The notes under the pieces are model-generated. The model saw only the letters and a list, made by a program, of their open reading frames with translations, was not told the DNA's origin and did not search any database. Positions 1 through 64,000 of a DNA stretch of 64,000 nucleotides are shown here, piece after piece (within the stretch, counting starts at the first letter, position 1; the number at the start of each line of letters is the position of its first letter). The stretch comes from Candidatus Nomurabacteria bacterium. GTDB lineage: Bacteria > Patescibacteriota > Patescibacteriia > HK-STAS-PATE-3. Location: the NCBI GenBank assembly GCA_023898465.1, contig CP060223.1, positions 480,001-544,000 on the forward strand, in the 5' to 3' direction. Made by a program: the position numbers and the translations under genes.

Positions 1-59
1 AGCGCCGAGAAAAATTGGTGGCAAGTATTTGAATGTCTTATGAAAAAAATGTGACATTA

Positions 60-2012
60 CTACTCTACAAAAGTGAAAAAATTATAGTATCCCGTAGAAT
101 ATTCTAATCGAAATTTATCTTTTAATCGAGACTCTTCGACAATCTTCATCCTCAAATCTTGATCTTGAAAAAAATGATAAGAAGGGTCAAGTTGAGATTT
201 AATAATATCGGATCGACGATAATAGCTCGACTGCATATCCTCTTTTGTAAAAAGTGGGGCTAAACGCTGATAGTCAGGCTCTGCATTTGCGGTAATAAGA
301 TAGCGGACATGATACGCTTGCATTGTTTTTGCTAAACCACGAATAGCTATCGAATCTTCAAGTTTAGTTTCATCTAGAATATCAACATTTGCAAAACTGG
401 GACGCCCTGATCCTATCGTAAGTGTCATTACAAAACTCTCATCAATATATATATCATCTAAGTCCGTATGCTGACGTAAATATGTTAGTGCATCTAAGTA
501 TTCGGGACGTTGTTTTTCTAAGCGAACTTGAATTGCGTGCAGGTTTACTGGAAAGAGCCAGATGAAAGCATTAGCCAGAAAAAGAAGCATAAAAATCCTT
601 TTATTGAGAAGCTTGGCAATACCATACAAGGTCAAGGCTGCCGAAAAACACAAAAAAACTAGAATTATCAAGGTGTAATAATTATGAAAAAAGATTACCT
701 TGGAAGCGAGAATGAGATAAAAAACTGACGAAAATCCCAAAGTAATACCCATGTGCAAAATTCGCTTATTTGATTCTGTTTTTTGAAAAAAAATCAGAGG
801 ACTGCAAATTATCCCTGCTATTGCCAACCACGCTATTGGAGTTGTAACATACTCGCGCAATTGAGAAAGCAATTCTTTATACATCGGCCAATAGAGAATC
901 AATTGCCCGTCGGTCAAAAATTCTTTTACTGTATTTGAGTCTTTATTTTCCAACCAATAAAGAGTTATTCCTATAAAAACTAATCCGATACAAGCATACT
1001 TCCAAATTTGAAATTTTTGCACAAAAGCAACTATAGTTGCTATATATCTGGAAAAACGATGTCGGTAATGGATAAGGAGAAGTAAGGCGAGTAGCCAAAA
1101 AACAATAATAAAAGCGTCGCGTATGGGATAGCGCGGGAGACTAGATACAGCAGTCACAAGCATCCCGTATGGAATTGCCGCGATGAAAAAAAATGTAAGG
1201 CTTTGCTGAATAAAAAAAGAGATATTTTTTCGTTGTAACCAAAGCAACAATAGTGCAGCGGGAAGAAGCCACACACCAATAGAATCTTTCATCGTCAAAC
1301 CTAAACCAAAGCAAAGGCCAGCGGACATGATATAGACAGGATCTTTGGTTTTGAGTGACTCCGACAAAAAGGCTAAGGTTAAAAATGTACAAAGCAGCAA
1401 CAAATTATCATATACGGTAACAAAACTCGCAAAGCTAAGAATGGGATTTAACGCGAGTAAGCTTATTACTATTAACGAAGGGAATTTACTTATCCAATAT
1501 CGCAAAAAAATATATCCAGCGATTAAGGTGAGCATTCCGATCAAGTGTGTAAGTAAACGAGTATTCCATTCAAGCGAATTCTGAGGCAGCAGAGTATAAG
1601 TACCTGCTAAAGACCATTCCAAAACTGGAATGTGTGAAAAATCATTAAAAATTCCTTGGGGATTGCTTACGGGATTTGCTAAATATTTCCTTTGATGCCA
1701 AAAGGGATTTTTCATTTCAATCATGTGGAGCGCCGGCTCTACATAGGTGTTGTACTTTAATTCATGTTCACCAGTAAAATTGTATGAAAAATATGGAAGC
1801 TTAATCAGGGTCCAAGCGAATAGGATCAAGAAGAGAAACGTAAGGGCAATCCAGTTTTCACGAACGATAAAACGAAAAAACGATCCGAGGATAGGCAACT
1901 CCGCGAAACGTGGGAAGCGCGTCCTAAAGACCTCTACCCTCTTCGCGTCGTTCTGAGCCTCATTTTCACTTTCTTGCCCGATTTGTTTACCGAGCCTAGT
2001 TAGTACATTCAC
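60..2012 (-). CDS. polytopic membrane glycosyltransferase, GT-C fold (ArnT/PMT-like)
   Basis: 650-aa ORF. The N-terminal ~480 aa are a run of hydrophobic helices and the C-terminal ~170 aa are soluble. It is the last gene of a nucleotide-sugar / polyprenyl-phosphate glycosylation cluster. The family call rests on architecture and context only. Confidence 0.5.
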   Translation of the reverse strand: MNVLTRLGKQIGQESENEAQNDAKRVEVFRTRFPRFAELPILGSFFRFIVRENWIALTFLFLILFAWTLIKLPYFSYNFTGEHELKYNTYVEPALHMIEMKNPFWHQRKYLANPVSNPQGIFNDFSHIPVLEWSLAGTYTLLPQNSLEWNTRLLTHLIGMLTLIAGYIFLRYWISKFPSLIVISLLALNPILSFASFVTVYDNLLLLCTFLTLAFLSESLKTKDPVYIMSAGLCFGLGLTMKDSIGVWLLPAALLLLWLQRKNISFFIQQSLTFFFIAAIPYGMLVTAVSSLPRYPIRDAFIIVFWLLALLLLIHYRHRFSRYIATIVAFVQKFQIWKYACIGLVFIGITLYWLENKDSNTVKEFLTDGQLILYWPMYKELLSQLREYVTTPIAWLAIAGIICSPLIFFQKTESNKRILHMGITLGFSSVFYLILASKVIFFHNYYTLIILVFLCFSAALTLYGIAKLLNKRIFMLLFLANAFIWLFPVNLHAIQVRLEKQRPEYLDALTYLRQHTDLDDIYIDESFVMTLTIGSGRPSFANVDILDETKLEDSIAIRGLAKTMQAYHVRYLITANAEPDYQRLAPLFTKEDMQSSYYRRSDIIKSQLDPSYHFFQDQDLRMKIVEESRLKDKFRLEYSTGYYNFFTFVE

Positions 2013-2020
2013 AAAAACTC

Positions 2021-3367
2021 CTATCGCCCAATTCCTCGATAGTGCACGCCGGCCTTTTGCAAAGCAGACTTATCAAGCGCATTTTTACCGTCGATGAGGA
2101 CTTTTACATGATATTTCTTCCAGAGCTTGTTTGGGATATCGAGAAATGCCTGATGGTTTGTCACCAGAATCACTGCGTCTACCTTTGATAATAGAGCCTC
2201 TAGGCTCTCCACTGTGGATTTTTGTGGTACATGAGGGTCATACACCTCTACTTGCGCGCCAAGCTCTCTAAGACGCTCCTGAATGCGAAATGAGGGACTC
2301 TCGCGCACATCATCGATGTTGGCCTTATACGCTACCCCTAATATGCCTACTTTCGTACCCTTCACAGGCAGAGCAACTTGATTTAGTGCCTCTATGAGCT
2401 GCTTTACGGTATACTCTGGCATTCCATTATTAATCTCCCTCGCTAGCTTAAGGAACTTATGATCAAAGCCAATCTGCCTTGCTCGCTCAATGAGATAATA
2501 TGGATCAACGGGTATACAATGACCTCCAACGCCGCATGAAGGATAATGCGCTAAAAAGGCAAAAGGCTTTGTCTGAGCACCTTCAATAACATCTAAAATA
2601 TCAATGCCCAATTTGCTAAATGATTGTGCCATCTCATTCACAAAGGCAATATTAATATCGCGAAAAGAATTTTCCATTATCTTTGTCGCTTCCGCGGCCT
2701 TGAGAGATTCCATTGGCCGGATTGGCGCATCAATAATACTCTCATACAGCCGGATTGCCTTTGCTCTACCTTTTTTGGTATACGCGCCAATTACCCTGGG
2801 AATCGTTCGCACATTCCATTTTGCATTACCCGGATCAATTCGTTCAGGGCAATGCGCTAAGGTAAAATCTTTACCAGCATGAAGCCCAGATGTTTCTAAC
2901 ACGGGAAGGAGAACTTCTTCGCAAGTTCCAGGATTAATGGTGGACTCAATAATAATCAATTGTCCTTTGTGAAGATGCTTCGCAATTTTTTTACATGCAT
3001 CGATTACTGGACCATAATCAGGATTGTATGCGTGGTCAACTGGTGTAGGTACGCAAACAATTATAGCTTTTGCCTTTTTCACTACACTAAAATCAGTTGT
3101 AGCTAAGAAAGGATTCTTTTTTAAATTTTTACGGACTCGCACATCATCAATCGGAGATACACCAGCGCTGATCATTTCTGCTTTTTTTTGACTTCGAACG
3201 ACTCCCAGGACCTTATATCCCTTTTCAACAGCTAAGCATGCAAGTGGAAGACCAACATAACCCAATCCAACAACGGCTAAAGCCCCTTTCCTAGTTTTTT
3301 GTGAACGAATAGCACGCTTTTTACTTCGCATACTTTTGCTGCTTGAAAAACCAAGAGACTGTTTCAT
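2021..3367 (-). CDS. nucleotide-sugar 6-dehydrogenase (UDP-glucose/GDP-mannose dehydrogenase family, WecC/WbpA/TviB-like)
   Basis: Rossmann motif VVGLGYVGLPLA and catalytic-Cys motif GGHCIPVDP, the form I associate with UDP-N-acetylhexosamine dehydrogenases rather than Ugd. The basic N-terminal 30 aa may be an over-extension. Overlaps the upstream gene end. Confidence 0.85.
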   Translation of the reverse strand: MKQSLGFSSSKSMRSKKRAIRSQKTRKGALAVVGLGYVGLPLACLAVEKGYKVLGVVRSQKKAEMISAGVSPIDDVRVRKNLKKNPFLATTDFSVVKKAKAIIVCVPTPVDHAYNPDYGPVIDACKKIAKHLHKGQLIIIESTINPGTCEEVLLPVLETSGLHAGKDFTLAHCPERIDPGNAKWNVRTIPRVIGAYTKKGRAKAIRLYESIIDAPIRPMESLKAAEATKIMENSFRDINIAFVNEMAQSFSKLGIDILDVIEGAQTKPFAFLAHYPSCGVGGHCIPVDPYYLIERARQIGFDHKFLKLAREINNGMPEYTVKQLIEALNQVALPVKGTKVGILGVAYKANIDDVRESPSFRIQERLRELGAQVEVYDPHVPQKSTVESLEALLSKVDAVILVTNHQAFLDIPNKLWKKYHVKVLIDGKNALDKSALQKAGVHYRGIGR

Positions 3368-4256
3368 TTATACCCATAGCAACATCAATGCTCGGCCCCC
3401 AATTCAACTCCTTGGCACTTTTTTGCACATCAAGACTACTCGCCATCAATTCACCGGGAATCTCCGGACCGTGCTTTGCTTCAAGATCGCTGTGCATGGA
3501 ATCTTTTATTAAGCTCCAAAGCTGGCTGATGCTGGTTTCTTGACTCGTACCAACGTTGAATATGCCGACACGATCCGAGTCAGCCGCCGCAATAAAAGCC
3601 CGCACAACGTCGGAAACGAATACGAAGTCTCGAGTTTGCGATCCGTCACCATTAATTTGCGGTGAACGATTGTGCAATACGTGATCAATAAATATTGCCA
3701 CTACACCCGCTTCACCCTTTGGATCTTGCCGAGGGCCGTATACATTTGCTAAGCGGAGTGCTGCGCTGGGCATCTTATACACTTTCGTATAAGCCGAAAG
3801 ATAATACTCAAAGGCCCGCTTCCCTATTCCGTACGGTGAAATAGGTGCAGCTAAACCAGTTTCTGGAGTTGGTCTTGCCTCATCTGCATCATAAATCGCC
3901 CCGCCGGTTGAGGCAAAGAGAAACTTCTCTACCTGTATTTCACGAGCCGCTTCAAGTAACTTAATACTACCAATAATATTAATATTGGCATCTTCGTCTG
4001 GATGTTCAAGTGAGTAGCGTAGATTTTTTTGCGCAGCTAAGTGAAATATCTGGTTCGGCTTAAACCTTTTAATTTCCTGAGCGGTCTTATCTTTACAGAT
4101 ATCAAGTTCTAAGAAATCAACCTCCGGATGCAAATACTCTTTATTGCCGGTGGACAAATCATCTATCACCAATACTCGATTACCCTGGGAGAGCAGCGCG
4201 TCAACCAAGTGAGAACCAATAAATCCAGCTCCCCCAGTTACGACGACTTTGCTCAT
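3321..4256 (-). CDS. NAD-dependent sugar epimerase/dehydratase (GalE-like SDR)
   Basis: [18 protein letters not shown] glycine-rich NAD motif and YGIGK (YxxxK) catalytic motif. 311 aa. Confidence 0.8.
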
Positions 4257-5428
4257 AGGTATTTTTTGGCCGCCGATCGGAATTTAGCAGCTAAGGAGAG
4301 TTGCTCCCAACTAAAGCTTGCTTCTTTACGACCGAAGTGTCCATACGCTGCGGTTGGTCGATAAATAGGCCTACGTAAATTAAGGTGTTGGATAATACCA
4401 CCAGGAGTCAAATCCGCCACCTGGCGAACGATCTTTTCTAATTTACCATCGCTAATGACACCTGTGCCTTTTGTGTCGATAAGCACGCTGATAGGTTCAG
4501 CAACGCCAATGACGTAGGCGAGCTGTATTTCGCACTTCTTGGCAAGCTTTGCGCCGACAATATTTTTGGCAACATGTCTAGCCATGTATGAAGCTGATCG
4601 GTCAACCTTGGAAGGATCTTTACCAGAGAATGCTCCACCACCATGGCTACCGTGTCCTCCATAGGTATCGACAATAATTTTTCGTCCGGTCAAGCCTGCA
4701 TCAGCTGGAGGTCCACCCTTCACAAACTTTCCTGTCGCATTAATGAAGTGACGTGTTTTATTATCCATCCAGCGTCCTGCTATTGGTCGGATGACGTGCT
4801 TCATGACATCGCGCTCGACTTTTTTCTCGCTTACTTTTTCATTATGCTGCGTAGCAATAACAACAGTGTTTAAACGCTTTGCTTTACCATTTTCGTATTC
4901 GATCGCTACCTCAGTTTTACCATCCGGCCCTAAATAAGGCATTATTCCTTTCTTTCGCACGTATGCTAAGCGACGAGAAAGTTTATGAGACAGAATAATC
5001 GGCAATGGCATTAACTCAGGTGTTTCATCAGTGGCATAACCAAACATGAGTCCCTGATCACCTGCTCCTTGCTTTTTATACTTACCCTTACCCTCATCTA
5101 CACCCTGCGCAATATCAGCGCTCTGCTCATCAATTGCGACGATCACGCCGCAGTCCTGCCAATGAAATCCCATATTTGGATCAGTGTAGCCAATATCCCG
5201 AATAGTCTCTCGAGCTATTTTTGCAATATCAACATATCCCTTTGTCCTTATCTCTCCTGCAACAACAATCAAGCCGGTAGTTGCCATGGTTTCGACACCT
5301 GCGCGACTATGGGGATCCTGTCGTAATAATTCGTCAAGTATTGCGTCTGATATTTGATCGCACACCTTATCAGGGTGGCCTTCGGTTACTGACTCTGAAG
5401 TAAAGACATGATGTCGATTCGTTGACAT
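4253..5428 (-). CDS. metK: S-adenosylmethionine synthetase
   Basis: Full-length match to MetK hallmarks: [53 protein letters not shown]. Confidence 0.95.
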
Positions 5429-5447
5429 GCTCCTAGTTCCTTAATTA

Positions 5448-6473
5448 TTACTGGTCTTTTGAAATACTAGCTGAAATATCAATATTTTTTGCGCCTTTAA
5501 AGTAATCAATGGTCCGGCGTAAGCCTTCTGATAAGGCCACTACTGGAAACCAGCCTAAGCGCTCTTTTGCCAAAGCTATATTAGGCACGCCCTGTATAAC
5601 TGTTGACTTAGTGTGTTCGGTAAAACGAGATCCTGATGTACTGCCCGTAAGTTCTTGAATGTACTTTACTACATCCTCTAGGCGATGTTGATCAGGACTA
5701 CCCAGATTAACTGGCCCTAACTCGCTTGATTTCATGAGTCGCAGTAAGCCCTCCACAATATCGCTGATGTAACAAAGAGTCGTGGTATCATCTGCTTTAC
5801 CGTATACCGTAATAGTTTCGTTACGCAACGCCGCATTAATCATTTCCGGCACCATTCTACCATCGTCTACGCGCAAGCGAGGACCATAGGTGTTAAAGAG
5901 TCGGGCGATTTTTGCCTTTAATGCGTATTTTTCTCGGTAGTGCACGGTTAAGCTTTCGGCAAAGCGCTTACCCTCACTAAAGGCCGATCGCGACCCAACC
6001 GGATTCACATAGCCCCAATATTCTTCTGGGTATGGAGTCCTTTCCATGGGTTCGCCATAAATGGCATCAGAAGAAGCCAAGAGAAAACTGGCTTGATATT
6101 TTTTCGCCATTTCAAGAGCATTCCGAGTTGCTTGAGCATTTGCTACCAGTGTTTCAACTGGCATCTGTAGATAATCCTTTGGTGAAGTCGGAGAGGCGAA
6201 ATGATAAATTTCCTGCACTCCTTGGAACTCCACTTGAAAAGGTTTAAGACCTGGCTCGTGATCAAGATCTATCGGATCAGACAAATCATGCTTCACAAAC
6301 TCAAAATTTGGATTTTGGAGAAGATGATTTATGTTTTCTTCTCGACCAGTTGAAAAATTGTCTAAACAAATAACCTTGTGTTGCTTCACCAGCTCATCAC
6401 AAAGATGAGATCCAATGAATCCTGCTCCACCTGTTACTAATATGTTTTTTCTTTCAAAAATGGGTCTGCTCAT
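5448..6473 (-). CDS. UDP-glucuronate (or UDP-GlcNAcA) decarboxylase-like extended SDR (UXS family)
   Basis: [18 protein letters not shown] followed by CLDNFSTGREENI, then a YSEGKR-type (YxxxK) motif. 341 aa, typical UXS length. Confidence 0.8.
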   Translation of the reverse strand: MSRPIFERKNILVTGGAGFIGSHLCDELVKQHKVICLDNFSTGREENINHLLQNPNFEFVKHDLSDPIDLDHEPGLKPFQVEFQGVQEIYHFASPTSPKDYLQMPVETLVANAQATRNALEMAKKYQASFLLASSDAIYGEPMERTPYPEEYWGYVNPVGSRSAFSEGKRFAESLTVHYREKYALKAKIARLFNTYGPRLRVDDGRMVPEMINAALRNETITVYGKADDTTTLCYISDIVEGLLRLMKSSELGPVNLGSPDQHRLEDVVKYIQELTGSTSGSRFTEHTKSTVIQGVPNIALAKERLGWFPVVALSEGLRRTIDYFKGAKNIDISASISKDQ

Positions 6474-6482
6474 ACGCAGTAC

Positions 6483-7199
6483 TTAACGATAATGACCTAA
6501 AATGTCATGGTATCGAACACTAAGAAGCTCCCAAAAAGTTTTTATATAATCTGAGGGACGCACCTTACTAGCAAAATCATTCTTCCAAGTCACAGGAATT
6601 TCCTTCATCGTGAAGTGAAATTTTTTTGCCAGGAAAAGTATTTCAAAATCAAATCCCCACCCTCGTAGCTGCTGCTTTTGAAAAAGCATACGGCAGCGCT
6701 TACTATACAGTTTAAATCCGCATTGCGTATCTTCTATGCCGGACACTGCTAACCATTGAATCAACTTATTTCCAATTCGTCCCAGCGTTACCTTCACCGA
6801 AGATTGACGAACGGTAATATCAGCTTCGGGTAATGCTCGCGAGCCAATCAACACATCATACTGCTTACGCTCCGGCCAAAACTTAGCGAAATCTTGAATC
6901 GGAGTGGAGAGATCAGTATCGGTCAGCAACACCCAGACACCTCTTGCTTCTAGCATTCCAGCCTTAACGGCAGCACCTTTACCGCCATGTGGCACAGAAT
7001 GCACCCGGACCGGCTTCCCATAACCAGCTGCTAATCGAGCAGTACCATCCGTGCTACCATCATCCACCACCACTACCTCGTAGCTAAGATCGGGGTAGTG
7101 CTTGGGGAAATATTCAAGGATAGTTTCCAAGCTGGGAGGCAGGCGCTTCGCTTCATTATACGCCGGCAAAACAATGGAAAGCTCAACAGGATTTGACAT
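6483..7199 (-). CDS. GT2 polyprenyl-phosphate glycosyltransferase (ArnC/DPG-synthase-like)
   Basis: LSIVLPAYNEAKRL ... VVVDDGSTDGT ... DTD motifs of GT-A family 2. 238 aa. Confidence 0.8.
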   Translation of the reverse strand: MSNPVELSIVLPAYNEAKRLPPSLETILEYFPKHYPDLSYEVVVVDDGSTDGTARLAAGYGKPVRVHSVPHGGKGAAVKAGMLEARGVWVLLTDTDLSTPIQDFAKFWPERKQYDVLIGSRALPEADITVRQSSVKVTLGRIGNKLIQWLAVSGIEDTQCGFKLYSKRCRMLFQKQQLRGWGFDFEILFLAKKFHFTMKEIPVTWKNDFASKVRPSDYIKTFWELLSVRYHDILGHYR

Positions 7200-7257
7200 G
7201 ACTATTTCTTAATGTACGGCTCAATACTGAATAAAATGTGTACCGAGCTCGGCCGCT

Positions 7258-7286
7258 AGTATACCAATTTTTAAGCCTTTGGACAA
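7258..7286 (-). promoter_or_regulatory. sigma70-like promoter TTGTCC-N17-TATACT upstream of the GT2 gene
   Basis: Read directly on the minus strand. The -10 is preceded by TGG (extended -10-like). Confidence 0.4.
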
Positions 7287-7299
7287 GCAGGTCATATAC

Positions 7300-7731
7300 T
7301 TAATGCTGACGAAAGGTCCAAAATTTATTGGCAAAAAAATTCCAAAATAGCACAATGAGCACTGACACTATCTTTGCATAAATATCGTGCAATCCTACTA
7401 CGACAACAAAAAACCAAAGTCCTAATTCGGTTAGTACTGCGCCTACCGCACTCACAGCGACAAAGCGAGTGTATTGCCGACGAAAGGCTCTTTGACGATC
7501 ACGAAAAGTCCAGCGCTTATTTAAGGTAAAGCTTAAACTTACTGCGCTTAAAAATGCAACCGCGTTTGCTGCTAAAAAGGGAACGTGAAAAAAACGAGTG
7601 AGCGAAAAATAAATACTAAAGTCTAGGCAGGTATTCCCAAACCCAACAACACCAAACTTAATAAATTGCGCCAGGCCAGGCCGGCGCTCAATGAATGGGT
7701 GTTGGCGAATGTAGTTAACAAGCTGCTGCAT
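7300..7731 (-). CDS. GtrA-family membrane protein (putative polyprenyl-P-sugar flippase)
   Basis: 143 aa with 4 TM helices. FIKFGVVGFGNTCLDF at the N-terminus and KFWTFR at the C-terminus, as in GtrA. Confidence 0.8.
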   Translation of the reverse strand: MQQLVNYIRQHPFIERRPGLAQFIKFGVVGFGNTCLDFSIYFSLTRFFHVPFLAANAVAFLSAVSLSFTLNKRWTFRDRQRAFRRQYTRFVAVSAVGAVLTELGLWFFVVVVGLHDIYAKIVSVLIVLFWNFFANKFWTFRQH

Positions 7732-10526
7732 TATCTTGGCTCAAAGTTTGCTCCAACGCTGATGCCACCGCGGAAAGCTGGATCAAAAGTAAACATTTGT
7801 TCAATGACACTTCCGTTACCATCAAAAACTCTCAGGTGTGGCCCTCCGCCAATCCCTGCACCCACAATGATATCGTCAGCCCCATCAGCATTCACATCCG
7901 CGCTCGCAATGCGTACTCCTCCGCGAAAATTCTCGGCAAAAGCGAAAAATTGAGACTGCACTTCCCCACTCGCATTAAATACTCGAACATGCGGTCCACC
8001 ATTACTTAAAGGAGCAACGACTATTTCTGATACGCCATTACCATCCACATCACCAACTGCCAGGTCTAAACCGATTCTAAAGTAGCTTGGGTAAGCGAAA
8101 AATTGAGAGACCAGTCCTCCACTCCCATTAAAAACACGCACATGTGGCCCACCGTTACTAATTGGCGCTACAACAATTTCAGGAATAGCATCCCCAGTCA
8201 CATCACCACATGCAACAGAGAGACCTATGCGAAAATATGATGGGTAGGCATAAAATTGACCGTATAAGCCTCCGCCGCTAAAAATGCGCACTTGGGGCGC
8301 TTTTCCTGCACCAGTACCCACAATAATTTCATCACGTCCATCACCATCCAAGTCGCAGGTTGCAATGCTTACTCCACCTCGATAACTTGGCGCATAGGCC
8401 ATAAACTGGTATTCCAAAGCCCCACGCGAGGAAAAGACGCGAATGTGTGGACCACCACTTGAAGCTGGCGCGCTTACAAATTCCATTAATCCATCTCGAT
8501 CAATATCACCTGAAGTAATATTCACTCCTCCAGTAAAGTTTGGAGCATAGGCCATTGTCTCCCATAGGAGACTCCCATCCTGACGCAAGGTTCGCACGGT
8601 TGGACTATGGTTGCTTAAAGGCGCGCTGAGTAGATTAACCCAAACGTCGTAGTTCATCGTATCAGTCGCTGTGCTCACTAACCCTGCCTGATCAGTGGCC
8701 TTCACTGTCACGGTGTTCAATCCCGGCCCTAAAGTAAGCACGCCGGAGTAGGTATTGCCATCACGAAAAGCAAGACGCCCATTCACGGTCACTTCAGCAA
8801 TTCCTGAATCATCGTCACGTGATACGCCAACGATATAATGACGTCGATTCCCGGTTGAGCTACCTGCAAAAGGATACGTTATGGTAACCGTTGGAGCCAG
8901 GGTGTCGATTTTTACTTCAAAGCTATGGGCACTTTCAATGTTGTCAGCAAGATCTTCGGCATAATATTCCACAGTTATATTACCTTTAGGCAAAGTCACT
9001 GCACTGGAGTATGTCTGCCAACTACCGCTATTAATGCGATAAAAAATTGCACTCACCCCAGCGGCATCATCGCTAGCGGACAATGTCATCTGCGGGGCTG
9101 TGCTATAAAAACCATTTTGGCCGTTTGGACTACTGGGACTGAGACTAGCTGAGGATACTGGCGGCGTAACATCAGTAGTGATAACAGACAAGCCGGCATC
9201 AATATCTAAAAGCCCGTATCCATACTCGAGATCATAGCCACTACTACCGAGGTCCTTAGCTGTTTCAGTAAGCACGCCTTTAGCATCAGCAGGATCAGCG
9301 CCGGCTGCTAAAAAGAGTGCTAAGGCAGCACTCACATGTGGAGTGGCCATCGACGTGCCCTGATAGCCCACATAACCAAAAGTGGTAAAATCAGCTGGTA
9401 GGCTATCCCCATCGAGGTTTGTGAATCCTTGCTGGATAATTGATGAGGAGCCATCCCCGCCTGGTGCAACCAAGGCGATATTTTGTCCATAATTAGAGTA
9501 CGAGGCGCGAGTATTTTGTGTGGTATTTCCGGTAGCTCCCACGGCAATAACTCCTGAGGTGCGAGCTGGGTATAGCAAGGTTGAGCTATTTGCATTTCCG
9601 GTAGCAGCGACCACTAGAATTCCCTGAGCAATAGCATCATTTACTGCGTCAGTCAGAGCCTGACTGTAGCTACTTGTTCCCAAGCTCATGGATATAATAT
9701 CAGCGCCGTGTGTTCGCGCATAATCAATCCCCTGCGCAATATCAGCAGTAGTACCATATCCATCTCTGGCTAAAACTTTAACCGGCATGATTGTGCTGTG
9801 ATATGCCAAACCCGCAGCGCCGAGGCTGTTATGTGTTGTCTCTGCTATGGTGCTACTTACATGTGTACCATGTCCATTATCATCATTCGGATGAGTATCT
9901 TCGTTTACAAAGTCATATCCAGTTGTGAAATTTGTGGCACTAAAATCTGGCGCTTTTGCATACTCTGCACCAGCTGATAAGCAATTACCCGGATTTTCTA
10001 CTAAACACTTCGCTGGGTTAGGGTCTGTATATGCTTGATAGGCAACGCCAGTATCTAAGACTGCGACGATAACACTCGGATCACCACCATGGGTTGGACT
10101 GCTCGTGTCATAATCCCAGGCCTGAGACGCTTTTACCTTTGTAAAATTCCATTGCTGGTTATACAAAGGATCATTAGGAGTGAAGGTTGCTCCTACTAAA
10201 TAATTTGGCTCTATATACCGAGTCTCAGGCAATGAGGCAAGTCTATCCTGCAAATCATTTGCCTCAGTTTCATTTGGTAATGAAAAAAGAAAACTCTGCG
10301 CACTTAATTGCTGCACAGTTAAGGAGGGAAAGGTCGAAAGTATAGTGGCGAGATGATCATTATCGGTAATAATGTCACCTTCCTCATTTGCACTTATACC
10401 AGTTGTGGTAAATCCCACAACCCGCTGACCAGGATATACAAACTGACTTTGCGCTTCTACTTGCGGACTAAAAAAACTGAAAATCCAAACTAGAACTATT
10501 CCGCCTATGAAGCGCCCCCATCTCAT
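7731..10526 (-). CDS. secreted subtilisin-like S8 serine protease with Ig-like middle region and C-terminal FG-GAP/VCBS-type beta-propeller
   Basis: Signal peptide. Catalytic triad motifs VAVLDTGV, HGTHVSST, GTSMATPHVS. The C-terminal ~290 aa are ~6 repeats of GGPH(V/I/L)RVF...F.A(Y/F)...FR.G...D(V/L).GDG..EI(I/V)V. Confidence 0.85.
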   Translation of the reverse strand: MRWGRFIGGIVLVWIFSFFSPQVEAQSQFVYPGQRVVGFTTTGISANEEGDIITDNDHLATILSTFPSLTVQQLSAQSFLFSLPNETEANDLQDRLASLPETRYIEPNYLVGATFTPNDPLYNQQWNFTKVKASQAWDYDTSSPTHGGDPSVIVAVLDTGVAYQAYTDPNPAKCLVENPGNCLSAGAEYAKAPDFSATNFTTGYDFVNEDTHPNDDNGHGTHVSSTIAETTHNSLGAAGLAYHSTIMPVKVLARDGYGTTADIAQGIDYARTHGADIISMSLGTSSYSQALTDAVNDAIAQGILVVAATGNANSSTLLYPARTSGVIAVGATGNTTQNTRASYSNYGQNIALVAPGGDGSSSIIQQGFTNLDGDSLPADFTTFGYVGYQGTSMATPHVSAALALFLAAGADPADAKGVLTETAKDLGSSGYDLEYGYGLLDIDAGLSVITTDVTPPVSSASLSPSSPNGQNGFYSTAPQMTLSASDDAAGVSAIFYRINSGSWQTYSSAVTLPKGNITVEYYAEDLADNIESAHSFEVKIDTLAPTVTITYPFAGSSTGNRRHYIVGVSRDDDSGIAEVTVNGRLAFRDGNTYSGVLTLGPGLNTVTVKATDQAGLVSTATDTMNYDVWVNLLSAPLSNHSPTVRTLRQDGSLLWETMAYAPNFTGGVNITSGDIDRDGLMEFVSAPASSGGPHIRVFSSRGALEYQFMAYAPSYRGGVSIATCDLDGDGRDEIIVGTGAGKAPQVRIFSGGGLYGQFYAYPSYFRIGLSVACGDVTGDAIPEIVVAPISNGGPHVRVFNGSGGLVSQFFAYPSYFRIGLDLAVGDVDGNGVSEIVVAPLSNGGPHVRVFNASGEVQSQFFAFAENFRGGVRIASADVNADGADDIIVGAGIGGGPHLRVFDGNGSVIEQMFTFDPAFRGGISVGANFEPR
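7734..8610 (-). repeat. intragenic tandem repeats (~50-55 aa FG-GAP-like blades) in the S8 protease gene
   Basis: Two adjacent blades are nearly identical at protein level (GGPHVRVFNGSGGLVSQFFAYPSYFRIGL... / GGPHVRVFNASGEVQSQFFAFAENFRGGV...). Confidence 0.7.
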
Positions 10527-11743
10527 GTCGACAGTGAACTTAAGATAACTTTACTGTTTTGCGTTACACCGTCCCGTAAGTAATTTATATCCACTTCAGC
10601 GCCTATAGTCACGGACTGGAGTAATTGCTGCAAGCTGTGGGACTGGTCAATATTTTGACCATTCACGGAGATAATGATGTCGCCGTCTTGTAGACCCGCC
10701 TCGCTGGCCGGCCCACCCTCAACAACTGCTGGGTCAGCCGCGGTCCCTGCCAACAAAAACCCATCATTTCGCTGATTCGTTTGGCTCTCACTTAATCCTA
10801 CTGAGTTATGCAAATCATAACCATGCACACCTAATCGAGTCCGTGTGATAAGTCCTGAACTGGTATAGGCCTGAAGAGCTGTTCGTATATATACAACAGG
10901 GAAAATACGATTTGGATTTTCTTGTTGCAAATATATACCTTGCAGAGAACCGTTTTGATCAACCACAATTGACCCCGGGCTCACCGCCGCTTCTCCACTC
11001 AGCAAAATATCGTGGGATAAGACCTCGCTTGATTCAAGCGAAAGCGGATCACTGTTTATTGATGCATTTGCGCTGACTAACTGCGTACTACGAATTTGCG
11101 GCACTCCAAGTGATCGATTCGCACTTAAAATATATAGCCCTTGCCCGGCGTGCAAATCCGCAGCTACACCAAAGCTCAATACTTGGTATTGCTCTCCGCT
11201 CACTTGACCAAGGCTTAGATCGCTAATTGGATCATAGGCAAGAATACTTACGTCCAACTTTTTTCCTGCATTAGTATATGCGACAACCTGACCACTAATG
11301 GTACTTGCATTAACTTTTCCATCAAAAACAAAGATACCATCAGTGGTAACAAAAGCTCCTGTACCAAGGTACGTGTACTGAGTATCCTCAACTTGATATA
11401 CACTAAGGAGTGATTGAGTCACTCGGTCATAAAGCGCCTGCCTGTCTTGGTCAATCCGATCGGTGCTCCCTGTCTCCCGAATAATAACCTCTCGAGCCTC
11501 ATTTGAGGTTTCTGCGAGACGAATATCTCGCCAAAAAGGCCATTGAGGGTTCTGTTGATATAGACTATTGAGAAGTACCATCCCTACTGCCCCAGATAAC
11601 AAACCAAATAGAACCGTGAAAAGAAGAATAGAAATCCAAGAAACTCGTTTACTTGGTTGCTCAATTGTACTTTGGTTATAAAGCTTCTCAACTGAGGCTT
11701 CTTGGGAATATTTTGGGGATGTGGGAGCGATCTTTGGTTTCAT
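10523..11743 (-). CDS. membrane-anchored HtrA-like trypsin-fold + PDZ protein, catalytic His apparently missing
   Basis: N-terminal TM helix. GTGAFVTTDGIFVFDGKV aligns to the GSG...TN.HV block but has no His. C-terminal PDZ-like GLQDGDIIISVNGQNI. ATGA overlap with the S8 gene. Confidence 0.6.
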   Translation of the reverse strand: MKPKIAPTSPKYSQEASVEKLYNQSTIEQPSKRVSWISILLFTVLFGLLSGAVGMVLLNSLYQQNPQWPFWRDIRLAETSNEAREVIIRETGSTDRIDQDRQALYDRVTQSLLSVYQVEDTQYTYLGTGAFVTTDGIFVFDGKVNASTISGQVVAYTNAGKKLDVSILAYDPISDLSLGQVSGEQYQVLSFGVAADLHAGQGLYILSANRSLGVPQIRSTQLVSANASINSDPLSLESSEVLSHDILLSGEAAVSPGSIVVDQNGSLQGIYLQQENPNRIFPVVYIRTALQAYTSSGLITRTRLGVHGYDLHNSVGLSESQTNQRNDGFLLAGTAADPAVVEGGPASEAGLQDGDIIISVNGQNIDQSHSLQQLLQSVTIGAEVDINYLRDGVTQNSKVILSSLST

Positions 11744-11753
11744 ACTTGTACAA

Positions 11754-12518
11754 CTAAACCCAGGAGGCGGTTCCTAATATAATCACGAGTAAGATAAATG
11801 ATAACACAAGAGGACGCAGTATCATGTTGCGTTCAATTTTCTCCTTTAATGCAGCCCGATGCATGGCCACCAAGGTGTAGTAAATGATTGTAATAACAGC
11901 TCCATTTACAATGAAATTTGTTGGAAAAAAGCTCATCACGATAAAGACCTCACTGAGCATGATGGAAAAAACAGCAAACCAGCGCCAACCCCGCACATCC
12001 AGGGTCTTTTTTACCCATAACATTTCATAAGAAACGCTCACGACTACTAAAACCCAAAAAGGCAAGAGCATGAACCAGTTAAATCCCAAAAAAACTATCA
12101 TTCCGTAAAGAGAGGCGCTGGCAAAGAACATAACCACTAACGCAAATCCATTTGAAAGGTTTTCTAAAGCAAAGGGTTGATATCTACCCGGCGAGTAGTG
12201 GTAATGAAAGATTTGTCGATAATAAAAACCAAGAGCAAACGGGATGATAATAGTGATGCCCCATCGAATAAATGACGAGGTGATAAACAAGACAATACTT
12301 TGACTACTGAGATATAACCAAAATGGCAGGATAAGAAGTGACCAAAAAGTTAGCGACCTCCACTGCCGTCCAGCTAGCAAATACACACTAAGGATATTCC
12401 ACACCGTGAGAATGGCGCCGATTATCCAAACTAAGCCAGGACGGAGAGTGAGGACAAACATCCCGCTAAGGAAGACTATTGTTGAAAAGGCTGGTAAAAA
12501 TCTAATAAACGCAAGCAT
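11754..12518 (-). CDS. polytopic membrane protein, unknown function
   Basis: 254-aa ORF with ~8 hydrophobic helices. No recognisable motif. Confidence 0.55.
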   Translation of the reverse strand: MLAFIRFLPAFSTIVFLSGMFVLTLRPGLVWIIGAILTVWNILSVYLLAGRQWRSLTFWSLLILPFWLYLSSQSIVLFITSSFIRWGITIIIPFALGFYYRQIFHYHYSPGRYQPFALENLSNGFALVVMFFASASLYGMIVFLGFNWFMLLPFWVLVVVSVSYEMLWVKKTLDVRGWRWFAVFSIMLSEVFIVMSFFPTNFIVNGAVITIIYYTLVAMHRAALKEKIERNMILRPLVLSFILLVIILGTASWV

Positions 12519-12519
12519 G

Positions 12520-13137
12520 CTATATTCTTCCTAAACCATTTGGGTTATAACCGTTTTTTACCTCTTCGCCATCACTAAAACCGTCACCATCGCTATCTTC
12601 TTCAGTCGGATCAGTTTGATATACATACACCTCTAGAAGGTCGTTTAAGCCATCACCATCGGTGTCGCTTTTCTCTGGGTCAGAGCCATATTGCGCCTCT
12701 AGACGATCGAGTAGTCCATCATTATCTGTATCGGTTCGATATGACACCGAGCTATTTACATTACTCGTATTCGTATTTTGATTTACTGCCCTACTGCTTG
12801 ATGTAGCACTCGTCTGAGTTTGCTGGACTTCACTTGCATTTGTTCCTGGTTGACGTTCAGGTAAAATTCGACGGATCGAATCTTGTAATGCATTCGTGGT
12901 GGAATTTGTTGTTGCTTCAGAGTCATCTTTTTTTGGCACGAGTAAAAGAATTCCACCCCCAACTATTACAATCCCGCTGAGAGAAAGGAGTAGCATGGTA
13001 AATACCCGAGGACTCTTGGGCGATATAACTTTCTTAACATCTGGCTCACTAAATGCGACTGGTTCATCAGGCAAACCAGGACTGTTCAGGGTCCCGCGAG
13101 AGTCGTCGTGCTCAAATTCTGAGTTGGTCTCGGGCAT
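12520..13137 (-). CDS. membrane-anchored protein with thrombospondin-type-3-like Ca-binding Asp repeats
   Basis: TM helix, an N/T/S-rich linker, and C-terminal DTDNDGLLD...DTDGDGLND...DSDGDGFSDGEEV. Confidence 0.65.
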   Translation of the reverse strand: MPETNSEFEHDDSRGTLNSPGLPDEPVAFSEPDVKKVISPKSPRVFTMLLLSLSGIVIVGGGILLLVPKKDDSEATTNSTTNALQDSIRRILPERQPGTNASEVQQTQTSATSSSRAVNQNTNTSNVNSSVSYRTDTDNDGLLDRLEAQYGSDPEKSDTDGDGLNDLLEVYVYQTDPTEEDSDGDGFSDGEEVKNGYNPNGLGRI

Positions 13138-13143
13138 AGCTCA

Positions 13144-13863
13144 TTAACTCTCGAGTCGACCGGATCCCAGAGGGCTATATCCGTTATTTACCTCTTCACC
13201 ATCCAAATAGCCGTCGCCATCGGAATCAGGGTTCAATGGATCGGTGTTATATATGTACACTTCTTTAAAATCGCCAAGATCGTCTCCATCGCTATCACTT
13301 AGGGTTGGATCAGTACCAAGAGCAGCCTCTTGCGTATCAGTTATGCCATCTCTGTCAGTATCAACGTTGGAATTTGTGTTTTGCGCACTGCTGTTTTGAT
13401 TCGACTGATTTGTACTTGTGTTCGTGTTTGACGTATTTGTAGCCTGATTAGCATTTGAGGTGTTTGTATTTGTGGTAAATTCGGTACCAGTATTCAAATT
13501 ACTCGTATTAGTATTGCTTGTGCGATTTACCACAGTGTTACTTGCCTGATTGCTTACCGTATTGGTCGTTTCTGTATTTACATTAGTATTGGTGTCGCTG
13601 GGTAAAAAGAAGAAGTAATATGCAGCCGCTCCACCCGCTACCACCACCAGGATAACGAGGAGTACCCAAAGCCAAGCCTTAGATCCTTTTTTAGGTGGAG
13701 GCGTTTGTGCCTGCCACTGAGGCTGAGGCGGAGTATTTTGATTTTGTTGCGGAATAAAGGGATTTTGAGGTGCTGGCGGAGGTGTAGCTTGTGGAAAACT
13801 TGGAGCTGCACGCATGCCTTGATCTGGCTGCGCTGTTGGTGTTGACTCTTGGTTCTCAAACAT
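13144..13863 (-). CDS. paralog of the preceding gene: Pro/Gln-rich head, TM helix, N/T/S-rich linker, TSP3-like Asp repeats
   Basis: I place the start at Met42 of the track ORF (MFENQES...). The C-terminus DTDRDGITD...DSDGDDLGD...DSDGDGYLDGEEV is colinear with 12520-13137. Confidence 0.6.
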   Translation of the reverse strand: MFENQESTPTAQPDQGMRAAPSFPQATPPPAPQNPFIPQQNQNTPPQPQWQAQTPPPKKGSKAWLWVLLVILVVVAGGAAAYYFFFLPSDTNTNVNTETTNTVSNQASNTVVNRTSNTNTSNLNTGTEFTTNTNTSNANQATNTSNTNTSTNQSNQNSSAQNTNSNVDTDRDGITDTQEAALGTDPTLSDSDGDDLGDFKEVYIYNTDPLNPDSDGDGYLDGEEVNNGYSPLGSGRLES

Positions 13864-14032
13864 ACAAATCCCCTTTACATTAATTACAACGCCTTGAGTG
13901 TACCTGATTTTATAAAAAAAGACTAGAGAATAATATCGAGAGATTGTCAACTCTCTACCAAAAAGCCCCAGTTGGTACTGGAGCATGATTGGTATCGCCG
14001 GCTTACTAAGGAATTCGGCGAGAAGTTCTCAA

Positions 14033-14569
14033 CTAATGAAGATTGGTTTGCAACTGAGCCTTTTGTAGGAGCTTCATTGCCTCGCTAGTAATTACCTGCA
14101 CCTTTTCCTCCCCTTTATCAACTATTTTTTGTAGCACTTCAAAGGGGTGTAGCTTGGTAAAGTTTCCTTGCACCACTTTCTTTGTTTGCTTCTGAATTGC
14201 TCGCGGCATAACTTTTACGACATCATTCATCATATGCTGAGGGGAAAAGATATATGCTGCAGTAACCTTACCACTGTGCATAATCGTCTGCAGACTGCTC
14301 TCTAACTGACGGAGAAACTTCACTCGCAAGGAAGCCTCCACATCTTCTCGCACCGCGCCAGAAGCAAGAGTTTTTCCACCTCGGCGTTTGGCAAAATGGC
14401 CCTCCTTATCTGAGTATTCCGGCGCCTCGATTCTATATGAGAGCACGTTTTCTATTGTGCCATTCATTGCCTCATAGAGCTCGAGGGATTTTGTCCCAGT
14501 CACAATAAACAAGGCGCGCTCATTAGTAAACTGAGGCAGTGTTTGCGTAATATGTAATCTTCGTCGCAT
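14033..14569 (-). CDS. host-attachment (PF10116-like) / bacterial eRF1-like (baeRF) family protein
   Basis: I place the start at MRRRLHIT, preceded by a perfect AGGAGG at 14572-14580. The layout (LFIVTG...LYEA; DKEGHF..RRGG; KFLRQLESSL...AAYIFSPQHMM...NFTKLHPFEVL) matches my memory of the Host_attach family. No search was possible. Confidence 0.45.
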   Translation of the reverse strand: MRRRLHITQTLPQFTNERALFIVTGTKSLELYEAMNGTIENVLSYRIEAPEYSDKEGHFAKRRGGKTLASGAVREDVEASLRVKFLRQLESSLQTIMHSGKVTAAYIFSPQHMMNDVVKVMPRAIQKQTKKVVQGNFTKLHPFEVLQKIVDKGEEKVQVITSEAMKLLQKAQLQTNLH

Positions 14570-14913
14570 AGATCCTCCTACATAAGTTAATAGTTTGAAG
14601 CTATCTCTATATGTATTACCTGAGGGCGAAGAGCATTCTTTCACTTCCACAATGGGGATGAAAAAACCGAGGAGGCAGTTGGCGTTCACTCGGATTCCCC
14701 TGGCGCAGCTGGTGCTGTAGTTGCAGTCCTTTGCTGAATAGATTGTATGTTTAGGTTACTCGCCACAAAAGCACATGTCAATATTGACGCTAGGTAAAAA
14801 CTCTTGTGCAATAATATTTTTTAGTTCGGGGAATCGAAAATCGCCTGCGAATGTTACAGCAGCTTCTTTGCTCTATGCAATTTACCCGTCTCAAGAAATA
14901 ATCTTCGCTGCGA

Positions 14914-14987
14914 TGGCTCGGGAGCAGGGACTCGAACCCCGGTTACTAGGGCCAGAACCTAGCGTCCTACCACTAGACGACTCCCGA
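14914..14987 (-). tRNA. tRNA-Gln (anticodon CUG), CCA encoded
   Basis: Hand-folded cloverleaf: acceptor TCGGGAG/CTCCCGA, D arm GTCT/GGAC, anticodon stem CTAGG/CCTAG with loop TTCTGGC, T arm CGGGG-TTCGAGT-CCCTG. U1:A72 and G73 are typical of tRNA-Gln. Confidence 0.9.
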
Positions 14988-15047
14988 ATCAACGCAGCGC
15001 GATAATGTACAGATTTCCCCTTATATCGTACAGAATACTACCCTACC

Positions 15048-16673
15048 TTATGCGCTAAAAGCCTGCAAGACCTTGTCCCAAGTGCTATCACCAGTCGAAA
15101 CCTCTGAGCGACTAGGGGCCGCTTTTGCAGGGGCCACGCGATCACTCGTATCAAGACTCACATCATCCAAGCGTTGAGGAATATCATCAGCCCGCGTGTA
15201 CTCTACTCGCTCAACCACCCCTTCAATTTTTAAGTCCTCGCCAGTCAATTCACGAAGTGCTTCAAGAAGCACTGCCCTATTTTTATGCTCAAGCAGCTGG
15301 TCACGATGAAATGGATAAGCTGCTGAAATAGTAAAAACCCCCTCCTCTTTGGCTTTTGGACGACACACTTTTAATACCACGGCCAAGCTATGTGAACTTT
15401 CGCTCACCTTTAACACTAATGACTCCCAGAGCTTTTGTACCCCCACGTCAGCAGGTAAAGAGGCTTTTACGGGTTTTTCTTTTTTTGCCTTAGGAGCTGG
15501 CGCTTCGGTTTTTTCCTCTACTTGAGGGATTTCCTCGGTGGGAGCACTAGGGGTTGAAGGAGGCTCAGGTGGGCTTGGCGGATCTTCAGGTGGACGACTT
15601 ATTGTCTCCCCTCCCTGGGATTGTTCAAGTATAAAAAGCTCTATTGGAAGCTCTGGCACTTGTACATCACGAAGCATGCCTTCCAGCTCCAATAATCCAC
15701 GCAACCAACTAGACAACATGCCTGGTCGTAATTTGGTTGAGAGTTCGGCTATATCACCTTTCTTTGCCTGTTTTTCCGCTGCTGTTTGGATTAAATCTTG
15801 CACCACGCCCAACATATCGAGATAGAACTGCTCAACGCGACTACCCGCCGCTAAGGCCTCACGCAATTCATTCCGTGCTTGCAGTGGATCCGCTTCAGTG
15901 ATTGCGGTAAAAACCTTAATAGCCCGCTCGCGGTCACGTCGAGGCAAAACCATTGCCGCAACCTCTTCAGTTATTTCCTTTTCTTCGAGGGAGAGAAGCT
16001 GACTTAAAAGACTCTCTGCATCGCGAATTGAACCGTCTGCTAAGTGAGCTACCTGCTCTAAGACTGAATCAACAACTTTTACCTTTTCCTTCTTACATAA
16101 ATCCTGCAGTCGATCGAGTAAATCTTCTGCCTCTAGACGGCGAAAATCAAAACGCTGACAACGTGAAATAATAGTTTCCGGAACCCGTTCAATGTCAGTT
16201 GTTGCAAAAATAAATACCACAAACTCAGGTGGCTCTTCAATTATCTTAAGTAGTGCGTTAAATGCTGAGGTCGACAGCATATGCACCTCATCGATAATAA
16301 ACACTTTATACGGAAAAACACTCGGACGAGTGCGTGCGTTTGGAATGATGTTCTCGCGCACATTATCTACCTGGGTATGAGAGGCCGCGTCCATTTCAAT
16401 GACATCCATTGCGCGATTCTCACGAAAGGCCTGACAATTTGCACACTTGGTACACGGCTCAGCTCCTTGGCGCTGTGCACAATTGATCGCCTTTGCAAAA
16501 ATGCGAGCAGTGGTTGTTTTACCAACCCCTCTCGGACCAGTGAACATATAGGCATGGCCAATACGGTCGCTGATGATCTCCCGCTCCAAAGGCAAACGAA
16601 TATGCTTTTGGTTCACTAAATCAGCAAAAGTCTGCGGTCGGTAGGTACGTGATAATGAGGTAGTTCCAGCCAT
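15048..16673 (-). CDS. dnaX: DNA polymerase III subunit gamma/tau
   Basis: GHAYMFTGPRGVGKTTTARIFAKAINC Walker A, Zn module C..C..C, DEVHML Walker B, SRCQRF sensor. Pro/Lys-rich linker before the C-terminal domain. Confidence 0.9.
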   Translation of the reverse strand: MAGTTSLSRTYRPQTFADLVNQKHIRLPLEREIISDRIGHAYMFTGPRGVGKTTTARIFAKAINCAQRQGAEPCTKCANCQAFRENRAMDVIEMDAASHTQVDNVRENIIPNARTRPSVFPYKVFIIDEVHMLSTSAFNALLKIIEEPPEFVVFIFATTDIERVPETIISRCQRFDFRRLEAEDLLDRLQDLCKKEKVKVVDSVLEQVAHLADGSIRDAESLLSQLLSLEEKEITEEVAAMVLPRRDRERAIKVFTAITEADPLQARNELREALAAGSRVEQFYLDMLGVVQDLIQTAAEKQAKKGDIAELSTKLRPGMLSSWLRGLLELEGMLRDVQVPELPIELFILEQSQGGETISRPPEDPPSPPEPPSTPSAPTEEIPQVEEKTEAPAPKAKKEKPVKASLPADVGVQKLWESLVLKVSESSHSLAVVLKVCRPKAKEEGVFTISAAYPFHRDQLLEHKNRAVLLEALRELTGEDLKIEGVVERVEYTRADDIPQRLDDVSLDTSDRVAPAKAAPSRSEVSTGDSTWDKVLQAFSA

Positions 16674-16742
16674 ACGATATGCAAAAGCTCACCCATTTTA
16701 GCGAAGGTGAAGTGTTTTGACAACGGAGCAGTGCTTTTGGCT

Positions 16743-17360
16743 CTAGACTGGGGAGTCTAGATCGTCTTCTGCCACTTCAGTCGGAAATTCTTCGAGTGGT
16801 GCTACTGGAGTACCGTCGGACTTTTTGATGATATTTTCCACAGCTGCCCACTGGCTATCCTTTTCTTTTGGCACCAAAATAACGATCTCATCGCCTACCT
16901 CGCCTTTAAAATACGTCACACTGGCCAAAAGCACTTTATATGCTCGATTGGCAGCCGCAACCTCGAATTCGCCACTGGTTTCATCGCGCAATAATTGACC
17001 AATGAGTCGTTGTCGCTCAGTTGGGCCAATCTGCTTATACACAAACGAACCATCGGTCATAATAGTGAGTTTAAGGCGATCGCCTTCAACTAGCTTGGAT
17101 TTTGAGGCATAGTTTGCCGGCACCGAGTACTGCTTGCCATCAGGTCCCAGCATATTTTGACCGTCAAAGAGGCCTTCAACTACTTTGGCGCCGTTTTCAA
17201 CAGTCATTTTACCGTTTTGACGAGCCTGAGCTAAGAGGTCGGTATTTGCGCCAACTGCCTCTGTGCCATCATCCTCAAGCATGGCCTTGGCTCTCGCTAG
17301 GCTCTGCTCGGCACTTTCAATCAATTGACGTATGATTTTTGCGTTATTTCCGTTACTCAT
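16743..17360 (-). CDS. conserved hypothetical protein
   Basis: I place the start at MSNGNNAK (Met18 of the track ORF). Acidic C-terminus. No motif recognised. Confidence 0.55.
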   Translation of the reverse strand: MSNGNNAKIIRQLIESAEQSLARAKAMLEDDGTEAVGANTDLLAQARQNGKMTVENGAKVVEGLFDGQNMLGPDGKQYSVPANYASKSKLVEGDRLKLTIMTDGSFVYKQIGPTERQRLIGQLLRDETSGEFEVAAANRAYKVLLASVTYFKGEVGDEIVILVPKEKDSQWAAVENIIKKSDGTPVAPLEEFPTEVAEDDLDSPV

Positions 17361-17407
17361 TTTGGCTTTCTTTGTGGAAACAGCATAGCAGCCTTTCCCC
17401 CCTGTCG

Positions 17408-17944
17408 TCAACGTATATAGAGGTAGACTGTCCCGCTCTTTGGATCAGGTTTATCAGCCTTTTTTGGAGAAATATTGGGGAAAGGAAAAGCATAGCTTAC
17501 TAAGCGACTTCCCGGTTTTGCCTCGGCTAACCACTTCTTTTCAAGCTTAGCCATGGCTTTTGGAGTAAGAAAACAGGCAATTAGATCGGCTTGATCAAGC
17601 TTCTGATGAAAAAAATCTCGGAAATGCATTTTTGCCTGTGATCGAGCTAAACCGCGCAAACGCCATAACGAGGCAAGGTAAGGAAGAAGCGAAATCTCAA
17701 AACCCTCCGCCCGAGCCTGATATTGCTTTACCGCATGAAGCAAAAAGCGGCCGTCACCGGCTCCCAGGTCCATGACAAGCTCGCCTGGCTGGACATTGCT
17801 TAACTGAAACATCCGCTCAACATCACGTTGACGAGTAGGAAGCCAAGGCGCTGCCCGCAAGCCAGCGAAAGCAGCGCTACCAAGAAATAAAATAAGAAAG
17901 ACAAAGAAGATGAAAATTGGCGATGTGGAAGCGAGGCTTACCAT
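17408..17944 (-). CDS. membrane-anchored class I SAM-dependent methyltransferase
   Basis: N-terminal TM helix followed by motif I VMDLGAGDGRF. Confidence 0.7.
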   Translation of the reverse strand: MVSLASTSPIFIFFVFLILFLGSAAFAGLRAAPWLPTRQRDVERMFQLSNVQPGELVMDLGAGDGRFLLHAVKQYQARAEGFEISLLPYLASLWRLRGLARSQAKMHFRDFFHQKLDQADLIACFLTPKAMAKLEKKWLAEAKPGSRLVSYAFPFPNISPKKADKPDPKSGTVYLYIR

Positions 17945-17955
17945 ATTAAGGCGAC

Positions 17956-20581
17956 CTATGCTTTACCATTAGCGAACCTTGGCCAAGGCCAAAGAGCACT
18001 ATGATACAAGTAATAAATCCCGTTGCGATAAGCGCAAAACCCACAGTAGACCCGCTCAAAATAAATACTCCATACCAAAGTGGGCTGACGAGACAATTCA
18101 CGGACCTGCTGTGCTGCTAATTCGGGGTTTGATGCGGTCGGCGGCAATGACTGCATATTAAAAGCACGAGCCGCAGTATTCTGTATCAAAAGCTTCACAT
18201 ACGCATTATAGCGCTCAATGTTAATCACATCATACTCATTAAAGACCGGTGAAAACTGTCGAGCAAAAACTTCTGCATCTTCCGCCCACCCGGAAAGCCA
18301 ACAAAGTCCCAACTGTACCCAAGACCGCGTCTCGCATGGTCGACTTACCGTCTTCAATAAGCTGACCTAGATATTGATGCGCAAGTGTTAAGCAGAGTCG
18401 ATACTTACGCGCTTCGGAAAGAATAGTTGCAATTGATGGCGTAATAAAATTTTGAAATTCATCAATGTACAGGTAAAAATCTTTGCGCTCTGTTTCAGGC
18501 AAAGCCGCCCGTGACATTGCGGCCATTTGAAGCTTGGTTACCAGGATAAGCCCAAGCAGATTAGAGTTCACTTCACCGGTCCGTCCCTTGGAGAGGTTCA
18601 CCAAGAGTATTTTTTGTTCATCCATTATTTTCCTAAAGTCAAACCCGGAGTGCGGTTGACCAATGATGTTGCGCATCATGCGGTTTTCTACAAAGCGACC
18701 GACTTTAGAAATAAGATAGCCAAGCATTTCGGACTTGTGGAAGTCTGAAGTCTGTGCCATTTCCTTTTCCCAAAAAGCCCGAACAACCGGATCTTGCACC
18801 TTACTCAACTTATATCGCTGGAAAGTCTTGTCAGTAAACATGCGTGGAATATCAACAATCGTTCCTGGTGCCTCGCGATCAGCCGCTAAAGTAAGCATAA
18901 CGTTACGCATATTATGCTCAAACATCGGGCCAATCATTTCTGGCGGGAAAAGCTTGTAGAAAATGGCAATCATTTCTTGTATAGCAAAGTCGATTTGCTC
19001 TTCTCCCTCAGCATCAAGCATATTCAAGCCAATGGGACGCTCAGTATCAGCCGGCTCAAACAATACCACATCCTTCATGCGTTCTTCTGGTATCGAGCCC
19101 AGTAAATGCTCAACTAAATCACCATGCGGATCAATCACGCAGACACCTTCACCGTTGCGAATATCCTGCTTGGCCATTTCCTGCATTTCAACCGATTTAC
19201 CTGTGCCGGTAATACCAATGATATAGGCATGACGGCGACGATCTTCTCGCGAAATACGTATGGGCGTGCGAGCGCCCCGATAGATATTTGTACCAAGTAA
19301 GAGACCTTCCTGTGGCACATTGACCGGTGGTGGCGCCTTACGAGCACCCAACCAAAGAATATTTGGAGTCTCAATCGTGGCTGAGGGCAGGTGATAAAGA
19401 CTGGCCAATTCCTCAGTATTTAACACATAGCGACGGCCCTCATTAAAACTACGATAAACAAAGTCCCGCACAAAACGAGTTTTAGAAAGGAGGGAGCGTT
19501 GTCGAAATCCATTACCTGATTCTGGTGAGGTGTATTGGGAAAAGGCATTCACCACGGCCTGATGAATCATGCGTGCTCGCGCTAGGGTTTGGGAGGCGGC
19601 AATGACACGTATATTCACATGAAAACCTGATTTAGAAGACTTTACCCCAATAGCCTCCACCTTACTCTGCTCAGCCGGCGTCATTTGATATGGAGTCATT
19701 TCCCGTTCCATCCGCTGCCGTCGATCAGCTTCACTTGTACCAGAGACGCTTGATTGCAAAGTACGGAAAGTGGCGCCCAGCACTGACATAGCACCTGAAT
19801 TACCTTGCCCAACCGGCTTACCATCCTGAATACGTCTGGCAATAGCATGTCCGCTCTTTTGCCAGCTCGTACCTGCCGGACGCAAGACCATTTGAATTGC
19901 CGCGCCTTCATTAGGGTCCAGCTTTGACATCACATTAGTTAATGCGTTCAGTGGATCAGACTCAAGTGTACGGTAGCTGCGTATTGGATAGGCGGAAGCT
20001 TTTGCGAGCGTCAAATAACTTCCCGCCACATAACCCTGCGGAGGGAAAATATTATAGTCAGGCACTTCCTCAATATGCGCCATGGGATATTGCGCTTGTA
20101 CTTGTGATTCGAGGAGCTGCTGCAAGTGTCTCGGTACGGCCATGTAAAACTTTATCAATCCCTTTTGCGCAACAATTTCAAACGCGAGATGATCGGTTCG
20201 GCCATAGAGAAAATTATACCAAGCGTTCGTAAGAATATTTGCGTGCTGTTCAGCCTTGATGCCAGCTAGGTTGGCATAGAGCGTTTCTGCCACGGAGAGG
20301 AGTTCGCGCGGATCACTTGGTTGATGTTCATCTTGCGCCGCCTCTTTAGGCACTGTTACGAGCAGTACTACATGCTCCAAAGCAACTGGCACACGATGCT
20401 TTGCTCGCACATACCAGCGAATTAACCAGAGGGCTAATACAACAACCAGCCCAAAAAGCACTATTGGCCATACTACTTGCACTATAGGTTGCTCAAAAAA
20501 ACTCTGGCTAATATCTTCAACCGAGGGGGTGGCTAAACTTCCACCTGGCCCGCCTATTTGTAATAATGCACCAAAAATCAT
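17956..20581 (-). pseudogene. VirD4/TraG/TraD-like type IV coupling-protein ATPase, reading frame broken near 18283-18287
   Basis: Walker A IIGITGTGKSVEM and Walker B FYLYIDEFQNF, with an N-terminal TM region. The 780-aa frame ends ...LLAFRVG+junk. The conserved continuation AEDAEVFARQFSPVFNEYDVINIERYNAYVKLL is in the adjacent frame (track ORF 17956-18357). Confidence 0.7.
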
Positions 20582-21099
20582 AAATCCTTTTCTGGATGAC
20601 GTAAGCGCAAAATCTTATCTGTCTTAATTTTTGCTTCTTGCTCGAGATAATATTGACTCACGCCCGGGATAAATCGTAGCCAACGTAAAATAACCTTCGT
20701 TATGGCCTGTACCTTTACTTTTACCGCACTCAGCAATTCGGTAACCTTTTGAGCGGTTTTTTCTCCTTCTTGTTTGAAGCGCTGCTGCTGCTCAGGACTC
20801 ATCCCGCGAAAAACCTCTTGCAGATTTTCCTCCAAAATAGCCTCTACCTGCTGCGCTGGCGTACCATAAGGGAGGGCCGGCTCTATTTGACTGGTCTTAG
20901 TCTGCGGTTGAGCAATTCGTCGTCGAGATTCCGTATCAGAATGTATTTTTTCCTGCTCGTGTTGCGACTCACTTTCAAGAACCCTTTCAGGCTGCGGAGC
21001 CTGTTCAATCCCAAATTCAGGAGCTATCGCCTCGGGCTTTGCACGCTCTGGCGAAAAAGCCGGTGGTGCTTCTTGATGTTCCTTTGTTTGATCAGCCAC
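20578..21099 (-). CDS. hypothetical protein (acidic, low-complexity N-terminal half)
   Basis: GTG start preceded by AAGGGG..GGGGAA. ATGA overlap with the ATPase gene implies translational coupling. Has its own TTGAGA-N17-TATACT promoter upstream. Confidence 0.55.
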   Translation of the reverse strand: MADQTKEHQEAPPAFSPERAKPEAIAPEFGIEQAPQPERVLESESQHEQEKIHSDTESRRRIAQPQTKTSQIEPALPYGTPAQQVEAILEENLQEVFRGMSPEQQQRFKQEGEKTAQKVTELLSAVKVKVQAITKVILRWLRFIPGVSQYYLEQEAKIKTDKILRLRHPEKDL

Positions 21100-21272
21100 G
21101 TGTGTTCCCCTATACCCCTTAAAACAAATGAAAGTATAACATTTTCATCTTGCTTTCTCAACTTGAAGAAAAAAGAAAAGCCCCGCTCCAATTTGTTCGG
21201 AAGACTCCTCGGGATGAGAAGTGCTCGGAACAAACCAGAGCGGAGCAGATAAGGCCTTACCCAATCAACGGC

Positions 21273-21458
21273 TTAGTATGCACCCATGTACACACTTGCA
21301 CCGACAGCCCATAAAAAGCTGAAAAGAATGAGTAGGGCAGAAAGTGTGACACCTTCCATAACTTCAACCAGGACATGTGGCTGTGCTTTAGCTTGGGCAG
21401 CAGCTGGCTGGTCAGTAGTTGAAGCTACCGGTGTGGTATTCATTTGTGATGGTTCCAT
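21273..21458 (-). CDS. small membrane protein (61 aa, single C-terminal TM helix)
   Basis: ORF followed by a long imperfect hairpin plus a U-run. Function unknown. Confidence 0.4.
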   Translation of the reverse strand: MEPSQMNTTPVASTTDQPAAAQAKAQPHVLVEVMEGVTLSALLILFSFLWAVGASVYMGAY

Positions 21459-21528
21459 TTTTCTTTTTCCTTTTTGCTCCGTTGTACTGAACGGAGATAA
21501 TTTTTTTTAAACCGACTCCCTTCGACCT

Positions 21529-22530
21529 TTATACGGGAACTTGGTTTCGAGATGATGAGGTGGGAAGTGTTGGCGCAATCTTAGGAGCATGCGCTTGCAG
21601 CTCTTCTTCCAGTCGGTTGTCCTTTTCCCACTCTTGGACAACGGTCAGAATATCAGATTCGATAACTGTTGGTACTTTGCCGTCTTGATTGTTCAGTGAC
21701 TCGAGTTTTACTTTGGCAGCCGCTTCATCAATCACATCAATTGCTTTATCCGGGAAATGACGGTTGCTTAATTTTTGATTAGAAAGTTGCACCGCATAAT
21801 TTAATGCCTCGTCGGTAATACGTACACCATGGTGCTTTTCATATCGCGAACGTAATCCATACAAAATTTTTAAAGTCATGTCGGCACTTGGCTCTTCAAT
21901 GGCAACCGGCTGGAAGCGTCGCTCTAGAGTACTGTCACGTGAAATATAATTTGTATACTCTTCAGGGGTAGAAGCGCCAATGACTTGTAACTCACCGCGT
22001 GCTAGAGCCGGCTTCAGAATATCGGCTGCATCAATTGCACCAGATGCCTCACCTGCCTCGGCTAAGGTATGAATCTCGTCGATGAACAAAATGATTGTTC
22101 GGTTCGCATGAATGATTTCATCGCGTAAAGTTTTTAAGCGCTTCTCAAATTCACCGCGATATTTTGTGCCAGCAACCAAGCCAGCTAAGTCGAGAGCTAG
22201 CACGCGTTTCCCTTTCAAAGTTTCGGGAACTTTTCCGTTGGCAATTTCGCTGGCTAACTCCTCAACTATAGCCGTCTTACCAACTCCTGAGTAACCGATC
22301 AACACGGGATTATTTTTTGTACGGCGTGAGAGAATTTGAATAAGTCGATGAATCTCATGACTGCGACCAATCACTGGATCTAATTTCCCTTGGCGTGCAA
22401 GGTGGGTTAAATCATTTGCGTATAAACCTAAAGTCGAGACATGATGGCCGCCATCCCTCTGTCCCTTAACGTAATAAAAAATTACCAGCAGTCCAATCAA
22501 CCCAATTCCGAGTGGTACAAATATTTCCAT
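21529..22530 (-). CDS. membrane-anchored single-domain AAA+ ATPase homologous to the D1 ring of ClpA/ClpB/ClpC
   Basis: N-terminal TM helix [21 protein letters not shown]. Then [77 protein letters not shown]. No N-domain, M-domain or D2. Confidence 0.8.
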
Positions 22531-22578
22531 AACCTTTTTTGTTTTTCTTTTGCTTACAGCGCTTAACGCTGTACGTTT

Positions 22579-22818
22579 TTATTCTTCTGAGGTAACAAAG
22601 ACTTGATCTACGCCGAGCACTTCGCCATTGCGATATGTTTTTGTCGCGCTAGCGGTCGGGATAGTGTCTTGCTTCCCGCCTGTCCAAGTGTAGATGGCGG
22701 AAAAAAGAACTGAGCCAAGTACGATAACACCCACTGACACAACATAGAGCAGGGCTATTTTTTGACTTGTGCTTACTTGTGTAGTGGTTTGTACTGGGAT
22801 TGTTTTTTTATTTGGCAT
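22579..22818 (-). CDS. small membrane protein (79 aa)
   Basis: I place the start at MPNKKT, preceded by AGGAGG. One TM helix. Confidence 0.5.
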   Translation of the reverse strand: MPNKKTIPVQTTTQVSTSQKIALLYVVSVGVIVLGSVLFSAIYTWTGGKQDTIPTASATKTYRNGEVLGVDQVFVTSEE

Positions 22819-22880
22819 AAGGCCTCCTGGTTTGAAAAACAAAGACCATATTCAGTCTTTGTGTTTCTTTTACATTTACT

Positions 22881-22909
22881 ATTCTAGCACACTTTTTTAC
22901 TTTTTGCAA
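22881..22909 (-). promoter_or_regulatory. sigma70-like promoter TTGCAA-N17-TAGAAT for the 22818->17956 gene string
   Basis: Read directly. The leader contains hairpin ACAAAGAC-N8-GTCTTTGT followed by UUUUC, before the SD. Confidence 0.5.
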
Positions 22910-23182
22910 GCATAAAATAACGCGTCAATTGTTTCGGCAATGTTCAATTTAATATATTACCAAACTCCCTGGACTACCACGTTCAGGGAGAGCGCTTCTT
23001 CCGCGAAGGTGGTACTTCGCGGAATTGTAAAGGTGACTTTATTGCCCCCCCTCCCTTCCCTATTCCATGCACCGTCCAAGATAAATTCTTGGACTACGCG
23101 GTTATTATTTTCTCCTGCGTAGCGCAGGCGAAGAATTCATCTTCGCCATTCAGCATCGCTGGAGTTTATACAAAAACTTCAG

Positions 23183-23223
23183 GCAAAAGAAAGACGCCTG
23201 CACTCAAATGAGTAACAGGCGTC
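23183..23223 (-). terminator. intrinsic terminator of the lipoprotein operon
   Basis: GACGCCTG-N15-CAGGCGTC followed on the minus strand by TTTCTTTTG. Confidence 0.55.
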
Positions 23224-23263
23224 ATGGTGGTGAGTGAGTCGGGAAGATCATACTTCCTCCTCA

Positions 23264-23713
23264 CTACTGTCCGCGAACCGTGAAGTCCGGTCCGCCGTTG
23301 TTGTTGGTGCACACCGCGACGACCCAAGCGTACTTGCCCGTGAAACCGCGGACGGTTTCAACTTCGTAGATGCGCTCAGCCGTGATCGCCGGCACGTTGA
23401 TGGTGAAAGTACGAAACACACGATCACTGATCTGTGACTGATACACTTTGATAGTGTATCGCCCCTCGTTCAGGGTCATAGTCCCGTACTCATTGGGATG
23501 CACGGTCAGTCTTCGCGGCGGAGTACCGTCTTGCTCGTCCGCCGCTGCATGCCGAGTGATCTCGTACGACAAGGTGTAGTTCCAGTCGTTCGAGAAGATG
23601 CCTTCCGAACCTGCGAAATCCGGTCCCGTGAGCGTGAATGCACACCCAGAGAGGAGCGACGCTACGATGCCCAGAAGAGCAACGATAGCGAAGAAACGGT
23701 TGAACACCTGCAT
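23264..23713 (-). CDS. putative lipoprotein, unknown function
   Basis: Signal peptide with lipobox LLSGC. GC-rich codon usage. 149 aa. Confidence 0.55.
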   Translation of the reverse strand: MQVFNRFFAIVALLGIVASLLSGCAFTLTGPDFAGSEGIFSNDWNYTLSYEITRHAAADEQDGTPPRRLTVHPNEYGTMTLNEGRYTIKVYQSQISDRVFRTFTINVPAITAERIYEVETVRGFTGKYAWVVAVCTNNNGGPDFTVRGQ

Positions 23714-23719
23714 TGTTCA

Positions 23720-24142
23720 TTACCTCCCAATCACCACGCCAGCAGCGTAGCGATGGTTGTAGTAGCGGAAGCTCCGTCCTTGATATGGGACGAAGAACTT
23801 TCCGTCACGTGTCTTCTTCCCATCGACGTTGAAGGATGTCCAGAGATACTTGCCCTCCGGATACCACTTCACGAAAGTCGGACATGTTCCGTCCAACGTG
23901 AATTGGTCCAGAGGATTCCTGTCAGAATCGTAGACGATCACTCGTTGCGTGAAATCCCGAAGTGGACCAGTGTTGGCGAAGATGACTTCCCCGCCTCCAG
24001 TCGACTCCACCACCTCGTGTCCATGCGCGACAGGGTTGTCGCACACGAAAACTTCGTGACAGAAGCGAGCTGTCGGTCCGCAACCCGTGAGGAGGGTCAC
24101 GCCAGCAGTCAACAACATGATGACAAAGAGCGAGCGGTTCAT
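23720..24142 (-). CDS. putative lipoprotein, unknown function
   Basis: Signal peptide with lipobox LLTGC. SD GGAGGAAAGG upstream. 140 aa. Confidence 0.55.
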   Translation of the reverse strand: MNRSLFVIMLLTAGVTLLTGCGPTARFCHEVFVCDNPVAHGHEVVESTGGGEVIFANTGPLRDFTQRVIVYDSDRNPLDQFTLDGTCPTFVKWYPEGKYLWTSFNVDGKKTRDGKFFVPYQGRSFRYYNHRYAAGVVIGR

Positions 24143-24187
24143 TTTCCTTTCCTCCGTAGCTAGAGTGCTTCCAATTGTGAACAGAGC

Positions 24188-24216
24188 ATGATAGCATATT
24201 TTCTCTATTTTGTCAA
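24188..24216 (-). promoter_or_regulatory. sigma70 promoter TTGACA-N17-TATCAT driving the lipoprotein operon
   Basis: Read directly on the minus strand. Confidence 0.55.
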
Positions 24217-24316
24217 GAGGAGTAATAAATAACCTCCAACCGAAAGCTGAAGATGGCCATCTTCAGCTGCGAATACTATTGCCCATGCACTCCTCTACTT
24301 GCTACACTTCCCCTAC

Positions 24317-25693
24317 ATGGAACTCCAGCTATTCAACACACTGACACGACAGAAAGAAATATTTACTCAACCAGACCAGAGTCCGGTAAAAATGTATTCA
24401 TGCGGACCAACGGTGTATGGCTTCGCGCACATTGGTAATCTCCGCACCTATGTGTTTAGCGACCTCCTCCGCCGAACTCTTGAGTACAATGGTTTCAAAG
24501 TTGCCCAAGTCATGAACAGCACCGACGTTGGACATCTCACCGACGATGCTGATCAGGGAGAAGATAAAGTCGAGCAACAAGCCAAACGTGAAGCAAAAAG
24601 TGCGCTCGAGCTCACTCGTTCCTATGAGGAAGCCTTTCTTCATGATTTAGATGCCCTGCATATCGAACGCCCTACCCAATGGCTACGTGCGAGCGAACAC
24701 ATCCAAGAACAAATTGCCTTGATTCAACAACTTGAGGCAAAAGGGGTTACCTATCAGACTAGCGATGGAATTTATTATGACACCAGCACCTTCCCCCGCT
24801 ACGGCGAATTCGCCCGACTACATACGGCCGGACAACAGGAAGGCGCCCGCGTGCAAGTGAATACTGAGAAGCGTCATCCGACTGACTTTGCTCTGTGGAA
24901 GTTCAGTCCAGCTAACCAACAGCGCCAAATGGAATGGGGTTCTCCTTGGGGAGTTGGCTTCCCGGGCTGGCATCTAGAGTGTTCAGCTATGGTGATGAAA
25001 GCCTTTGGACCGACTGCTGATATTCACACCGGCGGTATTGATCATATTCCTGTCCACCATACGAATGAAATTGCCCAGAGCGAAGCAGTGACCGGCCAAG
25101 CGCTGGCCCGTTTCTGGCTGCATGGCGAATTCCTTATAATAGACGAGGGTCGTATGGGTAAATCTGAAGGAAATGCGCTTACCTTAAAAACACTGCAGGC
25201 AAAGGCCTTTGATCCTATCGCCTACCGCTTCTGGCTATTGCAAACTCATTATCGCACCAAGTTAAACTTTACCTGGGAAGCTCTCGAGGCAGCCCAGCGA
25301 GGTTGGCAAAACATGACTGCCGAAATAGAGCGTTGGGGCGCTATAGAGCCGGGACAAAGGAATGAAGATTTTGAGCAGCGCTTCCACGAAGCCATCAACA
25401 ATGATTTAGATCTGCCAAAATCTATGGCTATAACTTGGGAGTTGTTGCGCTCGGAAATACCTACCAATGATAAACTGGCCACCCTCTTAGGTTTTGATCG
25501 AGTTCTTGGACTAGGTATTGAAAGCATCCGCCCAATTACGCTGCCTGAGGAATTAAACACCTTATTACAAGAGCGCGAAACAGCCAGACAGGCAAAGGAC
25601 TGGGAAAAGGCGGATACGCTTCGTCAGCAACTTCTCGATGCTGGGTATGTAGTTGAGGATCGACCAAGCGGCGCTTTTGTCCGCCGAGCCTAA
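24317..25693 (+). CDS. cysS: cysteine--tRNA ligase
   Basis: MELQLFNTLTRQKEIF...MYSCGPTVYGFAHIGNLRTY (HIGH-type motif), WGVGFPGWHLECSAM, GKSEGN (KMSKS-type). I place the start at the ATG at 24317. Confidence 0.9.
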   Translation: MELQLFNTLTRQKEIFTQPDQSPVKMYSCGPTVYGFAHIGNLRTYVFSDLLRRTLEYNGFKVAQVMNSTDVGHLTDDADQGEDKVEQQAKREAKSALELTRSYEEAFLHDLDALHIERPTQWLRASEHIQEQIALIQQLEAKGVTYQTSDGIYYDTSTFPRYGEFARLHTAGQQEGARVQVNTEKRHPTDFALWKFSPANQQRQMEWGSPWGVGFPGWHLECSAMVMKAFGPTADIHTGGIDHIPVHHTNEIAQSEAVTGQALARFWLHGEFLIIDEGRMGKSEGNALTLKTLQAKAFDPIAYRFWLLQTHYRTKLNFTWEALEAAQRGWQNMTAEIERWGAIEPGQRNEDFEQRFHEAINNDLDLPKSMAITWELLRSEIPTNDKLATLLGFDRVLGLGIESIRPITLPEELNTLLQERETARQAKDWEKADTLRQQLLDAGYVVEDRPSGAFVRRA

Positions 25694-26068
25694 TTACACT
25701 GAGACAAAGCTTTTTGCATAGGTGATGGCTTCATCCATGCCGCCTTCGTATTTCACCACGTACTGATCAGCCACTTCCCTACCTGCTTGCATATCCACGC
25801 GTGAACATAGGGAGCTAAGGAGTATTAAGGGGATGTGCTTTGTACGCTGGTCAGCTTTAATGCAACGAGCAGAGGCAATTCCATTCATCACTGGCATAAC
25901 AATATCTGAAATTATCAGGTCCGGCTTTTCATTCATAACTATAGATACCGGATCAGCACTTGGGTTAGTAAAGTGTCGCACCTCAAAGCCAGCTTGGCGC
26001 AGACGCTGGCCAAACTTTTCTGCAAAAGCTGGGTCATCTTCAAAATGAAGTACTCGAGGTTTAGACAC
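25694..26068 (-). CDS. stand-alone response-regulator receiver domain protein
   Basis: 124 aa. DD pair (FEDD), phospho-acceptor DLIISDIVMP, conserved K near the C-terminus. Confidence 0.8.
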   Translation of the reverse strand: MSKPRVLHFEDDPAFAEKFGQRLRQAGFEVRHFTNPSADPVSIVMNEKPDLIISDIVMPVMNGIASARCIKADQRTKHIPLILLSSLCSRVDMQAGREVADQYVVKYEGGMDEAITYAKSFVSV

Positions 26069-26147
26069 AGAAGGAGTATAGCAAACTTTCTATATACTTA
26101 TGCTATAGTAAGACTGCTTAAATAATTGGATCATTTACGAGGGGAAA

Positions 26148-26834
26148 ATGAAAATACTACTCATCGAAGACAACCCAGAAATCCGTGAGTTTCTCAAGCC
26201 GGCTTTAGAAGCGGAGGCTTTTTCAGTTGATATTGCTGAGAATGGTAACATTGGTGCAAAAATGTCATGGGATCACACCTATGACTTGATTATTTTGGAC
26301 TACATGCTGCCGGATAAAAATGGCTGGGAAGTATGCCAAGAAATAAGAAATCGTGGAAATAAGGTACCTATTCTCGCACTTTCGGTGGTAAATGATACCG
26401 AAAAGAAAGTAGAATTTCTCAACTCAGGCGCTGATGACTATCTCACGAAACCTTTTTCCTTTAATGAATTATTAGCCAGAATTAGGGCACTTTTGCGTCG
26501 ACCCGATACTTTTGTGCACAATACACTGGCCGTTGGTGACCTTGAAATGGATCTCATTCAGCAAACAGTACGATGTGGGGGCCAAGAAGTATATCTAACT
26601 CGCAAAGAGTTTGAATTATTGGAGTATTTAATGCGAAACCCAGATCGTCCTTTATCCCGAGGAATGATTATTGAGCATGTCTGGGATATGGCAATTAATA
26701 CTTTTTCAAACACAATAGAAACGCATATTTTCAATTTGCGTCGGAAGCTCAATGAAAAAGCTTCGCGACAAATAATCGAAACACTCCCGGGTCGAGGTTA
26801 TAAAATAAGTTCAGTTTCCAAAATCACTTCTTAA
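26148..26834 (+). CDS. OmpR/PhoB-family response regulator
   Basis: REC domain (DLIILDYMLPDKNG) plus winged-helix (LTRKEFELLEYLMRNP...VWD...TIETHIFNLRRKL). Confidence 0.9.
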   Translation: MKILLIEDNPEIREFLKPALEAEAFSVDIAENGNIGAKMSWDHTYDLIILDYMLPDKNGWEVCQEIRNRGNKVPILALSVVNDTEKKVEFLNSGADDYLTKPFSFNELLARIRALLRRPDTFVHNTLAVGDLEMDLIQQTVRCGGQEVYLTRKEFELLEYLMRNPDRPLSRGMIIEHVWDMAINTFSNTIETHIFNLRRKLNEKASRQIIETLPGRGYKISSVSKITS

Positions 26835-27051
26835 GATAAAGTTAAGCAATTCTTTATCTCACCTGCTCTATAGTACATGTGCGCCTTGCTGGTCGACATT
26901 GCGCAGTAGTACAAATTTAATAGGAATAAGCCACATGAGCACCTTACTGGAGCAAATGCTCAACCAAGTTGAGACGCGGGGGGAATTGCAGAGCACCGAA
27001 ATTGCTCTGCAGCAAAGTGAGTTCCAGCCCTGGTCTCCCTGATAGCGCAAA

Positions 27052-28506
27052 ATGAACGCTCCGACGCCTCAGTTTGGAAACGGCTTTTTTTCAAAACCGA
27101 ACTACCCGCGTAAGGGCGTTCATTTTTTTCGTCTGCTTTTTGCACTTAAATCCATTGATGAGGATAAGCGTCGTAAGGAATTTATTCTCCTTATTATTCT
27201 GACGACCTCCATACTTATTGTCCTAGCGCTGAATCTCAGCGTACTTATTCGATTACTGCAAAGCCCTGACTTCACCGATCTGCGAGTTGCCGTCCCTTTC
27301 ATCATACTTCTCGCCTTTGTTTTTCTCTTCTGGTTAATGAAAAAACAACACATTACGATTACATCGTACATTGTCGTTGGAGTATATTTCTTCAGTATAA
27401 GCTTTGCTGCTTATACTTGGGGTATTGATTTGCCGGCCGCACTACTGAGTTTTGGTGTCCTCCTTTTTATTTCCGGAATGCTTATTTCAGCTCGCTTTGG
27501 TATTGGCTTGGCTATTGCCACTGCGGCTATCTTGATTTATTTTGCGTATCTGGAAGAGCACGGTATACACACACCGGACCGAGCCTGGATACAACAAGGG
27601 ATACGAGTAAGCGATGCCATAAATTTTTCTATCATACTGCTCTTTTTAACTGTGATCTCATGGCTGGCTAACTCCCAAATCAATAAATCTTTGCAACGCG
27701 CTCGATATTCTGAGGAAGCCCTGAAACAAGAGAAAGACCTACTAGAAATTACGGTACAAAATCGCACAAAGGCTTTGCGAAAAATTGAGCTACAAAAAAT
27801 ATCCGAGCTGTCTCAATTTGCTGAATTTGGCCGACTAGCAGCAGGACTGTTTCATGATCTCATTAATCCACTTAATGGCCTGCTCTTAAATATCCATCGC
27901 CTCTAACAAAGTGATGAAGCAAAGCAAGGAGACACACAAGAACGTATACAGCAAGCCGTAAAAGTAGGAGCTAAATTACAAGAATTTATTCAAAGGATTA
28001 AAAAGCAAATTAGTCGGGAACAAAGCCATGAAATATTTTTCCCAGCAAATGAGATTAGCGATGTTATCGAGCTACTGCGATACCAAAGCACTGAAGCAAA
28101 GGTGCATATCGCCTGCGTGACCACTAGAGAAATTTCCATTTATGGCTCCCCTCTCCTGTTTAGACAGCTCATACTCAATCTCCTAACCAACGCGATTGAG
28201 GCGTATCAAGGAACTGAGCAAAAAGATAAAACTGTACTCATCACACTTCATGCAGATAATGCAAATAATGAACTGAGCGTCCGAGATCATGGAGTTGGTA
28301 TCCCGAAAGATAAGCTCTATAAAATATTTGAGCCATTTTATACGACCAAGCCTAGTGATACTGGGATAGGCATTGGACTATCCACCGTTAAAAGTATTGT
28401 TGAGCAAGAATTGGGAGGAAGTATTAAGGTGCAAAGCGGCGAATATACAACCTTTACCATTCGTTGGCCTCAAAACTCTTCACCGACGCGACATGGAGAA
28501 CACTAA
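27052..28506 (+). pseudogene. sensor histidine kinase interrupted by one in-frame TAA (27904-27906)
   Basis: Track ORFs 27052-27906 and 28102-28506 are in the same frame, and the 195 nt between them have no further stop. The H-box FHDLINPLNG is just before the stop. The N box LLTNAIEA and G boxes DHGVGIP / GIGIGL come after it. Confidence 0.75.
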
Positions 28507-30439
28507 TGCGCAGATCATCAAACAAGGACTACGTTACCTACAAAACATACAAACAAAAGAAGGGGGCTTCCTCAGTCAATCAAGCCCACTAAGCGAAAAA
28601 AATCCCAGGGGAATTCCGCGCCTCACGAGTTTTTTTACTTCACATGTACTTTTTTGCCTTGCTCAACTTCGCGAGTACACTGAAACAGAACTCATCATTA
28701 AGAAAGCCGAGCATTTTTTACGTTCACAAATTAACGCGCAGGGTTCATTTAATTACTGGAATAGAACAAGTACAGAGGCTACACAAATCCCCTATCCGGA
28801 TGACCTCGATGATACGATATGTGGATGGAATGCGCTCCATCTACTTCACACCGACGGTCTAAGCGGCGCTGAGTTGGCCAAGCTCACTCAACTCCTTATT
28901 CATCAGGAAGAGCAACCCGGCGGACCCTACCGCACCTGGCTACTGAATTCTCACTCCCCTGATGGTGAATGGTCAGATACTGATTTGGCAGTCAATGCAC
29001 ATATCGCCCGCCTTTTACGTTACCTCGGAGTAAAAACACCGCGCCTAGATGCTTTTTTAGAAAATGCATTGCGACAGGAAGTTCTCCTCTCGCGATATTA
29101 TCCTAGCTCCTTCCCAATCCTCTATGCGCTCTCCTATCGTAGCCCTCAAAAACATTCAAGCTTTATTCTACGTCATATCAAGAAGCTCCAACTCCCTGAC
29201 GGCACCTGGGGTAATCCATTACATAACGCTTTAGCTATTGAAACGCTGAGGGAGCTTGGCATTCGAGAAAATGAATTCGATAGCACTCGTGCGCAACAGT
29301 CCTTACGGGAAGCTCAAGAAAAAGGAGCTTGGCCAGCCATTGCTTATTGTATTGATCCCTGCTTCGAGGGCGAACAAATGATTGCTCGATCGAGCGCCCT
29401 TACAACCGCATACTGCCTACTTGCACTACATCAAAAAGAGAAAAAATCTCCTGTAACTATCGCAAAGGCAAATGAAAGCGAGGCGCGCTTTCTGCATGAC
29501 GTCCATCAAATTCTTTCTTATAAAATTACTAGTCTTGCGCCAGAGTTACAAGATCAGGGTAAGCAAACAATACTGCACTTTATTGAAAAAAAAGAAAACG
29601 CACATATCGCACTCCTCTCTTTACTAAGTTACCGAGCACTTTCCTCAAATATACTTAGATCCGACTATGAGTATCTGCTACGTCTCGCAATAAATAATAT
29701 CTATGGATGGATTGCCTATGGCATTTACGATCACATTCTCGATGAAAAAGATCTCATTGAGAAGCTACCTCTCGCCAATGTTTTACTCCGCACTCTTCAA
29801 TCAGAATACACTAAGCTTTTGCAATATATCCCGGGAGGTATTACTTATCTCGAAAACACTCTTAATGCCATAGACGCGGCTAATGCATGGGAAATTGACC
29901 ATTGCCGACTACACGTTAATGAAAAAAAACTTAAGCTACCCCAACACTTGCCTGCATTTAAGGATCTTTCGCAGCTAGCACAAAAAAGCTTTGGACATGC
30001 ACTACCAGCAATAACGGTATTTGCGCTCCACGGCTATAGCTTAGAAGAAGCTCCCCTTCAACATTTGCAAAACTTTTTTAAACACTTCCTCATAGCACGT
30101 CAGTTAAACGATGATGCACATGACTGGCTTACTGACTTAACAAAAGGAAGAATCACGCCAGCCAACCTGCGGGTGATTAAAAAAATATCAACTAAAGAAA
30201 TTAACTTTCAAGAGGATCTTACAAAACTAAAAAAAATGTATTGGGAAGAATGTATCAATGATATTAGTCAAGAAATTCTTCAGCATATTGCTGAAGCAAA
30301 AAATGAGCTTGGACAAATTAATATAGCAAATCCTGAGTACCTCAGCTCACTTCTTCACTCCTCGGAAACTGCAGCTAAAGAGGCAAAAAAACAAAGTAAG
30401 CAAATACTAGGCTTTCTAAAAAACTTTCATCCAGCCTAG
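28493..30439 (+). CDS. two-domain isoprenoid enzyme-like protein: N-terminal prenyltransferase/squalene-cyclase-repeat domain, C-terminal squalene/phytoene-synthase-like domain
   Basis: I place the start at MENTNAQ (ATG 28493). DLDDT (28802-28816) resembles the class II cyclase DxDD(T). QW-like repeats include QLPDGTWG. C-terminal DHILDE (29729-29746) and NDDAHDWLTDLTKGRI (from 30107) resemble the two Asp-rich motifs of the SQS/PSY family. Motif-level call only. Confidence 0.55.
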   Translation: MENTNAQIIKQGLRYLQNIQTKEGGFLSQSSPLSEKNPRGIPRLTSFFTSHVLFCLAQLREYTETELIIKKAEHFLRSQINAQGSFNYWNRTSTEATQIPYPDDLDDTICGWNALHLLHTDGLSGAELAKLTQLLIHQEEQPGGPYRTWLLNSHSPDGEWSDTDLAVNAHIARLLRYLGVKTPRLDAFLENALRQEVLLSRYYPSSFPILYALSYRSPQKHSSFILRHIKKLQLPDGTWGNPLHNALAIETLRELGIRENEFDSTRAQQSLREAQEKGAWPAIAYCIDPCFEGEQMIARSSALTTAYCLLALHQKEKKSPVTIAKANESEARFLHDVHQILSYKITSLAPELQDQGKQTILHFIEKKENAHIALLSLLSYRALSSNILRSDYEYLLRLAINNIYGWIAYGIYDHILDEKDLIEKLPLANVLLRTLQSEYTKLLQYIPGGITYLENTLNAIDAANAWEIDHCRLHVNEKKLKLPQHLPAFKDLSQLAQKSFGHALPAITVFALHGYSLEEAPLQHLQNFFKHFLIARQLNDDAHDWLTDLTKGRITPANLRVIKKISTKEINFQEDLTKLKKMYWEECINDISQEILQHIAEAKNELGQINIANPEYLSSLLHSSETAAKEAKKQSKQILGFLKNFHPA

Positions 30440-30463
30440 AACTGTGAAAACTTCCTGGCGCTC

Positions 30464-31108
30464 TTAATTTTTCACGCTAATCCCGCCAAACATAGCCGTA
30501 CCCTGAATTGTCAGAGTCTTGCTCGCATTTGGATCGGGTTGTGATTTATCCTCTGAGCCACCTAAGATCGGTGTTACATTCATCACCACCCGCACATTTT
30601 TTGGCACAATAATATCAATACCAGCAAAACTGGCTGATGCGTTCAGGACTGATTGCTCAGCCAAATCTGCTTCGCGAAAATCTAACTTAATGCCACCGAA
30701 CCAGGCTGAGCTTTGTCCTTCCTTAAAATGACCAGTCACTTTGCGTTCTATACCGCTAAATACCACGCTTGCATCAGCTGACCCTTGATCCTCCTTCATC
30801 CTTCCATCCCATTGCTTTCCCATGACGATCCGGGCACCAAAGACAATGATAATGATTGGCCAGAATAAGGTCCAGGCAGATTTCGCAAAGAGATCGAGTT
30901 GATCAATAAACAATAATAAGCCAACTAAAATAATGAGGGCCGGACCAAACCACATGCGACGATTATTATTCAATGCGTAAAAACCTACTGCGATTATTGC
31001 CAAGGACCACCAAAAATTTGGTAGATTGTCTGCCCAAGCAAGATCAAGCTGCTGCAGGAGAAAACCCAAGCCTAATAAAATCAAGAAAAAACCTATAAGT
31101 TTGCGCAT
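30464..31108 (-). CDS. LiaF-like (DUF2154) cell-envelope stress membrane protein
   Basis: 4 N-terminal TM helices. The C-terminal domain has FGG..LDF..A.L......ASFAGIDIIVP..V.V..... FGG repeats. Confidence 0.55.
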   Translation of the reverse strand: MRKLIGFFLILLGLGFLLQQLDLAWADNLPNFWWSLAIIAVGFYALNNNRRMWFGPALIILVGLLLFIDQLDLFAKSAWTLFWPIIIIVFGARIVMGKQWDGRMKEDQGSADASVVFSGIERKVTGHFKEGQSSAWFGGIKLDFREADLAEQSVLNASASFAGIDIIVPKNVRVVMNVTPILGGSEDKSQPDPNASKTLTIQGTAMFGGISVKN

Positions 31109-31162
31109 ACTACATCCATTAAGATTCTGATACTATAAGCATACACCTCTCAGTACAGCTGT

Positions 31163-31825
31163 CTATAGGGTATCAAGATGCCGGTTCTGTCGAAACCATT
31201 GCTTCTGTAGCTGGTAATTCGGCAAAATACTGGCGACCCGCTGCCAAAATTTCTTGCTGTGATTATGCTCAAGTAGATGGGCTAACTCATGTACGAGCAC
31301 ATAATCAATTGCTTCGGAGGGTAATAAGATAAGACGCCAGCTCAAAGCGATATTTCCACCCAGACTGCAGGAACCCCAGCGTGTTTTAGCGCTGCTCAAA
31401 CGAAGTTTTTTATACTTTAAGCCGGTCCGCTCGCTCCATTCCTGAATTCGTGAAAAAAGATATTCTCGCGCCTCTCTCTTGTACCATTCGTGCACTAGTT
31501 TTTTTGCCTGAAGTCTTTTTTGTGTTGGTAGAAGCAAAACATCATCTCGGAGAGTTGCTTTTTTTATTGAGGAAAAATGTAGGGTAAATATTTTACCTTT
31601 ATAGTTAAAACGCTCCCCTTCTTGATATTGTTTTACTTTTCTCGGTCCACCGTTCTTTCTTATCCGTTGGAGATGCTGCTCAATCCAGGTCGACTTCTGT
31701 CGTAGGAGTTCTTCGATTTTTTCTACCGGGAATTGAAGAGGAGCTCGGATCAGCAATTGCGCTTCGGGCGTAATCAATACTGCCACACTTCTTCGGCGTG
31801 ACCGAATAAGGCGATACGTATGCAT
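31163..31825 (-). CDS. YgjP-like (DUF45) zinc metallopeptidase
   Basis: WGSCS...VLVHELAHLLEHNHSKKFW (HExxH). Confidence 0.75.
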   Translation of the reverse strand: MHTYRLIRSRRRSVAVLITPEAQLLIRAPLQFPVEKIEELLRQKSTWIEQHLQRIRKNGGPRKVKQYQEGERFNYKGKIFTLHFSSIKKATLRDDVLLLPTQKRLQAKKLVHEWYKREAREYLFSRIQEWSERTGLKYKKLRLSSAKTRWGSCSLGGNIALSWRLILLPSEAIDYVLVHELAHLLEHNHSKKFWQRVASILPNYQLQKQWFRQNRHLDTL

Positions 31826-32191
31826 TTATTTCCCGGACTTTACTTTTAACTCACGCAAACGATGAGTAAGTAGCTGACGGAGTAGACTAAGAGGAATCTT
31901 GGAATCGAAAGGAAACTGTAGTGTGGCTTTACCTGTTTGATACGGTGCGAGTTTCTTTGCCCATTTTGAATCAGAACGCATGCTCGACATAACAAAGAAG
32001 CTCACATGATCACGAAATGCAGCAAAATATGCTAGACGACCATTCCAGTCATAATAAGGCATACCATAGCTTATCTTTTCTTCCGCCTTAGGTGCTACGG
32101 TTGTTATTAATTTCCGTATTTGCCGTAGCATTGGCTGGGCTTTCTTCGGCGCTGCACTAATATATGCACTTACTGTTTTAGCTTTTTGCAT
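31826..32191 (-). CDS. DUF1801 (YdhG-like) domain protein
   Basis: 121 aa. The YGMPYYDWNGRLAYFAAFRDHVSFF pattern is as in the YdhG family (from memory). Confidence 0.55.
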   Translation of the reverse strand: MQKAKTVSAYISAAPKKAQPMLRQIRKLITTVAPKAEEKISYGMPYYDWNGRLAYFAAFRDHVSFFVMSSMRSDSKWAKKLAPYQTGKATLQFPFDSKIPLSLLRQLLTHRLRELKVKSGK

Positions 32192-32193
32192 AG

Positions 32194-32514
32194 CTACTTC
32201 TTTCTTGCGGTTTTCTTATTTCGTTTCTCAAGTATCCCTCGTACTGAAGGACTAACTGCTTTATCTTTTCTATGAATACAGCCTAACCAACAACATGGAC
32301 GTCGCATACCTTCCTTTAGCTCACTCACCACTCGTCGGACATGCTCCTTTCTCGTTTCTTCCTTTTTCACAAAGGTGGTCCAACAAATCCACTCATTACG
32401 AGCAAGTGGTGTAAGTTTCTCCCATAATCCAAGAGCGGCCTTATCAGCGCTTAATGCTTTTTGTAGGTCAGGTGGAACTGTATGAGCTGTTCCAGGGGAA
32501 ATTTTTTGAGACAT
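32194..32514 (-). CDS. YdeI/OmpD-associated family protein
   Basis: 106 aa. W..LTPLARNEWICW...KKEETR..R pattern (from memory). Confidence 0.5.
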   Translation of the reverse strand: MSQKISPGTAHTVPPDLQKALSADKAALGLWEKLTPLARNEWICWTTFVKKEETRKEHVRRVVSELKEGMRRPCCWLGCIHRKDKAVSPSVRGILEKRNKKTARKK

Positions 32515-32567
32515 TTTAGTCGTAGTGTTTATTTCTTCACTTCTGATATTAACACATGCAAGATGTA

Positions 32568-32813
32568 TTATGAAATATCAATTTCAGCTTGGTAACCCGC
32601 TTCGCGAACCGCTTGAATAAGCTGGTCAGCCTTTACCTCATCACCGTGCGTAACCTCGGTGCGTGCTTTCGCATAATTAGTTTTTGAAGAATCAACACCA
32701 GGCAAATCCTCAATACTATCATCAATGGTCATGCTACATGAAGTACAATGCATACCACTAATTTTTAGAAGGGTCTTTTGCCTATCGCTTTGTTTTTTAC
32801 GTTGAAAAAACAT
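32568..32813 (-). CDS. copZ: heavy-metal-associated (HMA) copper chaperone
   Basis: GMHCTSCSMTI metal-binding motif. 81 aa. Confidence 0.8.
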   Translation of the reverse strand: MFFQRKKQSDRQKTLLKISGMHCTSCSMTIDDSIEDLPGVDSSKTNYAKARTEVTHGDEVKADQLIQAVREAGYQAEIDIS

Positions 32814-32829
32814 AATTGGATATTGTGAA

Positions 32830-33876
32830 TTAAATAACTTCCATCACGCCTGTATACATACCCATAGAACATGAATATGTATATCGGCCCGGTTGCGTTG
32901 GAGTAAATTGAAAACTTTGTCGGTCAGTGGGACGCAAAAAAGTGTCAATACCAAATTGTCGAAAAGTAAAAGCAACCGCACAAGAATATACGTCATTACT
33001 CTGCAATATCAACTCCACTGGCTTATTCTTTTCAACCGCAAAATATCGGGGCGAGTACCCTTGACCCAACACGTTAATGGTTACTCGCTGCACACCGTTA
33101 GTAAGTACCACTTCATCACTAACAGCCTTTGGTGTGCTTGTGTTCTGAAATTTTGCAATAATTTTTTCATACGTAATTGGTGCATCATACACATTAAGGA
33201 TCCCGTTGAAGCTGATAAGCGACAAGACAATCAAAATAGCAGCGGCAGTTTTTTGAAACCATCCATGCATCGTATCTGAGAGCTTCGCGGTCATGACGCC
33301 AAGTAAGGTAAAAATTGGTGAAGTACCAAGCACAAAGAAAAACATAATAAGGGCTCCAGCTATAGGACTGCCACTAGTAACTGCCACCACTTCCATTGCC
33401 TGAGTAACGCCGCAAGGGATAAAGACGGTCAAGACCCCTAATACTGCGGGGGCAAATAAAGTATCGCTCTTACTTGATTTCTTCACAAAGCGCTGCAGCC
33501 AACGCGGTGGCTGAAATGCTAAGAAGCGAAAGATTGGATGCACGTTTAATAAGTTCATTGCTGTAGCAAACATAAACAACGCTGCAGCAAGTTGAAAAGC
33601 GATACGCACATTTAATCCTATCGCTAACACTGAACCAAGCCAGCCAAGCAAAAAACCAAAGGCGGTGTGTACAATTAATTTCGCTAGTAAAAAAATACCT
33701 ACTGGCCAAATATCTGTTCCGCGGATTCGTGCATCGCTAGATTTTAGTGATGTTTTTCCGTTTTCAGATCGTTCCTTCTGATTAGCTATCACGCCTGCCA
33801 ACAACCCCCCTTGGACAGCTAGGCAGGTTAAGCCACCGGTAGTTAAGCCTGCTAAGAAAAAAACCCAATAATTCAT
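32830..33876 (-). CDS. TauE/UreH-like permease fused to a C-terminal cupredoxin-like domain
   Basis: ~7 TM helices. C-terminal [16 protein letters not shown] (Cys-Met cluster). Overlaps the copA stop. Confidence 0.55.
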
Positions 33877-36104
33877 ATGTGTGATCGAAACGTTTTTAAT
33901 CGTAAGGCATTAAGCACAACTGAAACACTTGAAAAGGCCATTGCAGCGCCTGCCCAAATTGGATTGATAGTAATTCCCCAAATCGGCGCTAATGCTCCCA
34001 TGGCAACGGGTATGAGAAGAACATTATAACCAAAAGCCCAAGCAAGATTTTGCCAAATATTCTTCATAGTTGCTCGAGAAAGCGCAAGAGTCACTGGAAT
34101 TAACCGTAAGTCTGGACGAAGTAACACAACTCCAGCGGTCGCAATAGCAACATCAGTTCCCTGCCCCATTGCAATACTTAGATCCGCCGCTGCCAAGGCA
34201 GGCGCGTCGTTAATTCCATCCCCAATCATTGCGACGCCTTTTTTCTGCTGCTGCAGCTCTTTTATTCGCTGCTCTTTTTCTTGTGGAAGCACCTGTCCGA
34301 TAACTTGCGAAAGTTTAAGCTCACGCTGCACGTGCTGCGCTGCTTCTCTAGTATCACCAGTGAGCATTATGGTCTGTATGCCCTGATGATTTAAGGCGGC
34401 AATTACGCTGGCGGATTCCTCACGTATCGTATCAGCAATACTAAAGGAGACGAGGGCTTCATGATTGTCGGCCACATATACACGAGACATATTCACTGGC
34501 ATGAATTGAGCCTGGTCTGCATCGATTTGGATATTCTCTTGAGCCAACAGTGAGGCACTACCAATATTCATTTGACCGATAGTATCCTTAGCCCGAACTC
34601 CTTTTCCGGGCACATCAATTATTTCAGGCGCTGTTTCTGCGCTAGGTATTCCTTTGTCATTGATATACTGCGCAATAGCTTTTGCTAAAGGATGATTTGA
34701 GCGTTCTTCAATTGTCCGGACACGGCCAAGTAACTCTTGCTGCTCCTGGACGGAAAAAGTACGCATCATTTGTATATCTTGTACACGGGGCTTGCCTTCC
34801 GTTAAGGTGCCAGTTTTATCAAACACAATGGTCTGCACACGTCTCCCCAATTCAAGCGCTTCAGCATTTTTTATAAGTATCCCAAGCTCTGAACCCTTAC
34901 CAATGCCGACCATAATTGAAGTGGGAGTGGCTAAGCCGAGCGCGCAGGGACAAGCAATAATAAGCACACTCACCATGCTTACAAGTGCGTGTGCCCAAAC
35001 TGGATCTGGTCCAAAAAATAACCAAAGTCCAAAAGTGAGCAATGAAAGAGCGATAACAATTGGCACGAAATATGCTGAGATCTTGTCAGCTAAATTCTGT
35101 ACCGGGGGTCGAGATCCTTGCGCTTCTTCAACTAAGCGTACGATTTGTGCCAGCATAGTTTCATCACCCACTCGTCTTGCTTCCATCTCAAAAGCACCGC
35201 TAGTATTCATAGTTGCGCCAATTACCTGGTCTCCTGCCTTTTTCTCTACTGGCAAGCCTTCCCCAGTCACCATGCTTTCGTCTACCGCAGAGGATCCAGA
35301 CACAATATTCCCATCAACAGGAACTTTTTCACCTGGCTTCACTAAAATACGGTCTCCTACACGCACGTCAGTAAGGGGAAGATCCTGCCAAGTTTTTTTT
35401 TGAAATACATGCGCTATTTTTGCCTCTAGCTTCAACAAACGCTTCATTGCTGTAGCTGCCTGACCTTTTGCTCGCAACTCGAGAAATTTACCCAGTAACA
35501 CTAATGTAATTACCGTAGCTGAAGTTTCAAAGTACGCTAGCTGACTAATACCTAATGCCGCTAATTGATTTTCGTAAACTATTGAGAATGCTGAGGAGGC
35601 ATAGGCTACGCTAGTTCCTAAGGCGATAAGCGTATCCATATTGGCCGTGCGATTTTTCAGCGCAGACCAAGCGCTCAGGTAATAGTTTTTTCCAGCCCAA
35701 AACTGTACCGGGGTGGCAAGTATCCACATCAACCATGACTGACGCAGCCAATCAGGCGCTCCTGGCACCATCGCGCCAATAAGCAATAGTACAGTGAGTG
35801 GGAAAGAAACAAACAATCTCTGTCTCAACTGACGCAACTCTTCGACTCGTTCCTTTTCCGTAAGATCGCCGTGATCATGTACGCCTATGTGCGCTTTATA
35901 ACCCAACTTTGCAACGGTTTGCCCTATTTCATACTCTGGAGTTGCATGAGGGTCGAAGCTAACTGCTGCTTGATGATTTCCATAATTTACCGTTGCCTCT
36001 TTTACACCTGGAAGTTTCTTTAGACGACGTTGGATATTTGCCGCACAGCTTGCGCAATGCATGCCAGACACATGAAAATTGATCTGTTGGACATTATTTG
36101 GCAT
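33873..36104 (-). CDS. copA: copper-translocating P1B-type ATPase
   Basis: N-terminal [17 protein letters not shown] ([13 protein letters not shown]), [16 protein letters not shown] place the start at MPNNVQQ (36104). Confidence 0.9.
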
Positions 36105-36573
36105 ATTTTCCTGGATTTTTTTGAAAAGCCTTTTTACATCCACTCGCGCAAAAATAATATTTCTTCCCCTGATATTGCATGGCCGCGCCGGCCGTACTCG
36201 GAGAGACACGCATGTGACATACAGGGTCATGCACGATTGGCATAAGATCCTTCATTGTCCTACTGAATTCATCAGGTTTTTTATCGCCCTGTTGAACAAC
36301 AATAATGTCGCGAATAAGTTGACTCGCCTTAGCAAAATTCGGATGAGCTAAATGGTATCGAAGACGCTTTCCCAGCCGATGATAACTTACCGCTCCAGCA
36401 TCACGAAGTATTTTAAGATGCTGACTGAGATTTGCTTGTGGCAAACCAAGCATGTCTTGCATTTCCTCAACCGTTGCTGGGCCTTCTTTTAGTAAATGTA
36501 AAACCTCCAAACGGCGCGGATGTGCAAGCGCTTTTAAAAGCTTGGCGTGGAGTTTAAAAACTTGTTCATACAT
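36094..36573 (-). CDS. ArsR/SmtB-family metalloregulator with C-terminal YHS/TRASH zinc-ribbon-like domain
   Basis: [19 protein letters not shown]...[16 protein letters not shown]-terminal DPVCHM...[13 protein letters not shown] place the start at MYEQ (36573). Confidence 0.8.
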
Positions 36574-36615
36574 ATTCGCTATTTCGAATATATATACTTC
36601 AGAAAAAACTGTCAA
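36572..36615 (-). promoter_or_regulatory. cop operon promoter TTGACA-N17-TATATT with a 7-6-7 inverted repeat ATATTCG-N6-CGAATAT overlapping the start codon (putative operator; near-leaderless mRNA)
   Basis: Read directly. The -35 is at 36610-36615, the -10 at 36587-36592, the palindrome at 36572-36591. Only 13 nt lie between the -10 and the ATG, and there is no SD. Confidence 0.45.
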
Positions 36616-36623
36616 GAAATCCC

Positions 36624-37880
36624 CTATCGAATGTAGACGACCGCGCCTGTGCTAAAGGTGTTTATATCTTTACACGCCTGACCTGGAAAAACCTCAGCCC
36701 GTAATTTACGACTCTCCAGCATCTCTACCATAAAACATCCAGCTGAACTTGTTCCTGAACGCAGCTCCAGAGTGCTGCTCAAACTTGATCTATCCCAAAC
36801 TTGGCCATCAGCGTAATAGACTTGCTCGTAAAGGTCATAGGCTACCCGGCCGTTTTCTGGACTAATATCAACTGGCTTAGCAGCGTCGTGAGCAATAGTG
36901 AACTGTGAAGCGCCATCTGGCCAGTTACCTATTGAAATTACCGTAGCGCTAGGGTCGAGATGATCTGGAGCGATCGCGAGATGGGTAGTCCAATACGCAG
37001 ACGGATCATTGCCCGCATAACCATTTGTGGTCCCATCAGGATTCATCACAAACCAGGTGCCAATTAACCGTCCATCAATATCATAGTCAATCTTGCCGCT
37101 ACGTGGTTCAACTGTACGTAAATACTGGGTCAAAGCTAGGGAGCGAAGTTCTTCAGTGTAGTACGGCAGCGGATCAACAGTATGAATCTTCCACGATTCA
37201 CGCTCATAATGCTCCGGCACCACGAAGCCGCTAAGCTCGCTCTCTGTATCCCAAACAGCAAAATCGAGAGTCTGCCCGCCGATACTCCCTATACGTTGTC
37301 CAGCCTTCACAGGTAAATCAATACTATTCCCCTGCTGCTGATAGGCACTAAGTATATCAGGTGCTAAACCAGTGACTAAATCATAGTAGTAAAATAGATG
37401 ACAACTCATGCTGAATACTATCCGAAAGTCTGTCACGGTCTTGTTCGCATTTTGCCCCTGACCAGAGTGGGTACGCGTCCCTATATCAACAATCCGCGCA
37501 TCGGCCATTGCGTATACTGGATAGGCATCAATAGGTGAATCAAAAGGCTCGGGTGAGAAGTATTGATGATCAATTGGGGTGACGTGCCCACCGATCATTA
37601 ATCCGTATGGGATAATAAATCCAACATCGCTAGGGTCCATGGGATAATCGGTAAGCAAGGGTTTGTCGGTTCCCTGACAATGTCCATGACTTAATTCCTG
37701 ACCAGCTACATCAGCCGGCGTCCTCGCCTGCTCTTGTGTATTGATATTTTCTTCATTTTGCATTGAGGAGTTTTGATTTTGACTAACAGTATTGTCGTTA
37801 TTTCTACGAGTGAATAGCACAATAAGCACTGCCAGAAGAATGAGGACAGCGATGATGACGAGCGTCGCTACTTTTTTCAT
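36624..37880 (-). CDS. secreted/anchored protein with a degenerate M23/LytM-like core
   Basis: N-terminal TM helix. GGHVTPIDHQY...PVYAMADARIVDIG...VKAGQRIGSIGG resembles the M23 layout, but the HxH position reads LDF. Confidence 0.4.
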   Translation of the reverse strand: MKKVATLVIIAVLILLAVLIVLFTRRNNDNTVSQNQNSSMQNEENINTQEQARTPADVAGQELSHGHCQGTDKPLLTDYPMDPSDVGFIIPYGLMIGGHVTPIDHQYFSPEPFDSPIDAYPVYAMADARIVDIGTRTHSGQGQNANKTVTDFRIVFSMSCHLFYYYDLVTGLAPDILSAYQQQGNSIDLPVKAGQRIGSIGGQTLDFAVWDTESELSGFVVPEHYERESWKIHTVDPLPYYTEELRSLALTQYLRTVEPRSGKIDYDIDGRLIGTWFVMNPDGTTNGYAGNDPSAYWTTHLAIAPDHLDPSATVISIGNWPDGASQFTIAHDAAKPVDISPENGRVAYDLYEQVYYADGQVWDRSSLSSTLELRSGTSSAGCFMVEMLESRKLRAEVFPGQACKDINTFSTGAVVYIR

Positions 37881-37969
37881 ATGGGTAAGTATAGCATAGA
37901 AAAAATAGCTTACTCAGTATGAGTAGATTTTAATAGGCATTAAAAGGATTTTCGCTGTAAAATATCTCT

Positions 37970-38446
37970 TTACTGCCCTTGCTCGAAATCCTTCAGGATA
38001 CGCAAGTATTTTGCTTGAGTATCACTACCAATTTGTGGATGCGTAAAAACCGGCATTACACCGGTTATTGCTATGATATTTCTTACTTCATCAAAATAGA
38101 ATCCATCCAACGTTGCAATAAAGAGCCAAGAAGGATTCCAAGACTTAGCCATCCGTTTAGCATCTATAAGCACATATTCAGGACTTAGTTGTTTTTGATA
38201 TTTTACCTCTATCAATCTGACTTCGCTTGTTGCATGATCAATGACAGCGAAATCTGGCGCGGTACGTAAAATATTAACTGTTGGATTATCTTGTGAATAA
38301 CCCTGCTGGATAAGCTCAGGGATAATTTTTTCATACCCAAATTCGAGTACTGTAAATTGGCGTGATTCGCGAAACATTTGTGCAAATATCGTTTCAGCAA
38401 TTTTACCTTTAATGAGATTGTGAGTGAATTCTGTTGAGGTAGACAT
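37970..38446 (-). CDS. PD-(D/E)XK nuclease-fold protein (Hjc/endonuclease-like)
   Basis: GKIAETIF (E) ... APDFAVID (D) ... RLIEVKY (E-x-K) in the canonical order and spacing. 158 aa. Confidence 0.5.
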   Translation of the reverse strand: MSTSTEFTHNLIKGKIAETIFAQMFRESRQFTVLEFGYEKIIPELIQQGYSQDNPTVNILRTAPDFAVIDHATSEVRLIEVKYQKQLSPEYVLIDAKRMAKSWNPSWLFIATLDGFYFDEVRNIIAITGVMPVFTHPQIGSDTQAKYLRILKDFEQGQ

Positions 38447-38598
38447 TATTTTTTCTTAATAAACTTTTTCAACTTTACTTGAATGTAGGTTGCCGCAATA
38501 GTAAACAGAAGTATTATTCCAAAAGCAGGAAGAAATACTTTCAGCATTATTCCCATAAACCTACTTGTACCTTCAACAAGCTGAGGATCGGCAGGCAT
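38446..38598 (-). CDS. small membrane protein (50 aa; below the track cutoff)
   Basis: The ATG abuts the upstream stop (TAAATG) and its stop overlaps the next ATG (TAATG). One TM helix (VFLPAFGIILLFTIAATYI) and a Lys-rich tail. Confidence 0.4.
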   Translation of the reverse strand: MPADPQLVEGTSRFMGIMLKVFLPAFGIILLFTIAATYIQVKLKKFIKKK

Positions 38599-38784
38599 TT
38601 ATCTTGTTTTCTTCTTATAGCAGCTATAACAAAGCGAACGATCGCGGGAAATAACTGTACCACAACTCCGGCACTTTTTCGTGCCATACTTTTTTACACT
38701 CGAAGACTTTTTCTTAGTCTGGCATGAGTAGCACAGTGTATACGTTCCTGTTGTTTTTGTTCCACAGCGGCTGCATTTAGGCAT
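38599..38784 (-). CDS. double zinc-ribbon small protein (61 aa)
   Basis: I place the start at MPKCSRCG. Two CxxC...CxxC units (CSRC..CYSC; CRSC..CYSC), very basic. Confidence 0.5.
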   Translation of the reverse strand: MPKCSRCGTKTTGTYTLCYSCQTKKKSSSVKKYGTKKCRSCGTVISRDRSLCYSCYKKKTR

Positions 38785-38789
38785 ACTTA

Positions 38790-38966
38790 CTACGCCCCCA
38801 AAAACTTCAGCGCCTCGTAGACAAAGAAAACGGGCCAGATAATCGCTTTTAACAAACCGAGTACGCCAATCCAAAATGAAGTCGCTACCGAGATATAGTA
38901 GATAGCGGCACCGATCAGACCGAGACCATAGAAAGCCCCACTACTCCCTGCATTTGCCTTATTCAT
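38790..38966 (-). CDS. small membrane protein (58 aa; below the track cutoff)
   Basis: AAGGAG SD 5 nt upstream of the ATG. Two hydrophobic helices (FYGLGLIGAAIYYI; WIGVLGLLKAIIWPVFFV). Confidence 0.45.
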   Translation of the reverse strand: MNKANAGSSGAFYGLGLIGAAIYYISVATSFWIGVLGLLKAIIWPVFFVYEALKFLGA

Positions 38967-39000
38967 ATAACTCCTTAACTAATTATGTTTACAGGACAAA

Positions 39001-39258
39001 TTATACCACTTCGCGACGAACATAAAATAGACAACAAAGGGATACAGTCGCCGGAAACAAATATACCAAATCAAACCACCCTATTTGATCAGTGATAGTC
39101 AAAAAAATATTCAACAACATGAGTAGAGCAAGCATCCAGTAGGCCCACTTCTTTTTCAATCGTAATTGCCAAGTAAGTAAGAAGAGCGCAAAAGCATTTA
39201 CTAACGCAAAGCTAGAATAAAAGAAGCGGTAATCTGAGTCGCGAAATAACCAAAACAA
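39001..39258 (-). CDS. small membrane protein (85 aa)
   Basis: 3 hydrophobic helices. Start uncertain. Confidence 0.45.
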   Translation of the reverse strand: MFWLFRDSDYRFFYSSFALVNAFALFLLTWQLRLKKKWAYWMLALLMLLNIFLTITDQIGWFDLVYLFPATVSLCCLFYVRREVV

Positions 39259-39391
39259 CGCAAAGCATACCCAGAAGGCCGCAATGCTATAGAGTAGTCG
39301 AATGGTAAAAGTGAAATAATTTATAGTCGAAGCATATTATTGATAAGTGGAAAGGAAAAGCCGCCGGTAAAGACCAACGGCTAGATGAAAT

Positions 39392-39619
39392 CTAGGCCGC
39401 TCGTTGCTCAGTCCTCAGGATAGCAGAAGCACGACGATACGCTTTGTCTCGCACCGCCTTTGGTACATCCTGCTCTCTTAAGGCACCTTGAATCGAGCCT
39501 AGCTGCACCTCATTCCCCTTACGATAAAAGGTGAGCACAAAGCCTTCAGCGCCTATTTCCACTCGACCATGTAGACGATCAACCTCCAGCACCTCGGTCT
39601 CTGCATCTTGTTCACCCAT
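39392..39619 (-). CDS. small hypothetical protein (75 aa)
   Basis: I prefer the ATG at 39619 because it is preceded by AGGAGG-N5. The longer 161-aa track ORF would run through a structured, promoter-containing region. Confidence 0.45.
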   Translation of the reverse strand: MGEQDAETEVLEVDRLHGRVEIGAEGFVLTFYRKGNEVQLGSIQGALREQDVPKAVRDKAYRRASAILRTEQRAA

Positions 39620-39756
39620 ATGAGCCTCCTGGTCGGGAAAAAGCTCTTCTTGGATTGGTCGCATGTGTCTTTCACGCATATATATATTGTACGCCTCAAG
39701 CAGGAAAAGTAAAAGTAGTCTTGACGAGCCCAAGGCTCGGGGTTTATTATAGCGAC

Positions 39757-39971
39757 ACTTCTCAAGCCGACAGAGAAGTTGTCTCAGAATCCGTTTTGTC
39801 GGCACTCTCGCGTGAATGTTTCGCGGTTCATCGAGAGCGTAGAACGGCGATAGGCTGATGGGACCGATCCCACTCAAAAGCCGAAAAAAAACGGGATCCT
39901 GCCCCAGGCATCAATACTTGTCGCCCGAATTCCAATCGGGAAACATAGATGCGCTGGGGCTCCATTTTTTT
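39757..39971 (+). ncRNA. candidate structured RNA (~215 nt), unknown class
   Basis: TTGACG-N18-TATTAT at 39721-39750. Nested helices: CTCTCG/CGAGAG, TGGGA/TCCCA, CCGTTTT..TCGGC with GCCGA..AAAACGG, CCCCAG(39902)/CTGGGG(39954). Ends in U7 at 39965-39971. Confidence 0.35.
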
Positions 39972-39980
39972 ATAGATACC

Positions 39981-40008
39981 TAAAAGCCAGGAGCTGCCCT
40001 CTCCTGGC
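39981..40008 (-). terminator. intrinsic terminator after the 40035-41186 gene
   Basis: GCCAGGAG-N7-CTCCTGGC followed by TTTTAGG on the minus strand. Confidence 0.6.
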
Positions 40009-40034
40009 CTTTGAGGCTGAAAGGAGGAATGAGC

Positions 40035-41186
40035 CTAATTATCTATTTCAAAATCCCAGAGTGCTTGTACCTGCGACGCGCTTAGGCCGGTGCGTGTCGC
40101 AATCTCTTGAGCCAAACTTGAGGTGCTGGTATTTGCAGAGGTCCACTCATAGCGCTGTGTATCACCACGGCGGGCTTTAATTTCTGTGCCATCTTCACGT
40201 ACCCGGACTTCTATTTCCCATTGGGCTTCTTCTTCATCGCCGTGATCCTCTGAATCGTTTGAATTACTATTACTGTTATGTGAATTGGTATCATCATTCA
40301 CATTTCCTTCATGAGAGTTGGTTGCATCTACATGCGTATTCTTATTATCATTTCCATGATCATCATTGGTGTCAGAATGGTCATCACTGCTATTGGCATT
40401 TTGCAGATCTACACCATCATACTCAATTTTGATAGCTGCCCGAACTTGGGCTTCGCTTAAGCCTAAACGGTCGGTAACTGCTTTAATAATTTCTTCACGA
40501 TCAGTCGTAGTCAGGGTAAACTCACTGTGCTGATTTGCTACTTCAGCCTGAACAAAGGCTTGTGCACCAGCTACGTGCACTTCAATTTCAATTCGCTGAA
40601 GACTATGACTGTTTTGTGCGTCTTCAATCTCACGCAGTTTTACTTCAACGTTACTTAGCGTCGCTGCAGCATGCTCATTTTCTTTGGCTTCTAATTCATC
40701 GCGCACTTCAGCTACGGTTTGTTGCGCATTTTGCAGAGCGGAATTTACATGATCAGCAGCATCTCGAGCTAGTTGCTCCTTTTGCTCTTGCTCTAACTCA
40801 GCTAGCTCTTTTGCTCGCTCAGCTGCAATCTCAGCCTGGATGCGGAGTCGCGCCTCAGCTGAGGTGGCTAAATTTAAACGGACTTGCTCGACGGCTTGAT
40901 CAATACCAAAGAGCCAATCTCCTGGCTTGGCATTATTCGCTGCGAGGACAGTGCCGGTGCCGCTGCCTAATAACACGATAGCGATAAGGATGCTTGCAAT
41001 CATATTTTTGTGATTAAGGAAAAAACCTGATCGCTGCTTATATCGATCAGCTTCCGGGACTGTTACGCTCGATGCAGCCATACGCAAACGAGCCTCAATA
41101 CGTTCACGGGCAGCCGGAGATAAAGACTGAGAATGAGACATCTTTAACAGCTTGATAATTTCTTTTGATGAAAAATGTTTCGACAT
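40035..41186 (-). CDS. anti-sigma-factor-like membrane protein (DUF5667-like): cytoplasmic head, TM helix, coiled coil, His/Asp/Asn-rich region
   Basis: Lies immediately downstream of the ECF sigma gene. One TM helix (ASILIAIVLLGSG). Two similar ...GLS(E/A)(A/S)QV... modules. Confidence 0.55.
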   Translation of the reverse strand: MSKHFSSKEIIKLLKMSHSQSLSPAARERIEARLRMAASSVTVPEADRYKQRSGFFLNHKNMIASILIAIVLLGSGTGTVLAANNAKPGDWLFGIDQAVEQVRLNLATSAEARLRIQAEIAAERAKELAELEQEQKEQLARDAADHVNSALQNAQQTVAEVRDELEAKENEHAAATLSNVEVKLREIEDAQNSHSLQRIEIEVHVAGAQAFVQAEVANQHSEFTLTTTDREEIIKAVTDRLGLSEAQVRAAIKIEYDGVDLQNANSSDDHSDTNDDHGNDNKNTHVDATNSHEGNVNDDTNSHNSNSNSNDSEDHGDEEEAQWEIEVRVREDGTEIKARRGDTQRYEWTSANTSTSSLAQEIATRTGLSASQVQALWDFEIDN

Positions 41187-41190
41187 ATAT

Positions 41191-41736
41191 TTACGAATAA
41201 GAGAGTTGTTCCATTTCCTTGCGTAAGGCTTGCAAAGCCCTATGTTTCAATACGCGCACATTGAGAGCACTGATCTGCATTACTTTTGCCACTTCACTTA
41301 TACTTAGATCCTCTCGATAAAGCATATGGAGCAGAGTTGCGTAGCGTTCAGGAAGGCGGGTTAAGGCTGATTCCATTTCCCGCTCCATTATTACATCTGG
41401 CATCTCATCCGGATCACTTGATAAAGTATGACTCACGCTCTCAATATCAACCTGGGTGCGTTGGCCACGATAATGATCAATCAAGCGGAAACGGGCAATT
41501 TGAAAAAGCCAGGTAGAGAATTTTGCATGTTTCTGCTCCTTATATCGGGGCAATGAGCGAATCATTTCAAGAAAAACAGTTTGGGTTAAATCCTCAGCTG
41601 TTTCCTGACTACTGACCCGCATAAGCAAGAAACGGAACACCCGGTCTCCGAAAAGGTGGAAAAGTTCGGCCACCCCTTCTTGATCCCCTTGTTGCGCTCT
41701 GGCGACGATTTCCTGTACTTGGCTTTCGTGTTGCAT
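41191..41736 (-). CDS. ECF-type sigma-70 family RNA polymerase sigma factor
   Basis: Region 2 (DLTQTVFLEMIRSL..Y....KFSTWLFQIARFRLIDHYR) and region 4 (ISEVAKVMQISALNVRVLKHRAL). Confidence 0.9.
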   Translation of the reverse strand: MQHESQVQEIVARAQQGDQEGVAELFHLFGDRVFRFLLMRVSSQETAEDLTQTVFLEMIRSLPRYKEQKHAKFSTWLFQIARFRLIDHYRGQRTQVDIESVSHTLSSDPDEMPDVIMEREMESALTRLPERYATLLHMLYREDLSISEVAKVMQISALNVRVLKHRALQALRKEMEQLSYS

Positions 41737-41798
41737 AGCGTATATTAGTATATCGGAAATAGGATTATTTTGTTACATCTACCAAGAAATGCTATTAC

Positions 41799-41827
41799 TT
41801 GACATTTTTTCATATCTAGTCTAGTAT
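41799..41827 (+). promoter_or_regulatory. sigma70 promoter TTGACA-N17-TAGTAT
   Basis: Read directly. Points into an ORF-free GC-rich segment. Confidence 0.5.
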
Positions 41828-41833
41828 ATGCAC

Positions 41834-42191
41834 TCGATGTTCATTAGAAATGAGAGAGAGGCGGGATGAGATAGGTGTCCCCCCAGACACCTCGCTACCT
41901 TCATACAGCGGTAGTTGCATCATCCCACTGCCCGAAGCGGCTCCCCACCCTTGTTACTACTTGTACTGGCTTCATCCCTAAGGATCCCCCGCCAGTCTGG
42001 TGCTGACATGTTCGGCGTCATATCCTTATGGTCTATTGGCTGCAAAGCTGATCACCTTTTGTGATGATGACTCACCGATGCTTCGGCTCAGATGCCTCTC
42101 TCTCCACCTACGCCTGCGCACCTGAGCACTCCCCCAGGCTCACTGCGCATGTGCCCCCGTCGTGTCGTTGTACCGACGGGGGTGCTTTTTT
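41834..42191 (+). ncRNA. candidate large structured RNA (~360 nt), unknown class
   Basis: No ORF of 60 aa or more on either strand between 41737 and 42232. An 11-nt perfect long-range complement GAGAGAGAGGC (41852-62) / GCCTCTCTCTC (42094-104). Several internal hairpins. Terminator CCCCCGTCG-N11-CGACGGGGG + U6 at 42154-42191. Confidence 0.5.
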
Positions 42192-42232
42192 ATAAAAAGA
42201 AATCCCCAGGCCGATTGGTCTGGGGATGAGAA

Positions 42233-42679
42233 CTAGAACTGTTGTGCTGAACGCATCCGATGAAGCGTGCTACACACCAGTCCAATACCAGAGCGACGCT
42301 CTACACAGAACTGATACACCCGTTGCGCCGCCATGAGCTTTTCATAGAGCGCCTGACCATGCTTAGTGGCTAGTTCGTTTCGCATCTCCCGGTCTAGACC
42401 TTGGTAATACGAACCAAGCAGCAGATAGCGCACTAGAAGCCACCCCAGTAACCCGGAGCTGAGCAGCATCGCTGTTAAAGCACCGGGCAGAGTCAGATAC
42501 CCGAGCAAATCCTCCAGTCTTGCCCAGTAGTACACTGCAACAAGCTCAAATAGCAGAAACGCTAGCGTGGCTATAGTTGACCCTATCCGGATAAACAGGC
42601 GCCACCTTTTCACTCTCTCGCACAACTCTAGAATCTCTTCTTCTTGAACACTGAGTTGCGCGTAGAGGAAATTCGACAT
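42233..42679 (-). CDS. GC-rich two-TM membrane protein, unknown function
   Basis: I place the start at MSNFLYAQ, preceded by GGGAGGTG. Terminator CCCCAG-N10-CTGGGG + U-run downstream. 66 nt downstream of the heliorhodopsin stop. Confidence 0.5.
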   Translation of the reverse strand: MSNFLYAQLSVQEEEILELCERVKRWRLFIRIGSTIATLAFLLFELVAVYYWARLEDLLGYLTLPGALTAMLLSSGLLGWLLVRYLLLGSYYQGLDREMRNELATKHGQALYEKLMAAQRVYQFCVERRSGIGLVCSTLHRMRSAQQF

Positions 42680-42745
42680 ATGCACCTCCCTCTTGCATAC
42701 CCAAAAGCAGTCTACACCCGCTGCACTGCAGGTCAAGCATTCAGG

Positions 42746-43528
42746 TTAAGGCCGGAGAGTACCGGAAAACATTTGCCAGGCTAGAGCTGATTTCGCCACC
42801 AGGGACAAAATCATATAGGCCTTTTCACCGTAGAGATAGTCCTGCCATTTCCCTATCTTCTTATACTGCAGGACCATGTTAATCGCGAAGATGTTAAAGG
42901 TGACAAAGATGGTGGCCACAATGAAATAAACAAAGGTAGGAATCTCCACTCCGGTCGACTGTACCGCGCCAATGAAGAAAGCAACAATGACCAGCCAGGG
43001 AATTAAGCCAGCCAAAACTCCTATCCAGTACGAAAGCCAATTCGTATGCTTGGTCGTCTGATTATGTACTTCCATCATCAAGCCCATGAGATTCATAATC
43101 GCATTCAAGGCAAACAGCGAAATGAGTAGCCAAAGATCGTACACACCACAAAGCATGGCAATAACTACAATCATAACTGACGAGGATAAGGCATACTCAG
43201 CCCAACGCAGCTTGTTGATGCCCTTTTTCAAATTCTCCTCATACCATTCCCGCAAAGGTCCGGCTAGAAGGAAATGCGCAAAAGCAGAAAGGAAGAGAAA
43301 GACCGCTACGGTGGGGCCTAAGCGTAAGTCAAACAAATGCTCAGGAAGTGGAGCTACACCAAAAACTGGATTATTTGGATCGATTTTCAGGTATGAAGTA
43401 ACAACTGGTAAAGATGAATTATTGCTTATCAAAACCATAATGACGCCTTGCACGAAGTGAAGGGCGGCCATTGACCAATTCCAGACTTGTAGTTTTTTTA
43501 ACTGCTCTTTTTGACTACGCATTTTCAT
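42746..43528 (-). CDS. heliorhodopsin
   Basis: 260 aa, 7 TM. RWAEYALSSSVMIVVIAMLCG and GEKAYMILSLVAKSALAWQMFSGTLRP closely match my recollection of heliorhodopsin 48C12 (RWVEYSLSSSVMIVLIAQICG; GERAYIVLSLVAKSALAWQIFSGTLIPA). This includes the Schiff-base Lys and the counterion Glu. Confidence 0.85.
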   Translation of the reverse strand: MKMRSQKEQLKKLQVWNWSMAALHFVQGVIMVLISNNSSLPVVTSYLKIDPNNPVFGVAPLPEHLFDLRLGPTVAVFLFLSAFAHFLLAGPLREWYEENLKKGINKLRWAEYALSSSVMIVVIAMLCGVYDLWLLISLFALNAIMNLMGLMMEVHNQTTKHTNWLSYWIGVLAGLIPWLVIVAFFIGAVQSTGVEIPTFVYFIVATIFVTFNIFAINMVLQYKKIGKWQDYLYGEKAYMILSLVAKSALAWQMFSGTLRP

Positions 43529-43546
43529 ACCCCCCCCTTTTTTTCT

Positions 43547-43885
43547 TTACTTAAACCGTTTGCCTAGCCACGCGCCAATCCAAACGGCAAAAAGAATAAT
43601 ACCAAAAAGAATAAGTTGCCACAACCATTGTTCGCTTTCACGCCATAGCATTAGTAGCACGAATAGTGCAGCTGGTACTAGCCAAATACCCGTCCACGCT
43701 TTCCAAAGTGATGGAAACGCAAAAGTAAAGCCAGCGCTAAAAAGCAAGTACACTGCAAAAATTATTGCTCCAGCAACTATGTAATCATTTATCCCGGCGC
43801 TATCAGAAAAAAGCACATTCAGGACGAGAAAAAATCCAAAGAGGCAGCTAAGTAGACAGGCAAGGATAATCAAAAACGTACGCAT
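43547..43885 (-). CDS. small 4-TM membrane protein
   Basis: 112-aa hydrophobic ORF directly upstream of the heliorhodopsin gene. Confidence 0.55.
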   Translation of the reverse strand: MRTFLIILACLLSCLFGFFLVLNVLFSDSAGINDYIVAGAIIFAVYLLFSAGFTFAFPSLWKAWTGIWLVPAALFVLLMLWRESEQWLWQLILFGIILFAVWIGAWLGKRFK

Positions 43886-43925
43886 ATACTAAAGTATATC
43901 ACTTGCCTCGGTCTTTGCGTAGTAC

Positions 43926-45614
43926 TTACTTAGGCTCTGCTACTGGATCTGTAAGCGACGCTCCTGCTGCTGCCATCTCTTCGTGTTCAGCGTCTCTAGG
44001 TAAGAAGAAGGATGCAATGAGGGTGAGTAAGGTAAAAGCAGCTGCGTAATTCATCACATCTTTGTTTGAATCAACGATTGCCTCGTACTGTAGACGGGAT
44101 AACTGCGGCAGCAGTTCAGCTGGGATGTTAGAGGTATCACCCGGTTCAGCGTTACCGAAAGTACGAGCCTGCTCCTCAATCGCTTCAATCAACTGAGGCT
44201 TCATTGCCTCAGGGATATTTACCAAGTCCTGGACGCCTGTTTCAACATGAGAGAGTAAGGAGCTTAAGAGAATCGTCCCAATAATAGCCGTACCAAGTGC
44301 CTGGCCCACAGTACGGAAGGTGGTATTTAAACCTGACGCTTGGCCAGAAAACTGCAGTGGAATAGTGGCTAAAGTAAGATTGGTAATCTGGGACATGATT
44401 AATCCAAAACCAAAGCCATACAAGGCAAGACCGGGAATCAAATCCCATTGACTCATATCAACTGAGAACTCGCTCTTGAGCACAAAAGCACTGATGAAAG
44501 AGATGAGAATGCCGAGCTGAATAATGTAGCGAGCGTGGAAGCGACCAGTGAAACGTGAGAAAAGCCCAGCGGCGATAAACAAGGCGATCGACATCGGCAT
44601 CAATGCTAGGCCCGTATCAAAGGCGCTTAAACCCAAAATAGCCTGTAGTAAAACTGGAATGGTAAAGAAGATGCCAGATTGAGCTAATACGAGAATGGTC
44701 AATGTCACAATGCCAGTGGAAAAAGCTCGATTCTGCAATATCACTGGATTCATAAGGGGCACTAAACCATCTGCACGTTGTGAACGATGTAAGCGTCGCT
44801 GCCAAAAACCAAAAAAGATGAGTATGAGCACGCCAAGGGCTACTGCTATTGGGGTAATGGAAAGGTCAAAAGGATGTATAGCAATATCGCCCATAGAATA
44901 AATCTCTTTTGCCTTCCACCAACCGTACTGACTTGCTTCCAAGAGGCCAAACACCACCGAACCAAGACCAAACGCTGACAGGATGGCGCCTAAATAATCA
45001 AGCTTCTCGCGTGAAGCATCATGCGTGCGTGGATCACGAATATAGCGAGCCAGAGCGAGAATAACTATGACAATAATCACCTCAGTAGCAAAAGCCCAGC
45101 GCCAGCTAAAATGCGTAGTCATATAACCGCCGAATAGTGGTCCAAGTGCTGCAGTCGCGCCAGCGGTGCCGCCCCAGATGCCGAAGGCAATGCGCAAATC
45201 CCTGCCGCGGTAATTCGCCAAAATAAGCGAAACAGTAGCTGGCATCATCAATGCCGCTCCAATGCCCTCAATAATTGACCAGCCTAATATCAACACATTT
45301 ACGTTCGGACTGAGTGCGGCAGTGATAGTGCCGGTCGCATACACCACTACGCCGATAAGGAAAAGCTTTTTGCGGCCATACATATCACCTATTCTGCCAC
45401 CAGTGAGCATAAAGGCTGCCATAACAAGAGAATAGATGGTGATGGCCCACTGCACATTTCGCAAGCTTGTACCGAGATCATGCACAACGTTTCGAATAGA
45501 AACATTAAGCATGGTGGTATCAAAGATGATAATCACCAAAGCAAGGCTAAGTACAACTACTAGGCCCCACTTCTGGAACCAAGCGCGAATAGGATGTGAA
45601 GTATTTGTTTCCAT
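43926..45614 (-). CDS. MFS transporter, 14-TM DHA2 (EmrB/QacA-like)
   Basis: GGRIGDMYGRKKLF motif A, 14 hydrophobic segments. I place the start at METNTSH. Confidence 0.85.
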   Translation of the reverse strand: METNTSHPIRAWFQKWGLVVVLSLALVIIIFDTTMLNVSIRNVVHDLGTSLRNVQWAITIYSLVMAAFMLTGGRIGDMYGRKKLFLIGVVVYATGTITAALSPNVNVLILGWSIIEGIGAALMMPATVSLILANYRGRDLRIAFGIWGGTAGATAALGPLFGGYMTTHFSWRWAFATEVIIVIVILALARYIRDPRTHDASREKLDYLGAILSAFGLGSVVFGLLEASQYGWWKAKEIYSMGDIAIHPFDLSITPIAVALGVLILIFFGFWQRRLHRSQRADGLVPLMNPVILQNRAFSTGIVTLTILVLAQSGIFFTIPVLLQAILGLSAFDTGLALMPMSIALFIAAGLFSRFTGRFHARYIIQLGILISFISAFVLKSEFSVDMSQWDLIPGLALYGFGFGLIMSQITNLTLATIPLQFSGQASGLNTTFRTVGQALGTAIIGTILLSSLLSHVETGVQDLVNIPEAMKPQLIEAIEEQARTFGNAEPGDTSNIPAELLPQLSRLQYEAIVDSNKDVMNYAAAFTLLTLIASFFLPRDAEHEEMAAAGASLTDPVAEPK

Positions 45615-45715
45615 AATTGCAAAAAAATGAATGGCCGTACTCACCCGGAGCACTCCCGGATAATAACGTAACGTCAAGTATACTCGCCGCTCAATAACTT
45701 GTCGAGACTACGGCA

Positions 45716-46219
45716 TCATATCTTCCGAGCGTCATAGGCCCAGTGTAGCAGCGCCTGACGTTGCCGACGGCGACAAGCCATATCACGAGGCGCGCAATAC
45801 TTCTTGATTTGACCAACGTGACGACGAATAGCTTTCCAGCGCTTTATTTGACGCTCATCCTCCCTGGGAATACGACGGCCTGAATAATAGCGACAGTACC
45901 ATTGAAACCAACCTCGTGGATCCTCTGGATAAATCCAGCCTTTGCGCTGCCACTCTGCTAAAGATTGACTAGCGTCGACAGCAAAGAAATTGAGGTGGGG
46001 ATTATGGGTGGAGGATAATCGTGCGCCGCGAAACCATGAAGCGGGAAATTCTTTTTGACAATCATTGAGGTACTTACCCCCAAAAACACCTAGTCGCAGC
46101 ATCTGCGCAGGACTTAATTCAGGCGTAAACTCTGGAGCAAAGTTTCGGCCAGGCGCTTCTGTCCGGTAGTATGTGTAGGCCTGCTGAAAGCTATCGTTTA
46201 CTTTAACTTTTTTCTTCAT
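45716..46219 (-). CDS. conserved hypothetical protein
   Basis: I place the start at MKKKVKV. Trp/Arg-rich (GWFQWYCRYYSGRR). No family named with confidence. Confidence 0.5.
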   Translation of the reverse strand: MKKKVKVNDSFQQAYTYYRTEAPGRNFAPEFTPELSPAQMLRLGVFGGKYLNDCQKEFPASWFRGARLSSTHNPHLNFFAVDASQSLAEWQRKGWIYPEDPRGWFQWYCRYYSGRRIPREDERQIKRWKAIRRHVGQIKKYCAPRDMACRRRQRQALLHWAYDARKI

Positions 46220-46541
46220 AATCCCCTGTTGAAGCTTGCCGCACCCAGCGCTGCTCAATATAGAGCACTCGCCACCACCATCGCCCTAAGAAATACCCAC
46301 CAATCGCTCCAAGTAGTAACAAGCCAATTTGAATGTATGGTGGAAGCGCACATCCCCAGGTCCAATGTATAACCTGTCCATTTTTCTCAGCCCAGCTTAA
46401 ATACCACTGCTCAATTCCTAAATGTAACAGCAAACTTAACAGCACGCCGAACACAGTAGCGCTAATGAGATAAAGTGCATGTTTGAACGGGGTTGCTTTA
46501 AGTGGTCCGCGATGAAACATATTTAGAAAAGATTTAACCAA
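46203..46541 (-). CDS. small membrane protein
   Basis: 2-3 TM helices. Overlaps both neighbours by a few codons. Confidence 0.4.
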   Translation of the reverse strand: MVKSFLNMFHRGPLKATPFKHALYLISATVFGVLLSLLLHLGIEQWYLSWAEKNGQVIHWTWGCALPPYIQIGLLLLGAIGGYFLGRWWWRVLYIEQRWVRQASTGDYEEKS

Positions 46542-49500
46542 CCAAAGAGGTCTTGCACTGATCCTAGGATTACCTGCACAACTGTTTGTTCTTGCTGTGG
46601 AGTAAGAATAGTCAGAGGCTCAGACACCGAGGTCTGTCCACTGGAATCCGTGCTCTCCACCTTGAACTGATACACCGAACCTGGCTCAAAACTTGTCAAA
46701 ACGACAACGTGCCGTTTCGTATAGTTTGTATCAAGTGGCGTGGCTTCGGTAATTGCTTCATCAGCACTGGCAACACCCTGTCGATAGTACACTCGACTAG
46801 TGGCTGGCTCATTTGTTAGCCAGCTGATGATGGTTTGGACTTTAGTATCACGGCCCGGGGAAAGGGCTGAGTCAGTTTGAATCTGCGAGATAAGCGGAGG
46901 CGCATTCTCATCGCCGGTCACAAAGGAGTCAAGCGTCTTGGAAACCGTATTGCCATCTGCATCAACACTTACCAACTCAATTGCGTAAGTCACTCCAGAC
47001 TCAAAACTATCTACAGTCACCTGATGAATAATGGTTTGCGTATCATCTCGAACACTGCTTAACTCATCGACCGCTTTGATGTTATTGCGATAAGGTATCA
47101 CCCGTACAGTGGCATCTGCATCACGAGTGGTGGTCCAGCGGAATACCGCTTCCTCGCTTGATATTTTTTCGACGGCATAATTTTGAATATCAAAAACCTG
47201 CGGATCAGTAGTGAAACTAAAGTCTGCACTTTGCGTTGTCTGGCTAATCTTTGTTCGACTACGCACTTGGTAATGATAGGTTGTATCAGGCTGTAAGTTG
47301 TAAACCGTAACTGAATGGGTCGTGCTATAGGTTTCCGCATCACCCACCACCTGAGTATACTGTTGTGCCAGAGCAAAGTCAGCATCTGAAGCGTAAGCTA
47401 CCAGGGCATTAGAGTCTTTATCAGTTCTCCATTGGATAGTGACTGAAGTTGGACCAACATCCACGCGAGGCTCTCCACTAATAAGCGGAGTAGGAATTAT
47501 TTTTGATAACTCCTCGATGAGTTGATACTGCTCTTCTAAACTTAGCTCTAAAATATCAATGCTAACATTGCCATAGAGATCATTCAGTAGATCAAGATTT
47601 TCTTCAAGGATATTCTTAATCTCATCAGGATTGTTTCTATCGATTGGTGCAGTGCCAGACGTAGTGAATGTTTTATCGCCGGTAATCGACGTGTTGCCGC
47701 TTGCATCAACGGAAATAACTCGATAATGATAAGTAGACCCACTGTTTAATTGTTGCAGAGTAAGGCTATGACTGGTGGCATAAGTCCAGTCACCATAAAT
47801 AGTTCCGTAAACTGTGGTAAGGCCAAATTGAATAAAGCTATTCGCTTCCTCACTTGTAGTCCAACGCACAGTGGCAGCGCTATCGCTAATGTTTACCACC
47901 TCGATGCCGGTTATGCTTGGATTTGTCTCATCCTTACTACCATCAATAGCATCTTGTTCACGTTGCTCTACATCTGATTCCTCAGACAGCATTTCTAAAG
48001 TGCTAAAGGATTTTTCTGTACTCGTTGTGCTATTACCTGAAGCATCAACTGACGAAACAGTGTAATAGTATGTCGTCTTAGGGCTGAGATTACTTAAGGT
48101 AACTAAATGGGTTAGGTTGAGACTTTCGTCTAAGCTCGTTGTAACCGTATAATTTCCCGAGCTTGTCCCATAACGCAATTGAGATGTTGCTCGCTCGTTA
48201 CTTAGCCAGGTAACTACTGCTCGAGTGTCAATGACCGGATCGGCCTGTATATTTGATAAGACTGGTGGCACTGTATCACTAGTCGTAACAAAGGAGTAAT
48301 ATTCACCACCGTTGTTATCAAAAGCTACGCCTGAGGTTACATAGTAGTAATACAGGGTACCGTTTGTCAGTCCTGATAACTTCACTAAATGATTCATCGT
48401 TGGTGGAGTATCCAGACCAACCTCAATGGCATCACTCATATCTGAATTCACTGAATAGAAGACGTGTGAATCAGACTCTACATCAGTTAACCAGCTTATA
48501 CTCGCTTCAGTATTACTCACCTCTTGCGTACTTACATTAGAAATTGCTGGACCACTTAAGGTTGTTACCGTATATCCATCACCTCCGTCAGAGTCAGTTG
48601 CCGAGTTCCCACCCGGATCCTCTGAACGAACTCTGAAATAGTACGTTGTCGAGGGATCGAGTCCGGTAAGTATGACTCGGTGAACACCAACACCTGCTTC
48701 ATTATCCATCAGAGTTGCAACACCGATAGTCGTACCAAAATCAGCTGGGGTATCTGAATATCCAATAGTAGAATCAGAGAGCTCATCTGTCTCCCAGGTA
48801 ATAGTGACCGTCTGAGTACCTATCTGACTGGTTGCTACATTTGAAATAGTTGGAGGCGTACTATCAGTACCTCCTTGTCCGTTGGCAGACTCTGAGACAA
48901 CCGCCGAGTAGTAAGAAAAATTTCCATCGCTATCTTCGCTTGATATCTTATACCAATAGCTTGTATCTGCTGTAACACTTTGATCGAGATAATAGTTAAT
49001 TGCTCTATCGCTTATGTGGCTAATCGTACTATAGCTCGTGCCGTCTGTTGAACGATACACCGTGTATTCGCTAAAGCCTGGGTCGGGCAGTGCTACTGCC
49101 TTCCAAGAAATAAAGAGTTGATAGGCATCAGCTTCTACATTACTAATATCACGAATAATCACTGTTGTTGGTGTTTCTGGTGTTACCGCTGATGCACTAC
49201 TGCTGGTATTTTTGTACGCATCACGGAAACGGACATAGACTGTATCTGGATCAGTAACCAAGGAAATAGTTGAGGAAGAGGCATAGCTTACCCACGTCGC
49301 GCCAACAAAGTCACTCCGCAAAGATACTTGCATTTCAAGGCTGCTATCATCAGAGCCGGAGAGATCGAGAGAAGCGGGGTCAGTACGTGCGTCCACCACA
49401 ATTGCCGGACTACCGAGGACTGGGTCTTTTACATCAAGAGTAAAGGCGCTTGTTTCATCGCTGGCTGTATTATTTGCTAATTCCCCATCATCAATAGTGA

Positions 49501-51943
49501 CTCTAATTAAGGTAGTGGTGCTATAGGTCCCATCGATTTGGGCTTTTGCGTTCCAGCTTGCACTATATTCAGTGTAATTAGTTTCATCGATGTCTTTAGG
49601 ATCGGTTGCCCCGGATGATAGCCCTGTGGTCACGTTAAACCAATCAAGGCCATTATTTAACGAATATTCAAAACTCGGGGTCACCTGTCCTGAGCCAGAG
49701 CTGCCATCTGGGTCACGAACTGAGTAAGTGATAAGCACGCTACCATCACTGCTTTGCTGGGTAGCTGTTGGTGCGCCCTCAAACTCAGGCGGTGCATTTA
49801 CCACATACACCATAGTTGCATCATACAGTGTTGGCGCCGCATAACCGTTTGAAGACTCTAGCCATACCTTATACTGCATCCACTGATCATTCGTACTATC
49901 GGTATGAGTGCTATTCACCGTCTCTCCGCCACTTGGATCAGTATAATAATCCCCTGTGCCGCTAGGACCAAGCCAGCTTGACCAAGTACCAGGAGATCCT
50001 GAGCTATCTGGAGCGGTCCGAATCTGAAATTTGATTTCAGTACCACTCGGTAGATTTTCTGTCCAGCGCATACCCCCCAGCGCATTTAATGCATCGGTGC
50101 TATCAAAAGCAGATGAGGTCAGTGTTTGTGATGATGGGTATTGTTGATAACCGATGCTAATGTCTTCAAAGTGCGGCGAAGCACTAGTATCACTCGTCGA
50201 CATACTCACTCGATATTGAATGTATTGCTCACCATCCGTGACGCAAGCGTCAGAACTAATATCATTCCCGCTCGTTAAATTACCGCATCCGGACCAATCA
50301 GGTGCTCCACTCATGCCTGAATCATTTGAGGTACGAGCCTGAACAGTTAAAGTGGTGCTTCCTGGAACGGTAGCATTCCAACTTAAGGTATCAAAAACAG
50401 TGTTTCCGTTTGTATTAAGTGCCGCTGAGGTGAAAGTGCCCGGTGTAAGATAGGTTGAAGGAATATTAATGGCTAATCCGCTTGCACCATCAGCCATATA
50501 GCTAGTGGTGCCTGATTGCAACACATGTTTTCCGAGCGCGGTAAGTGCGGTGCTGCTCACTTCTGATGGAGAGGTTGGATTGCTCACATCAAGCACTTTT
50601 AAGCTTGCGTCATCAATAATGTACAAGTCTGTGCCTACCGCCTCTACTGAACGCACATCAGTCAAACCTGTACTATAAGCCCCTATGCGAACCGGGACAG
50701 ATGGATTACTAATATCAATAATAGTGACACCAACCGAGGAGTCTGCGGTATATGCGTAGCTACCTACTATAGCTACATCATATCCTTCATCAAAGGCTTC
50801 AAAATCATACGAATATCCTCGTACACCGCTAATAGAACCCGGGGTTCCAATATTGTATATGTTTAAACTCGCAGCCTCTCCGTAATCATCGTACCCAACC
50901 CCATATAAGTAATCACCATCAGCAACCAGGCGATACGGTCTTGCTTGATATGAAACGTTTGACGCACTGAGACTTGGGTTTACCGGATCCGCCAAAGACA
51001 ACACATAAATGCGCATCACACGACAAAAACCTGAACAACCTCCTACTGCAAAACCGGCATACAAATATGATCCACGAAGGTATACGCTGTACACCTCTCC
51101 CGTGCTTGTATATTGCCCTACTAAGCTCGGCGCATTTTTGTTGCTAATATCCACTACACGAACATCACCGGTATAGTCAGCAAGATACGCATAGTTGCCT
51201 GAAACGGTAACGTCTCGCGCGTCGTTTGTGTCGACACTACCAAGGGGCTGAGGTGATAAAGGATTCGAAATATCAAAAATTTTCAAACCATCAACGCCAT
51301 CGGCAATATAGGCATAATTACCGTCGACAAAAACTCCTTTTGCGTCAGTGGTGTCGGAATAGGCAGTGCCACCACTTGATTGGGCCAACTCAACATAGGC
51401 CCCACTTCCCGATCCCGTGACTTGAGTGCTACTCGTGGTACCTGTACCAAAATCAGCATCACTCGTTTGCACGAGAGACTGCGACGTGGTAGTTAAGCTT
51501 AGTTCCGTGCCAATGTTAAGGTTTGCATCAGCTGCTGAGTACTCATTCCAACCTGTCTGATCACCTGGATGCTGAGCAGTATTTGCAGTTTGACCACCGC
51601 TCCAGTCTGTCTGCACCCAATAATAAGTGGCCGCTCGAGAGGAACCAATAGTGAGAGCCCAAAATGTCACGCTAATGAGTAAAACAGACGAAATAATTGC
51701 TCCTGCGTAACGTCGAGAACTTTTAAAAGGCTTTATTACCTTTTGCGCTACCTTTTTATTACGTTTTAAGGAAATGGCAAGTACCCATCCAAAATATAAT
51801 GGGATAAACGCGGTATAAGGACGCTGCTTCTTGCGTTTCGCGCGAAGAAGCGTTGTTTTTTTCTGTAAGCTGGCTGATAAAGAAAATATTCCGAAACCAG
51901 CTCTTTTTGGGGGGCTTTTTTTCGCCGACCTTTTTTTGGTCAC
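46523..51943 (-). CDS. giant (1806 aa) anchored surface protein: LVIVD-repeat beta-propeller + multiple Fn3/PAP-N-like domains
   Basis: N-terminal basic region and TM helix. LVIVD-type repeats (YAYIADGVDGLKIFDISNPLSP; NYAYLADYTGDVRVVDISNKNAP; YAYTADSSVGVTIIDISNPSVP). At least 8 repeats of the pattern T.T..W.T....S.V.Y......Y........H.V.L..L.P.T.Y.Y.V.S.D..GN. Confidence 0.8.
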   Translation of the reverse strand: MTKKRSAKKSPPKRAGFGIFSLSASLQKKTTLLRAKRKKQRPYTAFIPLYFGWVLAISLKRNKKVAQKVIKPFKSSRRYAGAIISSVLLISVTFWALTIGSSRAATYYWVQTDWSGGQTANTAQHPGDQTGWNEYSAADANLNIGTELSLTTTSQSLVQTSDADFGTGTTSSTQVTGSGSGAYVELAQSSGGTAYSDTTDAKGVFVDGNYAYIADGVDGLKIFDISNPLSPQPLGSVDTNDARDVTVSGNYAYLADYTGDVRVVDISNKNAPSLVGQYTSTGEVYSVYLRGSYLYAGFAVGGCSGFCRVMRIYVLSLADPVNPSLSASNVSYQARPYRLVADGDYLYGVGYDDYGEAASLNIYNIGTPGSISGVRGYSYDFEAFDEGYDVAIVGSYAYTADSSVGVTIIDISNPSVPVRIGAYSTGLTDVRSVEAVGTDLYIIDDASLKVLDVSNPTSPSEVSSTALTALGKHVLQSGTTSYMADGASGLAINIPSTYLTPGTFTSAALNTNGNTVFDTLSWNATVPGSTTLTVQARTSNDSGMSGAPDWSGCGNLTSGNDISSDACVTDGEQYIQYRVSMSTSDTSASPHFEDISIGYQQYPSSQTLTSSAFDSTDALNALGGMRWTENLPSGTEIKFQIRTAPDSSGSPGTWSSWLGPSGTGDYYTDPSGGETVNSTHTDSTNDQWMQYKVWLESSNGYAAPTLYDATMVYVVNAPPEFEGAPTATQQSSDGSVLITYSVRDPDGSSGSGQVTPSFEYSLNNGLDWFNVTTGLSSGATDPKDIDETNYTEYSASWNAKAQIDGTYSTTTLIRVTIDDGELANNTASDETSAFTLDVKDPVLGSPAIVVDARTDPASLDLSGSDDSSLEMQVSLRSDFVGATWVSYASSSTISLVTDPDTVYVRFRDAYKNTSSSASAVTPETPTTVIIRDISNVEADAYQLFISWKAVALPDPGFSEYTVYRSTDGTSYSTISHISDRAINYYLDQSVTADTSYWYKISSEDSDGNFSYYSAVVSESANGQGGTDSTPPTISNVATSQIGTQTVTITWETDELSDSTIGYSDTPADFGTTIGVATLMDNEAGVGVHRVILTGLDPSTTYYFRVRSEDPGGNSATDSDGGDGYTVTTLSGPAISNVSTQEVSNTEASISWLTDVESDSHVFYSVNSDMSDAIEVGLDTPPTMNHLVKLSGLTNGTLYYYYVTSGVAFDNNGGEYYSFVTTSDTVPPVLSNIQADPVIDTRAVVTWLSNERATSQLRYGTSSGNYTVTTSLDESLNLTHLVTLSNLSPKTTYYYTVSSVDASGNSTTSTEKSFSTLEMLSEESDVEQREQDAIDGSKDETNPSITGIEVVNISDSAATVRWTTSEEANSFIQFGLTTVYGTIYGDWTYATSHSLTLQQLNSGSTYHYRVISVDASGNTSITGDKTFTTSGTAPIDRNNPDEIKNILEENLDLLNDLYGNVSIDILELSLEEQYQLIEELSKIIPTPLISGEPRVDVGPTSVTIQWRTDKDSNALVAYASDADFALAQQYTQVVGDAETYSTTHSVTVYNLQPDTTYHYQVRSRTKISQTTQSADFSFTTDPQVFDIQNYAVEKISSEEAVFRWTTTRDADATVRVIPYRNNIKAVDELSSVRDDTQTIIHQVTVDSFESGVTYAIELVSVDADGNTVSKTLDSFVTGDENAPPLISQIQTDSALSPGRDTKVQTIISWLTNEPATSRVYYRQGVASADEAITEATPLDTNYTKRHVVVLTSFEPGSVYQFKVESTDSSGQTSVSEPLTILTPQQEQTVVQVILGSVQDLFGWLNLF

Positions 51944-51988
51944 GACAAAATTATCCCACTTTTTCCACTATTGAGCAAGTGAAAACTA

Positions 51989-53188
51989 TTACTTATATCG
52001 CAGCGCTTCCAATGGATCCATATTTGCAGCGCGACGTGAAGGAAAAATACCAGTTAAGAAACCGATGAAGGTGGAAAAAACAATAATAACCACAACAAAC
52101 CACAGTGGTTCATAAAATAAATCTAAAGAGCGTCCACCTAAGCGCATCGCCAGGAAATTTAATCCAACATTAGTAATTTGACCAGCCAAAAATCCTAATA
52201 ATACGCCACCCAGACCACCGAGAAAGCCCATCAACATTGACTCGATTAAAAACATCTTACGAATATCCGCTCGCGTAACACCAACCGAGCGCATAATACC
52301 TATTTCATTAATACGTTCGAGTAAGGCAATTGTCATGGTATTAAACATACCAATTGCTGAAACAACTAAGGCAATTAATCCAAAGAGACCGAGGATGATT
52401 TGTAGCACGTTAAATATCTGATTTGCCTGGGAGATGATGTCGGATAATGAGGAAACAAGGTATCCACGAGCAATAATTTGATCACGAACAGTCGCCAGCG
52501 CATCCTGCTCAGCTACTTTCACCTTTACTAGGTCATAGGACTCAATGTCATCAATGCCCAACTCTTGAAGCGGCACATAGGCAAAACTTGATGTTTCATC
52601 TTCAATAATTCCCTGAACTGTGAAGCTCTGCTCCACCTCACGCACATCAACGGTTTCAAAACCCTGCTCATCAAGCTGTGCCACATATACGGTCATAGTC
52701 ACTTCTTGATGCAACATCTCGTCAGCACTCTTATTAAAGAGCTTAGCGGCAGCACTTGATAACACAATTGCCTGACTTGCCTCACTGCTAAATATTTCAC
52801 CTTGATCGACTTGCAAGCCATGTAGTCTGAAAAAATTTGGGTCTACTGCTTGTAAAAGGGAGTCACTGCTCAAGCCCTGGAAGTGGATCTGGCCGGAAAA
52901 GCTCTTCAAACGCGCAGTTTCTGTTACCTCTGGTAAATCCTCTAGATTCTTTAAGGATGCGTCATCCAACACAACCAAGCCGGAATCTCCAGGGGCAACA
53001 TCTAAGCTTAACAATGCATCGGCGGTGGTAATTTGGCTTAAAATAACTCTTTGTAAACCATAGCCTAGCGATACGAGGAAGAGCACTGCGCCAATACCGA
53101 TACCCACGCCTAAGATCGTTAAAAAGGTCCGCATTGGACGGGTAGTAAACATACGCGTCGAAAGTGAAAGGAGATCCGGAATACGCAT
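51989..53188 (-). CDS. ABC transporter permease, FtsX/MacB-like
   Basis: N-terminal TM helix, large periplasmic-type loop, C-terminal 3-TM FtsX domain ending DPLEALRY. Confidence 0.85.
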   Translation of the reverse strand: MRIPDLLSLSTRMFTTRPMRTFLTILGVGIGIGAVLFLVSLGYGLQRVILSQITTADALLSLDVAPGDSGLVVLDDASLKNLEDLPEVTETARLKSFSGQIHFQGLSSDSLLQAVDPNFFRLHGLQVDQGEIFSSEASQAIVLSSAAAKLFNKSADEMLHQEVTMTVYVAQLDEQGFETVDVREVEQSFTVQGIIEDETSSFAYVPLQELGIDDIESYDLVKVKVAEQDALATVRDQIIARGYLVSSLSDIISQANQIFNVLQIILGLFGLIALVVSAIGMFNTMTIALLERINEIGIMRSVGVTRADIRKMFLIESMLMGFLGGLGGVLLGFLAGQITNVGLNFLAMRLGGRSLDLFYEPLWFVVVIIVFSTFIGFLTGIFPSRRAANMDPLEALRYK

Positions 53189-53190
53189 AC

Positions 53191-54537
53191 TTACTCGACC
53201 TGATACTTACCTAACATAATTAGTTCTAGACGGCGAGCTAATTTACGAGCTGTTTGTCTGTTATATCCTAAGCCGCCCTCATCCCACGGTAAATCAAATT
53301 GACGAAAAGCTTCTTTTTGATCAATAACACCCTGTAAACGATTTTGAAGTACTGTATTGAAACGACGCAGTTCATCCGCGCTCCTCATATGAATAGCAAA
53401 CACATCGAGGAGATAATGTCGAATTGTGTGCACTCGTTCTTCTTCGCTTGTAGCTTGCGCTTCGCCCTCTCTTTGCTGAAGTAGTTTAATTTCCTCGACA
53501 AGCTGGGCGATCTTTTCAGTCATCTTTTCTGCGGTGCGATGATCCAAGCCAAAGCCGCCGTCCTCAATATTGAGGTCAAGTAACTGTTCTAAACGCTGAT
53601 CCTCACGCAGCCCGCTCATCAACATGTGCTGCACTTGCTCCTCTAGCTTTGACAATTGAGGAAGTGTTAATCCTGTCAGCACCTCGGTAACAATCTCACG
53701 CGACTTATAGGGCAGAAGCAAATGTTCAATATGCTGAGGCTCTAAGGTGGTATATGATCGCAGGAGTAATTCGAGATTATGCGGCACAACGGGCGGCACC
53801 TCTTTTACCTCTTTCACGCCGGGATGAATAGCTCGGTTCACTTTCGTCTGAATGATCTGCCCATCCTTCATATAAAAAACCCGATGGGCTAAATGCAAAT
53901 GGGCCGGATTATGCGTGACGAGAATAATCGTCTTATTTCTTTTCTCATTTAGCTCATGAATCAAATCCATCACATCATTGGCTGACTTTGAATCAAGGTT
54001 TCCAACCGGCTCATCCGCAAGCACAATGTCGGGATTATTTACTAGAGCGCGACAAATAGCCACTCGTTGCTGCTGACCACCAGAAAGCTCTGTTGGCAAT
54101 TTTTCAGCCTGGGTAATCACGCCAAAGTGCTTGAGAAGCTCGTTAGCAAGCTTAGTTCGCTCGGCCACCGCAGTATGAATTGCCATTTGCGGCAAAAGTA
54201 CATTTTTGCGAACTGATAAGGTTGGTATCAAATAGAAGGCTTGAAAAATCATGCCAATCTTATGCTGGCGATACTCAGCAATCTCTCGCATGGTCAGATG
54301 AGCAATGTCTTTTTTATCTACTGAAATATTTCCATGCGTATGGGTTTCTAGGCCAGCAATTGAATAGAGTAAGGTAGACTTTCCACAACCCGAAGGGCCA
54401 AAGAAAATAATAAATTCACCTGGATAAATTTCCAGGTTAATACGCTGAAGTGCTTTCACTTCATTCTTGCGACCCATAAAATAGGTCACGTTAAGGTCTT
54501 TTACTTCAATAATTGGCTGTAGTACTTGCTTGCCCAC
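53191..54537 (-). CDS. ABC transporter ATP-binding protein (MacB/LolD-like) with ~220-aa C-terminal extension
   Basis: GPSGCGKST Walker A, LSGGQQQRVAICRAL signature, ILADEP Walker B. The extension has two similar modules (GGFGLDHRTAEKMTEKI... / GGLGYNRQTARKLARRL...). Confidence 0.9.
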   Translation of the reverse strand: MGKQVLQPIIEVKDLNVTYFMGRKNEVKALQRINLEIYPGEFIIFFGPSGCGKSTLLYSIAGLETHTHGNISVDKKDIAHLTMREIAEYRQHKIGMIFQAFYLIPTLSVRKNVLLPQMAIHTAVAERTKLANELLKHFGVITQAEKLPTELSGGQQQRVAICRALVNNPDIVLADEPVGNLDSKSANDVMDLIHELNEKRNKTIILVTHNPAHLHLAHRVFYMKDGQIIQTKVNRAIHPGVKEVKEVPPVVPHNLELLLRSYTTLEPQHIEHLLLPYKSREIVTEVLTGLTLPQLSKLEEQVQHMLMSGLREDQRLEQLLDLNIEDGGFGLDHRTAEKMTEKIAQLVEEIKLLQQREGEAQATSEEERVHTIRHYLLDVFAIHMRSADELRRFNTVLQNRLQGVIDQKEAFRQFDLPWDEGGLGYNRQTARKLARRLELIMLGKYQVE

Positions 54538-54597
54538 CTTCGCGTATACTCCGACAGCTGAATAAAACTCTTTTAAGTATACGCTTTTTTGAGGAAC

Positions 54598-55716
54598 TTA
54601 TCTAGTTTTTGCCTGCCAAATAGGCATTTGCGCAAGTTCCGCCATTGCTTCACTTGCCTCAATAATTCCCCCTCCAATAAGCTCATCCCCTTGATAAAAC
54701 ACGATGAACTGTCCTGGCGTGACTGCACGCTGTGCTGTAGTGAAAGAAACGCGCAAGTGCCCATCCTGCTTCTCAATCACGCAATCCTGGGCTGGCTGAC
54801 GGTAACGAATGCGAGCCTGGCAATGATAAGGAAATTCTGGCTCTCTCATTGTCCAACTTGGCTCAATCATGCTCAGCCAGGTAGAGTAAAGCAAAGGGTG
54901 CTTATTCCCCTGCACGGCAATAAGACGATTATGCTCGGTATCTTTTACTGCCACATAGTACGGAATACCCGTGCCGCTCACCCCTAGGCCTTCTCGCTGG
55001 CCAATGGTGGCAAATATACTTCCCTGGTGCTGACCAATAACCTTACCCTCTGGAGTTATCACCTCGCCGGGCTGCTTGTGCAAGCGTGTTTGTAAAAATT
55101 CAGCGATATTCACTGGACCAACAAAGCAGATACCCTGGCTGTCTTTTTTCTCCGCTGTGCGCAGTCCGGCTTCTCGCGCCATCTTTCGCACTTCAGGTTT
55201 TGTATACTCACCGATTGGAAAAAACGCGTAGGGCAAACTGCGCTGATCTAAACTCATGAGAAAATACGACTGATCTTTGTTGCTATCTAAACCCTGGAGA
55301 AGATGAGACCCATCTGCATCATGACGCACTCGGGCATAATGTCCGGTTGCAACTGCATCATATCCTTCGGCAAGCGCCCGTTGTAAAAATAATCCAAACT
55401 TAATCTCCTTATTACAAAGAATATCAGGATTTGGCGTGCGACCTGCAGCGTATTCTGCAAAGAAGATATCCATAACCCGTTGACGATACTCTTCTTCAAA
55501 ATCCCAGACTTCGAAAGGAATGCCTAACTGGGTAGCAACCCGGACCGCATCTTTGCGATCAGCTTCTTCTGAGCAGTATGGCGAAATCTTGGACTTGGTC
55601 CAGTTTTTCATAAATACGCCCGTGATGTCATATCCTTGGTCTCGCAATAAAAGTGCGGCAACCGAAGAATCAACCCCACCGGACATACCTACGGCGATTT
55701 TTTTCTTCTTCGTCAT
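54598..55716 (-). CDS. mnmA: tRNA 2-thiouridine(34) synthase
   Basis: KIAVGMSGGVDSSVAALLL PP-loop, GRTPNPDILCN, DSQGICF. I place the start at MTKKKK. Confidence 0.9.
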   Translation of the reverse strand: MTKKKKIAVGMSGGVDSSVAALLLRDQGYDITGVFMKNWTKSKISPYCSEEADRKDAVRVATQLGIPFEVWDFEEEYRQRVMDIFFAEYAAGRTPNPDILCNKEIKFGLFLQRALAEGYDAVATGHYARVRHDADGSHLLQGLDSNKDQSYFLMSLDQRSLPYAFFPIGEYTKPEVRKMAREAGLRTAEKKDSQGICFVGPVNIAEFLQTRLHKQPGEVITPEGKVIGQHQGSIFATIGQREGLGVSGTGIPYYVAVKDTEHNRLIAVQGNKHPLLYSTWLSMIEPSWTMREPEFPYHCQARIRYRQPAQDCVIEKQDGHLRVSFTTAQRAVTPGQFIVFYQGDELIGGGIIEASEAMAELAQMPIWQAKTR

Positions 55717-55759
55717 AGCGACGCAATGTACCACATGCCGAAGCCTGATGCAAGCATCT

Positions 55760-56905
55760 TTACTTGCCTAGCGCGGTATAGAGGTCATAGACATCAGTCG
55801 TACCCTCTCGCAAAACTTCAACATACATACGGACGCTCCCATCGCTCTGCGTAATAACTTCCGGCTGTCGAATACTGCGATTGTTTGGACCGAGCAATAC
55901 GGCTTGATTGGTTTTCGTAAAAGTGAGTCCATCACTGCTCTCGGCTTGGAAAATTGCCAAGCTTTGTACAATGTTCCCGTCTTGCGAAATGTCACTTCGC
56001 GGCGCAGCGTAATAGAGAATGTAATCCTCCCCTAGGTAGTGAAGCGCTGGATCATATACCGTTGCGGCTATGCGTTCACCTTCCCAGATCCAGTCCTGAC
56101 CAACATTTTCTGAAAGCATGCTCACAATTCGATCACCCTGAGACTCATATACCATACGCAAGTTGCCATTTGGGAGAAGCAGGAGATCAGGACTACTCAA
56201 CAAGCCTGCATCATTACGAGCACCATCAACAATTTTGCCGTGCTGGCTAAAACGCAATCCATCAGAAGAAAAGGCTACATAAAAAGCGCGAGGTTGATCA
56301 ATCTGCGGCACTTCAATTTTTTGTCGAGGTGATAACTCATACACCATGATGAAATACTCACTCGAAATTTGAAGCACTGCTGGATTATGAATTTCCGGAC
56401 GGCGATCAAAAGGAATGCTAGTGTCCTCAGAAATGCCGGTTGACTCGGGATCACCAAATTCTACCCCATCTTGAGAAGTTCTCCGATAAATATTCCCATC
56501 CTGCACATAGTAGAGTGCGATCGTGCCATCGGGGTACACAATACTTGAAACATTAGTAATACCTCGTAAGATCGGCTCATCACTGAGGGTCCAGCTTTGT
56601 GGCGCGTCAAGGTCAGGCGCTTCTGGTATGACAAAGGAATAATCGTTTTCTGCGCTTGAGGTATTGGTGATAGGCCCCGGGGTTAATGTAGTTCCAGGGT
56701 TATACCAACGGGTGAGCAGAGCTATGCTAAAAAGGACAATTGAAAGCACAAGTGTCTGCCAATACAAACGCGGAATACTATACAACTTTGTTTTTTTGTT
56801 TCGCGTCGACCTAATCCGATTCCTCAAGGTCGTCCCAGCGACCGAGGATTTCCTTTTGGGTCTGCTGGAGGCACGACGCGCAGTAGTCTTCACTGCCCTC
56901 CTCAT
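55760..56905 (-). CDS. anchored beta-propeller-like protein with Asp-box-like S.DG..F repeats
   Basis: Basic N-terminus and TM helix. Recurring TSQDGVEF / SSDGLRF / SSDGLTF. Family not resolved. Confidence 0.45.
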   Translation of the reverse strand: MRRAVKTTARRASSRPKRKSSVAGTTLRNRIRSTRNKKTKLYSIPRLYWQTLVLSIVLFSIALLTRWYNPGTTLTPGPITNTSSAENDYSFVIPEAPDLDAPQSWTLSDEPILRGITNVSSIVYPDGTIALYYVQDGNIYRRTSQDGVEFGDPESTGISEDTSIPFDRRPEIHNPAVLQISSEYFIMVYELSPRQKIEVPQIDQPRAFYVAFSSDGLRFSQHGKIVDGARNDAGLLSSPDLLLLPNGNLRMVYESQGDRIVSMLSENVGQDWIWEGERIAATVYDPALHYLGEDYILYYAAPRSDISQDGNIVQSLAIFQAESSDGLTFTKTNQAVLLGPNNRSIRQPEVITQSDGSVRMYVEVLREGTTDVYDLYTALGK

Positions 56906-57017
56906 ATTTTTTCTTGCACTGTTTACAAGTTTTCACTGACTCAGTATAACAGAAATCTTTTTTTAGCCCAAAAAAACCAAAGTGGCATGGAAAGAAACAA
57001 TACGTTATACTGCTCGT

Positions 57018-57398
57018 ATGCATATTATTTTTCGTTGGATTCTTAACGCACTCGCCCTCCTCCTGGTCGCCTATCTCCTGCCTGGATTTGCGGTTGATTC
57101 TTTTTATGCCGCGCTTATTACCGCGCTTATCCTAGGCATCCTGAACGCGGTTATCCGACCGCTGCTCATCATCCTCACCCTGCCCGTTACCATCCTCACT
57201 CTCGGACTTTTCACCTTTGTGATTAATGCCCTGCTTATCTGGTTTGTAGCGAGCTTTGTGCAAGGATTTCAGGTTGATGGATTTGGACCTGCTTTCCTAG
57301 CTGGATTACTACTTTGGATTATTTCTTGGTTCACCAACGGACTTACAAAAAAGCGCAACACAAAACCAAAAGTGGAAGTATTAGGTCAACCTAAATAG
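57018..57398 (+). CDS. DUF360 / phage-holin-4-like membrane protein
   Basis: I place the start at MHIIFRW. 4 TM helices. The AVIRPLLIILTLPVTILTLGLFTFVINAL pattern is typical of the family (from memory). Confidence 0.65.
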   Translation: MHIIFRWILNALALLLVAYLLPGFAVDSFYAALITALILGILNAVIRPLLIILTLPVTILTLGLFTFVINALLIWFVASFVQGFQVDGFGPAFLAGLLLWIISWFTNGLTKKRNTKPKVEVLGQPK

Positions 57399-57404
57399 CC
57401 CTGC

Positions 57405-58886
57405 ATGCAACGCGCCTCCGGAGTCTTACTGCCGGTCTCTTCACTACCTAGTCCCTATGGCATTGGTGATTTTGGGCCATCTGCGTATACCTATGTAGAT
57501 TGGCTGCAGGAAGCAGGTCAGAGATACTGGACCATCCTGCCTCTCCTTATCCCTGACTCGCTGGGGTCACCCTTTAATACCGTTTCCGCCTTTGCGCTGA
57601 ATTGGCAACTTATTAGCCCGGAACTTCTGGTACAACAGAAACTCCTTGATGCAAAAACTGCTCGTGCGCTACAGAGTGATGCAAAACGAGTTCGCCATCG
57701 TGAGGTAGCGCAAACAAAACGCCGAATTTTGCACCAAGCTTGGAAATATTTCCTTCTTCATGCAAGCGCTCAGCAACGGCGTGACTTTGCTGCTTTTCAA
57801 AAGCAAGAAAAAGACTGGCTAGACGATTTTGCGCTTTATATGGCAATCAAAGAAACGCAGCGAGGTCGACCCTGGTTTCGTTGGATCAACGTCTATCGAG
57901 AACGAGATTTTAAAGCACTGCAAAAGTTTCGCGAGAAACAAAGCGATAGGATACAGCAGCACGCTTTTGGCCAATGGGTTGCTACTCAACAATGGCAGTC
58001 ATTAAAAGACTATGCCAATAAAAAAGGTGTGCGTATTTTTGGCGATCTCCCTTTCGCCGTAGCGCATGACAGCGTTGATGTTTGGAGTCATCCAGAACTT
58101 TTTTACATAAGCCCGCAGGGTAAATCCCTCCAAGTACTTGGAGTTCCACCTGATAGTTTTTCTAAAACCGGACAACTGTGGGGTTCACCGGCTTATAAGT
58201 GGAAAAAACACGCAGCTACTCACTTCCAGTGGTGGGTGCAACGCTTTGCTAAAGCAAGTCAGCTCTATGACATGCTCCGGCTCGATCATTTCCGTGGTTA
58301 CGCAGCGAACTGGGTTATTCCTGGAAAAGCAAAAACAGCCAAGGGTGGACACTGGGAAAAAGTGCCTGGTAAAAAACTCTTCCGCGCAATTCAGAAAAAG
58401 GCTCAACACCTACACTGTGTGGCCGAAGACCTGGGTGTCATAACACCGGATGTGATTGCGCTAAGGAATGCTCTTCAATTTCCCGGCATGCGCATACTTG
58501 AATTTGGCCTAAGTGATGGCAAGCGAAGTGTGCACCATCCTGATAATTATCCAATAAACTGTGTAGCCTATACCGGCACCCACGACCTCCCTCCACTCAA
58601 ACAGTGGTTCCACAATGCAAAGCGCACAAGTAAAATGAATGCGACACGCTATGGGCAGAGCGACACCCAACACATTGGGCAAAATCTCATCCACGCCCTG
58701 CTATGGAACAAAGCGAAAATAGTAATCATACAAATGCAAGACCTGCTTGCGCTTGGCCAGGGCAGCCGTATAAACACCCCAGCCACCAAGCGAAATAACT
58801 GGAGCTGGAGATTGACTTCGACCTCTCTCAGCAAAAAAACAGCGCGAGAGCTAAAAAGTCTGCTCAAAGAAACGCGTCGGATCTAG
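57405..58886 (+). CDS. malQ: 4-alpha-glucanotransferase (GH77)
   Basis: SGVLLPVSSLPSPYGIGDFG N-terminus, LRLDHFRG, GDLPF, EDLG. Confidence 0.9.
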   Translation: MQRASGVLLPVSSLPSPYGIGDFGPSAYTYVDWLQEAGQRYWTILPLLIPDSLGSPFNTVSAFALNWQLISPELLVQQKLLDAKTARALQSDAKRVRHREVAQTKRRILHQAWKYFLLHASAQQRRDFAAFQKQEKDWLDDFALYMAIKETQRGRPWFRWINVYRERDFKALQKFREKQSDRIQQHAFGQWVATQQWQSLKDYANKKGVRIFGDLPFAVAHDSVDVWSHPELFYISPQGKSLQVLGVPPDSFSKTGQLWGSPAYKWKKHAATHFQWWVQRFAKASQLYDMLRLDHFRGYAANWVIPGKAKTAKGGHWEKVPGKKLFRAIQKKAQHLHCVAEDLGVITPDVIALRNALQFPGMRILEFGLSDGKRSVHHPDNYPINCVAYTGTHDLPPLKQWFHNAKRTSKMNATRYGQSDTQHIGQNLIHALLWNKAKIVIIQMQDLLALGQGSRINTPATKRNNWSWRLTSTSLSKKTARELKSLLKETRRI

Positions 58887-58963
58887 TCTTTACTTTTCTT
58901 GTAGAATGCGATAAGTATTGTACAGATTTTGGATAGGTCGCACATTAAAATGGAGGTAATCGG

Positions 58964-59563
58964 ATGTCGCTTATTCAGGCTCGTGTACACGAGCAAATAG
59001 CCTTCAGCAATCAAGCTGATTTCACACGACTACTGCAGCGCTATCTCGTCGCGGACCAAATCCAGCCGGGGCATCAGAACGGTACAGCTGAAGTCTCGGA
59101 AAGGCCGCGGGTGGTTCGTTTTCCTGGATGCCTGGTAGTGACGGCCGCCTATCGAAACCTCGCAGTTGGAGGGATCGACCGGTCAGACCTGCACAGACTG
59201 CATCACTTGCACGCATCACTTCGCGCCGAGCTGTATGAACCTGATGAGCTGGCCCGGGTTGGATTCTGGTCGCAGACTGATCCGGCTGCCGTCGTCACTC
59301 TCACAGCCCTGGGTGGCGGGATTCAAGAGGTTCGCTTCTTCGAATCCGAATGGCAAAGGTGCGATCAAATTCCACTCTTCTTCCAACGACTCCGTGAAGA
59401 GCATGGCGATGACGCAAATATCATCGTGCTAGAAGCGGCAGCTGCGAAGGAGATGCTCGAACTGGGCATCACGCCAAAGAGCTTGCAGTGTTTCTTGGTC
59501 CAGATCGATGCCCACCGGGTTTCTGTCGTCGACAACTTCATGCCAACTTTCGTGCCCAAGTAG
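58964..59563 (+). CDS. hypothetical protein (199 aa), GC-rich
   Basis: GGAGG SD 7 nt upstream. Followed by a clean terminator. No motif recognised. Confidence 0.5.
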   Translation: MSLIQARVHEQIAFSNQADFTRLLQRYLVADQIQPGHQNGTAEVSERPRVVRFPGCLVVTAAYRNLAVGGIDRSDLHRLHHLHASLRAELYEPDELARVGFWSQTDPAAVVTLTALGGGIQEVRFFESEWQRCDQIPLFFQRLREEHGDDANIIVLEAAAAKEMLELGITPKSLQCFLVQIDAHRVSVVDNFMPTFVPK

Positions 59564-59575
59564 GAGGATCTCCCA

Positions 59576-59607
59576 GGCCCTGAGGTAAACACTTCAGGGC
59601 CTTTTTT
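59576..59607 (+). terminator. intrinsic terminator
   Basis: GGCCCTGA-N10-TCAGGGCC + U6. Confidence 0.65.
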
Positions 59608-59621
59608 ATTTTACGTATGAC

Positions 59622-59649
59622 TTGACAAAAGCCCTCTTTTTAGTATACT
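59622..59649 (+). promoter_or_regulatory. sigma70 promoter TTGACA-N16-TATACT
   Basis: Read directly, ~70 nt upstream of the GTG start at 59719. Confidence 0.5.
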
Positions 59650-59718
59650 GGCCGGTCTAGAAATAGTAGTAGCTATCGAACGGAACGTATATTCACAAAG
59701 GGAAGAGGAGGCTCAAAC

Positions 59719-61161
59719 GTGGTGCAGAAGACTGCCACGGCTTGGGTCGTGGCATTCATTCTTCTGTTCTGCCACGCTCAAGCCTCGACTGCTACAGTCA
59801 CTCATTTCGTTTTTGGCATGCGCGGCAACGCGAATGTCGACGTGTGTGACAACGGCGACCTTCGCCAGTTTCACACCACGCCGGCAGGTGGACTCGTATT
59901 CACCAGTATGGGAGGTGGCGAATTCGAGATCGGTCTCGAGGGTCAAGTCAGCTGCAGTCGTGATGGAGGAGGTGGAGAAAACCTCATCCAAAACGGCGCT
60001 TTTGACCAGGGCACTTGCTCAGAATGGGAATTGGAGGACCCCAATGGACGCGCTGCAGCATCCTGTAGCAATGAGGGTCGCGTCACCGTGCAGAGTAGCG
60101 GACAATACTACGAAGTCCAGCTCAAGCAATCGATCCCGCTGATCAATGGTCAATGGTATCGTCTGAGCTTCGACGGCGACAGTAGCGTTCGCCACATCAT
60201 ACCGGTCGGAATTATCAATCCGGCCAGCTATGATTCGATCGGCCTCTGGGCTGATTGCGATCTGCACACCGATCGACGCAGCTTCGAATACCTTTTTCGC
60301 TCCAGTGAGACCATCTCTGATGCACGCTTCAGTTTCTACATTGGTGAACATCCGGCGACCTATCGTTTCGACAACGTAACGATAGTGCCGGTTGATCCCA
60401 GTGCAGACTGTTTCCGTGCTCCAGGTGAACTCATTGTGAACGGAGGGTTCGAGTGCGATCAGGTCTGCCAGCACGCTTGGCGATTCGAGGATCACTTTGG
60501 ACCCGGCTATGCTCTGTGCGATGCTGTGTCCCATAGTGGTGCTCACTCAGCCAAGCTACGACCAGCTCAAGCGGGTCAGTACTACGAAACGCAGTATCAG
60601 CAGCTTGTCACTGTCCAACAGGGACAACGCTATGAATTGCGTTTCTACGCCCGGACCAATCGTGACCCGCAGACTATTGTGGTCGAGCTGGTTGACCCAC
60701 AGAGCTTTGCGAACCGCGGACTCGTCTTTGGTCCCGTGCTCAACAGTAGCTGGACTGAGGTGCGACAAAGCTTCACTGCCAATCGTAGTGGTGTTGCTCG
60801 TCTCGGTTTTGCGGTTGGTAACTGGGACCCTGGTACTCCGGTCTGGATCGACGACGTCAGCTTGCGTCCGGTACTTAGCGTCGGAGGCGGTGACGCACAA
60901 AGCGCGACACCATCAGCCCTGGCCACCCAAGCGAACGCTGCAGTCTTTGCTCTAGAGCAACGAGCTGATGTTCGTATCAACGTCTTTGACGTGGGAGGAC
61001 GTCAAATTGCTGGCGAGTCTCGCTCCTTGTCTGCCGGGACTCATACCTACATCTGGGACGGATTGCTGCACAGCGGTGTCCGTGCTCCCAGCGGCATTTA
61101 CTTTGTCCAGGTCACCGGCGCTAGTGTCCATGCCATCAAACGCATTGTAATGGTGCGTTAG
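59719..61161 (+). CDS. secreted protein with two CBM4/9-like jelly-roll modules and a FlgD-Ig / T9SS type-A-like C-terminal domain
   Basis: Signal peptide. Duplicated NLIQNGAFDQG..EWE / ELIVNGGFECD...AWRFED openings with F.FY / LRFYAR and W(I)DDVS(L) endings. C-terminal RINVFDVGGRQI....LSAGTHTYIWDG......APSGIYFVQV........KRIVMVR. Confidence 0.65.
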   Translation: MVQKTATAWVVAFILLFCHAQASTATVTHFVFGMRGNANVDVCDNGDLRQFHTTPAGGLVFTSMGGGEFEIGLEGQVSCSRDGGGGENLIQNGAFDQGTCSEWELEDPNGRAAASCSNEGRVTVQSSGQYYEVQLKQSIPLINGQWYRLSFDGDSSVRHIIPVGIINPASYDSIGLWADCDLHTDRRSFEYLFRSSETISDARFSFYIGEHPATYRFDNVTIVPVDPSADCFRAPGELIVNGGFECDQVCQHAWRFEDHFGPGYALCDAVSHSGAHSAKLRPAQAGQYYETQYQQLVTVQQGQRYELRFYARTNRDPQTIVVELVDPQSFANRGLVFGPVLNSSWTEVRQSFTANRSGVARLGFAVGNWDPGTPVWIDDVSLRPVLSVGGGDAQSATPSALATQANAAVFALEQRADVRINVFDVGGRQIAGESRSLSAGTHTYIWDGLLHSGVRAPSGIYFVQVTGASVHAIKRIVMVR

Positions 61162-61193
61162 AGGCTGGAACCATGCGTCAACACATCTACAAC

Positions 61194-61230
61194 AGCGCCT
61201 GAAGAGATTTACTCTCTCAGGCGCTTTTTT
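61194..61230 (+). terminator. intrinsic terminator
   Basis: AGCGCCTGA..GAGA / TCTC..TCAGGCGCT + U6. Confidence 0.65.
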
Positions 61231-61287
61231 GTATATGAAAAGCCGCCAAAGTTCCGAAGAAGCTTGGCGGCGAGAGACGAGGAGGGA

Positions 61288-61611
61288 TCAGGCGCCCTCA
61301 GTACTGACCTCCTCCTTCCCGCAAAGATGCAGGATGAATGACAATAGCGTGAGGAACCCGAGGATCCCGCCTGCAATAAGCAGGAACCAGCGGCCGAGGT
61401 CTCCGAAGAAACCCCGATAGACTCCTTCGATGAAGGGACGATGACCCGTGCCTTCAAACACGAGTACCGTGGGGAATCCTCCCCAAAACATGAGGAGGGA
61501 GATGATCGCAAGAGTCGCCACCGACACACCCATGGCAAAGGGCGACAGAATGATCGCCAGTCCCATGTGCTTTCCGACCAGCTTGAGCAAACCCGTAAAC
61601 AAGCGTGCCAT
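61288..61611 (-). CDS. small 3-TM membrane protein, GC-rich
   Basis: I place the start at MARLFTG, with GAGGAA upstream. Promoter TTGACA-N17-TATTAT at 61684-61712. Terminator GCCGCCAAAG/CTTGGCGGC at 61242-61270 + U-run. Confidence 0.5.
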   Translation of the reverse strand: MARLFTGLLKLVGKHMGLAIILSPFAMGVSVATLAIISLLMFWGGFPTVLVFEGTGHRPFIEGVYRGFFGDLGRWFLLIAGGILGFLTLLSFILHLCGKEEVSTEGA

Positions 61612-61683
61612 AATAGTATTCCTCGTATGTACCGACCTCAAAAGGTCGAGTTTGAGTCAATGTACAAAACGTATCTGGGCAAT

Positions 61684-61712
61684 ATAATAGCACATTTCGT
61701 TTATTTTGTCAA
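61684..61712 (-). promoter_or_regulatory. sigma70 promoter TTGACA-N17-TATTAT
   Basis: Read directly on the minus strand. Confidence 0.5.
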
Positions 61713-61721
61713 TATATAAAG

Positions 61722-62996
61722 CTAAAATCTTGCTAATCTTGGCGAATTATCATGCAATACTGTGCTTGCTGCAATAGTTTTACGGAAGCCCACTCGCTCT
61801 TGCGCATGCTTCCGTACATTCCACATTGCTCCCCAACGCAACATATACGCACCATAACGCTCATGCACTCGATCAATCACTGCTTCAACAGCATCGTGAT
61901 TTACCTCGGGCCAAATCTTGAGCTGACCGCTCCTTGGGCGTAAGCGAAAAGTGCCTATGCCTAAAAAAGTAAGGAAGCGTCCATGAACTTCTGGTGCTAA
62001 CATATCCCAGGCCAATTGAAAAAGCTTTCGCCCTTCGCGTAGCCCATCACCTAACTTACGCTGTCCACCGTGTGAAGCGCCTTCAGCCATACGGGTATAT
62101 TCACTTGGCACACTGCGAGCCATTGCCCAGATGCCATGGGCTTCTAAGTTCTTCTGGCGCAATTCCCGAGCAGTCTTTTCGCAAAGCTTCATCAACACCG
62201 CTCGGTGAAAAGTGTGATCGCGCGTACGTTCACGCAAGACATGCGTATGTCCAATTGACTTCGGGTCTCGCTCCTCCTGCACACCGCCTAATTCAATCCC
62301 TTGCACATTTGCCCAGAGCTCATAGCCACGCACTCCGAGAGCCTCCATTAGATTAGTAACTGGATAGCGATAAAGATCCTCGAGAGTAAAAATACCTAAA
62401 GCATGCAGGCGACGTTCATAGCCCTTATTAATCCCCCAAGCCTCAGTCACTGGTCGGCCGGCCAAGTAGCTTGGCACCTGGCGCCGCTCAAGCACAACCG
62501 TCCCACCCTTTGGCGCAATATCAGAGGCGAACTTAGCTAACCAGCGAGTTGGTGCTACCCCAATGGAACACCGCAGCCACTCGCCCACCTCGCGAAAAAT
62601 ACGCTGACGAAAAGCCTCACCTATCTTCGCCACTTCATCAAGTGAATGGGCGTCACCAGTGAAATCAACAAAAGCCTCGTCAATTGAGTAAGGCTCGATA
62701 TCCTCAGAGTACTCAGCCATGATACGAAAAATTGCTTCAGTGGTGGAATGATACTTTGGTGGATCAACCTCTACCACCTTCAGGGCAGGATAAATGTGCA
62801 AACCATCCTTCACCCGCATACCAGTCACAATGCCTAACGCTTTTGCTTCTCGTGAAGTGGCAATCATGCAGCCTCCCGGCGCCATGGTGGCGGCAATGCC
62901 GACCGGCCGACCTCGCAACTTCGGATTCGCCTGCTGCTCGACTGAGGCGAAATACGAGTTCATATCGAAATGGAGAATGAGGCGAGAATGAGACAT
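61722..62996 (-). CDS. dinB: Y-family DNA polymerase IV
   Basis: ILHFDMNSYFASVEQ, SIDEAFVD catalytic motifs. 424 aa. Confidence 0.9.
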   Translation of the reverse strand: MSHSRLILHFDMNSYFASVEQQANPKLRGRPVGIAATMAPGGCMIATSREAKALGIVTGMRVKDGLHIYPALKVVEVDPPKYHSTTEAIFRIMAEYSEDIEPYSIDEAFVDFTGDAHSLDEVAKIGEAFRQRIFREVGEWLRCSIGVAPTRWLAKFASDIAPKGGTVVLERRQVPSYLAGRPVTEAWGINKGYERRLHALGIFTLEDLYRYPVTNLMEALGVRGYELWANVQGIELGGVQEERDPKSIGHTHVLRERTRDHTFHRAVLMKLCEKTARELRQKNLEAHGIWAMARSVPSEYTRMAEGASHGGQRKLGDGLREGRKLFQLAWDMLAPEVHGRFLTFLGIGTFRLRPRSGQLKIWPEVNHDAVEAVIDRVHERYGAYMLRWGAMWNVRKHAQERVGFRKTIAASTVLHDNSPRLARF

Positions 62997-63136
62997 ACGA
63001 TTACTTAACTAGATTGACAAAACAAGCTTATGGGTGGTAAGTAAGAGGACTGTCTGATGCCCCTGAATCGGGTGTCTGTGAGCACTTACTCACATCCGTG
63101 GTGGAGACAGTGTTCCTTACACAGGAGGTAAAACCT

Positions 63137-63655
63137 ATGAGTCGCAAGAGTGCTCACCAAACGAGGACTCCATCAGACATCAACGAAGAATCACCCTTTC
63201 TCAGAACGCTCTACTATTCCTTGATGAAGTGGAGTACGGTCCCGAGGAAAGAGATCGTGCCCGAACTACAGGACGAAATGAGACTGCGAGCTGAGACAAT
63301 GGGTCTCAGCGTCACTCTCTCCAGCGGCGTTCAGGGACCGAGCTACACCGACGTCGTGCTTGGGCTTTACGTCCTGCTGACCCGTAGCTACGTCGAGAGG
63401 TCTATCCAGAACATCATCTGGGGAGTCCTGGGTCACTGCACAAATCATCAGTTCGCCAAGTTCATCCGTTTGACCAACGCGCGGCACAACCCTAATCCCG
63501 AGAGCAGGACAAGGGCGATGAGGGCGCTCTATGAAATCGCTTCATTGGGCCATAGTCGCTGGCTCAATGTTGGGAAGTCCTGGCAACGGGGCGCGAGGTG
63601 GCGCATGAACGAGCTGATCAACTCTGGTCGCTTCGAGGCCCCAATCTATTGGTAA
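63137..63655 (+). CDS. hypothetical protein (172 aa), GC-rich
   Basis: I place the start at MSRKSAH, preceded by AGGAGG-N8. Terminator at 63667-63698. Confidence 0.5.
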   Translation: MSRKSAHQTRTPSDINEESPFLRTLYYSLMKWSTVPRKEIVPELQDEMRLRAETMGLSVTLSSGVQGPSYTDVVLGLYVLLTRSYVERSIQNIIWGVLGHCTNHQFAKFIRLTNARHNPNPESRTRAMRALYEIASLGHSRWLNVGKSWQRGARWRMNELINSGRFEAPIYW

Positions 63656-63666
63656 GGAAGCTACAT

Positions 63667-63698
63667 AGCCCAGACACTCCGGTGTGCTGGGCTTTTTT
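63667..63698 (+). terminator. intrinsic terminator (shared with the convergent minus-strand gene)
   Basis: AGCCCAG.CAC-tccg-GTG.GCTGGGCT + U6. Confidence 0.6.
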
Positions 63699-63884
63699 CT
63701 ACTTCACAAACTCCACCTTTTCACACTCACTGCAATACATAGGCTTCATCGCATGCGTCACAAAGGAAGGTAAAGCACGCATAGGCTTAGCGCATTGACT
63801 GCAGCGCTTTGTGCCCCGCTCCTGTTTTGTTTCTCGAATCGTACGCGGTGTCATATATTTTCGTTTGCCCTCCATAGACACCAT
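63699..63884 (-). CDS. small zinc-ribbon protein (61 aa)
   Basis: CSQC ... CSEC pair, basic N-terminus. Confidence 0.4.
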   Translation of the reverse strand: MVSMEGKRKYMTPRTIRETKQERGTKRCSQCAKPMRALPSFVTHAMKPMYCSECEKVEFVK

Positions 63885-63943
63885 TCCAAGCGTATGGTGT
63901 CAAAACAAAGATCAAAAGTGTTGTCCTGGCTTGAAACAGCAAA

Positions 63944-64000
63944 ATGATAATAAAGCTTATTGCCATCTCGGCGCCGATAGGTCAGATTCACCCGCTCCAC
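63944..64000 (+). CDS. possible 5' end of a CDS truncated by the window edge
   Basis: ATG followed by an open frame MIIKLIAISAPIGQIHPLH to the end of the window. Too short to name. Confidence 0.25.
   Translation, partial: MIIKLIAISAPIGQIHPLH

Follow-up and report, generated by a model that had tools for sequence, protein, structure and literature searches.

A probable lineage-restricted structured RNA gene beside the heliorhodopsin operon of a Candidatus Nomurabacteria genome

The DNA analysed here, hereafter the window, is a 64-kb stretch from Candidatus Nomurabacteria (Patescibacteria/CPR). Flanked by a heliorhodopsin (HeR) operon on one side and an ECF sigma/anti-sigma pair on the other, it holds a free-standing, ORF-free unit of about 360 nt that is very probably an RNA gene. 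The HeR operon is convergent with this unit, the sigma gene is divergent from it, and an extra gene of 148 aa stands between the unit and HeR. Our best reading is a new, lineage-restricted structured regulatory RNA, where the existence of the RNA gene is well supported and the mechanism is one that we infer. The features of the locus are as follows.

41750-41777, minus strand: ECF-type promoter of the divergent sigma gene (TGTAAC at 41777-41772, 16 nt, CGATAT at 41755-41750)
41799-41827, plus strand: sigma-70-type promoter (-35 TTGACA at 41799-41804, 17-nt spacer, -10 TAGTAT at 41822-41827)
41832-41836, plus strand: probable transcription start region, ACTCG, 5-9 nt past the -10 element
41832-42191, plus strand: probable structured RNA gene
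42151-42191, plus strand: intrinsic terminator of the RNA, a 12-pair stem (42151-42162/42174-42185, strands GUGCCCCCGUCG/CGACGGGGGUGC) followed by T6 at 42186-42191
42195-42229, minus strand: separate intrinsic terminator of the convergent HeR operon (AUCCCCAGACC..GGCCUGGGGAU + UUUCUUUUU)
43530-43537, minus strand: candidate target site, the G8 of the HeR ribosome-binding site, 7 nt before the ATG at 43522

The near-consensus promoter TTGACA-N17-TAGTAT named in the original prediction is present with 10 of 12 consensus matches, and it is the top promoter-like site within 41000-43000. We found one diverged homologue of the RNA, on the Logan contig L006, whose sigma protein is 76% identical. Here TTGACC-17-TAGTAT stands at the equivalent position, and the ACTCG block, where transcription probably starts judging by its distance from the -10 element, is identical in the two sequences. 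The predicted strong terminator was also found together with its T6, but the 9-bp GC stem ascribed to it is merely the core of the 12-pair stem. The hairpin of the HeR operon terminator is shown by weak terminator-like Rfam alignments. A separate terminator for the operon shows that the 3' end of the RNA is independent; both terminators in the window are strong and they do not overlap. The ECF-type promoter motif also precedes the sigma homologues of L006 and L004; it is context outside the RNA.

Promoter and terminator both point to transcription from the plus strand, as does the promoter position kept in L006. The G-U pairs suggest the same, since they would be A-C mismatches if read on the opposite strand; G-U is present and A-C cells are absent among the conserved pairs of window and L006.

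The RNA could be thought to act in cis, either because convergent transcription enters the HeR operon at its 3' end (interference or read-through antisense) or because the strong divergent promoter modulates that of the ECF sigma gene, some 50 bp distant. Both lineages have the RNA placed between HeR and sigma, and in L006 its 3' hairpin, 12-20 nt away from the stop codon of HeR, could act as a terminator on both strands. In the window, however, RNA and operon each have their strong terminator, the 148-aa gene that separates RNA and HeR is absent in L006, the RNA and sigma promoters do not overlap, and interference needs no fold preserved by compensatory changes. We therefore hold action in cis to be improbable, as did the original prediction.

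No ORF of at least 60 aa overlaps 41799-42191, as had been stated, the longest being 49 aa. A hidden small protein was considered and rejected, as a six-frame translation comparison of the window with L006 revealed no conserved frame or peptide (best cross-frame BLASTP E = 0.09, non-colinear), and the region is taken to be non-coding as first proposed. The folding is strong: the MFE of the RNA is -140.2 kcal/mol with a z-score of -6.4 against 100 dinucleotide shuffles, and the L006 RNA reaches -9.5. Across the 64 kb, 23 control windows of the same length gave a mean z of -0.63 and a minimum of -4.35, the latter within the coding gene for a two-domain carbohydrate-binding (CBM_4_9) protein, and the description of the RNA as highly structured is hence borne out. 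It had been called GC-rich too, which is true in so far as its GC content exceeds that of the window (55.4% against 45.6%), but the enrichment is only moderate. The 68% GC given for 42121-42180 came to 68.3% on recount.

The predicted fold consists of the following elements.

41852-41862, plus strand: 5' strand of P1, the closing helix of the core (GAGAGAGAGGC), paired with 42094-42104 in the MFE structure
41863-41926, plus strand: P2 domain, with P2 GGGAUGA/UCAUCCC (41863-41869/41920-41926) enclosing P2a and P2b
41873-41892, plus strand: P2a hairpin, loop CCCCCCA with C6 at 41879-41884
41894-41915, plus strand: P2b hairpin, specific to the window copy
41928-41930, plus strand: 5' strand of P3' (CUG), paired with 42089-42091
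41932-41938, plus strand: 5' strand of P3 (CCGAAGC), paired with 42080-42086
41939-41951, plus strand: J3/4, conserved unpaired C-rich junction (GGCUCCCCACCCU; in L006 GGUUUCCCCGCCCU)
41952-42008, plus strand: P4 arm, basal helix UGUUA/UGACA, apical (AC)UGGC/GCCA(GU)
42012-42078, plus strand: P5 arm, long irregular hairpin, base UCGG/CCGA, apical AUUGGCU-GCAA-AGCUGAU
42080-42104, plus strand: 3' strands of the core helices, P3 GCUUCGG (42080-42086), P3' CAG (42089-42091) and P1 GCCUCUCUCUC (42094-42104)
42115-42149, plus strand: P6 hairpin outside the core, UGCGCA..UGAGC..loop CUCCCCCAG..GCUCA..UGCGCA, with C5 at 42131-42135

The 11-nt long-range pairing seen earlier, GAGAGAGAGGC with GCCTCTCTCTC, is part of the MFE structure, where it forms P1. 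Among the hairpins said to be nested inside it, GGTGTC/GACACC, ACTGGC/GCCAGT with inner ATCC/GGAT, and GCGCA/TGCGC occur in the MFE structure; ATCAC/GTGAT does not, and would be a possible alternative local pairing within P5, where the modelled pairing details of the middle part are uncertain. The P4 arm carries the conserved block CCCCGCCA and an inner hairpin AUCC/GGAT that is specific to the window. A triple helix of the homopurine P1 helix with J3/4 was discarded on inspection, the J3/4 sequence being off the required CU register.

In L006 the RNA occupies the same slot between HeR and the ECF sigma/anti-sigma pair. The primary sequences of the two RNAs are only about 50% identical, compared with 71-75% for the flanking genes, which argues for selection on structure and not on sequence. 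Besides the promoter position, they share the helix architecture and the order of seven sequence blocks. Using an alignment that we adjusted manually to both MFE structures, we counted 62 shared base pairs, in which 96.8% of the cells pair and 21 pairs are altered on both sides. Slid-alignment controls gave 0-5 such changes, and none of 500 shuffles reached the observed value. RNAalifold recovered the same structure with 23 compensated pairs. The covariation to which the original prediction had pointed as a check is thus present, with 21-23 base pairs altered on both sides, and it rests on one pairwise comparison as only two independent sequences (plus same-strain copies) exist.

The changes are spread over the fold. 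P1 is kept with two pairs at its outer end altered on both sides, and the same holds for six of the seven pairs of P2, three of seven in P2a, all three of P3', three of the five basal pairs of P4, and four pairs in P5 (helices 8 and 9). Invariant in both RNAs are J3/4, CCCCGCCA, the 3' block CUGAUC of P5 and CCGAAG/CUUCGG of P3, as is the apical UGGC/GCCA of P4. The counterpart of P6 in L006 is a hairpin in the same place with another sequence and without the C run. Judged from this comparison, 21 compensated pairs despite a fall to about 50% identity are a signature of structural selection.

The remnant of a decaying gene, a gene for a small protein or a spacer folding well by chance would each be in accordance with the very narrow distribution described below, and with the short ORFs of up to 49-50 aa found in several frames. 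Still, neither frame nor peptide is conserved, promoter and terminator are kept, and neither the compensated pairs at this level of identity nor z-scores of about -6 and -9.5 are accounted for; we find it very improbable that there is no functional RNA here. The view of the region as an independent unit is upheld: it has its own promoter and intrinsic terminator, no coding potential and a conserved secondary structure, which are the features by which sRNA genes are generally recognised from sequence.

We searched the whole window with Rfam 15 (4227 families) at gathering score and obtained no family match to the RNA. At E<=10 the regions 41700-42300 of the window and 2050-2560 of L006 gave nothing beyond chance terminator-like matches, hence none of the 4227 families matches either copy, in agreement with the earlier failure to match the RNA to RNase P, tmRNA, SRP, 6S or common riboswitch consensus sequences. 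The same scan detected tmRNA in L005, which served as positive control. Covariance models of OLE, GOLLD, ROOL, HEARO and raiA did not match the RNA, nor did those of 6C (RF01066) and RoxS/RsaE at E<=10 in 41700-42300 or L006 2050-2560.

These searches bear on whether a highly diverged housekeeping RNA (RNase P RNA, 6S, tmRNA or SRP RNA) might have been missed by the Rfam models in a CPR lineage. The size would fit RNase P RNA and tmRNA, the promoter is strong and looks constitutive, and RNA components of atypical form are known from CPR genomes. With relaxed filters, however, the models of RNase P RNA (RF00010/RF00011), tmRNA (RF00023), 6S (RF00013) and SRP gave no match at E<=10 in either homologue, and ARAGORN reported neither tmRNA nor a tRNA-like domain in 41000-43000 and L006. 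By inspection the RNA is without an RNase P P4-type block (GGAAAGUCC/ACAGAA), a T-arm and an SRP domain-IV motif. Its core is branched, as opposed to the single long hairpin with central bubble of 6S, and the two-sequence covariance model described below came out empty in about 140 kb of related loci, which are small parts of their genomes. A housekeeping RNA in disguise thus seems extremely improbable.

Further relatives were sought with two covariance models, one built from the single sequence (R1) and one from the two-sequence core (R2), run with filters off over about 140 kb of fetched Patescibacteria loci. These loci surround sigma homologues and HeR homologues (74-85% identity) and make up small parts of the genomes. 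Apart from the window itself, L008 (the same strain) and L006, neither model matched anything, hence the RNA is not generally tied to HeR or to the sigma pair; the sigma/anti-sigma pair is widespread in Patescibacteria without it. nhmmer found no match to the RNA in the five GTDB loci with the closest sigma homologues (40-57% identity), and neither did BLASTN in distant mode against phage genomes. So far the family is two distinct sequences from two related lineages, as judged by these searches.

Several matches were examined and set aside. The DNA pattern CCCGAAG..CCCCRCCCT..CCCCGCCA, composed of the conserved C-rich blocks, gave 16 hits in the JGI metagenome collection, all of which we regard as chance matches on contigs of 57-74% GC without the other motifs; its strictness excludes distant homologues, and its high C content leaves it unspecific. 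The region 4735-4946 of L001 fits a CCGAAG...CUUCGG descriptor but is not homologous, consisting of G-rich repeats beside a tRNA. A 12-nt identity, CCCCGCCAACUG, occurs in a hairpin upstream of the sigma homologue in L003, in a different structural context and with no R2 match; this is probably chance, as about 0.5 such matches are expected by estimate. The short contig L030 holds an HeR gene 80% identical to that of the window, with a flank too short for judging RNA presence.

A more telling compositional trait than GC content, and one absent from the original prediction, is the abundance of C and scarcity of G at unpaired positions: in both RNAs, C accounts for 38-40% of the unpaired bases and G for 8%. 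The window RNA exposes the runs C6, C4+C3, C5 and C5 with unpaired probabilities of 0.64-1.0, among them the C runs of J3/4 (0.64-0.78) and the CCCCC at 41986-41990 in P4 (1.00), and the L006 RNA exposes C4, C6 and C4. Only two C-rich sites are conserved in both position and sequence, CCCCrCCCU in J3/4 and the P4 loop CCCCGCCA; the runs of P2a and P6 occur in the window copy and not in L006. On the plus strand of the 64-kb window, 4 of the 20 runs of at least five C lie inside the 360 nt of the RNA.

Of all G runs on transcripts of the window, the G8 of the HeR ribosome-binding site is the longest. In L006 the corresponding site is AAGGGGGUAAAAUG (G5), the only sense-strand run of at least five G outside the RNA, and none of six HeR genes from lineages without the RNA has a G-run ribosome-binding site. 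The two RNA-bearing lineages are relatives, so this co-occurrence counts as about one event. With predicted duplex energies added up across the four C-loops, the translation-initiation region of HeR came out strongest among the best 15 of 75 regions; by best single loop it ranked sixth. Complementarity between C runs and G runs holds little information, and no extended or co-varying RNA-mRNA duplex was found. RNAduplex runs of the whole RNA against HeR 5' regions gave long-loop artefacts only and were discarded.

As the overall best explanation we tentatively propose a stand-alone structured RNA of about 360 nt that would act in trans through its C-rich loops, though we put this at somewhat below even chances. 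The strong housekeeping-type promoter would drive the gene and its own intrinsic terminator end the transcript. The core, closed by the homopurine/homopyrimidine P1, would hold the P2/P2a domain, the second closing helix P3'/P3 and the arms P4 and P5, and the external hairpin P6 and then the terminator would follow 3' of it. This scaffold may present several unpaired C runs, two conserved and the others lineage-specific, which might pair with G-rich Shine-Dalgarno regions and so control how a few mRNAs are translated or how stable they are. The prime candidate target would be the neighbouring HeR mRNA, with its G8 (G5 in L006), and the action could be chaperone-free, after the examples of 6C in Actinobacteria and RoxS/RsaE in Firmicutes. 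Pairing of the C runs with G-rich Shine-Dalgarno sites, that of HeR included, is read from base composition and complementarity and is to us a possibility with a little over one chance in three.

6C binds G-rich sites of mRNAs through its C-run loops, for which G-C pairing suffices without Hfq or ProQ (PMC6486639). RoxS/RsaE targets Shine-Dalgarno sequences with several C-rich regions, also chaperone-free (PMC4409812, PMC6158497). Like 6C (RF01066; B11 in mycobacteria), the present RNA appears as a stand-alone sRNA gene with intrinsic terminator and has unpaired C runs in hairpin loops. 6C, however, is an actinobacterial RNA of about 60-90 nt with 2-3 simple hairpins, whereas the one from Patescibacteria measures about 360 nt and has a closed core of several helices; HeR is here a candidate target by sequence. 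RoxS/RsaE shares the free-standing gene with its own promoter and terminator, but is about 100-115 nt long, conserved across Firmicutes and under redox/NO-responsive regulators, whereas the promoter here looks constitutive and has no identified regulator site. RoxS/RsaE pairs with Shine-Dalgarno sequences; here there is only complementarity to the G8/G5 ribosome-binding site of the adjacent HeR gene. The present RNA is about four times larger than 6C and RoxS/RsaE. Being 3-5 times larger and far more elaborate than known C-loop sRNAs, it may well have an additional or a different function.

Such a function could be that of a structured RNA without mRNA pairing, that is, a scaffold binding or sequestering a protein, or an "ornate" tertiary or quaternary fold as in raiA, OLE, ROOL and GOLLD. 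In that case the conserved unpaired C-rich stretches would serve for protein recognition or tertiary contacts. The size of about 330-360 nt, the multi-helix junction kept via 21-23 compensated pairs and the very low folding z-scores speak for it, and the invariant J3/4, CCCCGCCA, CUGAUC and CCGAAG/CUUCGG resemble functional cores rather than simple seed regions. Large orphan bacterial RNAs are an established category of elaborate RNAs of hundreds of nucleotides whose function is not deducible from context (PMC5737381, PMC12286853, PMC12968392). With raiA, OLE, ROOL, GOLLD and HEARO our RNA shares length, covariation-supported structure and a predicted independent transcription; those, however, occur in hundreds to thousands of genomes and are all in Rfam, while this one is seen in two lineages. 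Against the scaffold we note that no conserved partner-protein gene adjoins the RNA besides HeR and the sigma/anti-sigma pair, the latter being common in Patescibacteria without it, and that so narrow a distribution is unusual for an RNA of core cellular role. Extreme C-rich/G-poor loops are to our knowledge no hallmark of raiA, OLE, ROOL, GOLLD or HEARO, and pairing with mRNAs explains them readily. All in all we consider this alternative possible but rather unlikely.

The sigma factor gene beside the RNA invites the idea of a 6S/Ms1-like RNA that binds RNA polymerase, and like 6S/Ms1 it would be sigma-70-driven, structured, a few hundred nucleotides long and abundant-looking. 6S/Ms1, however, is a long irregular single hairpin with a central bubble mimicking open promoter DNA, whereas the branched P2/P4/P5 core has no such bubble.

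Most of our literature searches on characterised regulatory RNAs in Patescibacteria returned none, and we know of no experimentally characterised one. The minimal genomes of this group are thought to carry little regulation. A structured RNA of this size without Rfam relative would be a new RNA family from a poorly known region of the tree, with a general importance limited by its narrow distribution, two lineages so far. Should it bind proteins or depend on tertiary contacts, it would join a short list of large orphan bacterial RNAs that has repeatedly been a source of new biochemistry.

Returning to the C-loop reading, the loop composition suggests a testable mechanism, C runs on a poly-G ribosome-binding site. 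Heliorhodopsin is a widespread light-sensing protein, and a dedicated regulator beside its gene, flanked by an ECF sigma/anti-sigma pair, would give an experimental handle. Further, we speculate that the RNA might be the first representative of a new class of riboregulators in CPR, large and multi-valent "C-loop" RNAs, and that it would clamp the poly-G ribosome-binding site of HeR plus those of a few other genes with G-rich Shine-Dalgarno sequences; we regard this as doubtful. If true, HeR, ECF sigma and RNA would form a regulatory module, with the first characterised riboregulator of Patescibacteria and the first known regulator of heliorhodopsin. In the host genome most genes appear to be leaderless or to have no Shine-Dalgarno sequence.

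We re-read the sequence of the RNA candidate (about 41832-42191, + strand), which lies in a window of 45.6% GC from a member of the Patescibacteria/CPR, and found each feature of the original prediction in its place. The near-consensus promoter (TTGACA-17-TAGTAT, 41799-41827) matches at 10 of 12 positions and was the top site in a promoter scan of 41000-43000, and the strong terminator consists of a stem of 12 pairs (42151-42162 / 42174-42185) and a T6 run at 42186-42191. No ORF of at least 60 aa overlaps the unit, as had been claimed, the longest being 49 aa. Its neighbours are as follows.

40035-41186, - strand: DUF5667 anti-sigma-like protein, upstream of the RNA and divergent
41191-41736, - strand: ECF sigma factor, upstream of the RNA and divergent
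42229-42195, - strand: second, independent terminator directly past that of the RNA, ending the convergent heliorhodopsin operon

This downstream operon ends in genes for an MFS transporter, a membrane protein of 112 aa, heliorhodopsin (HeR; PF18761, E = 2e-98) and a second membrane protein, of 148 aa. The 148-aa gene really begins at ATG 42680, preceded by AGGGAGG, and a homologue search with its product found nothing but itself. As the operon has a terminator of its own on the opposite strand, the + strand hairpin must terminate something else. There is no + strand gene 3' of the RNA, in line with the earlier view that a cis-regulatory role is unlikely, and the RNA is therefore not a leader or riboswitch. 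A purely cis role through convergent or divergent transcription is contradicted in the window by the presence of a terminator for each transcript and of a gene in between, and would leave selection on the structure, described below, unexplained.

The earlier failure to match the RNA to common families was also borne out. Rfam 15 (4227 models) at gathering score detected just one tRNA in the window, elsewhere than the RNA. With relaxed filters (E<=10) the locus gave five matches at 11-20 bits, all due to chance, with four lying on the two terminator hairpins, and the diverged homologue on contig L006, introduced below, gave two chance matches to microRNA precursors on its terminator. ARAGORN found no tRNA or tmRNA at the window locus or in L006. 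A tmRNA and several tRNAs were recovered from related loci, hence the Rfam scan works on these genomes. A diverged housekeeping RNA is disfavoured, as neither a model match nor a hallmark motif was seen.

The window RNA has a minimum free energy (MFE) of -140.2 kcal/mol; relative to 100 dinucleotide shuffles its z is -6.4, and that of the reverse strand is -5.0. The MFE fold contains the nested hairpins and the 11-nt long-range pairing that had been predicted, except that ATCAC/GTGAT is only an alternative within one arm. The candidate is more extreme than all of 23 control windows of equal length across the 64 kb (mean z -0.63, minimum -4.35). The lowest control, 60401-60759 (+ strand; MFE -146 kcal/mol, z = -4.35), has the strongest fold among them and lies in the gene of a protein with a FlgD_ig domain and two CBM_4_9 stretches; its fold is probably a domain-repeat effect and not an RNA element.

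Searching a genome collection with the sigma protein gave five Patescibacteria loci at 40-57% identity, none with a sequence-level match to the RNA. Among 5.8 billion proteins a single outlier (P0003) reached 76% identity, the rest being at or below 58%. Its contig, L006 (Logan SRR32105342, 3360 nt), carries HeR, a 462-nt gap and sigma, and within this gap lies the RNA homologue, which runs against the direction of the two genes. Another two Logan contigs (L007 and L008) are the window's own strain, and their lack of any SNP in the RNA is uninformative because the strains are 99.9% identical. In L006 a promoter (TTGACC-17-TAGTAT) is found at the equivalent position, followed by the same ACTCG block, and both RNAs share the block order GAGAGAGGC, CCCGAAG, CCCC(A/G)CCCU, CCCCGCCA, CUGAUC, CUUCGGC, CCUCUCUC. 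The L006 RNA ends in a GC-rich hairpin and folds alone with z = -9.5. The two MFE structures, computed independently, consist of the same parts.

Parts common to both MFE structures, with compensated pairs between the two sequences
P1, closing helix: 2, at the outer end
P2, with inner hairpin P2a: 6 of 7 in P2, 3 of 7 in P2a
P3'/P3: 3 of 3 in P3'
J3/4, C-rich junction
P4 arm, tip UGGC-loop-GCCA: 3 of 5 at the base
P5, long arm, tip AUUrGmU/AkCUGAU: 4
P6, external hairpin, then terminator

Two hairpins, P2b and one inserted into the P4 loop, are found in the window alone, and an extension at the P5 tip in L006 alone.

As MAFFT misaligned the middle of the RNA, we aligned the two sequences helix by helix (N for gaps). 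The 62 pairs common to both structures have 96.8% of cells as standard pairs; 21 differ on both sides, three on one side, and four are unpaired in one sequence. These values come from two sequences and an alignment fitted to the structures, each helix being predicted independently per sequence. With the 3' partners shifted by 1-3 columns, pairing fell to 36-46% and double changes to 0-5, and none of 500 shuffles reached the observed values. Unconstrained RNAalifold on the same alignment returned practically the same structure, in which 23 pairs are compensated. The RNAs are about 50% identical over aligned columns, versus 71% for the sigma and 75% for the HeR genes at the DNA level; judged from these comparisons, selection acts on pairing, not sequence. 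There are five G-U cells, and A-C or C-A does not occur among the four unpaired ones; the structure thus makes better sense on the + strand, which is also that of promoter and terminator. Six-frame translations of the two RNAs have no colinear similarity, the top match (E = 0.09) joining differing, non-corresponding segments. The covariation and the absence of a conserved frame speak against a non-functional spacer or small-protein gene. The structural evidence is solid and the original interpretation is supported, and we consider it very probable that this is a new structured RNA gene of a CPR bacterium, absent from Rfam. Its biology is testable, in a phylum little explored, and its distribution is narrow.

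The most distinctive property of the RNA is its unpaired composition: in each of the two sequences C makes up about 40% and G 8%.

Unpaired positions
Window: C 51, U 47, A 24, G 11
L006: C 51, U 28, A 38, G 10

On the + strand of the window 4 of 20 runs of at least five C fall inside the 360 nt of the RNA (about 0.1 expected), one of them being the paired terminator stem. Conserved in place and sequence (n = 2) are CCCCrCCCU in J3/4 and CCCCGCCA in the P4 loop; lineage-specific runs are C6 in the P2a loop and C5 in the P6 loop of the window, and C6 in a P4 internal loop of L006. In 6C RNA of Actinobacteria and RoxS/RsaE of Firmicutes unpaired C runs are the working parts, which bind G-rich sites (as a rule Shine-Dalgarno sequences) and need no chaperone to do so (PMC6486639, PMC4409812, PMC6158497). 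By analogy, the C loops here may pair with G-rich sites, and the candidate target would be the HeR mRNA through its ribosome-binding site.

43530-43537, - strand: G8 ribosome-binding site of HeR, 7 nt before the called ATG and 1.3 kb from the RNA

This G8, G5 in L006, is the longest G run on any window transcript. The true HeR start in L006 is preceded by AAGGGGGUAAAAUG, outside the RNA the sole run of at least five G on that contig strand, and the ribosome-binding site position is free of G runs in six HeR genes of lineages lacking the RNA. When 75 translation-initiation regions were ranked by a crude duplex calculation, HeR stood first among the 15 best-ranked for summed energy over the four C loops, and only sixth by best single loop, some regions ahead belonging to spurious ORFs. 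An extended or co-varying RNA-mRNA duplex was not found. As G-run/C-run complementarity is low in information and the lineages are related, we treat a C-loop riboregulator with HeR as candidate target as a plausible but tentative lead, rather below even chances. If it holds, the RNA would work like 6C and RoxS, although it belongs to neither family and is much larger and more elaborate. A protein-binding or tertiary-structured RNA, of the kind of the orphan structured RNAs raiA, OLE, ROOL and GOLLD (PMC5737381, PMC12286853, PMC12968392), would account just as well for the size and the conserved branched core, and we rank this reading only slightly below the pairing model.

Core covariance models from P3' to P3' were built from the window alone and from both sequences minus lineage-specific inserts. 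With filters off they matched only the window, L008 and L006, the last at 88 bits with the second model, and nothing in about 140 kb of other loci around sigma (L001-L005, L031, L032) or HeR homologues (L009-L011, L028-L030; 74-85% HeR identity). A strict DNA pattern gave only chance matches on high-GC contigs in the JGI metagenome collection. One Patescibacteria MAG (GCA_040960375.1) carries an 83% HeR (L010) and a 58% sigma/DUF5667 pair (L031) on separate contigs, with no copy of the RNA near either; HeR identity therefore does not track sigma identity, and lateral transfer of HeR among CPR lineages is suggested. HeR-sigma adjacency is specific to the RNA-bearing clade. The family so far has two distinct members in one narrow clade, which may partly reflect sparse sampling, as the next sigma relative is already at 58%.

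Some observations were made at HeR and other translation starts. The HeR site (43530-43544, - strand) is an A7G8 homopolymer pair that reads A8G7 in the 99.9% identical L007 (SNP at 43537, C>T, + strand); as G8, unmatched in length by any other G run in the window, lies at a translation signal, it could tune expression. At 291 aa the called HeR of L006 (1223-2098) probably extends too far at the N terminus; alignment to the window protein begins at ATG 1313, preceded by hairpin GCGTCTCCGGAGACGC and the G5 ribosome-binding site. Many genes of this genome seem to lack a Shine-Dalgarno sequence or to be leaderless. Many in the window combine the lack of such a sequence with a -10-like element (TAGTAT, TATACT) no more than about 10-15 nt from the start codon, and so look leaderless (for example at 43886-43900, 37881-37900 and 41737-41750, all - strand). 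Strong G-rich sites are seen in few genes only: HeR, the 148-aa gene, 26148 and 20578.

Features upstream of sigma genes
Window 41750-41777, - strand: ECF-type promoter
L006 about 2505-2535, + strand: ECF-type promoter
L004 about 5960-5990, + strand: ECF-type promoter
L003 5215-5560, - strand: gap stretch
L003 5590-5660, - strand: gap stretch

The ECF-type promoter (TGTAAC-N16/17-CGATAT) directly precedes the sigma gene in three Patescibacteria lineages, and this conservation points to autoregulation; the leader of the mRNA would measure only about 10 nt and have no Shine-Dalgarno sequence. The L003 sigma homologue (48% identical) has a 1.1-kb upstream gap with a 39-aa basic ORF, a terminator-like hairpin with loop CCACCCCCGCCAACUG, and a further ORF-free stretch of about 340 nt with a moderate fold (z = -3.45) and no match in Rfam or ARAGORN. 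The 12-nt identity of CCACCCCCGCCAACUG to the L006 P4 loop is probably chance. In L001, 4700-5092 (- strand) lies beside a tRNA gene and holds a second copy of the tRNA 3' end (GGATTCCCCTTGGGGCTACCA), two units of GCGAAGGAATCGAAGGGTA and then G-rich hairpins; it looks like an integration remnant at the tRNA or a repeated small element. At window 38446-39258 (- strand) an ORF cut-off of 120 aa leaves an apparent 950-nt non-coding gap, which four small ORFs of 50, 91, 58 and 85 aa fill; three of them are membrane-peptide-like, and the 91-aa ORF has three CxxC pairs.

Follow-up and report, generated by a model that had tools for sequence, protein, structure and literature searches.

The heliorhodopsin (HeR) gene analysed here lies between two small open reading frames, and the question raised by its locus is which of the surrounding genes can inform on the function of the photoreceptor. 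The window, by which we mean the whole stretch of 64,000 nucleotides analysed, contains the following features around this gene.

40035-41186, minus strand: DUF5667 protein directly after the sigma gene (Pfam DUF5667, E=5.8e-13; syntenic in the closest relative, L082)
41191-41736, minus strand: ECF sigma factor (Pfam Sigma70_r2, Sigma70_r4 and Sigma70_ECF; TIGR02937, 88.9 bits)
41799-41827, plus strand: promoter-like site TTGACA-17-TAGTAT for the candidate RNA
41835-42192, plus strand: candidate structured non-coding RNA of about 350 nt (core 41852-42104, terminator 42151-42192)
42190-42227, minus strand: intrinsic-terminator-like hairpin and U-run directly after tm2_148 (dG -16.4 kcal/mol, z=-4.1, then AUUUCUUUUUAU)
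42233-42679, minus strand: tm2_148, species-specific ORF of 148 aa with two hydrophobic segments by hydropathy
42746-43528, minus strand: HeR gene, ORF of 260 aa from the first ATG
43547-43885, minus strand: tm4_112, species-specific ORF of 112 aa with four hydrophobic segments by hydropathy
43926-45614, minus strand: DHA2 (EmrB/QacA-type) MFS efflux transporter, 562 aa from its ATG (Pfam MFS_1, E=1.5e-46)
45677-45705, minus strand: promoter-like site TCGACA-17-TATACT upstream of the MFS gene
45716-46222, minus strand: orf180, 168 aa protein of a very conserved family, putative ancestral upstream neighbour of HeR
46203-46541, minus strand: orf112b, small membrane protein recurring near HeR genes in CPR genomes

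The 260 aa protein had been identified as a heliorhodopsin in the first-pass annotation, and profile searches bear this out. It matches Pfam PF18761 (E=2.1e-98, 329 bits against a cutoff of 26.7; profile positions 1-242 of 242) and NCBIfam NF038020 (341 bits against a cutoff of 100; profile positions 1-244 of 244), and PF18761 is the sole Pfam family found at E<=0.01. The best match to a solved structure is chain 6is6_A (E=8.9e-79, residues 8-260 aligned). In the alignment to 48C12 (PDB 6su3), H24, H85, E111, S242 and K246 correspond to H23, H80, E107, S237 and K241. The Schiff-base lysine K246 is found in TM7 within the SxxxK motif (SLVAK, S242 to K246), the single glutamate counterion E111 is in TM3 inside RWAEY, and both histidines near the Schiff base (H24 and H85) are intact, which includes the three residues named in the first-pass annotation (lysine, glutamate and N-terminal histidine). 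Loss of the lysine or a type-1 rhodopsin, the outcomes listed there as contrary, were not seen: the protein has no Pfam match to the type-1 microbial rhodopsins (Bac_rhodopsin), and its TM7 reads SLVAK, not DxxxK. The nearest named homologues are HeRs of Kerfeldbacteria, with 75-76% identity.

Heliorhodopsins have seven transmembrane helices in an inverted topology, with the N-terminus in the cytoplasm. The Lys/Arg-rich N-terminus of the protein in the window (MKMRSQKEQLKKLQ) would fit the cytoplasmic side; the seven helices are not all distinguished in a simple hydropathy scan, and the chains of solved HeRs align over residues 8-260. A second ATG at position 43522, giving a protein of 258 aa, is the start used by gene calls in other samples of the same species and is the likelier one, because the G-run Shine-Dalgarno sequence ends 1 nt before the first ATG. 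Comparison of the window with L082, the closest relative for which the gene context is available, gave a dN of 0.107 for HeR with saturated synonymous sites, so that dN/dS is not computable; amino acid change is strongly constrained, which indicates strong purifying selection. The CPR assignment of the backbone also held, an identical 112 aa protein being recorded from a Candidatus Nomurabacteria bacterium MAG (Patescibacteria). As judged from its sequence, the gene encodes a genuine, intact heliorhodopsin of a Patescibacteria (CPR) bacterium with a tiny genome (1.08 Mb).

The immediate neighbours of HeR are the two small ORFs, whose four (tm4_112) and two (tm2_148) hydrophobic segments and whose distances from HeR are as described in the first-pass annotation. 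tm4_112 ends 18 nt upstream of HeR (24 nt if HeR starts at 43522) and is included in the gene calls for three other samples of this species. tm2_148 starts with an ATG at 42679, 66 nt downstream of HeR, with a GGGAGG Shine-Dalgarno sequence before it. One further locus (L089) differs in tm2_148 by four SNPs, three of which fall at the third positions of consecutive codons and are synonymous, a pattern which suggests that the ORF is translated. Gene order and gene calls of the locus are identical in three further samples of this species. Samples SRR12358675, SRR12358676 and ERZ28655839 contain this species. A word-seeded search of 5.8 billion proteins and a full HMMER search of 1.84 billion representatives found no homologue of either ORF beyond this species; in the former tm4_112 matches only itself, as does tm2_148 in the latter. 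Searches of Pfam, NCBIfam, PHROGs and PADLOC with tm4_112, tm2_148, orf180 and orf112b returned nothing meaningful. The two small ORFs are absent from every other HeR locus examined, including that of L082. The first-pass annotation had considered them informative as conserved partners and had itself named lack of conservation in related genomes as speaking against this; no homologues recur beside HeR in any related genome, and we rejected tm4_112 and tm2_148 as conserved HeR partner genes. Since both are species-specific, their adjacency to HeR holds no comparative information on HeR function, while orphan status is compatible with a real functional interaction that may have arisen recently in this species.

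The origin of this arrangement can be approached through L082. Its locus reads orf112b-orf180-HeR, followed by a 461-nt spacer, the ECF sigma factor and then its presumed anti-sigma factor (the DUF5667 protein), a role assigned from position only, and the spacer between HeR and the sigma gene carries a convergent structured RNA. Relative to this layout the window has two extra blocks, the DHA2 pump with tm4_112 upstream of HeR and tm2_148 downstream. Since L082 has neither block, both would have been gained in this species; the direction is taken from this one close relative, and loss from L082 would account for it just as well. Judging from the two loci, the genome is locally fluid around HeR. 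The best explanation of the locus as a whole, to which we give a probability of roughly 0.8, is a bona fide CPR heliorhodopsin in such a fluid region, with orphan flanking genes that are species-specific additions and not conserved partners.

Pfam families for carotenoid or retinal metabolism were not found in the scanned ORFs of at least 80 aa in the 64-kb window, in line with the first-pass annotation, which had seen no retinal or carotenoid gene there. Rhodopsins of CPR bacteria without a retinal pathway have been shown to bind external retinal, and external retinal is also taken up by TaHeR (PMC9296517). The HeR of the window would likewise bind all-trans retinal scavenged from other organisms. 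By analogy to the characterised bacterial HeRs, which are regulatory and non-pumping (PMC9529153, PMC9769723, PMC11109279), it would be a slow-cycling light sensor which contacts a partner protein directly and thereby alters its activity, without ion pumping. A link of HeRs to oxidative stress has also been described (PMC8612252, PMC9166423). The neighbours which recur near related HeRs are orf180, orf112b, the ECF sigma factor, MsrA and MscL, and this set fits the published view of HeRs as part of the response to light, oxidative or envelope stress.

Of these recurring neighbours, orf180 adjoins HeR on the same strand in L082 (4 nt) and in a Saccharibacteria locus (L011; 9-10 nt), and in convergent orientation in a WWE3 locus (L061; 16-17 nt). 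Its family has at least 8000 members, with about 70% identity from CPR to Proteobacteria, and is without annotation or known fold; four Cys are conserved in orf180. Comparison to PDB sequences, both as single sequence and as profile, gave chance-level matches only, and Foldseek of the orf180 model against viral structures gave one unnamed homologue with 28% identity. By tblastn, orf112b was found near HeR in six loci, one of them L082. A homologous ECF sigma factor is present within 5 kb of HeR in five loci, again including L082, where it has 76% identity and is syntenic.

The region between tm2_148 and the sigma gene contains the candidate RNA, which points towards the putative HeR operon and away from the ECF sigma gene. 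Its folding is stronger than that of shuffled sequences (z=-6.4 over the whole region and -5.7 over the core); other segments are equally structured in a window-wide folding scan, noisy at 12 shuffles per segment, so that the z-score alone does not make the element special. L082 has the same architecture, in which the long P1 helix surrounds both a P2 helix, with one or more hairpins, and a P3-closed junction from which two long arms extend; a 3' hairpin and the terminator come after these. When a covariance model was made from the window sequence only, it recovered L082 (E=5e-8). Of the 87 pairs compared between the two genomes, 25 are compensatory, with 96.7% of cells paired, against 0-4 compensatory pairs in slid controls, a count which rests on two distinct sequences only, aligned to the model. 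The promoter-like site recurs in L082 with the same hexamers and the same 17-nt spacing around a different spacer sequence. The plus strand is favoured by this conserved site and by the hairpin and U6 terminator; in both genomes the opposite strand folds about as well as the plus strand.

Rfam (release 15) gave no match to the candidate RNA at the gathering score or at E<=1, except for a chance-level sRNA (20 bits against a gathering score of 60), and no family at E<=5 for the corresponding region of L082. A covariance-model search of 967 kb of loci recovered only the window and L082. An nhmmer match in another locus (L067; E=0.06) was rejected as a homologue, as it is inside a coding ORF and has no excess structure (z=-0.79). 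A metagenome scan with the conserved motif CCCGAAGNGGN{2,3}CCCCNCCCTNGT gave 10 unrelated chance matches, none of them recognised by nhmmer. A small ORF starting from the 5' end of the region was discarded as a gene, there being no ATG at the matching position in L082. We consider this unclassified element of about 350 nt a candidate for a new structured RNA.

These observations could be explained by an ancestral module in which HeR works with orf180, possibly together with orf112b, and/or passes light information on to the ECF sigma/anti-sigma pair, in a circuit that would include the convergent structured RNA. The direct adjacency of orf180 and HeR in three separate CPR lineages, the presence of orf112b near HeR in the six further loci, that of the sigma factor in the five, and the conservation of the RNA between two genomes sharing the HeR-sigma layout all argue for such a module. 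Against it, orf180 has a very wide distribution that takes in Proteobacteria and Gemmatimonadota, and two other CPR genomes that were checked do not have it beside HeR; the majority of HeR loci in the clade have none of the genes of the module, the enrichment of ECF sigma factors near HeR is weak, the insertion separates orf180 from HeR in the window, and the RNA is found in two species only. On balance we regard the module as unlikely. Its more specific form, a CPR light-response module with orf112b-orf180 upstream and the RNA and sigma/anti-sigma pair downstream, where HeR would be the light input to sigma- and RNA-based control and orf180 the direct effector, appears more doubtful still.

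Another possible partner is the DHA2 pump. The MFS gene scores above the cutoff of its family (TIGR00711, 237.3 bits against 230.2) and is located between orf180 and HeR in this species only, being beside HeR in no other locus examined. MFS, tm4_112, HeR and tm2_148 share a strand, separated by 40, 18 and 66 nt. The first-pass annotation had suggested that HeR and tm2_148 may be co-transcribed, and this part of its proposal remains plausible: nothing in the 66-nt spacer folds like a terminator (z=-0.37), and tm2_148 has a good one directly behind it. The transcript would probably run from the promoter-like site upstream of the MFS gene to the terminator at about 42190-42227. This site and that of the candidate RNA each have 10 of 12 matches to the consensus and are consensus matches only, the number of such sites in the region (9) being no higher than in shuffled sequence (mean 7.9). 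Spacing, the one consensus promoter match and the terminator folds suggest that the four genes probably form an operon.

HeR could have been recruited into the operon of a DHA2 pump and regulate this pump when illuminated; tm4_112 and/or tm2_148 would then be accessory subunits. The family assignment of the pump, the layout of the operon with its terminator at the end only, and the SNP pattern in tm2_148 are consistent with light-modulated efflux of this kind, for which there is a precedent in the regulation by a HeR of the ABC multidrug exporter OmrDE (PMC11109279). The arrangement is, however, confined to one species, MFS transporters are not among the ten recurrent groups of HeR neighbours (PMC11109279), and in a rearranged region the adjacency may be accidental. 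We consider light-modulated efflux improbable.

The first-pass annotation had also described tm2_148 as a gene of far higher GC content than HeR, and hence as an island gene that may be co-transcribed with a backbone photoreceptor. Its GC content is indeed higher (0.515 against 0.441 for HeR), but the difference is modest: with a window mean of 0.456 and a standard deviation of 0.041 in 450-nt windows, the excess is about 1.4 standard deviations, about 7.6% of such windows are equally GC-rich, and the GC3 values of tm2_148 and HeR are nearly equal (0.557 and 0.513). The local maximum of 0.57, at 42100-42299, is mostly downstream of tm2_148 in non-coding DNA and corresponds to two back-to-back terminators and the structured RNA of about 350 nt. 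Elsewhere in the window, the GC-rich stretch at 22850-24290 was considered as non-coding and rejected as such, since it holds two lipoprotein genes on the minus strand.

A repeat search around the inserted blocks found only short chance-level repeats and no target-site duplications or inverted ends, no mobility domain (integrase or transposase) was detected by Pfam among the neighbouring genes, and the sole tRNA of the window (14914-14987) does not flank tm2_148. L082 has no tm2_148 at the syntenic position, where the structured-RNA region and then the sigma gene come directly after HeR. The sole support for tm2_148 as an island gene is this lineage-specificity; the compositional argument is weak. 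Horizontal acquisition of tm2_148, with co-transcription and a functional tie to the photoreceptor, would agree with its absence from L082, its somewhat higher GC and the plausible co-transcription. No donor or homologue is present in any database searched, flanking repeats, integrase and tRNA are all missing, the GC peak is mostly beyond the gene and over the terminators, and the adjoining GC-rich RNA is vertically conserved, which together make this origin very improbable.

Least probable of all is an ion-transporting or decaying rhodopsin in place of a sensor, for which proton conduction by one viral HeR (cited in PMC11109279 and PMC12873467) and the window without a retinal pathway could be adduced, since all key residues are intact, amino acid change is strongly constrained, the closest characterised relatives (TaHeR and 48C12) are non-transporting, and the absence of the pathway is normal for CPR rhodopsins binding external retinal (PMC9296517).

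The preferred reading thus remains that of a bona fide CPR heliorhodopsin with species-specific flanking genes. HeRs in CPR, an intact SLVAK motif and the absence of retinal synthesis have all been published already, and the flagged finding adds little in itself; its value moves to orf180, the candidate RNA and the putative HeR-DHA2 pump operon, each of which provides a testable partner hypothesis for a photoreceptor family of largely open function.

Published CPR HeRs come from Saccharimonadia, Dojkabacteria, ABY1 and other CPR classes, share SLVAK as the common TM7 motif and have been proposed to protect against oxidative stress (Bulzu 2021, PMC8612252; Chiriac 2022, PMC9166423). The HeR of the window differs from them in its own flanks, the DHA2 pump and the two orphan ORFs. 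Ten recurrent HeR operon groups have been described (Cho et al. 2024, PMC11109279), which are GS, NAD+ synthetase, photolyase, MerR, TerC, ABC transporter, SDR, alpha/beta hydrolase, DUF2177 and DUF2238. None of these is beside HeR here, the other genes on its strand from 46541 to 42233 being orf112b, orf180, the MFS pump, tm4_112 and tm2_148.

Among the characterised proteins, the founding HeR 48C12 (PDB 6su3, 6uh3) has all five key residues in common with the HeR of the window; it is more distant (E=3.3e-57) and was obtained from an actinobacterial-type fosmid. Closer to it is TaHeR of the Thermoplasmatales archaeon SG8-52-1 (PDB 6is6, 7clj), to which query residues 8-260 align at chain positions 13-258. 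SLVAKSALAWQ is identical in both, the glutamate of RW.EY is conserved, and MNLMGLMME.HNQTT in TM3-TM4 is common to both. The TaHeR host is likewise without a retinal pathway, with uptake of external retinal (PMC9296517, citing Shihoya 2019). Differences are the archaeal host and gene context of TaHeR, and a few additional residues of the query in two loops, the first extracellular one and that between TM5 and TM6.

As regards gene context, the nearest parallels are the OcHeR-OmrDE, AbHeR-glutamine synthetase and TfHeR-photolyase operons (PMC11109279, PMC9529153, PMC9769723). The transporter of the window is an MFS DHA2 pump and not an ABC exporter such as OmrDE. As in these three operons, HeR is located beside a protein which it may potentially regulate, in this case a multidrug-type efflux transporter, and its seemingly shared operon with the DHA2 pump echoes the one demonstrated case of a drug exporter regulated by a heliorhodopsin.

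The gene at 42746-43528 encodes a heliorhodopsin (HeR) and lies between two small ORFs of the same strand:

43547-43885, minus strand: tm4_112, 112 amino acids, upstream of HeR; four hydrophobic segments by hydropathy scan
42746-43528, minus strand: HeR, 260 amino acid ORF counted from the first ATG
42233-42679, minus strand: tm2_148, 148 amino acids, downstream of HeR; ATG at 42679 after GGGAGG; two hydrophobic segments by hydropathy scan

The three minus-strand ORFs of the first-pass annotation are all present, with gaps of 18 nt from tm4_112 to HeR and 66 nt from the HeR stop to the start of tm2_148, and the CPR background is right, Candidatus Nomurabacteria being a taxon of the Patescibacteria group. 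The protein covers the whole of Pfam profile PF18761 (E=2.1e-98; 329 bits, cutoff 26.7) and scores 341 bits against the NCBIfam equivalog NF038020 (cutoff 100); these full matches bear out the heliorhodopsin call, and the family profile searches gave no match to type-1 rhodopsin families. Two in-frame ATGs, 6 nt apart, lie just 3' of a run of eight Gs (43522-43540). This run serves as the ribosome-binding site and leaves just 1 nt to the first ATG, which makes the ATG at 43522 (258 amino acids) the likelier start; gene calls in other samples of the same species take it as such. The gene is intact and under strong purifying selection, with dN of 0.107 and saturated dS against the HeR of L082, the closest relative with flanking DNA (85% identical). 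The nearest named homologues are Kerfeldbacteria proteins with 75-76% identity. HeRs at the same level (75%) occur in loci L001 and L002, from MAGs titled "uncultured Gammaproteobacteria bacterium", titles which may be mislabelled.

In L082, orf112b and orf180 are followed by HeR, which starts 4 nt past the end of orf180; a spacer of 461 nt then separates HeR from the genes for an ECF sigma factor (76% identical to that of the window) and a DUF5667 protein. The window keeps these genes and their order and adds two blocks. One, located between orf180 and HeR, consists of an efflux pump of the DHA2 MFS family (43926-45614, minus strand; 237 bits against TIGR00711, cutoff 230) and tm4_112; the other is tm2_148, which separates HeR from the spacer. 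Neither block is bordered by repeats or mobility genes. Against this one close relative, gain in the window species and loss in L082 fit equally well; gain is the simpler reading, since the added small ORFs exist nowhere else. In the HeR clade (12 species-level loci; at least 71% identity) gene surroundings are highly fluid. A copper-type cluster at 32568-36230 (minus strand) encodes an HMA chaperone together with a DsbD_2-cupredoxin protein and a P-type ATPase; genes of the latter two kinds also lie directly downstream of HeR in the related locus L084 (1202-4849), so that part of the wider neighbourhood is common to relatives.

The GC content of tm2_148 had been called far higher than that of the rhodopsin, which was overstated: the values are 51.5% and 44.1% against a window mean of 45.6% (sd 4.1 points in 450-nt windows), 7.6% of such windows are as GC-rich as tm2_148, and the third codon positions of the two genes are only four points apart. 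The local maximum (57% at 42100-42299) lies mostly past the end of tm2_148 at 42233. A separate 53% GC stretch at 23264-24142 (minus strand) contains two adjacent lipoprotein-like genes of 149 and 140 amino acids, with the lipobox signals LSGC and LTGC; the longest ORF there, on the opposite strand, is probably spurious.

Both small ORFs are orphans. A search among 5.8 billion clustered proteins returned for tm4_112 only its own match, an identical copy in an NCBI MAG of Candidatus Nomurabacteria bacterium, and HMMER over all 1.84 billion representatives returned only tm2_148 itself. Neither matched Pfam, NCBIfam, PHROGs or PADLOC, nor did tblastn or all-against-all clustering detect either of them in the further HeR loci gathered from genomes and metagenomes. 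The same species occurs in three other samples (>99.8% identity) with identical gene order and gene calls. One of them, L089, differs from the window over 3.6 kb at only four sites, all in the last 14 codons of tm2_148 (42245-42276); three of these are silent, in the third positions of the consecutive codons 143-145, and the fourth is Val to Ala, the synonymous pattern being a small but typical mark of coding constraint. From this pattern and the gene calls in three samples, both ORFs are probably real genes.

The MFS gene, tm4_112, HeR and tm2_148 share a strand and are separated by 40, 18 and 66 nt in turn. The 101-nt gap before the MFS ATG contains a promoter-like site that agrees with the consensus at 10 of 12 positions, the HeR-tm2_148 spacer shows no terminator-like fold (z=-0.37), and a terminator-like hairpin directly follows tm2_148. 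Spacing, promoter-like site and terminator placement make co-transcription of the four genes plausible; the proposed co-transcription of HeR and tm2_148 is likewise no more than plausible on the same signals. Light control of the co-encoded pump by HeR would suit such an operon, but we consider it unlikely, the arrangement being found in the window species only.

Downstream of tm2_148, the stretch of highest GC holds two back-to-back hairpins resembling intrinsic terminators, with a common A/T-rich spacer: the minus-strand hairpin (dG -16.4 kcal/mol) is followed by AUUUCUUUUUAU and the plus-strand one (dG -24.8 kcal/mol) by U6. The latter belongs to a candidate structured RNA:

41799-41827, plus strand: promoter-like site TTGACA-17-TAGTAT; L082 has the same hexamers and spacing with an unrelated spacer
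41835-42192, plus strand favoured: candidate RNA, about 350 nt long, in the interval from tm2_148 to the ECF sigma gene, including the plus-strand terminator
L082 2105-2470, minus strand: RNA counterpart

Folding is far better than that of shuffled sequence (z=-6.4 for 41835-42192; z=-5.7 for the 253-nt core 41852-42104), at z-scores similar to those reached by other window segments, and the L082 spacer folds as strongly (z=-8.8). Folded independently, the two RNAs have the same architecture: P1, a long closing helix whose sequence is conserved (GAGAGAGAGGC/GCCUCUCUCUC); P2, enclosing a hairpin, with GGGAUGA/UCAUCCC in one and UGUGCAG/CUGCACA in the other, wholly different in sequence yet paired; a conserved long-range helix P3, CCGAAGC/GCUUCGG; and two long arms, a 3' hairpin and the terminator. 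A covariance model built from the window RNA alone matched L082 over its full length (E=5e-8) and nothing besides these two in 967 kb of collected DNA. In an alignment of two distinct sequences from two species, fitted to the model, 96.7% of cells are paired, and among the 87 pairs 25 are compensatory, with both partners changed; when the partners are shifted by 1-3 columns, only 0-4 pairs of this kind remain. Since synonymous sites between the two genomes are saturated, the conserved blocks are, by sequence comparison, under constraint. The opposite strand folds about as well; recurrence of the promoter-like site in L082 favours a plus-strand RNA diverging from the sigma gene and converging on the HeR operon. 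No Rfam family matches, and one metagenome scan with the conserved motif gave chance matches only.

For the neighbour survey all ORFs of 88 HeR loci were clustered and complemented by a tblastn table. MsrA lies near HeR in 9-10 loci, directly adjacent in some, and MscL adjoins HeR in four loci of the window HeR's clade. In the Kerfeldbacteria-like loci L001, L002, L087 and L104 MscL is upstream of HeR by 44 nt to 1.3 kb, and L087 and L104 also have, ahead of HeR, an MsrA gene plus an ECF sigma/anti-sigma pair. In L082, L087, L104, L078 and L022 the gene of a homologous ECF sigma factor is no more than 5 kb from HeR; there is one further case. Two upstream genes also recur:

46203-46541, minus strand: orf112b, small membrane protein whose gene is at most a few kb from HeR in several CPR lineages; counterparts L029 5177-5482, L038 4526-4804, L050 5154-5369, L002 2978-3304, L081 10476-10793, L082 429-719
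45716-46222, minus strand: orf180; counterparts L082 704-1219, L011 6781-7287, L061 2639-3142

The gene orf112b, near HeR in six other loci, has no family match and overlaps the start of orf180 in both the window and L082. A surface protein of 1806 amino acids (46523-51943, minus strand) combines LVIVD repeats with numerous fibronectin-III / purple-acid-phosphatase N-terminal-like domains; the end of its gene reaches 19 nt into the start of orf112b. Homologues of the 168 amino acid orf180 protein number at least 8000, and identity is about 70% between those of CPR, Proteobacteria and Gemmatimonadota; the family has an invariant DPRGWFQWYCRYY.GRR block and four conserved Cys, and no annotation or recognisable fold. 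In L002 orf180 is no more than 6 kb from HeR, and in three separate CPR lineages it directly adjoins HeR: L082, L011 (Saccharibacteria; on the same strand, 9-10 nt downstream) and L061 (WWE3; 16-17 nt, convergent). By our own rough estimate, well below one such adjacency would be expected by chance in about 40 CPR loci. An older module uniting HeR with orf180, orf112b, the sigma factor and the RNA could be read from these recurrences; we hold it to be improbable, and orf180 is not tied to HeR in general, since it stands in unrelated contexts in two other CPR genomes checked. In 12 Thermoplasmatota loci (L024, L034, L036, L045, L048, L055-L059, L070, L077) an uncharacterised protein of about 216 amino acids is encoded within about 120 nt of HeR on either strand, and genes that we take, by eye, to be UV-damage endonuclease-like and DUF523/DUF1722-like recur a few kb away.

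The first-pass observation was correct apart from the GC claim and its interpretation half right. Worth pursuing are the orf180 family, the candidate RNA and the operon apparently common to HeR and the DHA2 pump. As had been remarked, the window shows no retinal or carotenoid cleavage gene: no scanned ORF of at least 80 amino acids matched a carotenoid or retinal family in Pfam. This is expected for a CPR rhodopsin carrier; such carriers lack blh, and CPR type-1 rhodopsins bind external retinal about as fast as TaHeR, the Thermoplasmatales HeR (PMC9296517). Several CPR classes, ABY1 among them, have HeRs on record, and SLVAK is common as their motif (PMC9166423, PMC8612252).

The ten recurrent HeR neighbour groups of PMC11109279 are all absent at the window HeR; the recurrent neighbours in its clade fit the published link to light-induced oxidative or envelope stress (PMC8612252, PMC9166423). 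Among solved structures, TaHeR (6is6) is the best match (E=8.9e-79), followed by the founding HeR 48C12 (6su3; E=3.3e-57). Alignment with 48C12 confirms every diagnostic residue named in the first-pass annotation. In it, H23 and H80 correspond to H24 and H85, the counterion E107 to E111 within RWAEY, and S237 and the Schiff-base K241 to S242 and K246 within SLVAK. By analogy with characterised relatives, the protein would take scavenged all-trans retinal onto K246, E111 serving as the counterion, would have a slow photocycle with no ion pumping, and may act by binding and modulating another protein, as has been shown for HeRs with glutamine synthetase, photolyase and an ABC multidrug exporter (PMC9529153, PMC9769723, PMC11109279).

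Follow-up and report, generated by a model that had tools for sequence, protein, structure and literature searches.

In other bacteria, the T9SS CTD serves to admit proteins to a secretion machine in the outer membrane. How does a secreted protein with a tail of this appearance come to be encoded in a Candidatus Nomurabacteria genome, and what could the tail do there? The gene in question lies near the right end of a stretch of 64,000 nucleotides of contig CP060223.1 (hereafter the window). A preliminary description of the window had left three alternatives: recent cargo of horizontal gene transfer (HGT), a repurposed Ig-like surface domain, or an island foreign to the contig.

Gene structure and protein layout

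The gene occupies positions 59719..61161 of the forward strand, exactly as first described; it starts with GTG and encodes a 480-aa product followed by a stop. On two Logan contigs, genes called independently include the identical 480-aa product. Predicted expression signals on the same strand give the gene a promoter, a Shine-Dalgarno site and a terminator of its own: (i) a promoter-like site of the sigma-70 type (59622..59649) consists of TTGACA, a 16-nt spacer and TATACT with 11 of 12 matches, and the region upstream of the relative P0005 (see below) contains a similar 'CTTGACAAAA[G/C]CCCT'; (ii) a Shine-Dalgarno sequence, AAGAGGAGG (59704..59712), is read 6 nt 5' of the GTG start; and (iii) an intrinsic terminator (61194..61231) is an inverted repeat that gives a GC-rich hairpin of 13 bp with six T residues behind it and an RNA fold of −26.2 kcal/mol (z = −7.4).

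The protein, predicted to be secreted, combines tandem CBMs with an Ig-like domain (FlgD_ig / T9SS type-A-like) at its C-terminus. Its parts are, in order, a signal peptide, a conserved N-terminal region of ∼60 aa, two CBM4/9/22-type modules, a linker and a C-terminal Ig-like beta-sandwich. The Sec-type signal peptide (aa 1–22, 59719..59784, forward strand) reads MVQKTATAWVVAFILLFCHAQA followed by S, has a predicted helix at residues 2–19 and is probably cut after A-Q-A. It shares 48% identity with the matching region of P0005 and has no lipobox; a lipoprotein signal was rejected on the residue at position −1 of the conserved Cys18, which is Phe or Leu. The N-terminal region (aa 23–85, 59785..59973, forward strand) has no assigned fold and no match in a Pfam scan, and its AlphaFold pLDDT is about 30–35. 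It carries the conserved Cys43 and Cys79 and is 37% identical to P0005. The linker (aa 386–404, 60874..60930, forward strand) is of low complexity, rich in Gly, Ala, Ser and Thr, with pLDDT <50 at aa 389–403 and 26% identity to P0005.

Tandem CBM modules

Both modules are CBM4/9/22-type beta-sandwiches on the forward strand. Module 1 (aa 86–228, 59974..60402) holds a Pfam CBM_4_9 stretch and is modelled with pLDDT about 90–97; module 2 (aa 229–385, 60403..60873) is its internal duplicate. For the CBM region as a whole, pLDDT is about 90 or higher. CBM_4_9 (PF02018) matches the protein in two stretches with E 1.5e-16 and 61.4 bits against a gathering threshold of 25.9, the best stretch being aa 237–366 in module 2. 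The two modules are 29% identical to each other (E 1e-11), and a GQYYE-coding repeat is spaced 474 nt apart across them. Among PDB sequences, a phmmer search matches aa 122–224 to the CBM4 of laminarinase 16A (1gui, E 0.05). The same structure is found by Foldseek with the whole AlphaFold model at TM 0.76, together with CBM22 and CBM4-2 structures; these CBM fold matches reach E about 1e-13, with TM to the target structure of at most 0.76. The two duplicated CBM4/9-like modules of the preliminary description are thus borne out, whereas its term 'double jelly-roll' is a misnomer for two separate tandem CBM beta-sandwiches, which do not form the fused fold of viral capsids. A viral double jelly-roll was rejected: the best 50 of 1,808 structural matches include no capsid protein and are all CBM-containing or other multidomain beta-sandwich proteins.

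The C-terminal domain

The C-terminal Ig-like beta-sandwich (aa 405–480, 76 aa; 60931..61158, forward strand) stands at the extreme C-terminus of the 480-aa protein, which also has the predicted N-terminal Sec signal peptide. It had been described as a T9SS/FlgD-Ig tail, and this holds for FlgD_ig only at the level of curated cutoffs. FlgD_ig (PF13860) passes its cutoff of 27 with the full protein (E 7e-07, 29.6 bits) and with the domain alone (33.6 bits), and the precomputed Pfam annotation of P0001 also gives PF13860. By contrast, TIGR04183 stays below its curated cutoff (20.5 vs 23 bits, E 3.6e-4), as does PF18962 (Por_Secre_tail), which scores 13.9 bits with the full protein and 19.4 with the domain alone against a cutoff of 27. 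Judged from sequence, the E-values of 3.6e-4 to 1.3e-3 on T9SS type-A models still indicate homology despite these sub-cutoff scores. By E-value, both T9SS type-A models and FlgD_ig match significantly, and the agreement goes well beyond chance.

The motifs quoted earlier are likewise present. W-D-G, S-G-I-Y-F and a K-R-I-V-M-V-R end with K474 and R480 are retained, and they fall into the same alignment columns as their counterparts in 21 homologous C-terminal domains. These alignments and profile scores show the domain, at the sequence level, to be homologous to T9SS type-A CTDs. In the aligned columns, the N-terminal PNPFN strand motif is replaced by PSALA, and P0005 shows the same loss. Across the 22 aligned CTDs, FlgD_ig is found in all 22, Por_Secre_tail in 21 and CHU_C in 14. 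All tested homologs that share the CBM + CTD architecture (10/10) pass TIGR04183, at 27.7–40.6 bits against the cutoff of 23. The sequences closest to the domain lie without exception at protein C-termini and finish with K-x-x-[LIVM]-x-[LIV]-[RK].

The fold is an Ig-like beta-sandwich that resembles solved T9SS CTDs, but its best structural match is FlgD and not a T9SS CTD. Elsewhere, S8 proteases carry 9–14 tandem FlgD_ig repeats internally, so this fold is not confined to sorting domains. The C-terminal domain could be read as an unspecialized Ig module of FlgD type that at no time served this protein family as a T9SS signal. On that reading it would provide structural spacing, a stalk on the cell surface or a means of oligomerization, after the model of the Ig/Fn3-like C-terminal domains of Gram-positive surface proteases, and its T9SS resemblance would reflect a shared fold superfamily only. 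We regard this as unlikely, because the closest relatives are strictly C-terminal with the characteristic end, the architecture-sharing homologs all pass TIGR04183, nearly all aligned CTDs match Por_Secre_tail and many match CHU_C, and the target domain runs to the stop after a flexible linker, as is typical of CTDs.

Relatives of the protein

The protein has only one close relative, P0005 (486 aa, 42% identity end to end, E 1e-97), in about 15 billion proteins; the exhaustive HMMER search covered 1.84 billion representatives. In all, 123 hits lie at E below 1e-10. Searches of 5.8 billion clusters and of JGI metagenomes gave no close relative; with the CTD alone as query, which had too few indexed words in common with the clusters, the cluster search likewise gave no match. 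A JGI metagenome scan with the alignment of the target and P0005 gave distant CBM matches only, with short segments at 23–43% identity, and retrieved no member of the family; P0001, P0005 and P0002 were all that came out of a further profile search. Close homologs widespread in CPR genomes at backbone GC, which would have spoken against a foreign origin, were thus not found in these searches.

P0005 comes from 2.2-kb contigs in metagenome assemblies of ENA, among them one from the Rifle aquifer. It matches the window protein in its architecture of six parts, in the N-terminal region and in the conserved cysteines. It differs in passing TIGR04183 (27.9 bits), in its higher GC (gene 0.61, GC3 0.71) and in its downstream gene. 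Between the two proteins the CTD is 41% identical and the CBMs are 41–43% identical; the CTD is as conserved as the CBMs, which gives no sign of relaxed constraint on it. Selection on the tail is compatible with this equal conservation, seen between only two family members. The homolog P0002 adjoins an RND periplasmic adaptor on a contig of 71% GC, which points to a diderm.

The raised-GC patch and its junctions

The gene lies in a patch of raised GC (58950..64000 in the window; GC 0.50–0.57 vs a backbone of about 0.45). The patch continues past the window, ends about 1.5 kb further on in the Logan contig L001 and measures ∼6.5 kb overall, with backbone at about 0.45 GC on both sides. The gene itself has GC 0.556 and GC3 0.565 compared to backbone means of 0.454 and 0.416 (z 3.0 and 2.7). 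Besides the target gene, the patch contains a 199-aa orphan ORF, a 107–117-aa membrane ORF, DinB and several small orphan ORFs. A Pfam scan assigned no family to the 199-aa, 107-aa, 185-aa and small ORFs, Pfam scans of the patch gave no integrase or transposase, and no direct or inverted repeats of note flank it. The right flank carries TrwB-like and DUF8128 genes similar to those of Patescibacteria. The deviating composition, the bounded patch and the lack of close CPR homologs in the searches above support the HGT alternative of the preliminary description, although they do not fully separate it from a repurposed Ig domain or a foreign island.

The junctions also bear on whether the patch belongs to this genome at all. 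The patch or the target gene might come from a co-occurring diderm of the FCB group and have been misjoined to CPR sequence during assembly or binning, in which case no CPR cell would encode the protein. The sharp GC step up at about 58.95 kb fits such an artefact. Two Logan contigs, from two runs, also begin at window position 58877, which coincides with the left patch edge, and one of them ends at 61382; the shared start suggests an assembly-graph branch there. The island was found in runs SRR12358675 and SRR12358676, while the left backbone gene was found in SRR14234116. In the Logan search for an island-free allele or the left junction, the GH77, MnmA and FtsX proteins were not on record, and the sole match of the left-junction search was L127, a 2-kb contig from another run that stops short of the junction. 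We nonetheless consider a misjoin quite improbable, because the independently assembled L001 is 100% identical to the window over 5,124 bp and runs unbroken from the target gene via DinB into genes at backbone GC, where the TrwB-like, DUF8128, sigma-70 and SecDF genes resemble Patescibacteria proteins. Furthermore, the window assembly crosses the left junction, and the two flanks are alike in GC and carry paralogous TrwB-like genes.

The host backbone

The grouping of a TrwB/VirD4-like ATPase, a 173-aa ORF and CysRS is common to the window and six Patescibacteria or unclassified loci, including Kerfeld-, Magasanik- and Doudnabacteria and others. An AAA protein shows 65% identity to one from Patescibacteria, and a heliorhodopsin gene is present at 42746..43528 (329 bits). 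Heliorhodopsins have been reported from monoderms only (PMC8612252). Patescibacteria are thought to have no outer membrane and have many VirD4-like coupling proteins (PMC12102498); two genes for such proteins are seen here. By synteny, the backbone is that of Patescibacteria and not of the FCB or other diderm host that T9SS cargo would imply, and with its heliorhodopsin it looks monoderm, in agreement with the CPR monoderm-like backbone first proposed. The lineage had also been considered one in which T9SS is not expected, and the literature does describe T9SS and CTD proteins as limited to the FCB superphylum (PMC12398890).

Pfam scans of window ORFs of at least 150 aa gave no T9SS components, and no other ORF with a CTD-type domain occurs in about 71 kb (the 64-kb window and 7 kb of L001). 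Other exported proteins in this stretch have an N-terminal hydrophobic segment (signal peptide or membrane anchor) instead. No literature linking T9SS CTDs with CPR or Patescibacteria was found. It is barely credible that the host is a diderm with T9SS or a T9SS-like system, rather than a monoderm CPR bacterium, and the protein its ordinary cargo: the best CysRS match (56%) does come from a Zhuqueibacterota (FCB) MAG whose locus also encodes a canonical CTD protein, but that locus shares nothing with the window except CysRS, whereas the neighbourhood of TrwB-like gene, 173-aa ORF and CysRS recurs in six Patescibacteria or unclassified loci, the heliorhodopsin argues for a monoderm, and neither outer-membrane or T9SS genes nor a second CTD protein occur in the 71 kb. 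An FCB identity of the backbone, taken from the top CysRS match, was rejected on synteny and heliorhodopsin.

Origin and possible role of the protein

The gene probably encodes a non-catalytic, Sec-exported glycan-binding protein that was horizontally acquired by a Patescibacteria genome from a T9SS-bearing diderm, the donor being most likely a member of the FCB superphylum. We counted in favour of this explanation the domain architecture, the TIGR04183 scores of the family, the diderm context of P0002, the Patescibacteria synteny, the heliorhodopsin, the lack of T9SS components and of a second CTD protein in the 71 kb, the GC patch, the existence of one close relative only and the expression signals. 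Counted against it were the failure of both curated T9SS cutoffs, FlgD as the best structural match, the equal conservation of CTD and CBMs, the FlgD_ig repeats in S8 proteases and the absence of an integrase or transposase from the patch.

In such a host, the protein would be a lectin or adhesin exported via SecYEG/SecDF, with its signal peptide cut after AQA. The CBM pair may bind a beta-glucan- or xylan-like polysaccharide, as putative ligand, or a cell-surface glycan outside the cell. T9SS would be neither needed nor available, because there would be no outer membrane to cross. The T9SS-type tail, with no cognate machinery in the 71 kb covered, is best read as vestigial or as a passive Ig module. 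Presumably no longer a sorting signal, it may be a decaying relic, a fate with which the loss of PNPFN and T9SS scores below the cutoffs would agree, or it may have been kept as a passive Ig-like spacer or stabilizing module.

We consider it highly improbable that the tail has been kept for its benefit to a CPR cell that lives as an epibiont on an FCB-group host. One possibility under this assumption is that the tail mimics host cargo and docks on the host's surface T9SS (PorV/attachment complex) while the CBMs grip host glycans. A more modest possibility is that the gene is the molecular trace of a transfer from host to epibiont and so identifies the lineage of the host.

Acquisition from a T9SS-bearing diderm would make this locus a clean, well-bounded case of a secreted protein crossing between bacteria of different cell-envelope types, in which the sorting domain arrives with the gene and the machinery is probably absent in the new host. 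A T9SS-CTD or FlgD_ig annotation in MAGs cannot, on this showing, count as evidence of T9SS. The case also hints that CPR bacteria acquire surface-glycan-binding genes from diderm neighbours, possibly their hosts. As a single case it reveals no new mechanism or system and is a modest curiosity.

Comparison with known systems

We compared the protein with three known systems. Tandem CBMs are represented by CBM22-1/CBM22-2 of Paenibacillus Xyn10C (4xup) and the CBM4 of laminarinase 16A (1gui), and further by CBM4-2 of the Rhodothermus xylanase (2y64) and the surface glycan-binding protein SGBP-B (7kwb). Like tandem CBMs of families 4/9/22, the window protein has two tandem beta-sandwiches with a confident CBM_4_9 match. 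It differs from them in having no glycoside hydrolase or other catalytic domain, and its modules share at most 23% sequence identity with any characterized CBM.

The T9SS type-A reference CTDs are those of P. gingivalis RgpB, PorU and PorZ, T. forsythia mirolase, and F. johnsoniae RemA and NucA. The window domain resembles them as an Ig-like beta-sandwich of ∼75 aa with a G-x-Y-F strand and a near-terminal Lys (K474), placed at the extreme C-terminus behind a flexible linker in a protein with a Sec signal peptide. It differs from them in its sub-cutoff scores in both curated models, its degenerated PNPFN motif and its monoderm-type Patescibacteria host, whose 71 kb covered here contain neither T9SS genes nor a second such domain.

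The FlgD Ig-like domain (PF13860) is D2 of the flagellar hook cap protein FlgD (PDB 7eh9, 3osv and 3c12). The window domain passes the gathering threshold of this family and matches it structurally. The window protein differs from FlgD, however, in having neither the FlgD N-terminal nor the Tudor-like part, in joining the domain to secreted CBMs and in the absence of flagellar genes near its gene. In practice, Pfam FlgD_ig also takes in many non-flagellar extracellular Ig modules.

The gene and its product

The target gene lies at 59719..61161 (+), where the preliminary description had placed it, and encodes 480 aa from a GTG start; an identical 480-aa product is called on two independently assembled Logan contigs. 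Upstream are a near-consensus promoter (TTGACA-16-TATACT, 59622..59649) and, read from the sequence, a Shine–Dalgarno element (AAGAGGAGG) ending 6 nt 5′ of the start codon. A 13-bp hairpin with a T6 run (61194..61231; -26.2 kcal/mol, z = -7.4) terminates the gene, and the terminator of the preceding 199-aa ORF is at 59575..59602. Judged from these predicted promoter, Shine–Dalgarno and terminator elements, the gene forms a transcription unit by itself. The string CTTGACAAAA[G/C]CCCT around the -35 box is common to the promoter regions of the target (59620..59640) and its homologue P0005 (contig L084, ~275..295) although the two proteins are strongly diverged, and this match may be due to chance around the consensus hexamer.

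The protein begins with MVQKTATAWVVAFILLFCHAQA and then S; this stretch is organised into n, h and c regions like a Sec signal peptide and includes an A-x-A site. Together with a predicted helix at aa 2–19, this suggests a Sec signal peptide with a putative cleavage site. The following region (aa 23–85) has no family match and a poor structure model, and is conserved with P0005, including Cys43 and Cys79. Two CBM_4_9 modules (aa 86–228 and aa 229–385; Pfam E 1.5e-16, 61.4 bits vs cutoff 25.9) share 29% identity with each other (E 1e-11), as expected from the internal duplication proposed earlier upstream of the tail. Both are predicted with pLDDT of ~90 or more, and their fold matches include tandem CBM22 (4xup), SGBP-B (7kwb), CBM4 (1gui, TM 0.76) and CBM4-2; the original label of double jelly-roll is better replaced by two tandem CBM beta-sandwiches. 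They are joined to the C-terminal domain (CTD) by a disordered linker (aa 386–404), and the architecture contains no catalytic domain.

The C-terminal domain and its relatives

The CTD is a 76-aa beta-sandwich (pLDDT 88.8 in the domain-only model) that passes the FlgD_ig model (29.6 bits for the whole protein and 33.6 bits for the domain alone; cutoff 27). Against the T9SS type-A models it obtains significant E-values, yet its scores stay below the curated cutoffs (TIGR04183, 20.5 vs 23; PF18962, 13.9 or 19.4 vs 27). The FlgD-Ig part of the earlier T9SS/FlgD-Ig assignment thus stands and the T9SS likeness is significant, but strict curated T9SS-CTD membership does not hold.

The homologues are more informative on this domain than the target's own T9SS scores. 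Searched exhaustively with HMMER, a set of 1.84 billion representatives yielded 3,319 relatives at E ≤1e-3. All ten relatives that were scanned pass TIGR04183 (27.7–40.6 bits), with the domain strictly C-terminal in each and CBMs upstream of it in nine. Among 22 aligned CTDs, FlgD_ig matches all, Por_Secre_tail 21 and CHU_C 14. The target retains the W-D-G, S-G-I-Y-F and K-x-x-x-x-x-R columns, and its shortfall against the T9SS models is largely because the canonical N-terminal PNPFN strand is replaced by PSALA.

Domains of this type are found, too, as internal tandem repeats (9–14 copies) in subtilases such as the homologues P0011 and P0023, in which the FlgD_ig repeats follow a fervidolysin-type prodomain. 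This shows that the module is in wide use as a repeat spacer beyond its terminal sorting role, so that, besides acting as a sorting signal, the fold can be a generic Ig module.

The subfamily is extremely rare: in that search and further profile searches the only close relative is P0005 (42% identity over the full length, E 1e-97), located on 2.2-kb contigs of 58% GC. P0002, more distantly related, adjoins an RND adaptor on a 71% GC contig, which points to a diderm.

Host and envelope

Several lines point to a Patescibacteria backbone with a monoderm envelope, as previously proposed. First, a neighbourhood of a TrwB/VirD4-like ATPase, a 173-aa ORF and CysRS also occurs in Kerfeldbacteria, Magasanikbacteria, Doudnabacteria and other Patescibacteria loci (ATPase identity 35–47%), and one AAA protein shares 65% identity with a Patescibacteria protein. 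Second, heliorhodopsins have been reported from monoderms only (PMC8612252), so a full-length heliorhodopsin at backbone GC (42746..43528, -; PF18761, 329 bits) serves as an envelope marker; it is of some interest by itself on a Patescibacteria contig. Its immediate downstream neighbours encode an ECF-type sigma factor (41191..41736) and a DUF5667 protein (40035..41186). Third, Pfam scans of window ORFs of at least 150 aa gave no match to T9SS or outer-membrane families.

Patescibacteria have abundant VirD4-like coupling proteins and are thought to lack an outer membrane (PMC12102498). Two paralogous TrwB/VirD4-like genes lie within ~50 kb here (window 18239..20581, -, and 5820..7589, -, of L001, a Logan contig extending past the right end of the window), consistent with the surplus of orphan T4CP genes reported for this group. 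The second adjoins a DUF8128 gene (L001 7593..9011, -) weakly similar to TrwB-like regions of Patescibacteria loci.

The other exported proteins of the window also fit such a host: they have a hydrophobic segment at the N-terminus (signal peptide or membrane anchor). A giant protein of 1,806 aa (46523..51943, -) has a single membrane anchor at its N-terminus besides LVIVD repeats and about six repeats of the purple-acid-phosphatase-N/fn3 type, and is probably a CPR cell surface protein. A cluster of exported proteins (7731..13986, -) comprises a 931-aa subtilase that combines FG-GAP repeats with a glucodextranase-B domain, a PDZ protease resembling HtrA, a polytopic membrane protein and two membrane-anchored proteins bearing calcium-binding repeats of the bacterial thrombospondin type-3 kind.

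The best single match of the CysRS is to a Zhuqueibacterota MAG of the FCB group (56%). That locus is high in GC and has nothing but CysRS in common with the window, although a canonical T9SS-type CTD protein is encoded there, ~1.8 kb downstream of CysRS. The window CysRS (GC 0.496) and its adjacent 221-aa orphan ORF (GC 0.551) exceed backbone GC. These observations (window 23498..25693, +, and L003 2989..6997) may represent a second FCB-related transfer, or chance.

Possible function and reading of the tail

According to the literature (PMC12398890), T9SS and CTD proteins occur only in the FCB superphylum, and we found no published report of either in CPR. The absence of T9SS genes applies to the ~71 kb covered, in which no other ORF carries a second copy of the CTD. 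Most likely, the target protein would be exported by Sec, its signal peptide cut, and the mature protein released from, or loosely held at, the single-membrane envelope, where the CBM pair could bind polysaccharide (environmental beta-glucan or xylan, or the glycan of another cell). As T9SS could not read the CTD here, the domain would be a relic, or else serve passively as an Ig module. Loss of the PNPFN motif and the sub-threshold T9SS scores are compatible with a relic. However, active decay is at odds with the confidently predicted fold and with 41% identity to P0005, similar to that of the CBMs (41–43%).

Origin of the gene

The GC (0.556) and GC3 (0.565) of the target gene lie 3.0 and 2.7 standard deviations above those of 42 backbone genes (0.454 ± 0.034 and 0.416 ± 0.054). 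It sits in a raised-GC patch of ~6.5 kb (~58.95 kb to ~65.5 kb in extended coordinates) with DinB and several orphans. Directly 5′ of it is the 199-aa ORF, cytoplasmic-looking and with its own terminator (58964..59563, +; GC 0.555, GC3 0.595), which has no Pfam family and is not found beside P0005. Between the target and DinB is a small ORF (61288..61641, -; 107–117 aa, GC3 0.685) with three predicted membrane segments and no family match. These data support the reading as horizontally acquired cargo, one of three alternatives first offered; it is incompletely separable from the other two, a repurposed Ig-like domain and a foreign island.

We found no integrase or flanking repeats marking the patch. 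L001 and L002, from two sequencing runs, both begin at 58877, which marks the left edge of the patch and lies three codons short of the GH77 stop; L002 ends at 61382, between the target and DinB. The common start could mean that the patch is present in some strains and absent from others, or that the assembly is weak at this point; the ends suggest assembly-graph branch points at island borders, e.g. from strain-level island polymorphism. No alternative junction without the patch was found in Logan assemblies. That a chimeric assembly brought the target into this contig is improbable; in L001 the right flank of the patch returns to ~0.45 GC, with TrwB-like and DUF8128 genes resembling those of Patescibacteria, then sigma-70 and SecDF.

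In brief, the preliminary observation is confirmed and its interpretation supported, within the limits of the missed curated T9SS cutoffs and the ~71 kb scope. The domain families of the target are known ones, met in a host where they were not expected, and do not amount to a new kind of system.
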